A stretch of 32,000 bases of DNA from Candidatus Thorarchaeota archaeon (GTDB lineage Archaea; Asgardarchaeota; Thorarchaeia; Thorarchaeales; Thorarchaeaceae), in contig SHMX01000001.1 in the NCBI GenBank assembly GCA_008080745.1, forward strand, positions 1 to 32,000, written 5' to 3'. The number at the start of each line of letters is the position of its first letter. The first letter of the stretch is position 1. Of this stretch, positions 1-32,000 are shown one piece after another. The notes beneath the pieces were generated by a model. The model ran no database searches, was not told the DNA's origin, and saw only the letters and a program-made list of their open reading frames with translations. Position numbers and translations under genes: made by a program.

Positions 1-133
1 AAAACATACATCCATTACAGACTTCCACCTATTCAATGTCTAACTTTGTCCAGATATTTCGTATCAGTTTGCAACCCTGAAATATGTAACAGATACTTGG
101 ACAATTTCGACATATCCGGACATAGCCGTTAGT

Positions 134-3100
134 GTGACAGCAGAAAGCCCTGGATTCTTTAGTGATACCTCAAGTACTGTATCAATTTCAATAAGAGAGC
201 ACAGCCTATTGCTTATTGTTCAGCAATCCGCAAATACTCCATGGGGAACGAACTCAGAGTTAACTATAACAATCCGAGATTTGGATGATGCAGACAATAA
301 GATAAACGAAGGGAACCTTACCTCTATCACAATTGGAAGTCAGATTTTCACATCTACTGAGTGGATCTTTGATGATTCAGGCCTTTATACTCAACTCACC
401 ATAACTTATGTTTCTAATAATCTAGCAGTAGGTACCCACTCTGGTATTTCTACAAGTCTCTCTGTTGGTTCAGCATATACCAATACTGCATCAACACTAG
501 ACCTTACGATATCCAGCCATAGACTTCAGATATCTGCGTTTACCTCAACTGATACGCCTTGGAGTTGGACTACAAATATCACCGTATCATTGACGGATTT
601 AGATAATCTAGGTAATACAGTTTCTGAAAATAATGTTACTGGAATTATCATTGATGGAATAATTTTCACTTCATCTAATTGGACATATTCATCGGGATCA
701 TTCATTATGACCTTGAACACAACAGATTGGACAATTGGTTCAGGTACTTATTCGGTTTCGGTCACAACTAATGATTCCGTTCAGAAATTCTATAGCGATG
801 GTTCAACAAATGTAGTGATTGAGATTGCAAGTCATGATCTTCTAGTTGATGTGACAAGACCCCAAGCTACTCCTTGGTCGGATAATACAACAATTGCAAT
901 ACAATTAGGAGATGCAAATAACGCATCTCTTGTCATCTCATCGGATAATATCACACAGATAGTTATCGATGGACAGATATTTACTAGCTGGACTTACTCG
1001 AATGGTCAGTTTACTGTAGAAGTGGATACTGATGATTGGTCTATTGGATCATATTCGATTACAATTGAAATCTACACAAGTGGCTCTGGTGTGACCAAGT
1101 TCTATCTGGATAACACTGGGGGAACCACAATCCAGATTCGTGAAAGGTACTCAGAAGCATACATTCCCGCTCCAGACTCCGTTCCTAAAGGAGATAATCT
1201 TACATTCTATGTCGAATTCACTGACCGTGATGCGTCGACCCTTGTTGATCTTGATACCATTCAGCTGAATGGAACTGATTTGACTCAGGGTATAGATTTC
1301 TGGGTATATCAGGAGGGTACGGGTTATTATCGAGTTCTGCTGAAAACCACATCAGTACCAATTGGAAACCGTGAGGTTACAGTGACCTGTAGTCTAGCGA
1401 ATTATGAAGATGCCTCAGTGGTTCTAAGATACAGGGTCAGACTAACCGATACTGATGCAGTCGCTTCAGGATACCGATTTGATGTTCCAGTTGGAACCAA
1501 TGTTTCATTTACAATAACGTATACCGATGTTGACCACAACATTGGATTATCAGGAGCAGGTGTAGCGGTCAATGGAAGTTTTGCTTGGAGTTATACTGAG
1601 TCAAATGGAGTGTATTCAATCGATCTGGAAACACTAGACTCTACGATTCTTGGAGAGTATAAACTGAGATTCAATTTTACGCTATCAGGATACGAAGATG
1701 CCTATGTAATAATCGTACTTACCGTGAAAACTCATAGTACATATCTATCATATGACGAGCCCCCAGTTGATACTGGCATGGGTGACAACATTACTATTGG
1801 TTTCTTCTATGAAGATGTAAGTTTGAATATTGGAATATCAAATGACACAGGAGCAATTTCCGTTACAGTCACGAATTCCTCAGGAACCGTTATCTTTTAT
1901 GTTGAAGATAATACCGCACTCGGCACAGGTCATTATTATGTTCTGATTCCTGCAGACCAGTTTGGAGGTGTAGGAACATATTCCTTCACCACCTTCTTCA
2001 ATTGGACTGATGGTGAAAAATACTCGAATCTAACCAAATCATTCTCGGTTGACATTACAGGCACAGCGACAGACCTATCCATAGAAGTTGCACCACAATC
2101 TGTATACTATGGAGATATGATTAATTTCACTTTATTCTACAGTACAGAACTTGGTACAGGTATAGAAAATAACACTGGCAATGTTTTAGCATATGCAATA
2201 GTGACAACAGGTGGACAGAGCATATCTCAGTCAGACTTTGTTATAACCAACCTCACAGGAGGATACTATCAATTTGTTCTTGATTCTGACTTGTTTACGG
2301 CTGCTGGACAATATAATGTTAGAACATATTTGAACTGGACTCCTACAGCATCACCCTACAATGAGAATCAAACCCTTTCACTTACAATAACCATTCTTGT
2401 GAGGACCACATTGATTGATTTGGTACCTCCACAAAACACAGCTTTTGATGAGAATGCAACATTTACCTTCTACTATAGAGATACATCTAATGATAGCATC
2501 GTAATAGAGAATTCAAGTCAACTTAGTGTTACTCTCACAAATGCCGGAATAATATACTGGCTAGAGTATGATTCTGGGACTGCTGAATGGACAGTTACAG
2601 TTGATACCTCATCAGTAGGAGATTTGGGAACAGTCTATCTACAATTAGAAGTTACATGGGCTGGTGCACCATTCTTCCAGAATCAAACAAAATCCGTCAA
2701 ACTGGAAGTTACAGCACGTCCAACCCAATTGACATACTCACCACCCACTCCAACATATTTCAACAGCAACACAACAATTCAGTTCAGCTATTACGATCTG
2801 ATCGATGATTCAACCAGTAACATGAATGGAAGTACTTTGGTCATTACTAGTTCTGGTCTTGATCTAACTGGCAACTACACAGTAATTGACAATGGAGATG
2901 GAACATATACCATCTACCTCAATACAACCGCCTTTTTAGAGCCAAACACATTCCAGATAGTAGCAGAAATCACATATACTGGAACGAGGTATGAAGCAAA
3001 CGCAACAGTATCATTCTCATTGAAAGTTCTACCTAGAGCGATACTTGCTACTGCGGATCCTGTGGGTAATACTGCATGGGAGGCAGATGTTACTATTACA

Positions 3101-6100
3101 CTTCATCTTGTTGATGGAGAAACCGCTGATGAGATAGGAAACTACTCAGGAGGTGTCCGAATTAATCTTGCATCATACAACGCAAGTTCAACGGAAATCC
3201 AAGGCCTATCAATCAAATGGACAACTGGTACCGATACTTATGTCGTAGACATCACAAATACTTTGTCGATTGGCACTTATGTCATATATCTCAATGTCAG
3301 CTATGACAATATAGCACCATACTACAACTATCGTGTTGTAGAGGTTACATTCTCTATACGAAAACACTCCACAGAATTACAATTATCGGATCCCGCAGCA
3401 AGTGTTGGATATGGGCTGAACTCAACATTCGAGCTTACTTATTTCGATCTAGATACTAGTGACCTCGTTTCTAATGCTGTTCTCAGCATAACTAATACAA
3501 GCTTGGCCGGTTACTGGGATATTGTGCCAGGGGGAGATGGTACCTATCAAATTAGGATCAATACCACAGTATTTGGTGGTTTTGGGACTTTTTGGGTAGA
3601 AGTAGAAACCCAAAACTCCGGATCTCTGGTTAACTATGCTGATACAACCATCATGGTAAGAGTATATGTTCGAGAGAGATACACCTCACTAACTTATGAC
3701 CCAGTAGCTACAGTAGGGTATACAGATAATGTGACTATCACACTCTACTATACCGCAACAGATAGTGATACGGGTATAACTAATTCCTCCAACAGTCTGT
3801 TTATTTGGGTGAATCAAACAACATACTATCTCACTGATGGTGTGGAAGATGGTTCATATGTAATTGAGATTCCCGCCAATCTCTTCATAGCATTCCAAGC
3901 TACCTATGTTAGGATAAATACAACATACTATGGCGAACCATACTACCAGAATCAGAGTATTGTAATTCAGTTCTCAGTTAGAGGCACATCAACAGAATTC
4001 TCTTGGAATCCAAGTGATCCAGTACCATATGCAGATATTGCAAACATTACTGTGTATTACGGAGATAGCGACTCTAACATTCCTGTCGGAGGGGCTTTGG
4101 GTGTAGATATTGATGTTAGCGTAATATGTGAAACTCAACCAAGTCTGGATACCTCTAATACAGATATATTGCAAGTATTCCAAGGAGATAACACTTCTAG
4201 ATATGCAACCTTCTTTATCATCATAAATACATCTTATCTTGATAGTACCCAAACCTATAGCTTTAGAGTGACTATTGATTGGATTAATCCAGCTCAAGAA
4301 CCATATTATCAAGATCAGAATGACAAGCTAATTTCACTGACTGTTAGGAGTCGGGATACAGCAGTTCCACAGATTCGAGCTGATGCAATTCCATACGGTG
4401 AAACTGCAACAGTACTACTCGAATATGTAGATTTAGATGCCGAAGGATCTCTAGTTCCAAATGCAAGTCTTGTAATTTCTGTACTGGATGGTGTTAGTTA
4501 TTCAGTAGATTATACTCCAACAGGAGATGGATTCTACACTATCTATATTGAAACGGCAGGAACAGGCCTTGTTGGAACAACACAGTTCAATCTAACAGTT
4601 ACTTGGAATGGAGTACCATTTTATGAAAACCAGACTAATGTGGTTGTTTTCATTACTGTAAACTTCAGAACACCAATAATGGAGATCGACTACCCACAAA
4701 GCACTCCATACCTGGATAATGTAACATTCTCAATCTATCTTCAAGATAGTCATTCTCTAAACTATATCAATAATAATGAATCATTTTTCACCGCCACTTT
4801 CGTTAGCCCAAGCATAGCTAGTCAACCAGTGATAACATTCATTGGTTCAGGAGAATATACAATCACCTTCGATACCGAAGAGATTGGTCTAGTAGGATCT
4901 TGGATTATGGAGATCACCTTTGATCATTCCGGGAATGATCCGTATTATTCGCTTATTTCTAGGAATATCTCGGGTACGATTAGGGAGAGAGCAACAAATC
5001 TCGATTATGACCCAGCTTCAGCTACTCCTTACGGAGAGTACATTATCTTCAACATGACATTTACTGATGTTGATTCAAATTCACCAATCAGTACAGGTCA
5101 AGTATATCTTGAAGGGATAGGAACTTCTGAAGTGCTTGAGAACGGGGTCAACTATGACTATCAGTATCTAAGTAATGGAATTTACTTGGTCAATGTTAGT
5201 AGTATTGCTCTGGGTGTGCCAGATTCATACTCAGTAATCGTCACCATGAATTCCACTGCAGATTGGTATCTTGCGGAGAGAATTAGAACACTTACTCTAA
5301 AAGTATCCTATCGTCCTGTGGAGTTATCAACTTCTGCACCAGATACAACATACTATGGAGATGTAACATTCTTCACAATGACACTAATTGACATTGGTGA
5401 TGAATCAGGCTTGGATGGAATGCAATCGTATTTCACTATCACCTTCACAACTCCAAGTGGCCTTTCAAATAGTAGTATTAGCATCGTAGATATTGGAAAT
5501 GGAGAATACAATGTAAGCTTTGATACCGATATATTGAACGAACTAGTAAATTACAAGGTAAGCATAGTATTCAATGCGCCATATACACCATCATATTGGG
5601 CATCCACTTCGCCTAAATTAGTGACTGGCCGTGTATCTACAAGACCGACCCAGCTATCATACGATGTTACAAGTACAACACCCTACCTGAACAACGTTAC
5701 AATATCACTCGAATTCATTGATGCTAACACAGCGGTGGGAATAGCAGGGACAACAATGATTGCGACCTGTTCAGGAGCTGCAACACCTCTTGTTGCAAAT
5801 ACAAACTACTGGATTTCAGAGGGTAGTACTGGTGAATATATGCTACTAATTGATAGTACTGCACTAGGAAACATTGGAGACTTTAGTATCACCGTTTCAT
5901 CCGAGTACTATGGTGTACCATTCTACCAGAACAGAACTGTGTCTATCACAGTGCAAGTACGCGAGAGGGCCACCCGACTAACCTATACACCACCAGCAGA
6001 GGTTCCATATGGAAACAACCTTACTATCACTTTGAAGTACTATGACGTTGATGCAGGATTATTAGCAATCGAAGATGCTGCATCTCAAATAGCATTGGAA

Positions 6101-9100
6101 ACAATCAATGGAACTCTGGTAGACAGCTCGTATTATATTGTTGAGTGGATATCTAGCAGTACTTACTACATGTACATTAATACCTCAAAACTAGCAATCT
6201 ATGGTCACTATGAACTTGTAATAACTTCAACAGGAGATATTGCAAGTCATTATGATGACCAAACAATATCTCTAGAAGCCGATGTACGTGCTAGAAATAC
6301 CCAATTAACTGCTGCACCAATTGGTCAAGTCAGTTATACAGAAAATGCAACTGTCACACTGTATTATACTGATAAAGATGCAAATAGCGGCGTTAGCAAT
6401 ATAACATACGGAATTGATGTTACTCTTAATGCCTCCATCATGTGGTGGATTGAAGAAGTTACACCAGGAACATTCAAACTAAGAATCAATGCAACTGATT
6501 TGGGTGCTACAGGTACCTTCGACTATGAGGTCACTTTCACGTGGATTAATGGAGTCCCATTCTATGAGAATCGTACTCTGGTATTCACGATTACAGTAAC
6601 CGATTCTGAAGCCATGCTAAGTTATATCCCATCACCTCACGTACCAATTGGTGATAATATCACCATTATTTTGGATTATAGCGATAGTGCGACTGGTGAT
6701 TTGATTTCCAACAACACCTATGGTGTTATTGAAATCACAATAACTTCATTAAATACAACACCGCAAGGTCCATTCCAGTATTGGATCGAGGAAACTGCAA
6801 GTGGTTATGTTGTAACCATTAACAGTACTCCATTCTGGACTACTGGTAATTTGGTGTTTGTCGTAGATATTGATTGGACGGGAGGTTTGCCATACTATCC
6901 AGATATTCTAGGTACCGAAATCAGTTCTGTTGTTAGAGGAATATACACTCAAGGCTTTGCAGATGCACCAGATCCAGGTACCGTTCCTATTGGAGACTCC
7001 ACTCTTGTAAATGTGACATATTATGATCTCGATCATGATGATGTTATTACAGGTGCAAGTATTTCCAGTGATTGGCCATACGGATGGACATATGAGATGT
7101 TACCAAATGGTAAATTCAATGTGACTTTGCACACCGCGGGTGTATCAGTTACTGGAAAACTAACAGTCACATTTACGTTCAATAGAACATTCTATCAGAC
7201 AAAGAGTATTGCAGTATATATAACAATCAGACTAATCAGCACTTCATCAGTTGCTAGTGTTCCAGAGCCATCAATTGTGCCAGCGGGTGATAATGTCACA
7301 TTAGAAGTGACCTTTACTGATAACGACCATCAGGTCAATATAACAACTGGAAGTATCACTACTAATTGGGCATACGGATGGACGTGGGAACGCGTTCCAA
7401 ATGGTGGATTTATTGTAACATTAATGACTGAGAATATCACTAATCTAATCAAATACACGGTGACATTCACTCTGACCAATGACAGTTGTCTCTCTGCAGA
7501 ATCGAGTACAAAATTCCAAGTGCGAAGGATTCAGACATCTATAAACGCAGATGTCCCACCCACCTTAGTGGCTGGACAGAATGTGACAGTCACCATCACA
7601 GTGACTGACCTTGATCATACTACTGGAGTTGAAGATGCTACCATTCTAACTACTGCTCCAGATGGTACGTATCAGATTGTGGAGATTGGTGGTGGAGATT
7701 ATGAAATCGAATTCTACCTTTGGGATGAGGGTTATGGAACATTTACTTATGATGTAAGTGTAACGAAGTCAAACTTCGAATTCGCATCAACTACAATCGA
7801 TATGGATCTTCGCCAAGTAAGAACTGATATCTCCACACCCACAACCACACTTGTCCTCAATTGGAGTACATCTTTTGAACTCTCAATAAATTATGAGAAT
7901 CTTGATGTTGGTGGATTAGTTGAAGAGGCAAATGTGACGGCTGAATTAGCAGGTGTAACTTACACTCTGACATCCAATACAACATATTACAACATTATAA
8001 TCGATACTTCAGCTGTAAGAGTAGGAACCTATATCATAACCGTCAATGCTAATAAGACAAACTATGAGAGTCGAATTCTCCAAGTCACACTAGTTCTTTC
8101 TGTTCTTGAAACTGATTTCATTAGTACTGATGGATTTTATTCCTACTCGATTGTTAGTGGTGAACTAGTGAACCTTACCGTTTACTACAGCACAATTGCA
8201 TTTGGAACAGGAATTGATACTGCTACTATCACATACAACTGGGATTATGGCAGTGGTGTTCTCACAACAACTGGCGCCCCAGGATACTACAGTACTATTG
8301 TTAATAGTACGGGTGCTGAGATCAATACATACACACTCTACGTGCGGGCCAATAAAACGAACCATGCTGAAGCAAGTATTTACTTCAGTATCGAAGTTGG
8401 GCTTGTAGAAACAGATTTAGCACCTCTAACCTCAGTCACAGTATCTGTGGTTTATGGTGAAACGGCAGATATTGTTGCGAACTTTACTAACCTCAATCTG
8501 GAAGAGCCAGTAATCGGAGCTACCCTTACCTTCAAGTTTGCTGATGCCGATTATAATGGAAGCCTAGTTGAAACTTCAGATGGAATTTACAGCACAACCG
8601 TAGATTCATCCAATCTCTATGCTGGTTCATTCACAATCTATGTCATTGGAATTAAGCCAGGCTATGAGACCGGACTTCTAATCATGTATCTTGAAGTTTC
8701 AAAGATTGATACTACTGTATCCCCACTGAATGCGTCGCTGACGGTATTCTACCAGCAATCTGCAACATTTTACGTCAACTATACTGATATGCACAATAAT
8801 TTGCAGGTAGAGAATGCAACTGTTGAATTCAGGTGGTTTGGTGGTACAGGTACATTAGAAGAGATTGGCAATGGAATCTACCGAGCTACTTTCGATAGTT
8901 TTGAAGTTGGACCGGGAGTATTTAACATCCATATTAGTGCCATCAAAGATAACTACTATGCACGAACAACTTCAGTGACCCTCGAGGTGAAAGAAATCTC
9001 AACTGAGATGGTGGTCGAAGATGTATATTACATCCCTGTTGGGGATACCGTCACAATTTCGGTAATGTTCAATGACACAACATACGGAAGACCCATTATT

Positions 9101-10237
9101 GATGGAATTGGTGTAGCAGTCTGGATATTTGGAAATCCAGCTCTCAATGTCACTGGAAATGGCAATTACACCTTTACTGTCGCTGGAAACATTGCAATAG
9201 ATTCCTATGATGTAACATTCATACTTAGTAAAGTCAATCACACTACTGCTACTGCGAGGGTTACAGTGGTTGTTCGTGAGATTCAGACCTCCTTAGAAAC
9301 CCTCACAGGTACAGATTTTGTGCGAGGAACAGTGGGAGAAAGAATTGAATTCACTGTGGTCTATATGGATACAGATCACAACCTGCCAATTACTGGTGCA
9401 ACCTTGACCATCATAGAGAGCGAAGATGTCATAGGTGAAGACCAATATTCTGTTGTTGAAGGCGCTGAACCTGGTCAATACATTATCGCGTTCACAATTC
9501 AGACCGAGGGCGAATTTGATATCGTTCTAAAAGCAGAACTTGGTGATAACTATGATGATCAAGAAATGCAGTTGACAGTCATTGTGCAACAAGTTGCTGG
9601 TGATCCATTAGTAACCTCAATGACTTATGGTTTCGGAATTGGAATGTTCATCCTCTTAATAGGAGCGGTATACTACTTCAGAGTCTATAGCGTGCCCAAA
9701 ATGGTCCGTTGGCTCAACAAGATGATAAAGTCAGTGGGCAAGGGCAAGATACCCGAAGCCGCTCCTGTGCGAGGACGAGATGAAGTGCTCCAAGAGATAG
9801 TGAATACTGAACTTGCAGTAATGGGTGTTTCCAAACCGATTGATGAGATTCCCGCTCACACTATTGATCTCAAAATACCCGAGTTGGATGCGCTCCTTGA
9901 AGAATTAGCCGAAATCACAGGACTCTCTGATGAGGATGTTGAGGTATTCCGGCAAGATCTCTTCACTATGAAACCAAGTGAAAGACCAGGATTTGTTATG
10001 GAGGTTATCAAGCAAGAGAGAGCACGTCGAGCAAAGGATCTAGAAGAGAAGGAGAAAGGAGTTCCAGAAGAGGATCAAGTGGAAGCTACTCCCGAAGACC
10101 TAGAGGACATGCGTACTCGGCTTAAGTCACTTGGACTTGCTGATGATGACATCGATGTTATGGTAGAACAGGCCAAAGGTCTATCTAAAGCAGAGATGGA
10201 AGCCATCATCAGTGAAATTGAGAAGCAGCTAGGATAA
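134..10237 (+). CDS. Giant single-pass cell-surface protein with about 30 Ig-like/beta-sandwich repeats, a C-terminal TM helix and a ~180-aa cytoplasmic tail (5' end probably incomplete)
   Basis: 3367-aa ORF rich in Thr/Ser/Tyr/Val. A motif of type (Y/F)xDxD...I.(G/N)A recurs about every 100-115 aa (e.g. YTDVDHNIGLSGA, YYDLDHDDVITGA, YMDTDHNLPITGA). Contains DNGDGTY-type turns and very many N-x-S/T sequons. A hydrophobic segment YGFGIGMFILLIGAVYYF (~9625-9680) is followed by a basic stretch and a charged helical tail. No signal peptide at the GTG start. Confidence 0.9.
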   Translation: MTAESPGFFSDTSSTVSISIREHSLLLIVQQSANTPWGTNSELTITIRDLDDADNKINEGNLTSITIGSQIFTSTEWIFDDSGLYTQLTITYVSNNLAVGTHSGISTSLSVGSAYTNTASTLDLTISSHRLQISAFTSTDTPWSWTTNITVSLTDLDNLGNTVSENNVTGIIIDGIIFTSSNWTYSSGSFIMTLNTTDWTIGSGTYSVSVTTNDSVQKFYSDGSTNVVIEIASHDLLVDVTRPQATPWSDNTTIAIQLGDANNASLVISSDNITQIVIDGQIFTSWTYSNGQFTVEVDTDDWSIGSYSITIEIYTSGSGVTKFYLDNTGGTTIQIRERYSEAYIPAPDSVPKGDNLTFYVEFTDRDASTLVDLDTIQLNGTDLTQGIDFWVYQEGTGYYRVLLKTTSVPIGNREVTVTCSLANYEDASVVLRYRVRLTDTDAVASGYRFDVPVGTNVSFTITYTDVDHNIGLSGAGVAVNGSFAWSYTESNGVYSIDLETLDSTILGEYKLRFNFTLSGYEDAYVIIVLTVKTHSTYLSYDEPPVDTGMGDNITIGFFYEDVSLNIGISNDTGAISVTVTNSSGTVIFYVEDNTALGTGHYYVLIPADQFGGVGTYSFTTFFNWTDGEKYSNLTKSFSVDITGTATDLSIEVAPQSVYYGDMINFTLFYSTELGTGIENNTGNVLAYAIVTTGGQSISQSDFVITNLTGGYYQFVLDSDLFTAAGQYNVRTYLNWTPTASPYNENQTLSLTITILVRTTLIDLVPPQNTAFDENATFTFYYRDTSNDSIVIENSSQLSVTLTNAGIIYWLEYDSGTAEWTVTVDTSSVGDLGTVYLQLEVTWAGAPFFQNQTKSVKLEVTARPTQLTYSPPTPTYFNSNTTIQFSYYDLIDDSTSNMNGSTLVITSSGLDLTGNYTVIDNGDGTYTIYLNTTAFLEPNTFQIVAEITYTGTRYEANATVSFSLKVLPRAILATADPVGNTAWEADVTITLHLVDGETADEIGNYSGGVRINLASYNASSTEIQGLSIKWTTGTDTYVVDITNTLSIGTYVIYLNVSYDNIAPYYNYRVVEVTFSIRKHSTELQLSDPAASVGYGLNSTFELTYFDLDTSDLVSNAVLSITNTSLAGYWDIVPGGDGTYQIRINTTVFGGFGTFWVEVETQNSGSLVNYADTTIMVRVYVRERYTSLTYDPVATVGYTDNVTITLYYTATDSDTGITNSSNSLFIWVNQTTYYLTDGVEDGSYVIEIPANLFIAFQATYVRINTTYYGEPYYQNQSIVIQFSVRGTSTEFSWNPSDPVPYADIANITVYYGDSDSNIPVGGALGVDIDVSVICETQPSLDTSNTDILQVFQGDNTSRYATFFIIINTSYLDSTQTYSFRVTIDWINPAQEPYYQDQNDKLISLTVRSRDTAVPQIRADAIPYGETATVLLEYVDLDAEGSLVPNASLVISVLDGVSYSVDYTPTGDGFYTIYIETAGTGLVGTTQFNLTVTWNGVPFYENQTNVVVFITVNFRTPIMEIDYPQSTPYLDNVTFSIYLQDSHSLNYINNNESFFTATFVSPSIASQPVITFIGSGEYTITFDTEEIGLVGSWIMEITFDHSGNDPYYSLISRNISGTIRERATNLDYDPASATPYGEYIIFNMTFTDVDSNSPISTGQVYLEGIGTSEVLENGVNYDYQYLSNGIYLVNVSSIALGVPDSYSVIVTMNSTADWYLAERIRTLTLKVSYRPVELSTSAPDTTYYGDVTFFTMTLIDIGDESGLDGMQSYFTITFTTPSGLSNSSISIVDIGNGEYNVSFDTDILNELVNYKVSIVFNAPYTPSYWASTSPKLVTGRVSTRPTQLSYDVTSTTPYLNNVTISLEFIDANTAVGIAGTTMIATCSGAATPLVANTNYWISEGSTGEYMLLIDSTALGNIGDFSITVSSEYYGVPFYQNRTVSITVQVRERATRLTYTPPAEVPYGNNLTITLKYYDVDAGLLAIEDAASQIALETINGTLVDSSYYIVEWISSSTYYMYINTSKLAIYGHYELVITSTGDIASHYDDQTISLEADVRARNTQLTAAPIGQVSYTENATVTLYYTDKDANSGVSNITYGIDVTLNASIMWWIEEVTPGTFKLRINATDLGATGTFDYEVTFTWINGVPFYENRTLVFTITVTDSEAMLSYIPSPHVPIGDNITIILDYSDSATGDLISNNTYGVIEITITSLNTTPQGPFQYWIEETASGYVVTINSTPFWTTGNLVFVVDIDWTGGLPYYPDILGTEISSVVRGIYTQGFADAPDPGTVPIGDSTLVNVTYYDLDHDDVITGASISSDWPYGWTYEMLPNGKFNVTLHTAGVSVTGKLTVTFTFNRTFYQTKSIAVYITIRLISTSSVASVPEPSIVPAGDNVTLEVTFTDNDHQVNITTGSITTNWAYGWTWERVPNGGFIVTLMTENITNLIKYTVTFTLTNDSCLSAESSTKFQVRRIQTSINADVPPTLVAGQNVTVTITVTDLDHTTGVEDATILTTAPDGTYQIVEIGGGDYEIEFYLWDEGYGTFTYDVSVTKSNFEFASTTIDMDLRQVRTDISTPTTTLVLNWSTSFELSINYENLDVGGLVEEANVTAELAGVTYTLTSNTTYYNIIIDTSAVRVGTYIITVNANKTNYESRILQVTLVLSVLETDFISTDGFYSYSIVSGELVNLTVYYSTIAFGTGIDTATITYNWDYGSGVLTTTGAPGYYSTIVNSTGAEINTYTLYVRANKTNHAEASIYFSIEVGLVETDLAPLTSVTVSVVYGETADIVANFTNLNLEEPVIGATLTFKFADADYNGSLVETSDGIYSTTVDSSNLYAGSFTIYVIGIKPGYETGLLIMYLEVSKIDTTVSPLNASLTVFYQQSATFYVNYTDMHNNLQVENATVEFRWFGGTGTLEEIGNGIYRATFDSFEVGPGVFNIHISAIKDNYYARTTSVTLEVKEISTEMVVEDVYYIPVGDTVTISVMFNDTTYGRPIIDGIGVAVWIFGNPALNVTGNGNYTFTVAGNIAIDSYDVTFILSKVNHTTATARVTVVVREIQTSLETLTGTDFVRGTVGERIEFTVVYMDTDHNLPITGATLTIIESEDVIGEDQYSVVEGAEPGQYIIAFTIQTEGEFDIVLKAELGDNYDDQEMQLTVIVQQVAGDPLVTSMTYGFGIGMFILLIGAVYYFRVYSVPKMVRWLNKMIKSVGKGKIPEAAPVRGRDEVLQEIVNTELAVMGVSKPIDEIPAHTIDLKIPELDALLEELAEITGLSDEDVEVFRQDLFTMKPSERPGFVMEVIKQERARRAKDLEEKEKGVPEEDQVEATPEDLEDMRTRLKSLGLADDDIDVMVEQAKGLSKAEMEAIISEIEKQLG

Positions 10238-10247
10238 TACCAAACAA

Positions 10248-10267
10248 GCCCCTACTCTGGTAGGGGC
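10248..10267 (+). terminator. Stem-loop terminator candidate after the giant surface protein gene
   Basis: Perfect 8-bp inverted repeat gcccctac-tctg-gtaggggc, followed by a T-rich tract (attctatttcttt), 10 nt after the stop. Confidence 0.6.
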
Positions 10268-10320
10268 ATTCTATTTCTTTATTCCATAAGCTTATTCAAT
10301 AAAGGAAACGTATATTTGAT

Positions 10321-11463
10321 ATGCGAATCGAAGACCTCCCTACACCAGCTCTACTTCTAGACAAAGAACGTCTGCACAGCAACATTGAAGGAATGGCGAA
10401 GAAGATTAGAGAATTTGGAGTTGCCTTACGTCCCCATATTAAGACACATAAATGTATCAATATTGCAGAAATTCAACGTGAAAAAGGTGCAGAGGGTATT
10501 ACAGTTTCAAGTCTGTTTGAGGCCAAGAAATTTGCGGAGGCAGGATTTAGGGACATCTCCTATGCAGTTCCCTTGACTCCAAACAAAATACAATTAGTTA
10601 ATGAAATAAGAGAGAAGACTAAATTGACTGTTCTTCTTGACAGCTCAATAATAGTTCAGAAATTGGATAATAAGCAAGAAGAGACAAAAGAGAAGCTTCC
10701 CGTTATGGTGAAAATTGATTGTGGATATCATCGTAGTGGTGTTGATCCAACGGCACCAGAAGCGATTCATTTGGTGAAAAAGATTGATCAATCAAAGAAC
10801 CTGAAATTTGAGGGTATAATGACTCATGCAGGCCATTCATATTATGCAACATCATTGCATGAGATTCAACAAATAGCTATTCAAGAGCAGCAAATAATGA
10901 TTGACTTTGCTCAACGTCTGAAGAAGGAAGATGCAAATCTATATCCCGAAGTGATTAGTATAGGATCAACGCCAACCATAGCAGTAACAGATGAAATCAA
11001 GGAAGGAATTACTGAGGTTCGTCCTGGGAACTATGTATTCTACGATTATACACAAGGAGATCTTGGAACATGTGATTTTGTTGATTGTGCCCTCACTGTT
11101 GCTTCATCGGTCCTGAGTAGTTTTCCAACTAGATTAGTACTTGATGCAGGAGCAACTACCCTCTCTAAGGACCTTGGCCCGACTCAGATCAATCAAGGTG
11201 AATATTATGGACAAGTCATTGACGATTATGAATCAATGTCCTTTAGCGATAGCATACGTATTACTTCTCTATCACAAGAACATGGGAAATGTCTGCTTGT
11301 AAGAAAAGACCTTGTTCCCGAGGCAGGGGAGATGCTCAGAATTCTACCCAACCATTCTTGTTTGACCGCGAATCTATTTGATTACTATTATGTTGTAGAA
11401 AAAGAAAATGTAGTGGACCGCTGGAAAATCCAACGCGGTCACTTTACAATTCCTATCGAGTGA
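10321..11463 (+). CDS. PLP-dependent D-threonine aldolase / D-serine dehydratase (DSD1)-family enzyme, fold type III
   Basis: Motifs TPALLLD, LRPHIKTHK (Schiff-base Lys), GYHRSGV, THAGHSY, SIGSTPT, EVRPGNYVFYD, LDAG...LSKD, SQEHG and PNHSCLT. Confidence 0.9.
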   Translation: MRIEDLPTPALLLDKERLHSNIEGMAKKIREFGVALRPHIKTHKCINIAEIQREKGAEGITVSSLFEAKKFAEAGFRDISYAVPLTPNKIQLVNEIREKTKLTVLLDSSIIVQKLDNKQEETKEKLPVMVKIDCGYHRSGVDPTAPEAIHLVKKIDQSKNLKFEGIMTHAGHSYYATSLHEIQQIAIQEQQIMIDFAQRLKKEDANLYPEVISIGSTPTIAVTDEIKEGITEVRPGNYVFYDYTQGDLGTCDFVDCALTVASSVLSSFPTRLVLDAGATTLSKDLGPTQINQGEYYGQVIDDYESMSFSDSIRITSLSQEHGKCLLVRKDLVPEAGEMLRILPNHSCLTANLFDYYYVVEKENVVDRWKIQRGHFTIPIE

Positions 11464-12163
11464 GACGATTGGTCACTATATGTCCACAATATGGACAAGT
11501 TTCTTCCTCGCCAGGAAGAATTGGGTTAGGTAGTTTCCCTGAACAATTTGGACATGCTGTTATCGCTTTTGGCATCTCAGCAACAGCTTCAGAAGTATAG
11601 ACAATCCCAGAGTTCTCATCGATTACACCTCGGAATTTTCCTTCTTCAGAGAGTTCTTTCAGTGCCTCAATAATTTGAATTTCGGTAGCATTAGTGACCT
11701 CAGCAATCTGATGAAATGTCATTCGTCTTTGAGCAAATAGAAGATGAAGAATACTTTCCTTCAGACTTACAGCACTAGGGCTAACCAGTTCACTTGAACG
11801 TTGATCCAGATAAACCAAAGGGAGTCGTCTTTTGGATAATTTCTCAGCTGCTTCCACGACAAGTTCTTGGTCCACATCAAGTTCTCTTGCTACTGAATCG
11901 ACGGCAATTCTTCCTTCGCGCTGTACAATTCTAATCAGTGTTCCAGTGATATCTCCAACTTTCGCTTCTCGAGTACCTCGAATAATTAAATATAGACCAA
12001 TAATGACTCCAGGAAATCCAATAATTGCCCATGAAGTCAGTGTATAGAATAATACGTCTGAACCACTTACTAGCTCCGAAGCACTCTGATAGGTGATGGG
12101 TATCAATGCAAGTCCTACAAGAAGTAAAACCAAACCGAGTATTTGAGAAATTCTTCCCTTCAT
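11453..12163 (-). CDS. Membrane protein: 2 N-terminal TM helices, two PCI-like winged-helix domains and a C-terminal zinc ribbon
   Basis: Two hydrophobic helices in the first ~60 aa. WH-like segments RIAVDSVARELDVDQELV...VYLDQRSSELV and RMTFHQIAEVTN...LSEEGKFRGVIDENSGIV. CPNC...CPYC pair at the C-terminus. Confidence 0.7.
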   Translation of the reverse strand: MKGRISQILGLVLLLVGLALIPITYQSASELVSGSDVLFYTLTSWAIIGFPGVIIGLYLIIRGTREAKVGDITGTLIRIVQREGRIAVDSVARELDVDQELVVEAAEKLSKRRLPLVYLDQRSSELVSPSAVSLKESILHLLFAQRRMTFHQIAEVTNATEIQIIEALKELSEEGKFRGVIDENSGIVYTSEAVAEMPKAITACPNCSGKLPNPILPGEEETCPYCGHIVTNRLTR

Positions 12164-12289
12164 CTTTCTCGCTCCATGAAGAACATTACTTTTCTCAAGT
12201 TATACATTACGCTTCCTAGAAATTTCAAAAAATAAGATATACGAATAGTTTTTGTTACTTTGTTACAGCAAACAAAATGGTGATTTCTT

Positions 12290-12802
12290 TTGGGAAAGAT
12301 CACGAAATCTATGATAACTGATTTTGACGAATTCAAAAAGGCTTGGGAAAAAGATGCTGGAAAACCCGAGAATACCATTTTGTATTATTTAATTGCCGCT
12401 CTAAATCTTGAGAAGGATAAAGACAAGGCAGAGGACATGATGACAGTAGTATTGACCAAGAATGATCTACGAGAAGATGGTAGTTCTCCTACTGGATACA
12501 AACTCGGGAATAGAGCGAGTTATTTTGTTGGACAGTTTTTGGAAAGTAAGAATAATGCACGATCCTATGTTGGTGGTACTAATGAGAATAACTACCAGAT
12601 AGATTGGGATAATCTGACCCTTACTTTAGTCCGAAAACAAGATCATATGGGTGGTGTAAAGATATTTGTGCACAGTGGTGGCCGAGATAATCCGGTACCC
12701 TGCCAACTGAAGAAGAACAAAAATGGGCAATGGAAACTCACGGAATACAGCTCTCTGTGCATGGACGTAAAGAGACCCCAGTCTGAGGTTGATGACTTCT
12801 GA
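12290..12802 (+). CDS. Conserved hypothetical soluble protein resembling the DUF6935 type
   Basis: 170-aa ORF with a TTG start preceded by GGTGA (12279-12283). Motifs ARSYVGGTNENNY and VHSGGRDNPVP...NGQWKL resemble what I recall of DUF6935; assignment from memory only. Confidence 0.55.
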   Translation: MGKITKSMITDFDEFKKAWEKDAGKPENTILYYLIAALNLEKDKDKAEDMMTVVLTKNDLREDGSSPTGYKLGNRASYFVGQFLESKNNARSYVGGTNENNYQIDWDNLTLTLVRKQDHMGGVKIFVHSGGRDNPVPCQLKKNKNGQWKLTEYSSLCMDVKRPQSEVDDF

Positions 12803-12828
12803 TTTAGTGATTTTCATATGTAAATATT

Positions 12829-12870
12829 ACAGCCTCGGTGAATTCATCACAAAAAGAGGCTGTTCTTTTG
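12829..12870 (+). terminator. Stem-loop plus T-tract terminator candidate
   Basis: acagcctc (12829-12836) pairs with gaggctgt (12856-12863), with an inner gtga/tcac stem, followed by tcttttgttttct. Confidence 0.55.
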
Positions 12871-13013
12871 TTTTCTACCACTTAACCTTTACTCATCTAT
12901 CTAACCAAAACAGCAATATCTAAGTATTACTTCTGCTATACAGAGGCGAAGTATTTATCTAGTATCTTTCATTATTTCGTTTCAAACACCCTGAAGGACG
13001 TTGTGATTCAAAA

Positions 13014-13430
13014 ATGGTAATTGATCGTGAGGGAGCCACGTCGGCTATAATCCTACACTTTTCACCTGGAAAACCCGTTGAGTTTCCAGCGGAATTCGTC
13101 GCTGACATCGGGGAAAAGGCAGCTCTATCAGTGCTGCATCATAAAGACCGAGTATTGAAGGTGTTTCCTGTTGCGTCTGATGATATCTATCTTCTGCGCA
13201 TCGAAATATCGGATCTATCTAGGAACTTCTTGAAGCAACTGAATTTTGCCTTCAACGATGCCAAACTAAGCGACATCATCTTCACAACTGGTGTATGCCT
13301 GAGAGGCGAGAAATGCTTTTACGAATGCTACTTCGTCCCAGACCAACTAGTGGTCTCACTGAAAGAACTCGAAGAGAGTTTGACTACAATACCCGGTGTA
13401 TCACGAGTTACTCTGAAAAAAGTGGACTGA
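13014..13430 (+). CDS. Probable AbrB-like + ACT-domain small regulatory protein
   Basis: The N-half has an AbrB-like pattern (VEFPAEFVADIG...VLKVFPV). The C-half has an ACT-like beta-alpha-beta pattern (LLRIEISDLSRNFLKQL...IIFTTG...ELEESLTTIPGVSRVTL). This two-domain layout is known in archaeal regulators. Confidence 0.55.
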   Translation: MVIDREGATSAIILHFSPGKPVEFPAEFVADIGEKAALSVLHHKDRVLKVFPVASDDIYLLRIEISDLSRNFLKQLNFAFNDAKLSDIIFTTGVCLRGEKCFYECYFVPDQLVVSLKELEESLTTIPGVSRVTLKKVD

Positions 13431-13573
13431 CCTTACGGCAATACCAATGTGAAGGGGAACAGATTAATTCTTACCCGTGTGGGACCAACCAGACGGGTTA
13501 CTTAATCTCTTAGTGAGTATGAGGTCAAACGAAGTAATAATGGGCTGATCTGTTTTTGTGTTTCGAAGAATGG

Positions 13574-13608
13574 AAAAAAAATAGAGTGAGTTAGATAACC
13601 AACTCACT
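13574..13608 (-). terminator. Hairpin plus T-run terminator of the RIO operon (minus strand)
   Basis: agtgagtt (13585-13592) pairs with aactcact (13601-13608). On the minus strand this is followed by a run of 8 T (A-run at 13574-13581 on +). It overlaps the stop of the 48-aa ORF. Confidence 0.55.
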
Positions 13609-13737
13609 TTCGATTTCATCTGTAGAACTTAGCTCTTCTATAATATAACGAGCAGCAATGATTTTTTCTGGTAAGGATGATTCAGTGCTGACTTGTTTGG
13701 TATGAATAGATTTACGTGTAACACAATCTGATTTCAT
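13591..13737 (-). CDS. 48-aa small protein (not in the ORF track), MKSDCVTRKSIHTKQVSTESSLPEKIIAARYIIEELSSTDEIESELVI
   Basis: ATG at 13737-13735 is preceded by a perfect GGAGGTGA (13749-13742) formed by the last codons and stop of the upstream wHTH gene. Open frame to TAA at 13593-13591, followed by a terminator-like structure. Confidence 0.7.
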   Translation of the reverse strand: MKSDCVTRKSIHTKQVSTESSLPEKIIAARYIIEELSSTDEIESELVI

Positions 13738-13741
13738 GAAT

Positions 13742-14029
13742 TCACCTCCGGGTAATCATCATCAGTTGTGTACCGATGATAGAGTCTTGTCCATTCTTTT
13801 GCACAACTTCGTAGATGCCATCATTGTTTGGGGTGTATAATGGCCTCCGCATATCAGCTAGATTAGGTACCTTCTTTGCCAGCTTTGCTTTAACTAATCG
13901 TCGCAATGCAAAGCTGACGGTACGAGGAGCTAAACTTGAGCACTCGCTGATGTCTTGAGGACACATGGGACCCCTAAGTGACAAATGTCTTAGAACGATG
14001 ACAGCACTTCTTGGTAAAGCTTTGGTCAA
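13742..14029 (-). CDS. Winged helix-turn-helix transcriptional regulator (archaeal MarR/TrmB-like)
   Basis: LPRSAVIVLRHLSLRGPMCPQDISECSSLAPRTVSFALRRLVKAKLAKKVPNLADMRRPLY matches the archaeal wHTH pattern LPxSAxxV...RTVxxALxxL...N..D.R...Y. TTG start with GGAGGT at 14042-14037. Confidence 0.85.
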   Translation of the reverse strand: MTKALPRSAVIVLRHLSLRGPMCPQDISECSSLAPRTVSFALRRLVKAKLAKKVPNLADMRRPLYTPNNDGIYEVVQKNGQDSIIGTQLMMITRR

Positions 14030-14041
14030 TACTGTTACCTC

Positions 14042-14872
14042 CTAAACTAATTCTAGACCCTCCGGTACGAGCTCTCTGTAGTGTCTCTTGTTGTCGGGAA
14101 TATAGGATTCCAAGAACACCTCCAGTATACTCTCGGGGTCTCGGGATATATCGTACTGTTCAAAGTACGAGAGCACATTTTCAATATCACGTAGAAGCAT
14201 CTTCTCTATCTTGAGCATATTGCAATGTTTATCCACCTTCTCAGCTTGTGGTACATCAATAATCCACGGTCGGTCTTGCCAGAACAGGATATTGTATTGA
14301 CTGAGATCTCCATGGACATGGTGTACATCTCTATACATGATGAGATAATCGTCGAAGATCTGATTCATCACACGCTCTGGCTCTTCTAAGGTGATTTCTC
14401 GGAGTTGAGGAGCTGGTACTTCTCCATCTCCAATGAATCTCATTGATACAAAATTGCCAATGCGTCCTATAGGAGTAGGAACATGGGCTCCAGCTTTGAA
14501 GAGAGTAGATAGAAGGTCATACTCCAAGACTGCCAAAGACTCAATCATATCGGTTATAACATAAGATCGCTTTGCTGTCCCAGGAGCCACATATCCCTTC
14601 GATTTTGAAAGAGAATGAGATGAATGCCAAATTCGATAGACCTTCAAGATGATTGGATGATTTTTCCATAAGGCAAGGAATATAGATGCTTCTTTACCAG
14701 CACTCATTTGATAGAGTACGTCGGTAGCCAATCCATATTTCAGAGCTATTCTCTTGACCATATCAAAGGATATCTCTTCAATCTGGGTCTTTCCATCACG
14801 AAGGAGTTCCGATTGCAAGATACTCTTCTTCAGAGGATTGTGTTTCTCTACGGGTCCGCCCACCATAATCAC
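14042..14872 (-). CDS. RIO-family atypical Ser/Thr kinase/ATPase (no N-terminal winged helix)
   Basis: Motifs AGKEASIF, ILKVYR, E(Y)DLLSTLFKAGAHVPTP, MRFIG, VHGDLSQYNIL (catalytic loop) and IIDVPQA (metal-binding loop). Confidence 0.92.
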   Translation of the reverse strand: MIMVGGPVEKHNPLKKSILQSELLRDGKTQIEEISFDMVKRIALKYGLATDVLYQMSAGKEASIFLALWKNHPIILKVYRIWHSSHSLSKSKGYVAPGTAKRSYVITDMIESLAVLEYDLLSTLFKAGAHVPTPIGRIGNFVSMRFIGDGEVPAPQLREITLEEPERVMNQIFDDYLIMYRDVHHVHGDLSQYNILFWQDRPWIIDVPQAEKVDKHCNMLKIEKMLLRDIENVLSYFEQYDISRDPESILEVFLESYIPDNKRHYRELVPEGLELV

Positions 14873-15075
14873 AACCTGTGATCACAGCTCGGACAATGAT
14901 TCTTTGTATTTGTTTGCAACTTTTTGTTCACTCTCATTGCTGAGCATTCACGCGTCTATATTCATAGCACAAAATATCTGAAAACCAGTAAATACCTGAA
15001 CCTCTAGCTGGAATCCCTAGAATCAACAGTCCGACGCGTAATAGAGAGTTGAAAACTGAGAAGTAGCACGAGTCC

Positions 15076-15138
15076 TTAGACTCTCACAACGAGAGTGCAG
15101 GTACCTACTACGTTGGTTATTTGAATGTTGACTGTCAT
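15076..15138 (-). CDS. Putative 20-aa leader/small ORF, MTVNIQITNVVGTCTLVVRV
   Basis: ATG at 15138-15136 lies 9 nt after AAGGAGGTG (15156-15148). TAA at 15078-15076. A TATA-like ctatatag with an upstream purine run sits at ~15193-15208 on the minus strand. Confidence 0.45.
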   Translation of the reverse strand: MTVNIQITNVVGTCTLVVRV

Positions 15139-15244
15139 TAAGACCTACACCTCCTTCTTTATCGAAGCATTATCCCTAGTTCCAAGGGTTTACTATATAG
15201 GTTTTTCCTGTAAGGCAATCATTTGCTTAGTTTTCCAGCGTTTA

Positions 15245-16660
15245 TTACTCGTTATTTTCTAGTTCCTTTACGGGATTGGTTTCTTCAACATATTTCCAAA
15301 GCATATATACACCAATTAGACCAAGAAACGAAGCTAACCAGAACGGTACAACAAGTCCCTCGATAATAAACGGACCAATAGGAAACAACATCAACGAGAA
15401 ATATCCAAACAGCCACCCTCCAGCAAGGGGGCCAATTGTAGCTCCAGCATTGAAGAAGGCTTGAATGGTACCAAACAACTTACCTCTTAGATTCCATGGA
15501 ACAACATCAGCTTGAATCGCACGCATAGCAGGCTGAGAAACTGCAAAAGAAGCATTCTGAGCAACCCAAAATACACTGGTTTGCGCCAAATTGGCTGTGA
15601 GGGGAAGTGCAAAATAGCTCACCCGTGCGGTGGCAGCACCCCATACTGCAAGTCCTTTTCTGCCTTTTTTATCAGCATATCTACCAGCAGGAATGGAAAA
15701 GAGCATACCGATAGCCCCAGCCCCAGATATCACTAGGCCAATAAGACCGATATCAGTCGTAATCTTGCTCATGAGGAATAATTGAAAGATTGGTTGACCG
15801 AGACCCATAGCAATCCCATTCATTACCGCCATCACATATAGCGCATGAATCATCTTTCTTGTTCGATCATTCATTTCCGTGTCTTCTACCTCTCCAATAT
15901 CGTCAATTAGAGATTTATCATGAATTATTGGTTCGGATTTATCTACTTCTTCATTAGACTCACCAGTAGACTGCGTCTTCCCTGGAGAGGTCTCATTGAG
16001 AACAATTGCAGTCAGAATAGCCGCTGGTAACGTGATTAGGGCTGCAATAAAGTAGGGTACACGGAAAACATCAGGAACAGGAAGCAGAAGAATATCTCTA
16101 CAGAAATTATAGAGGAGGCCACCTAATCCAGGACCTGCAATAAAACCTACGTTAGAAACCACCATGTAGAGACCTAATCCTTCCCCTCTTCTTTCAATAC
16201 CTATGATATCCATGAGAGCTGCTTCAGCAACCGGCCAAGTCATGGCAGACACTACACCTTGGAGTGCTCTGATAATTAACATATGAATCCAATTCTGAGC
16301 TAGACCAAAGAGTAATAGTAGGACAACATATCCTAGCAATCCAGTATTTAGGATGGGCTTTCTGCCAAAGGTATCACTAACTCCACCCCAATATCGAGCG
16401 AGAAGAGTTCTCGTACCCATGAATGATGCCATCATTACTCCAAGTATCAAAGAGAACTCAGCAACAATCTCAGGAGGTATGATATACTCTGGTCCAGGGG
16501 GTTGGGTCAATTGTCCTTCAAGCGCAAACAGGTAAAAAGACATAGAGGGAGCAATGATACCAAATCCAAGCATGATAAGCATAGCATCAAGCGCAATAAT
16601 CATGACTTTTGGATTAGTGTAAAGCTTCTGGGTTGTTGGAACAGAAACAATCTCACTCAT
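15245..16660 (-). CDS. MFS transporter (DHA1/TetA-like drug:H+ antiporter type)
   Basis: About 12 TM helices. Motif A occurs twice (GGVSDTFGRK, GRYADKKGRK), with IRALQG, a motif C-like segment (GFIAGPGLGG) and an acidic central loop. Confidence 0.92.
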   Translation of the reverse strand: MSEIVSVPTTQKLYTNPKVMIIALDAMLIMLGFGIIAPSMSFYLFALEGQLTQPPGPEYIIPPEIVAEFSLILGVMMASFMGTRTLLARYWGGVSDTFGRKPILNTGLLGYVVLLLLFGLAQNWIHMLIIRALQGVVSAMTWPVAEAALMDIIGIERRGEGLGLYMVVSNVGFIAGPGLGGLLYNFCRDILLLPVPDVFRVPYFIAALITLPAAILTAIVLNETSPGKTQSTGESNEEVDKSEPIIHDKSLIDDIGEVEDTEMNDRTRKMIHALYVMAVMNGIAMGLGQPIFQLFLMSKITTDIGLIGLVISGAGAIGMLFSIPAGRYADKKGRKGLAVWGAATARVSYFALPLTANLAQTSVFWVAQNASFAVSQPAMRAIQADVVPWNLRGKLFGTIQAFFNAGATIGPLAGGWLFGYFSLMLFPIGPFIIEGLVVPFWLASFLGLIGVYMLWKYVEETNPVKELENNE

Positions 16661-16838
16661 TAGGGTCCCTCATACCGCCAATCATATCAACCAGCAAATA
16701 TAGCTGTGGATAAACGCCAAATTGGAATGTCAACAGGGAAGCATTTATCTTCTAAATCTCGCGCGGTCCTACGTTTTCCGTTTAGGAAAGTGTTGTACAC
16801 CAATCGGAAAGCAATAGGCAATACAAGGGAAGAGAACA

Positions 16839-18560
16839 ATGCCAGACCCACGAAATCCACTCATAGTTCAATCAGACAAGTCAGTACTTCTCGAGGTTGA
16901 TAATCCTCTTTATGAAGATGCACGAGATTCTCTCGCGCGATTTGCTGAACTTGTAAAGAGTCCAGAATATGTTCATACCTATAGAGTAACACCACTCAGC
17001 CTATGGAATGCTGCTGCAATGGGTATGACTCCAAATGATGTTATCGAGGCTCTGGAAAAGTATGCTAAATATCCTATCCCAGGAAACATCTCACGAGAAA
17101 TAGTAGATTACATGAGCAGATATGGAATGCTCTCCTTATACAAAGAGGGGCCAGATTTACTGCTATTATGTGATAATCAAGATCTTGCGGAAGAAATCGG
17201 AGCTAGTAAAAAAGTTCAAGAATTCATTATCGACAGAGTGGATGCTACAACTTTCAGAGTAGATGCTAGGCAACGGGGATTTCTCAAGTATGCTTTGATT
17301 GAGATAGGACATCCAGTAGAGGATCTTGCAGGGTATATTGAAGGTGAACCTTTACATTTCGAGCTCCGAGAAAAAACACTTGGTGGCAAAGACTTTGATC
17401 TTAGAAGCTACCAAAAAGATGCTGTGGCGATATTTTATGCAGGTGGTGGAGAAAGAGGTGGATCAGGTGTTGTGGTTCTCCCCTGTGGTGCTGGCAAAAC
17501 TATGGTAGGCATTGGAGCAATGGAAAAACTCCAAACATCAACGATAATTCTATGTCCAAATGTTGTAGCAGTTAGACAGTGGATAACAGAGCTCTTGGAT
17601 AAGACAACCTTGACGCCCGACCAAATAGGAGAATATACCGGAGCAAGCAAAGAAGTACGTCCTGTTACGGTTGCTACTTATCAAATTTTGACCTGGCGTG
17701 ACTCACGGAAATCAGATTTCGAACACTTTGGTATATTCGAAGCACGGAATTGGGGGCTAATAATATACGATGAAGTTCATCTTCTTCCAGCTCCCGTTTT
17801 CAGAGTAACTGCTACGATTCAGGCCACTCGGAGATTGGGTCTAACCGCCACTTTAGTCAGAGAGGATGGTAAAGAGGAAGATGTGTTCAGTCTTATTGGT
17901 CCCAAGCGATTTGACATGCCATGGAAACAATTGGAAGATCAAGGGTGGATTGCAACAGCCATATGTTATGAGATTAGGATTGATTTAGATGATAGCCTAC
18001 GACGGAAATACGCATTAGCAGATGACAGACGGAAATATCGGATTGCTGCTGAGAATCCAATTAAGATTGATATCATCAAAGAATTAGTAGAACATCACAA
18101 AGAAGACAATATTCTAGTAATTGGAATGTATCTACGACAGTTGAATCAAATCTCTGAAGAAATTGATGCTCCGCTCATTACGGGTAAGACGCCAAATGAG
18201 GAGCGAGAGCGACTATACAAAGCCTTTAGAGAAGGAAAAGAGAAAGTACTAGTGGTTTCTAAGGTAGCCAACTTTGCGATAGACCTTCCAGATGCTAATG
18301 TTGCTATCCAAGTTTCAGGTACTTTCGGTTCCAGACAAGAGGAGGCACAGAGATTAGGACGAATTCTTAGGCCAAAGACAGATGGTAGTTTTGCGAGGTT
18401 CTATTCAATTATAACGAAAGACACTAGAGATATGGATTTTGCTGCCAAACGTCAACTGTTCCTAACAGAACAGGGATATCAATATGTGATAGCATCAGGT
18501 GATGAACAGATCTGGAAAAAACCACCCGAATCATTCTTTGAACCATCAAGACTCGGGTGA
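16839..18560 (+). CDS. xpb: XPB/Rad25 (ERCC3-like) SF2 DNA helicase/translocase, long form with N-terminal Helicase_C_3-type domain
   Basis: N-terminal PLIVQSDKSVLLEV...HTYRVTPLSLWNA domain. Walker A LPCGAGKT, DEVH, LTATLVREDG (XPB RED motif), FAIDLPDANV and motif VI QRLGRILR. Confidence 0.95.
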   Translation: MPDPRNPLIVQSDKSVLLEVDNPLYEDARDSLARFAELVKSPEYVHTYRVTPLSLWNAAAMGMTPNDVIEALEKYAKYPIPGNISREIVDYMSRYGMLSLYKEGPDLLLLCDNQDLAEEIGASKKVQEFIIDRVDATTFRVDARQRGFLKYALIEIGHPVEDLAGYIEGEPLHFELREKTLGGKDFDLRSYQKDAVAIFYAGGGERGGSGVVVLPCGAGKTMVGIGAMEKLQTSTIILCPNVVAVRQWITELLDKTTLTPDQIGEYTGASKEVRPVTVATYQILTWRDSRKSDFEHFGIFEARNWGLIIYDEVHLLPAPVFRVTATIQATRRLGLTATLVREDGKEEDVFSLIGPKRFDMPWKQLEDQGWIATAICYEIRIDLDDSLRRKYALADDRRKYRIAAENPIKIDIIKELVEHHKEDNILVIGMYLRQLNQISEEIDAPLITGKTPNEERERLYKAFREGKEKVLVVSKVANFAIDLPDANVAIQVSGTFGSRQEEAQRLGRILRPKTDGSFARFYSIITKDTRDMDFAAKRQLFLTEQGYQYVIASGDEQIWKKPPESFFEPSRLG

Positions 18561-19364
18561 TTCTATTCGGGTAATTTTCCGGGCTAGTTCTTTTATATCA
18601 TCAAGGGAAAGACGTTCAATACCATCCACTCCAACCTCAAATGTAACCCAAATGGGAGTATGCGGTGCTCCCTTTACTTTTGTAACTCTAAACTGTTTTA
18701 TGAGAATGCCCGCTTTCATGAATGCTGGTTCATGTCGAGTATCTATGATAATATCACTTGAATATGCAATCATATCATCATACGCACTGAATTGTTGCAG
18801 ACCAGTATGATACGTCGCCCAAAATGGAACACCATATTCCTTGCAGAATGTAGCACGCCATGCCTTGAGAGCATTTACTGCTTTGAAGGGGTGGGATTGC
18901 AGAAAAAGTTCAGTAATACTATCGGCAAAAACACCACCGATATTAGATTTATTCTCTTGTAAGACGGAATGTATTGCATCACTTATCTCATCAGGTTCCG
19001 TGGGATTTCGAACCAGTGTAGTATGCTCAAATTTTGCCGTTCGGCTAAGAATTCGGTTTGAAAAACAGTCAATTAGGTGAATAGAGTTCTTTTCGAGCAT
19101 GGATTCATAATCCCACCCCAGAGAGCACAGATTTTGTAAGATAGATACTGGAGTGTCTTCAAAACAGATGAAAATTACCTTTTTTCCGGAATCCATCATC
19201 CTATTTGATATCTCATTAAGCAGTACAGATTTGCCACCCCCACCAGGACCTCGAATAACCCCAAACGCGTTGGAGGGAAACCCCTTTGGAACTTCATTGT
19301 CTATTGCCTGAATATTGGTACTGTATAATTCACGTCCCTGTTCAAGGAGGTCTTTCAAGCTCAT
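18546..19364 (-). CDS. Single-domain RecA-superfamily ATPase (KaiC-like/aRadC/RAD55 type)
   Basis: Walker A GPGGGGKS, FICFED, LIDCFS, Walker B-like VFADSITE and C-terminal FRVTKVKGAPH...FEVGVDGI. Confidence 0.85.
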   Translation of the reverse strand: MSLKDLLEQGRELYSTNIQAIDNEVPKGFPSNAFGVIRGPGGGGKSVLLNEISNRMMDSGKKVIFICFEDTPVSILQNLCSLGWDYESMLEKNSIHLIDCFSNRILSRTAKFEHTTLVRNPTEPDEISDAIHSVLQENKSNIGGVFADSITELFLQSHPFKAVNALKAWRATFCKEYGVPFWATYHTGLQQFSAYDDMIAYSSDIIIDTRHEPAFMKAGILIKQFRVTKVKGAPHTPIWVTFEVGVDGIERLSLDDIKELARKITRIESPES

Positions 19365-19599
19365 TGATAAATTCCCTCACTAATTCAAAAGTATTAAACC
19401 CTAGATTCTTCATAAGACTTGTTGGGTTGCAAGTAGTTGCAGAAAACGTGGACATTGTTGGACAGAATCTGATATGTGTGTATATAGGTGGATTCAGAAT
19501 GAATGTCTGGTCGAAAGACATACCATCGCTGACCGCGAAAAAGTCTCATCCAGTACCGTTACCTGGGAGGACAACGCTTTGATGTACAAGTTTGTCCAA

Positions 19600-20577
19600 C
19601 TAACAATGGACGATTTTAGTACGAGTATCAAATTGTTGAAATTTCATCAAAAGGTAACTTTCAAGAGATTTGACGATCTCAGGTGTCATGAGGGGTTTAA
19701 TAACGATTCCACAGTGGATGTCTACTAATCGAGTGAGTGTCCAAGTGATTAAAGATAAGAGGGCCAATGGAATCAGTTTTTCCAATTCTTTTTGTTGTAT
19801 TTCATCAAGGCCAGGAAAGGTACTATAATCCGCGATTGGTCCGTCTCCCTGAGAGTACATATATGCCAAGTCATAAAGAGGGTTACCTCTGCAGATATCA
19901 CCAACATCTAGCAGCTGGACATTGGATTCAATAAAGACAATATTACCTTCATGTAAATCAGAGTGCATAACAAGTCTGTTCCACTTGGGATAGTCTCCTA
20001 ATTCCCCTAAGAACTCCAGTATTGCTTTTTGATATCTCGAAATATACCCTCTCAAATGTGTTGGTATAGTTCCGATGTTTTCGATTGATTTTTCAAACTG
20101 GTCAAAAAGATGGAGAAGGTAATCTGAAGCTCTTGGAAATTCAGCTAAATCTTCGATAGTAACATTAGAAAAACGATTAAGTGAGTTCTTCAGAGTCCTC
20201 AGGGATTGCTTGGGAATAGAATCAACCCTCTTGTATATTCTTCCCTCCACATATTTTCTAATGAAGAAAGGTGTTCCGAATCTGTCCTTTAGTACCCCGT
20301 ATTCTATTGGGTCAGGAGAAAGATTTTCTCTATATAATGCTAGGGAATGGATGTATTCATCTTCATAGGGATTAGTTTCGAAAAAATTTTGCAGAACAGG
20401 GAGTTTAATTATTACTTGATAAGATGATGTGAAACCATGTAAGTTGATATTAGACCAGCCTCCTACCGGATGAGATTTGATAGATTCCAAAGAAATTTCT
20501 TTTTCGGTAGATTCGTTTAGTAATAATAGGAGCTCGTCCATATTATGTCCATGATATTCTATACCATTCATTCTCAA
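19600..20577 (-). CDS. Aminoglycoside phosphotransferase/choline kinase-like (APH family) protein; true start may be the ATG at 20541
   Basis: GGWSNINL glycine loop, VIIKLP, Brenner motif HSDLHEGNI, LLDVGD and GNPLYDLAY. Confidence 0.85.
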   Translation of the reverse strand: MRMNGIEYHGHNMDELLLLLNESTEKEISLESIKSHPVGGWSNINLHGFTSSYQVIIKLPVLQNFFETNPYEDEYIHSLALYRENLSPDPIEYGVLKDRFGTPFFIRKYVEGRIYKRVDSIPKQSLRTLKNSLNRFSNVTIEDLAEFPRASDYLLHLFDQFEKSIENIGTIPTHLRGYISRYQKAILEFLGELGDYPKWNRLVMHSDLHEGNIVFIESNVQLLDVGDICRGNPLYDLAYMYSQGDGPIADYSTFPGLDEIQQKELEKLIPLALLSLITWTLTRLVDIHCGIVIKPLMTPEIVKSLESYLLMKFQQFDTRTKIVHC

Positions 20578-20617
20578 ACAAGGATAAATTTTCCTAAACT
20601 ACTTAAAGACTAGCCAA

Positions 20618-20917
20618 TTGAACAATGATATGAACGGACGAAACATTCTATTAATTTTAGTACATCTTTTCAGAAAAAGGGGAAAAGAGGTCAATGTTAA
20701 CGAGGCAGTAGAGTACCTCTCGTTCAGATGGAGATATGGTACTCCTAGCAATATTAGAAGACTTCTTTCATTAGCGCTTGAAAAAGATATGATTTCAAGA
20801 GAGGGAAACATTATTTCCGCCAAATTTGACTTTAATATACAGCATCTTTCTCCAAATCAAACTGCAGTTTTTCGGGATAAGGTGATGATAACCAGTACAA
20901 CGGAAGAGATGCGCTAA
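20618..20917 (+). CDS. DUF2240-family archaeal protein (N-terminal winged-helix-like domain only)
   Basis: Pattern LVHLFRKRG...EAVEYLSFRWRY.TP...RRLL.LA.....I.REG..I.AKFD matches the DUF2240 N-terminal domain as I recall it. Confidence 0.65.
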   Translation: MNNDMNGRNILLILVHLFRKRGKEVNVNEAVEYLSFRWRYGTPSNIRRLLSLALEKDMISREGNIISAKFDFNIQHLSPNQTAVFRDKVMITSTTEEMR

Positions 20918-22029
20918 GACTCAATTTCTTGAGCAATCTTTGTAAATGATGCTAAACAAGCTGAAAGATGGATAAAGGGATTCTTTCCCTGAGTGATTCG
21001 TGAGTCGATTTCTGCAAGTCGCTCAATCAATTTGGTTAACACTAGATGTGAGAGGGGGCGACTAAGAAGATCATCCCTCATCTCCGAAACAACTTCATCG
21101 GTTGTATACTGCTCTAATCCAAGTAATTCCATCATAATCTTTCGAGCTTTTTCGTGTTGTCCATCGAAAGCAAGCGAAACCATTTGATGCACACGTTTCT
21201 GTAAATGGGTTTCGGATGCAGCATAAACTGCATCTTCATCCACACTGTTATTGCTAGCAGCGGCAATTTGTAAAATATGAAGTGCACGTCTGAGGTTTCC
21301 TTGAACGTTTCGAATGATAGCTTTGATTGCGAGTTGAGTTATATCTACGTTCTCCTTTTTTGCCACGGATTTGATTAGTTGTTCCGTATATTCGACAGAA
21401 GCAGAGGGAAAATGCAAAACCACACATCGAGAAATTATGGCAGGAGACCAACCAGCCAGGGTAGGTGTAATGAGTATAAAACGACAAACCTCATTGTAAA
21501 TCTCCATCGTTCTTCGAAGAGCTTGCTGCATACTGTAACTCAATGCATCGGCTTCATCGAGAACAAGAATCTTTACCTTTGCATCAGAAACAGTATAGGT
21601 AGAAGCAAAGAAACGAATTGCTTCTTGCAAGAGTTGCCGTCGTGAAGGGCTCCTAGAGATTCCCCTCGTTTTAAGAGATGCTTTCGCCTGACGATAGATT
21701 ACAGACATATATTCATCAAGAGGGGTTCTATCACTTCGGTCAAGCTTTGCTAGTGCTTTAACATCTCGTTTTGCATGGGAGAGGCTATAATTTACAATCT
21801 CTCGAATATTGAGATGCATATAGTTGGAGCTTAAATCATCACCAAGAAATGCACGGGCAAAAACCTCCGAGGCTGCAGTCTTACCAGTTCCCTCGGGTCC
21901 ATAGAGAATGATATTTGGGCATATAGATGCTTTTGAGAAATCTTTGAGATGGCCTAGAGCAGATTCAGGTCCAAAGAAATCATCCCATTTCTTCGGCCGA
22001 TATTTTATACTCCAAAGAACTGGTTCCAC
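20914..22029 (-). CDS. rfcS: Replication factor C small subunit (clamp loader) with a long insertion between Walker A and Walker B
   Basis: WSIKYRPKKW, GPEGTGKT, ILVLDEADAL, QQALRRTME, IISRC (SRC arginine finger), GNLRRALHILQ and a C-terminal helical domain ending ...IHLSACLA. Confidence 0.92.
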   Translation of the reverse strand: MEPVLWSIKYRPKKWDDFFGPESALGHLKDFSKASICPNIILYGPEGTGKTAASEVFARAFLGDDLSSNYMHLNIREIVNYSLSHAKRDVKALAKLDRSDRTPLDEYMSVIYRQAKASLKTRGISRSPSRRQLLQEAIRFFASTYTVSDAKVKILVLDEADALSYSMQQALRRTMEIYNEVCRFILITPTLAGWSPAIISRCVVLHFPSASVEYTEQLIKSVAKKENVDITQLAIKAIIRNVQGNLRRALHILQIAAASNNSVDEDAVYAASETHLQKRVHQMVSLAFDGQHEKARKIMMELLGLEQYTTDEVVSEMRDDLLSRPLSHLVLTKLIERLAEIDSRITQGKNPFIHLSACLASFTKIAQEIES

Positions 22030-22142
22030 ATACTACACCTAGATTTTGTGAAGGATGGAACATTATAACCTTGTTCGTTTCTGACAAGCCTAAAAATCGC
22101 GACCGCAAACGTAAATCTCTTAAATAACAAATCTCAGGGGCC

Positions 22143-23897
22143 TTGTTTGCAAATTGCACTGTTGGGAGACCTGTACCCGAAATGACAGATTCACTTGAAA
22201 AAGACCTCGAACACATGTTTAGAGAAGACCTGATGGTAGCATGTCAATATTGGGGAATAGAACTTAGTGGAACCAAGTCTGGAACCCAATTAACCGAACT
22301 ATTAGCGGAAAGAATGAGGAACAAAGAAGCCAGATTACGGATTTTCGCAACATTCAATCAATTAGAATATGACCTCTTAGGAATGTTAGCTCTAAATGGA
22401 GGCGCTATGAGTTATGACCGCTTAAAACCATATAGAAAGATCTATAGCTATGGTCAGTTGAATCAAACCGAGAGAGACCTCCGAAAAAAGGGTATTATCA
22501 TTAGAAGAATGATGTCCCGGCTTACTGAATACGGAAGAGAAGTAGCCGAATTCAAAATTATAGATTTCTTCATACCACATCTAAAGAAGTACTTCTCACA
22601 AAAACCGGAACACGACTCCGAAAAACCAAAACATGTCAGAGATATGACAAACGAAAGGGATTCACTACTGATTGATATCCTGTTACTCGCATCATATTTG
22701 GAAAAACATGAAGTCCATATGACGACAAGTTGGGAATTTCCGAAAAGAGAGATTGAACATATCAAAGAACCGATGTCTGATCCCAGTGAGGAGCGGTTCG
22801 AAACTGTGCAGAAGATTGCAAGAAAGGCAGGGGCATATCAGATTGTTGATGAGGATCGATTAATTCCTGGGAATATCTTGTCTTTGTTTGGTGGATATCA
22901 AGAAGAGGTTACTAAGAAATTATTACTATCAGCATTAGGCCGCACACGAGCAATTTGGGCAACACCAGACCAACCAACAGAATACACGTTGAATCTTGTT
23001 ATCTGTCGGCTTAGAGAGAGTAAAAAAGATGAATGGATTCAGGTAGATGAGATGAAGGGCTGGATTCGAAGTGAACTCTTTCAAGATAATCAACCACTGA
23101 AATGGATTCAAGTTGATGAAGATAGAGTAGCCATAGCACTTGAAACCCCCATCTTGCTTGGATTAGTCGAGGCAGCATACAAGAGAAAGAAGCTCATTGC
23201 AGTCAAATTGACGGATATAGGAGAAGAAGTCTTAGCAAAGAAGAAGTCAAAAAGGATTCGAGGACGTGATACCTTCATAGTTCAACCAAACTTCGAGTTA
23301 ACAGTATTCACAACGGAGATGGACTATAGTAAACTCTACAAGCTCATGCTTCTGACAGAGCCCGTAAAAACAGACGTAGTAAGTACTTTCCGTATAACTG
23401 ACCAATCCATTTTCCAAGCAATTGAAGCGGGCATGCGGGAGAATGAGATTATTGAATTTCTTGAAGAAGAGAGTAGTAAACCAGTTCCGGGCAATGTTAC
23501 ACGATCTATCAAGGACTGGACCTCACAAACCACTTTTGCAAAAATTTCGGAGGTCACTATCTTTGAAACAGAGAACGAGAGAGAGCTCGAAGATTTACTC
23601 CTATTGAAAGACTTTAGTAAATATGTTGTCAGAAAAATAGGCCCAACTGTAGTAATTGTAACAGGAGACATGGAAGAACTAAGCGAAACCATGAAGGAAC
23701 ACAAATGTAAGATAAAAATTGCAGGAAAAGAAGAGCATCAGGCACCTAAAATTGAGGGTACTGGAATAGCAGAAAAAATTCTCCTATATGGAGATTCAAC
23801 AGATACAACGGTTCCTGAAGCGTGTCTAGGTTGTCCCGCGGTTAATTCCTGTAACCGAGTACTTCGTAGACGTACTGAAGAGAAAAGGAAACAATAG
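22143..23897 (+). CDS. XPB-partner-like protein with a Helicase_C_3 (p52/Tfb2 clutch-like) domain; likely start ATG at 22182
   Basis: Helical/WH-rich N-terminal region, then VKLTDIGEEVL...FIVQPNFELTVF...DVVSTFRITDQSIFQAIEAG....EIIEFLEEESSKPVPGNVTRSIKDW (Helicase_C_3 signature), a short alpha/beta domain and a terminal CxxCxxxxxC. Confidence 0.8.
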   Translation: MFANCTVGRPVPEMTDSLEKDLEHMFREDLMVACQYWGIELSGTKSGTQLTELLAERMRNKEARLRIFATFNQLEYDLLGMLALNGGAMSYDRLKPYRKIYSYGQLNQTERDLRKKGIIIRRMMSRLTEYGREVAEFKIIDFFIPHLKKYFSQKPEHDSEKPKHVRDMTNERDSLLIDILLLASYLEKHEVHMTTSWEFPKREIEHIKEPMSDPSEERFETVQKIARKAGAYQIVDEDRLIPGNILSLFGGYQEEVTKKLLLSALGRTRAIWATPDQPTEYTLNLVICRLRESKKDEWIQVDEMKGWIRSELFQDNQPLKWIQVDEDRVAIALETPILLGLVEAAYKRKKLIAVKLTDIGEEVLAKKKSKRIRGRDTFIVQPNFELTVFTTEMDYSKLYKLMLLTEPVKTDVVSTFRITDQSIFQAIEAGMRENEIIEFLEEESSKPVPGNVTRSIKDWTSQTTFAKISEVTIFETENERELEDLLLLKDFSKYVVRKIGPTVVIVTGDMEELSETMKEHKCKIKIAGKEEHQAPKIEGTGIAEKILLYGDSTDTTVPEACLGCPAVNSCNRVLRRRTEEKRKQ

Positions 23898-23968
23898 GAT
23901 ATTGCAAGAGGGATATGCTTAAAGGTTCGATTCAATGCTCTTCGCCTGTCAAAGGCAGGTTTAATGTC

Positions 23969-24802
23969 ATGTCGGAGGAAACTAATGAACCAGGAATGGT
24001 CATGAAATTCATCCAAGATTATCGGTTTAAGATGCTTATTCCCGAGCTATTGGTTGTATTCGGCGTTTGGTACCTATTACCGGAATCACTCTACTCGAAT
24101 GTTTATGAATTTCTTGGCCCATTGATGTATATATGTCAGCCATTATTCTTCATGCCCACAGGTTGGCTGGTATTCCTAACTGCATTCACACTTCATGGGA
24201 TATATCCATTGGATAATTATCACGAAGGAAAGATTCCAGATCTTCCCAGAGCAGCTGTTATTATGATTGGAATCTCATTTCTATTTCTTCCCGTCCTAGT
24301 ATTCTTCCAAATGATTGGATACTATATGACAGAGATGACAGAATTCATATCAAGAAATCCATTCTGGGAAAGAGTAGAGAGTCTTGGAGACTTGCTCTTC
24401 TATGCAGGTCCTATGTTCTTTGCAGGTTTACAGATGTGGCTTCTTATCCCAGTATTTTTCCTAAGTCAAAGCATTGATGGAATTCATAAAATTGCACATC
24501 ATGAAACTTCTAACGAGAAGATCACCTGGATATTCTACTTTCTCTTTCCAGTGGTAATTCCAATATTCTTCAGTCCCATTGAGATATTGGCAATGGCGGC
24601 TCTATCAATCCCTGCATTTGCATTCTATTCGTATATTAGGCCATATTACACCTATGTTACTGCAATCCATACTCTAACCTTTGCAGTACTTGTAGTTGTA
24701 GCATTTATTCTAGGACCTAATCTTCCATTGATAGAAATATGGATGCCTGGATTTAGACCAGAACTACCAGCAAGGGATCTTCCCATGTGGATACAATGGT
24801 AA
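23969..24802 (+). CDS. Hypothetical polytopic membrane protein (about 7-8 TM); ORF track start 23915, more plausible ATG at 23969
   Basis: Multiple long hydrophobic segments, co-oriented with the upstream gene, no recognisable family motif. Confidence 0.7.
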   Translation: MSEETNEPGMVMKFIQDYRFKMLIPELLVVFGVWYLLPESLYSNVYEFLGPLMYICQPLFFMPTGWLVFLTAFTLHGIYPLDNYHEGKIPDLPRAAVIMIGISFLFLPVLVFFQMIGYYMTEMTEFISRNPFWERVESLGDLLFYAGPMFFAGLQMWLLIPVFFLSQSIDGIHKIAHHETSNEKITWIFYFLFPVVIPIFFSPIEILAMAALSIPAFAFYSYIRPYYTYVTAIHTLTFAVLVVVAFILGPNLPLIEIWMPGFRPELPARDLPMWIQW

Positions 24803-24807
24803 CCAAT

Positions 24808-24842
24808 GGATGGGGATAACCCCCATCCCTGTTACTCTTTTT
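24808..24842 (+). terminator. Stem-loop terminator candidate between convergent genes
   Basis: Perfect 8-bp stem ggatgggg-ataa-ccccatcc (24808-24827), followed shortly by a T-run. Confidence 0.6.
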
Positions 24843-24857
24843 ATTCTAAAAACAGGT

Positions 24858-25172
24858 TTATTCTGCATGAGTGGGTTTTCTATCAGCCACTTCTTCATCT
24901 TCCTCACGGAGCTTGTGCTGGAATGGACGTCCTTGTCCATAAATAGCTGGGTCCTCATTCTTAGTCTTTGATATGATTACTAAGAACCCAATAAACTGCA
25001 CCGTAACTGAAGCTAATCCAATAACAACAACATCATAGAAGTATTCGTGTTCTATGAAACCAGTCGGCTTCAAAATGCCGATGAGTGGATAGAAAATCAT
25101 CTGAATGATAATTCCAACAAGTAGCATCAAGACCCATTTGTTAGTCCAATTAGACGCCATGATTATTTTCAC
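24858..25172 (-). CDS. Small 2-TM hypothetical membrane protein
   Basis: 104 aa with two hydrophobic helices and a charged C-terminal tail. Last gene of a co-oriented minus-strand run. Confidence 0.65.
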   Translation of the reverse strand: MKIIMASNWTNKWVLMLLVGIIIQMIFYPLIGILKPTGFIEHEYFYDVVVIGLASVTVQFIGFLVIISKTKNEDPAIYGQGRPFQHKLREEDEEVADRKPTHAE

Positions 25173-25254
25173 CCTGATTAAAGGGGTATCTAATGGCGGA
25201 GTATCTATCCAACAATTAAAGGTGTCTGTTCTCCACTAATTAGATTAAGGAAAT

Positions 25255-26229
25255 TTACTGATTCCTGTGTTCATAGTTGTCTCGGAGTAATCTTTCAAGT
25301 AGTATAGCAAGCTCCTTGAAGTCAGATTTGGATATGTTAGGAACCGAGCTTGATCGTTTAGGTATGTCAAATCTAGCCACGAATACTGCAACTTCATCGT
25401 CCATCTGGGTTTCAATCATAGCTGGATATCTAGTTCTTAGTTCGTAGGGATATGTTTCCTCACTAACTTCGCTTCCTTTATAGACAGTACCCACAAGATA
25501 GGGATAAGCAAATCCTGAGTGTGAAACTTGAACTCTAATCGTCACAGTTTCTGGTAAATCAGTTAGATGTGCCTTTGCTTCTGCTGAGAGTATGGTTTTA
25601 GTATCGCCTCTAATACCGTATTCTAATTCCACACCAGCATTGATCCCAGGAACCTGCGAGAGAGCATACGCATATTCAACCTCATCATCATTGAATGGGT
25701 CCTTGAAAAATTCCTCTCCATCAATAGACACACTTTTGAATCCAGATATGAATCCAGCAAGCGCAACAAGAATATATTCTATAAGGAGAACAAACACCGT
25801 ATCATAAAGGGGATCAAATAGGGGTAGAATCAATTCGGTATAGAATAATCCAAAGAAACCAAATAAGAGAACAATAACGGGAGTAATACAGCAGCAAGTG
25901 CCACAATAACTGTCACTTGTATCGGTTAGATGTCCATAGGCATCTTTGTATTCCTCTTCAATCTCCCATAACTCCTTGAAAGTCACCCATTTCTTCTTGG
26001 ACTCCCAAGATCCAGGTGTGTAATCTATACCACGCTTTGAAAGAGCACCCAATCCAATAGAAAGCATCACAACCCCCATAGGTGCAAACAGGTAAATTAT
26101 AAGCTGGGTTAAAAGATCGGGAATAGTTATTCGAACATAGATGACTGCTGCAATGATGATGCCTATGACGACTAAGGATATTCTAGTGACCCAGTGATGC
26201 TTAGTATAATCAATTACTTCATCTGTCAC
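25255..26229 (-). CDS. 4-TM membrane protein with C-terminal soluble domain (paralog C of a tandem trio)
   Basis: GTG start with AAGGTGA ribosome-binding site. TM1-TM2, a ~45-aa loop, TM3-TM4, then a ~160-aa alpha/beta domain. Contains CGTCCC. Confidence 0.8.
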   Translation of the reverse strand: MTDEVIDYTKHHWVTRISLVVIGIIIAAVIYVRITIPDLLTQLIIYLFAPMGVVMLSIGLGALSKRGIDYTPGSWESKKKWVTFKELWEIEEEYKDAYGHLTDTSDSYCGTCCCITPVIVLLFGFFGLFYTELILPLFDPLYDTVFVLLIEYILVALAGFISGFKSVSIDGEEFFKDPFNDDEVEYAYALSQVPGINAGVELEYGIRGDTKTILSAEAKAHLTDLPETVTIRVQVSHSGFAYPYLVGTVYKGSEVSEETYPYELRTRYPAMIETQMDDEVAVFVARFDIPKRSSSVPNISKSDFKELAILLERLLRDNYEHRNQ

Positions 26230-26295
26230 GCAATCACCTTCATGATTACTCTGTTGGGATTGATATAAGATAAGCTCACCGGATGACTAAAGGTA

Positions 26296-27207
26296 TTAAC
26301 CCGTATCCTTTATGAAATCAATAGAGAGTTCTGCCAGAACTTCATCAATTAACTCATTGCTTCCTCTGATACTAACATAGATTTTTATAATTTCAATAAC
26401 CAGATGCTGTACGGTTTCTGGGGATATATTGGATTCTAGTGGAGCTATAGTTGGTGCTTCTTCGAAATTTAGTTCAGAGTTGATACGTAACACTTGCCCG
26501 GATTGGTCTAACTCTGCAACAAGACAAGCAGCACTTTCTAAACTATCAATACGTCCTATTACTTTCAAGTCTTCCATGACATAGTAGTCTCCGTATCGAC
26601 CTATATCGAGTCTTACACCCGTCCAAGATAAGCTTGGAGTCGAAATGAATAGAGATACAGCATCTCGTAGTTTTCTAGCAGGTGTGTAGGGAAATTCCGA
26701 ACTAATTGGAGCAGGAACAAACGACCTGAGGAAAACTGACAAGGACACTCCATACATTATCATCGAGAAGCCAAATACAAATGGAGCGAATTGTAGTGTC
26801 AATATCGGACCGAATGCCATCAGAAATGGAACGAATAGTGTAATGAGGGCCGCAGCTATTGAGATGGATAACCAGAGATAGTCAACAGTTTGAATTATGC
26901 CAGAGTATACTTTGGCATATTCATATGCCATGGACTTGTATTCTGAATACGCTACTTCTCTTTTTTTAAAATCCCATTCAACATCTAATAATTCGATTTT
27001 ATTTTTCTCCGCCCACACGATTACAAATACCATAGGAATCAATATCAGAATAAGACCAGACGCAGGAATAATCCAGTTAATAAAAATTAGATCTAGTAAT
27101 ACATACTGAGCGATATATGCTGAGAGAAAAGACCAGATTACGATGGAAGATAATAAAATCAGATTATAAAAGATCGATGAAGGTAATATTAGAGGTGAAT
27201 CTTCCAT
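26296..27207 (-). CDS. 4-TM membrane protein with C-terminal soluble domain (paralog B of a tandem trio)
   Basis: Same architecture as its neighbours, with shared loop motif (W..KK.......EY...Y) and post-TM4 motif (EFPYTP). Confidence 0.8.
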   Translation of the reverse strand: MEDSPLILPSSIFYNLILLSSIVIWSFLSAYIAQYVLLDLIFINWIIPASGLILILIPMVFVIVWAEKNKIELLDVEWDFKKREVAYSEYKSMAYEYAKVYSGIIQTVDYLWLSISIAAALITLFVPFLMAFGPILTLQFAPFVFGFSMIMYGVSLSVFLRSFVPAPISSEFPYTPARKLRDAVSLFISTPSLSWTGVRLDIGRYGDYYVMEDLKVIGRIDSLESAACLVAELDQSGQVLRINSELNFEEAPTIAPLESNISPETVQHLVIEIIKIYVSIRGSNELIDEVLAELSIDFIKDTG

Positions 27208-27249
27208 AATGTACCACTCTTATGCATATCTACACCGATATACAAATGT

Positions 27250-28275
27250 CTATGGTTTTTCTACATTTAACGCCTCAAGGATATTAACCAATGAATCGGA
27301 TTCACCATTTATCCGGAGATATTCACGGACTAAGATTGCAACAGCATTCTCTGTGAGTAATTTTACATCCTTAACACCAATACGAACAATATTAGTAGGA
27401 ACAGGATATTTCACATAATATCCATCATCTTCCGAACCAACATATTTTCTAAAATTGCGATCTCGAGATAACCACCACCATACTATCTGAGGATGCTCAT
27501 CCGACTCGTAGAGGACAGTGAGAATTCTTGCTACAGAATTCATCTCTTCGCTTACTGACTCGATGTATCCTGCTTTGTAAATTCCGTCAACATGTAAAAC
27601 AACTCGAGGATTCTGATAAGTTCTCAAGCTACCAATCACAGCATGGTCCATGACAATACGAACTTTAGAAACACCATAAACCTTCGACTGTTTTTGTGCA
27701 AGGTTTATTGCTTCGCGAATTAATGGTAGCGTAAATGTTTCTGACCCAGCGTTTGAGGTAGAACGAAAGCCACCATATACACCAATTGTCCAAAGTATTG
27801 CAAAATTCAGGGCCACGATTAGTGAGACATAATCAACTATTGCTGCATTTATTTGATACAAATAGAAAGGAATTCCAATGTTAAAACAAAGTTGTATGAC
27901 AGGTACAAAATAATACCAGATTCTACCAACCGCTGCCACACTGAAATGCTGTTGATTATAAGCCTTCACAAATTCTTTACAATCTTCAATTCTGAGCTGT
28001 ATTTTATCCAGCCTAATATCTTCAGGGTCTACATACTGGACTGCATTTTTCTTAAGGCGCCAGCCGATGGAAAAGCTTAGGATTGTAACAGATAGAGGAA
28101 CTACAAAAGAAAAAATGAAAATTGTAAAAAGATCAATTGTACCCATCTCAATTATAGGAATTGATGACAGACCCCCAACAATCATAGAGGAAAAAAATCC
28201 TATACTTATCGCAATCCATAATGGATTCTGTGAACGAGTGACAATTGGCTCTTCCGACATTTCTAAGAACCTCAT
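27250..28275 (-). CDS. 4-TM membrane protein with C-terminal soluble domain (paralog A of a tandem trio)
   Basis: Same architecture. The C-terminal helix pair LVREYLRINGESDSLVNILEAL aligns with IIKIYVSIRGSNELIDEVLAEL of paralog B. Confidence 0.8.
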   Translation of the reverse strand: MRFLEMSEEPIVTRSQNPLWIAISIGFFSSMIVGGLSSIPIIEMGTIDLFTIFIFSFVVPLSVTILSFSIGWRLKKNAVQYVDPEDIRLDKIQLRIEDCKEFVKAYNQQHFSVAAVGRIWYYFVPVIQLCFNIGIPFYLYQINAAIVDYVSLIVALNFAILWTIGVYGGFRSTSNAGSETFTLPLIREAINLAQKQSKVYGVSKVRIVMDHAVIGSLRTYQNPRVVLHVDGIYKAGYIESVSEEMNSVARILTVLYESDEHPQIVWWWLSRDRNFRKYVGSEDDGYYVKYPVPTNIVRIGVKDVKLLTENAVAILVREYLRINGESDSLVNILEALNVEKP

Positions 28276-28361
28276 AGTTAGCCTTCATCAACACTCTTTA
28301 AGGTTGCCGGATGTTTTCTCAAAAAGAAGTACACGAGGCAACATTTAATAGTGTAAAATAT

Positions 28362-28373
28362 TAACTATAGTTA
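28362..28373. promoter_or_regulatory. 12-bp perfect palindrome (taactatagtta) in the divergent promoter between the membrane trio and the bcp pair
   Basis: The sequence equals its own reverse complement and lies just upstream of the AGGAGGT ribosome-binding site of the first bcp. Confidence 0.35.
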
Positions 28374-28390
28374 CATCAGGAGGTTTCATA

Positions 28391-28873
28391 ATGCTAAAGA
28401 TAGGAGATAAAGCTCCAGAATTTGAAACAACAGACGAAATGGGAAATCCCATTAGTTTGAAGGATTATTACGGAAAGAAGGTAATGGTGTATTTCTACCC
28501 AAAGGATAACACAAAGGGTTGCACTGCAGAGGCTTGCTCAATTCGTGATCGATTCGAATTGTTTCGAGAAAACGAGATTCCTGTTCTGGGAATATCAGGA
28601 GGGACGTCCAAATCGCACCTGAAATTCAAAGAAAAATACAACCTACCATTTCCACTTTTAATGGATGAAGAGTTTGATATTGCTAAAGAATATCAGGTTT
28701 ACAAAAAGAAGAAAATGTATGGTAAAGAGTACATGGGAATCGAACGAACAACATTCCTGATTAACGAAGAAGGGAAAATCGAAGGTATCTTTGGAGGCCC
28801 AGAAGGGATAGAAAAGGTCAAGACTAAGGAACATGCAGACCAAGTCATTAAGTTCTGGGATTTGAAACTTTAG
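28391..28873 (+). CDS. bcp: Peroxiredoxin, BCP/PrxQ subfamily (copy 1)
   Basis: YFYPKDNTKGCTAEAC (PxxxTxxC plus resolving Cys), F.EKYNLPFPLL.D and ERTTFLINEEG. Strong ribosome-binding site. Confidence 0.95.
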   Translation: MLKIGDKAPEFETTDEMGNPISLKDYYGKKVMVYFYPKDNTKGCTAEACSIRDRFELFRENEIPVLGISGGTSKSHLKFKEKYNLPFPLLMDEEFDIAKEYQVYKKKKMYGKEYMGIERTTFLINEEGKIEGIFGGPEGIEKVKTKEHADQVIKFWDLKL

Positions 28874-28885
28874 TAGGTGTCATAA

Positions 28886-29359
28886 ATGCCAAGTATAGGA
28901 GATTTAGCTCCGGATTTTGAAACAGTAGACGAGAAGGGTAACAAATTCAAACTTGCGGATTACAGAGGGAAAAAAATAGTGCTGTATTTCTATCCTAAAG
29001 ATGGGACACCAGGTTGCACCGCAGAAGCTTGCTCACTTCGAGATAGTTACACCATATTCCAAGATTCGGGAATTCCAATTTTTGGGATGTCAGGAGGAGA
29101 TGCTGAATCCCATATCAAATTTAAAGAAAAACACAATCTGCCTTTTCCAATACTTATGGATGAGGACTTAGATATAGCAGAACTGTATGATGCTAAAAGT
29201 AGACTAAGCGTAATTGGGCTAGGAGTCAAGAGAATTACATATCTTATTGACGAAGACGGAAGAATCGAGGCCATATTTGGCGGTTCAGAAGGTATTAATG
29301 AAGTCAAATCAGAACAACATGCAGAACAGATAGTTGGATATTGGGGCCTTAAATTATGA
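28886..29359 (+). CDS. bcp: Peroxiredoxin, BCP/PrxQ subfamily (copy 2)
   Basis: YFYPKDGTPGCTAEAC, F.EKHNLPFPIL.D and KRITYLIDEDG. Starts 12 nt after copy 1. Confidence 0.95.
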   Translation: MPSIGDLAPDFETVDEKGNKFKLADYRGKKIVLYFYPKDGTPGCTAEACSLRDSYTIFQDSGIPIFGMSGGDAESHIKFKEKHNLPFPILMDEDLDIAELYDAKSRLSVIGLGVKRITYLIDEDGRIEAIFGGSEGINEVKSEQHAEQIVGYWGLKL

Positions 29360-29389
29360 CCTCTTCATGTGAAGGATGTGATTCTTTAT

Positions 29390-30457
29390 CTATTTAGAAG
29401 TGATGTTTTTTGACAAACCTCTGCTACTATAACTACTCAATGCATATGAAATAAATTCCAATACAAGATAAAGTAATGCTACAATAACGATAAATGAATT
29501 TAGTACTCCCTGTAACACCGGAGGGTCTCCCATGGTCACACTTCTAAGAAGAAGATTGCCAAGTCCATACCACCCAGTTGCAACCTCTACTATAATGAGA
29601 GTACTAAAAATGAAACCGATATTTTTCTTAATTCCTGATATGAATTGATTGAGTAGTTTCCTCAAATGGTGTTGGGATATAGATTGCTTAACGCTTTCTT
29701 CGTATGACTCAACGAGTACGTCTGAAGTAGGAGGTGGAACTCCAAATCTTACACCGTTCTTAAGGCCAAATCCAAAAATTAAGATGCCAATTCCAATAGA
29801 CGGGATTATCATATGACAAATAAGGTCTGTTGCAATAATCAGACCTCCAAGAGGTTCATTCTTTGCGTCGACCCAAATTTCGTATGTAATAGTTCCACTT
29901 AGATCAAATGCAAATAACTCAAATGTAAAAAGAATTAGAGCTGTAAAAAGGAAGATTGGAATGGCAGCTAAGATAGCCCCTTTGATGATAACTTGGTATT
30001 TTTTCTCTCCAATGAATTTTCTCTCATTGATTACCGTGAGTATAAGTGCAACAAATATTGATGATGTCAAAAGCAAAACAGTATGCTGTAATCTTCCAAT
30101 AATTAATGCAGAAACTTCAGTAAGGAACAAGTAGGATTTACCATAGTTCCACTTCAATGCGTTAACCCAATACAACCAGTACATTTCAATCCAGTTGAAA
30201 AAATTGGGATTTTCAACAATTCCAAATTCATCAGCTAGAGTCTGAAGCCATTCGTAATAACATTCACTGCATCTTATTCCAGAATTTGCGAAAAGATCAA
30301 ACAGGCTTACTTCGTCAACTATAGCAGGTAATCTGACAAGAATGAAAGTGATTGTAAAACCAAGAAATAGTATCATGAATACTAGAGTTAATTTTTCTTT
30401 CAAAAACACCCTTAGAGTATCGTTCATCGGATAACCACCACGACTACATAATATCAC
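29390..30457 (-). CDS. Divergent DppB/OppB-like ABC transporter permease; likely start ATG at 30427
   Basis: YWLYWVNALKWNYGKSY...VSALIIGRLQHTVLL resembles the DppB N-terminal block. LIIVEVATGWYGLGNLLLRSV..GDPPVLQG resembles the DppB C-terminal block. The EAA loop is not recognisable. Confidence 0.7.
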   Translation of the reverse strand: MILCSRGGYPMNDTLRVFLKEKLTLVFMILFLGFTITFILVRLPAIVDEVSLFDLFANSGIRCSECYYEWLQTLADEFGIVENPNFFNWIEMYWLYWVNALKWNYGKSYLFLTEVSALIIGRLQHTVLLLTSSIFVALILTVINERKFIGEKKYQVIIKGAILAAIPIFLFTALILFTFELFAFDLSGTITYEIWVDAKNEPLGGLIIATDLICHMIIPSIGIGILIFGFGLKNGVRFGVPPPTSDVLVESYEESVKQSISQHHLRKLLNQFISGIKKNIGFIFSTLIIVEVATGWYGLGNLLLRSVTMGDPPVLQGVLNSFIVIVALLYLVLEFISYALSSYSSRGLSKNITSK

Positions 30458-30610
30458 AGTATATAGTGTTACTATGTATTATAAACTTTTTGTGGGAAGA
30501 GAAATTGAAGAAAAATACTGACGGAAAGCATAGATTAAAAACGGGGATACGATGGGGTCAAGCTTGCAAGATAGGTCATTTGCAGACCTATCCGACGATT
30601 AGTTAGAGGC

Positions 30611-31978
30611 TTGATTATGCCTGAAGAGAAACTTTCAGTTGAAGAACTCAAAAAGAAAGCCGAAAAGCCTGGCAAGGACGCAATGATTATGCACCCCTTT
30701 TACAAGGGTAAAATTCAGTCCATAGGTAAGGCTCCGGTACGTAGCTTTGATGATTTCGCTATTTGGTACACACCTGGCGTTGCCAAAGCATGCACAGCTA
30801 TCAAAGAAGATCCAGCAAAGGTCTATGAAATGACCAATAAGGGAAATATGGTAGCCGTTGTAAGTGATGGTACCCGTGTGCTCGGACTTGGTGATATTGG
30901 TCCTGAAGCTGCAGGTCCAGTTATGGAGGGGAAAGCCATCCTCTTCAAATATCTGGGTGGTGTGGATGCATGGCCGGTATGTCTCGATACCAAAGACGCT
31001 GACGAAATTATCAAGACCGTTAAGTTACTCCAACCATCTTTTGGTGGTGTTAACCTTGAGGACATCTCAAAACCAAAGTGTTACAAAGTTCTTGAAGAAC
31101 TACGAAATGACCCTGATGTTACCATTCCAGTCTGGCACGATGACGCACAAGGCACCGCTACTGTAGTGCTGGCAGGAGTCATGGGAGGTCTCAATGTAGT
31201 CAAGAAGGAAATGGAGAATATACGTGTTGCAATGCTAGGAGTTGGAGCTGCAAACACTCGAACTGCATATCTACTCTTTGCTGCAGGTGTTGACCCCAAG
31301 AACGTCATAATGGTAGATAGCAAAGGAGCTATATACTCTGATCGAGAAGATATAGTTGAAGAGAAAGACTATGATACGTTCAAGTACGACTTGGCTCAGA
31401 AAACTAATCCGGATCGTATGACAGGTGATTTGGGTGAAGTAATCGAGGGTACAGATGTACTCATTACAGCATCTCGCCCACAACCAGGTACTGTCAAGAA
31501 GGAATGGGTCAGCAAGATGGCCAACGATGCGATTGTTTTTGCATGTGCAAACCCATTGCCTGAAATCTGGCCTTGGGATGCAAAGGATGCTGGTGCAAGA
31601 ATCGTAGGAACTGGTAGAAGCGACTTTGATAACCAGATCAACAACTCTCTAGGATTCCCCGGTATTTTCCGAGGTACACTCGATGTGCGAGCCACAACCA
31701 TTACCGACGAGATGTGTGTTGCAGCAGCAAAAGCACTTGCAGATCTTGGAGCAGATGAAGCCACTGAGAGGAAAGTCATACCTACCATGGATCAATGGGA
31801 ACTCTATCCCGCTGAGGCAACAGCTGTTGGTATGAAAGCCATTGAGCAAGGAATTGCAAAGAAAGAATGGGATGAGAAAGACCTCTACAGACATGCAGAG
31901 GAAATCATCAGAACTGCTCGTGGATCATCAGAAATCCTCTACGAGAAAGGATTCATTCCTAAAGCTCCTAAGACATAA
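30611..31978 (+). CDS. mae: NAD(P)-dependent malic enzyme (short prokaryotic form without PTA domain); start TTG 30611 or ATG 30617
   Basis: WYTPGVA, VSDGTRVLGLGDIG, VMEGKAILFK, NLEDI, HDDAQGTA, FACANPLPEI and TGRSDFDNQINNSLGFPGIFRG. Confidence 0.95.
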   Translation: MIMPEEKLSVEELKKKAEKPGKDAMIMHPFYKGKIQSIGKAPVRSFDDFAIWYTPGVAKACTAIKEDPAKVYEMTNKGNMVAVVSDGTRVLGLGDIGPEAAGPVMEGKAILFKYLGGVDAWPVCLDTKDADEIIKTVKLLQPSFGGVNLEDISKPKCYKVLEELRNDPDVTIPVWHDDAQGTATVVLAGVMGGLNVVKKEMENIRVAMLGVGAANTRTAYLLFAAGVDPKNVIMVDSKGAIYSDREDIVEEKDYDTFKYDLAQKTNPDRMTGDLGEVIEGTDVLITASRPQPGTVKKEWVSKMANDAIVFACANPLPEIWPWDAKDAGARIVGTGRSDFDNQINNSLGFPGIFRGTLDVRATTITDEMCVAAAKALADLGADEATERKVIPTMDQWELYPAEATAVGMKAIEQGIAKKEWDEKDLYRHAEEIIRTARGSSEILYEKGFIPKAPKT

Positions 31979-32000
31979 TTATAGAGAAAATCATAAGGAC

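Follow-up and report, generated by a model that had tools for sequence, protein, structure and literature searches.

In eukaryotic TFIIH, an XPB that carries a clutch-type domain at its N-terminus is combined with p52 and p8 (Ssl2, Tfb2 and Tfb5; PDB 6NMI, 7NVV, 8EBS and 6TRS). p52, the regulator of XPB, is non-enzymatic and comprises an array of winged helices, then a clutch that shares homology with the N-terminal domain of XPB, then a small alpha/beta domain at the C-terminus. Through the clutch it binds XPB and stimulates the ATPase, while its N-terminal winged helix is anchored to p34/p62 of the TFIIH core. In archaea such as A. fulgidus and Sulfolobus (PDB 2FWR and 6P4F), XPB is paired with the nuclease Bax1, whose gene is usually its neighbour; these short-form XPBs lack a clutch-type N-terminal module (PMC3353954). 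A third arrangement is bacterial, with a long-form XPB accompanied by a ‘helicase-associated domain’ protein. Rv0861c and Rv0862c of Mycobacterium presumably exemplify it. Reviews describe archaea as having no p52-like partner of XPB, a picture with which the p52-like partner described here, from an Asgard archaeon, contrasts.

The window analysed here is a stretch of 32,000 nucleotides from Candidatus Thorarchaeota archaeon (GCA_008080745.1, contig SHMX01000001.1, positions 1-32,000, forward strand). Searches for partners and subunits covered the whole genome, which is 98% complete. Two genes in the window, encoding XPB and a non-enzymatic partner, are probably the prokaryotic equivalent of the TFIIH sub-module formed by XPB and p52. 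The features of the locus, with the evidence used to assign them, are as follows.

16839-18560, + strand: long-form XPB (ERCC3/Rad25-type SF2 DNA translocase), 573 aa (NF045503, TIGR00603, Pfam)
16860-17318, + strand: N-terminal module of XPB, clutch-type domain plus small alpha/beta subdomain, residues ~8-160 (Helicase_C_3, hhalign)
20914-22029, - strand: RfcS paralogue with a ~55-aa insertion between Walker A and Walker B (NF001679 score)
22030-22181, no strand: divergent intergenic region of 152 bp, separating the RfcS paralogue from the partner gene (gene coordinates)
22182-23897, + strand: p52/Tfb2-like partner, 571 aa (homologue starts, AF2 model, Foldseek)
22182-23234, + strand: N-terminal helical region and three winged-helix domains of the partner, residues 1-351 (model secondary structure, VIA)
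23262-23534, + strand: clutch-type domain of the partner, residues 361-451, the core of its Helicase_C_3 match (VIA, Pfam)
23556-23699, + strand: small alpha/beta C-terminal domain of the partner, residues 459-506 (model strands and helices)
23700-23894, + strand: Thorarchaeota-specific tail of the partner, containing four conserved Cys (HKC, CxxC, SC) and ending in a basic helix (alignment)
23915-24802, + strand: multi-pass membrane protein of no known family, 295 aa (no Pfam match)

XPB scored 873.2 bits against the NCBIfam model NF045503 (repair_heli_XPB), passing the curated cut-off of 610, and 354 bits against TIGR00603 (rad25). Residues 7-551 correspond to positions 1-547 of the 548 in the NF045503 profile, a span that takes in the N-terminal module as well as the two RecA domains. 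Pfam places Helicase_C_3 at residues 8-134 (E = 1.7e-33) and, after it, ResIII and ERCC3_RAD25_C; the motifs are intact: GAGKT at residue 217 (17487), DEVH at 311 (17769) and LTATLVRED at 335 (17841-17867). The N-terminal Helicase_C_3-type domain and RED motif noticed in the initial annotation are thus both present. The protein is an SF2 translocase of the bacterial long-form type, and its N-terminal module is of the clutch type.

The partner was initially described as a 584-aa protein. An ORF of that length is indeed open from a TTG at 22143 (22143-23897, + strand), but homologues start at the ATG at 22182, as does the database record; we therefore place the start there, and the protein is probably 571 aa long. 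It has no ATPase domain. Helicase_C_3 matches residues 379-498 of the 584-aa ORF (E = 8.3e-14), with FIVQPN beginning at 23274 and SIKDW ending at 23519, in agreement with the second such domain proposed earlier; this domain and that of XPB are the only two in the genome. By hhalign, partner residues 358-511 align with XPB residues 2-160 over 155 columns (probability 98.9%, E = 2e-17), which at the sequence level identifies the one segment as a paralogue (duplicate) of the other.

An AF2 model of the partner (pLDDT 82.7, with low confidence at residues 517-541) suggests what surrounds the clutch. By VIA, the modelled N-terminal region is collinear with the winged-helix array of p52. The clutch superimposes on residues 72-164 of the human XPB N-terminal domain (Z 15.9, rmsd 1.0 Å, 91 residues, 22% identity). 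The small alpha/beta domain anticipated after the clutch is modelled at about 23556-23699, the place taken in p52 by the C-terminal domain that binds p8. Stand-alone 65-90-aa proteins encoded in XPB operons of bacteria are homologous to this small domain (hhalign 97.1%, E = 5.8e-11). As modelled, the architecture is that of p52, with winged-helix array, clutch and C-terminal domain in the same order. The Cys4 basic tail is kept in 17 of 17 aligned homologues from the Thorarchaeota order, sister family included, and may bind zinc and DNA.

When the partner model was compared with the PDB by Foldseek, the top 18 matches were all p52/Tfb2 chains, with XPB chains next; the best p52 match had an E value of 1.7e-11 over ~520 aligned columns. 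VIA aligned the whole chain (model residues 51-510 onto p52 residues 41-461; Z 12-14, 340-380 residues), and residues 152-507 matched p52 residues 145-458 of 7nvv with Z 14.5. Hence the p52-like character that had been proposed extends beyond the clutch to nearly the whole length. Foldseek TM-scores were only 0.3-0.4, and rmsd about 20 Å, because the domain hinges differ. The Pfam Tfb2 profile (PF03849) gave 18.5 bits (E = 1e-3), failing the gathering cut-off of 34.5, and matched only positions 281-356 of 358. The first 280 positions have no sequence match, and whole-length likeness to p52 therefore rests on predicted structure. Across the partner family, the profile matched 19 of 36 members at E ≤ 0.01, the best of them (P0211) reaching 38.9 bits, above the cut-off, over profile positions 240-357 only.

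Prediction of an XPB-partner complex yielded an ipSAE of 0.59 (0.59, 0.57 and 0.60 in separate runs), compared to 0.00 for the best of three controls. The runs shared at least 83% of contacts, partner pLDDT was at least 68, and the output gives no interface. Of 80 solved complexes, 58 attained the mark applied, as did 2 of 110 mismatched pairs. Scores of 0.60 or less came from only 7 of the 80 solved complexes and from both mismatches that passed, and the score obtained here sits in this weak band. One caveat is that, because a similar complex (TFIIH) has been solved, the pass may reflect likeness or memory only. To the physical pairing postulated in the initial annotation, the prediction lends weak support.

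XPB and partner lie 3.6 kb apart on the same strand, with three opposite-strand genes between them, and do not form one transcription unit. This separation, together with the weak-band score, would be expected if the partner were a stand-alone multi-winged-helix DNA-binding regulator or scaffold that lost XPB binding in Thorarchaeota, its shared domain being a relic of descent. Its single winged-helix domains also resemble ArsR/MarR-type wHTH proteins (Z 10-11 by VIA), bacterial relatives frequently carry a WYL domain, which is known from regulators, and no XPB lies within 8 kb of the gene in one euryarchaeal relative (P0141). We nevertheless consider this unlikely. The complex controls were at 0.00, and wherever the assembly permits checking, genomes bearing the partner all have a long-form XPB. 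In nearly all of ~84 genomes from the order the two genes share a strand and lie 3.5-6.5 kb apart, an arrangement kept over order-level divergence, with partner identity down to 38%. The XPB and partner trees are congruent, grouping the Thorarchaeota sequences with the same other archaea, and elsewhere, among archaea and bacteria alike, the genes are neighbours.

Of the two neighbours first described as RFC and RecA-like, the former is a divergent RfcS paralogue, and the latter is a KaiC-family ATPase. Against NF001679 the RfcS-like protein scored 227 bits, split by its insertion, under the curated cut-off of 303; a canonical RfcS (441 bits) adjoins RfcL, both on contig 2. We call the window copy a paralogue on these two grounds. 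It is divergently adjacent to the partner gene in every Thorarchaeota locus with flank sequence, and by this synteny may belong to the module; the 152-bp region between them presumably holds the promoters of both. The gene for the 295-aa membrane protein begins 18 nt downstream of the partner and is kept there across the order, again including the sister family. Throughout the order, the locus is syntenic beside housekeeping-type genes (an MFS transporter and the RFC paralogue).

XPB partially matches PADLOC PbeA helicase models (97 bits), and the KaiC-like neighbour faintly matches defence ATPases, as might be seen if the locus belonged to an anti-phage or mobile-element system that employs an XPB-like helicase. 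Such an assignment is highly improbable. These matches reflect generic helicase or P-loop similarity (97 bits versus 873 for XPB), PADLOC has no match for the partner, the kinase-like gene or the membrane protein, G+C is flat across the locus (0.39-0.43), and the synteny with the MFS transporter and the RFC paralogue is order-wide.

Other TFIIH and repair subunits were sought in the same genome. Bax1 (DUF790, PF05626), noted originally as not adjacent to XPB, had no match at E ≤ 1 anywhere in the 98%-complete genome; the control for this search was positive in Haloferax, Sulfolobus and Methanosarcina. Tfb2_C (PF18307) matched neither the genome nor partner residues 468-584, the best genome match to p8/Tfb5 (PF06331) was not significant (E = 0.28), and two custom HMMs detected no stand-alone ORF in the genome resembling the C-terminal domain. 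No p8-like gene was found, and the C-terminal domain of the partner is therefore left without an identified partner. The Tfb4 and Ssl1 profiles, for p34 and p44, had no match in the genome, in a search of low power (the Tfb4 control matched 0 control genomes).

We surveyed 400 Asgard genomes, of which 86 are from the Thorarchaeota order. The XPB-partner pair is present in 84 of these 86, and neither the pair nor the Helicase_C_3 domain occurs in the other 314, where 118 genomes have a short-form XPB and the rest have no XPB. The same pair is found in many bacteria, as noted initially for mycobacteria, and in ~6% of a euryarchaeal phylum. All XPBs tested scored 850-877 bits with NF045503, placing them in the same equivalog family, and the XPB of the window is 64-66% identical to bacterial (Chloroflexota) XPBs. 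The pair is common to many bacteria and some Euryarchaeota; horizontal transfer probably carried it into the Thorarchaeota order or out of it, and acquisition from bacteria is plausible.

The long-form XPBs of archaea group in a single clade (support 96-98), and with a short-form outgroup a tree that unites all bacteria is not rejected by the AU test (p-AU 0.86). An archaeal clade outside united bacteria would suit a Thorarchaeota pair that was the direct forerunner of XPB-p52 in TFIIH, inherited vertically from Asgard stock or donated to the eukaryotic stem. So would the collinearity of the partner with p52 along its whole length, and the scores of Thorarchaeota XPB against eukaryotic XPB (299 and 271 bits), which exceed those against short archaeal XPBs (133-156 bits). 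Also in line with this reading is a 2025 paper, which proposes that the eukaryotic stem received parts of the replisome from lineages related to Loki/Thor (PMC12680538). Still, we regard direct ancestry as quite improbable. The pair is confined to one Asgard order, and the bacterial identity is high. Against yeast/human XPB from the PDB, Thorarchaeota XPB (299/271 bits) does no better than that of Ktedonobacterales (301/285) or Brevibacillus (303/288); its TIGR00603 score of 354 compares with 316-361 for bacteria; and several relatives of the partner from outside the order have higher Tfb2 scores (23-39 bits). Furthermore, p8, p34 and p44 were not found in the genome, and the XPB and partner trees cover prokaryotic sequences only. 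The suggestion of kinship with the ancestor of the TFIIH core is not supported by these results.

If the two proteins are indeed a counterpart of XPB-p52, solved TFIIH offers a guide to how they might work. The partner clutch and the XPB N-terminal domain would pair as a pseudo-symmetric dimer, the partner C-terminal domain would lie against RecA2, tuning ATPase and translocation, and the winged helices and tail would tether the motor to DNA or other factors. The pair may open DNA in repair, replacing the XPB-Bax1 pair not found in this genome. Archaeal transcription initiation needs no ATP, and a role there is therefore less likely.

Compared with TFIIH, the Thorarchaeota locus likewise has an XPB that begins with a clutch-type domain and a non-enzymatic partner with domains in identical order. 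However, the closer counterpart of the partner clutch is the XPB N-terminal domain (22% identity, rmsd 1.0 Å) rather than p52, similarity to Tfb2 is under the Pfam cut-off, and the Cys4 tail is not covered by solved p52 chains, whole-chain matches stopping at p52 residue 458-461. Eukaryotic XPB has N- and C-terminal extensions absent from the Thorarchaeota protein (573 aa, versus human PDB chains of up to 782 residues). p8, p34, p44 and p62 were not found in the Thorarchaeota genome, its XPD-like genes are unlinked to the pair, and the likely role is repair rather than transcription. With the archaeal XPB-Bax1 pair the locus shares an archaeal XPB-family helicase core, and excision-type repair is presumed for both; yet Thorarchaeota XPB scores just 133-156 bits against those proteins, Bax1 was not found, and it is other Asgard lineages that have the short form. 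In bacterial pairs, the genes are usually adjacent on the same strand, rather than 3.6 kb apart, and often have between them a p8-like, stand-alone 65-90-aa gene, homologous to the partner C-terminal domain, of which Thorarchaeota has none. Bacterial partners are 650-900 aa and often WYL-ended, whereas the Thorarchaeota partner ends in the Cys4 tail. The partners nonetheless belong to the same family, and the pair, common in bacteria, shows no special tie to eukaryotes.

The window belongs to contig 1 of a genome that spans 3.16 Mb and is 98% complete, and the nearest relatives of its proteins are all labelled Thorarchaeota. The genes considered here are the following.

15245-16660, minus strand: MFS transporter
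16839-18560, plus strand: XPB (NF045503, Pfam)
18546-19364, minus strand: KaiC-family ATPase
19600-20577, minus strand: APH-type kinase-like protein
20914-22029, minus strand: AAA+ protein resembling the RFC small subunit (RfcS paralogue)
22143-23897, plus strand: 584-aa ORF with a second Helicase_C_3 domain (Pfam)
23915-24802, plus strand: 295-aa multi-pass membrane protein, without a Pfam family

The 3' ends of XPB and the KaiC-like gene are convergent and overlap by 15 nt (18546-18560). A single 3367-aa ORF (134-10237, plus strand) takes up the window's initial 10 kb.

With the NCBIfam model repair_heli_XPB (cut-off 610), XPB reaches 873 bits. Its Pfam domains are, in order, Helicase_C_3 (residues 8-134), ResIII and ERCC3_RAD25_C, and the motifs GAGKT, DEVH and LTATLVRED are all found. 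The initial annotation had read the N-terminal Helicase_C_3 domain and the LTATLVRED signature in this protein and had placed another Helicase_C_3 domain in the 584-aa ORF, where it indeed lies (residues 379-498, E = 8e-14). Since the genome contains exactly two such domains, in XPB and in this second protein (hereafter, the partner), and Bax1 was not found in it, the observation is confirmed, at the coordinates given.

Homologues and the database record begin at the ATG at 22182, so we take the partner to be 571 aa long; apart from the Helicase_C_3 interval, which refers to the 584-aa ORF, its residues are counted from this ATG. With 36 homologues as input, AlphaFold2 gave a model (mean pLDDT 82.7) in which the partner is divided as follows.

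Residues 1-351: helical N-terminal stretch plus three winged-helix domains
Residues 361-451: alpha/beta (clutch) domain
Residues 459-506: small alpha/beta domain
Residues 507-571: poorly modelled tail, with a helix at its end

The initial annotation had suggested comparing this protein with Tfb2 by Foldseek. Searched against the PDB, the model returns TFIIH p52/Tfb2 chains as all of its 18 top matches, with XPB chains next; the best match, 8ebs_D, has an E value of 1.7e-11 over ~520 aligned columns. TM-scores are just 0.3-0.4 and the rmsd is ~20 Å, as expected where inter-domain hinges differ. In VIA alignments, model residues 361-451 superpose on human XPB 72-164 with a Z score of 15.9, an rmsd of 1.0 Å and 22% identity. 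Larger portions align with p52: residues 51-510 with human p52 41-461 (Z 12-14, 340-380 residues), 152-507 with p52 145-458 of 7NVV (Z 14.5), and 144-508 with Chaetomium p52 of 6TRS (Z 11.5). Profile-profile comparison identifies partner residues 358-511 as a paralogue of XPB 2-160 (98.9%, E = 2e-17). The match of the 584-aa ORF to Pfam Tfb2 is below threshold and limited to the last 76 profile positions. Tfb2 is nonetheless matched at E ≤ 0.01 by 19 of 36 partner-family members, and one relative alone, P0211, surpasses the gathering score, over the profile's last third only. Taken together, the fold, the profile-profile comparison and the Tfb2 matches indicate that the partner is p52-like across its whole predicted architecture and that its clutch is homologous to those of p52 and XPB. 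As modelled, the partner is p52's structural counterpart in a prokaryote.

Whether the two proteins form a complex, as the initial annotation proposed, was assessed by a structure prediction in which XPB entered at full length, the partner as residues 260-571, and each chain had a separate alignment. The pair attained an ipSAE of 0.59 (0.59, 0.57 and 0.60 in individual runs), the highest of three controls scoring 0.00, a result graded as 'weak support'; the output gave no interface. The runs share at least 83% of contacts, with a partner pLDDT of at least 68. In calibration, 58 of the 80 solved complexes attain the mark, as do 2 of the 110 mismatched pairs, and the scores of 0.60 or less include only 7 of the 80 solved complexes plus both passing mismatches. 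One caveat here is that TFIIH structures have been solved, and hence a passing score could stem from resemblance to them and not from binding. The comparative evidence for pairing is stronger. In genomes of the window's order (its own family and a sister family), the N-terminal domain of long-form XPB and the partner nearly always share a contig and a strand, with 3.5-6.5 kb between them, and the two genes sit side by side in bacteria and in other archaea. Within the window's family, XPB is 75-96% identical and the partner 60-69%, the latter falling to 38% toward the sister family. It is very probable that the partner acts together with XPB, and DNA repair is the likeliest setting. Of the genes lying between the two, the KaiC-like and kinase-like ones are present in only some Thorarchaeota genomes, and for this reason we do not count them as parts of the module. 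A reading of the locus as a defence system was discarded, the PADLOC matches being generic helicase and P-loop hits only.

Several features are particular to Thorarchaeota. The partner tail carries four conserved cysteines (HKC 507-509, CxxC 548-551, SC 556-557) and a basic helix, and it is kept in 17 of 17 aligned homologues from the order, sister family included. Our guess is that this tail may be a DNA-binding zinc knuckle. It is missing from the bacterial relatives checked, in which a WYL domain is often found at the end. In every locus of the order that we checked, the partner gene is divergently adjoined by the RfcS paralogue, which scores 227 bits against a cut-off of 303 and has a ~55-aa insertion between Walker A (GPEGTGKT, residue 44) and Walker B (LDEAD, residue 157), with the SRC motif kept. 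Canonical RfcS and RfcL are encoded on contig 2. Lokiarchaeales are described as having non-canonical, insertion-bearing RfcS paralogues (PMC12680538), and the window's paralogue may correspond to these RfcS2-type proteins. The 295-aa membrane protein always comes next after the partner (18-nt gap in the window), again with the sister family included.

To place the pair phylogenetically, we sampled 400 genomes of the window's phylum, Asgardarchaeota. Of the 85 genomes from the window's family, 83 have the partner, as does the only genome from the sister family; neither the partner nor any Helicase_C_3 domain was found in the 314 genomes outside the order, 118 of which hold a short-form XPB. 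Short forms match ERCC3_RAD25_C at 60-87 bits, compared to 165-181 bits for long forms, i.e. those with the N-terminal Helicase_C_3 domain. The window's genome has the long form only; a few Thorarchaeota genomes hold a short form (~450 aa) beside it (G313:C4:9765-10118, G319:C63:12986-13333). Outside the order, the top matches of the window's XPB are bacterial (e.g. Ktedonobacterales, 64% identity, 826 bits). A scan of one genome per species yielded at least 598 long-form loci, the best 80 of which come from more than 15 bacterial phyla, three Thorarchaeota genomes and one Methanophagales MAG. At about half of the loci outside the order a p52-like gene is present, almost always immediately downstream of XPB, in keeping with the earlier remark that similar pairs occur in bacteria. 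Six Chloroflexota loci (L038, L039, L045, L049, L062, L063) have 2-3 tandem p52-like paralogues after XPB. In the phylum of the Methanophagales MAG, the Helicase_C_3 domain occurs in 25 of 401 sampled genomes, twice in ~15 of these.

In the XPB tree, proteins of the window's order form one clade (support 95-97), sister to those of archaeal loci L018 and L023 and Methanophagales locus L070 (joint support 96-98); in the partner tree these lineages also group together, but weakly (support 81). The free 'quick' tree of the XPB core, rooted on ten short-form Asgard XPBs, whose branch is very long, and with a bacterial sample skewed to relatives of one Chloroflexota XPB, places the archaeal clade among bacteria, without a strongly supported branch forcing this placement. 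An AU test did not reject the tree with all bacteria together (p = 0.86), and this constrained tree was 26 lnL better; we accordingly gave up the claim of a nested position inside the bacteria. The AU result weakens acquisition from bacteria, one origin offered in the initial annotation, and transfer may have run in either direction.

Many bacterial loci contain, between XPB and partner, a gene of 65-90 aa (L042:2374-2595, L044:7722-7943, L051:6747-6974, L021:7807-8001, L086:7768-8031, L076:4005-4256 and others). Its product is homologous to the partner C-terminal domain (HMM E values down to 2e-9; hhalign 97.1%, E = 5.8e-11). In TFIIH, p8 pairs with the p52 C-terminal domain (PMC6422496). The bacterial gene mirrors p8 in this respect, making its product a candidate p8/Tfb5 counterpart. 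The protein is modelled as beta-alpha-beta-beta-alpha-beta (pLDDT 78); the matches from Foldseek and a wide VIA search were all of a generic ferredoxin-like kind (E ≥ 0.09; Z ≤ 6.5), with no p8/Tfb5 chain listed, so the p8 reading depends on where the gene lies and on its homology to the partner C-terminal domain. A Pfam search assigned no family to either. In two Methanophagales-type partners (L023:2498-4570, L018:2789-4519) the small C-terminal domain occurs twice in tandem, as if a p8-like unit had been fused; the L023 partner ends with a WYL domain. In the window's genome, neither a separate 65-90-aa gene nor a tandem domain was found: Pfam Tfb5 and Tfb2_C searches for p8 returned nothing, and two custom HMMs run on all ORFs of at least 35 aa recovered the partner's own domain only.

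Relationship to eukaryotes was judged by score comparisons, as the XPB trees hold prokaryotes only. Against TIGR00603 (rad25), the window's XPB scores 354 bits, other archaeal long forms 362-389 and six bacterial XPBs 316-361. Against the yeast Ssl2 and human XPB sequences of the PDB, the values are 299 and 271 bits for the window's XPB, 301 and 285 for a Ktedonobacterales XPB, and 303 and 288 for a Brevibacillus XPB. The window's partner scores 18.5 bits against Tfb2, less than several relatives from outside the order (23-39 bits). These sequence scores show no special affinity of either protein to eukaryotes. A search for longer proteins with the helicase core returned just long bacterial XPBs. 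Tfb5, Tfb2_C, Tfb4 and Ssl1 had no match in the window's genome, the Tfb4 control being silent everywhere; two XPD-like genes lie on other contigs. On these comparisons and searches, the initial idea that an Asgard archaeon has kept a forerunner of the TFIIH core is not supported, but it keeps a small probability.

As a hypothesis, the pair may be linked to the origin of TFIIH. We consider it fairly probable that XPB-p52 pairing is older than eukaryotes. Far less well supported, and in our estimation quite improbable, is that the archaeal long-form clade (Thorarchaeota and Methanophagales-type Euryarchaeota) was the source of the XPB-p52 core in the eukaryotic stem, in which case TFIIH would have started out as a repair translocase of two prokaryotic proteins and been linked to the transcription machinery afterwards; a bacterial donor may be the alternative.

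Two reviews from 2026 credit archaea with XPB and XPD but with neither the remaining TFIIH subunits nor an assembly resembling TFIIH (PMC13153155, PMC13024598). We found no description of a prokaryotic p52 in the literature on Rv0862c, Helicase_C_3, or Asgard archaea and TFIIH. A conserved p52-like partner does not by itself tie the origin of TFIIH to Asgard archaea. With a full-length p52-like partner kept alongside long-form XPB throughout one order of Asgard archaea, in part of the Euryarchaeota and in numerous phyla of bacteria, the regulatory pairing would predate eukaryotes, and the origin of TFIIH would become a phylogenetically testable question. Two-protein systems that lack the other eight TFIIH subunits would also allow study of how the clutch controls the XPB motor.
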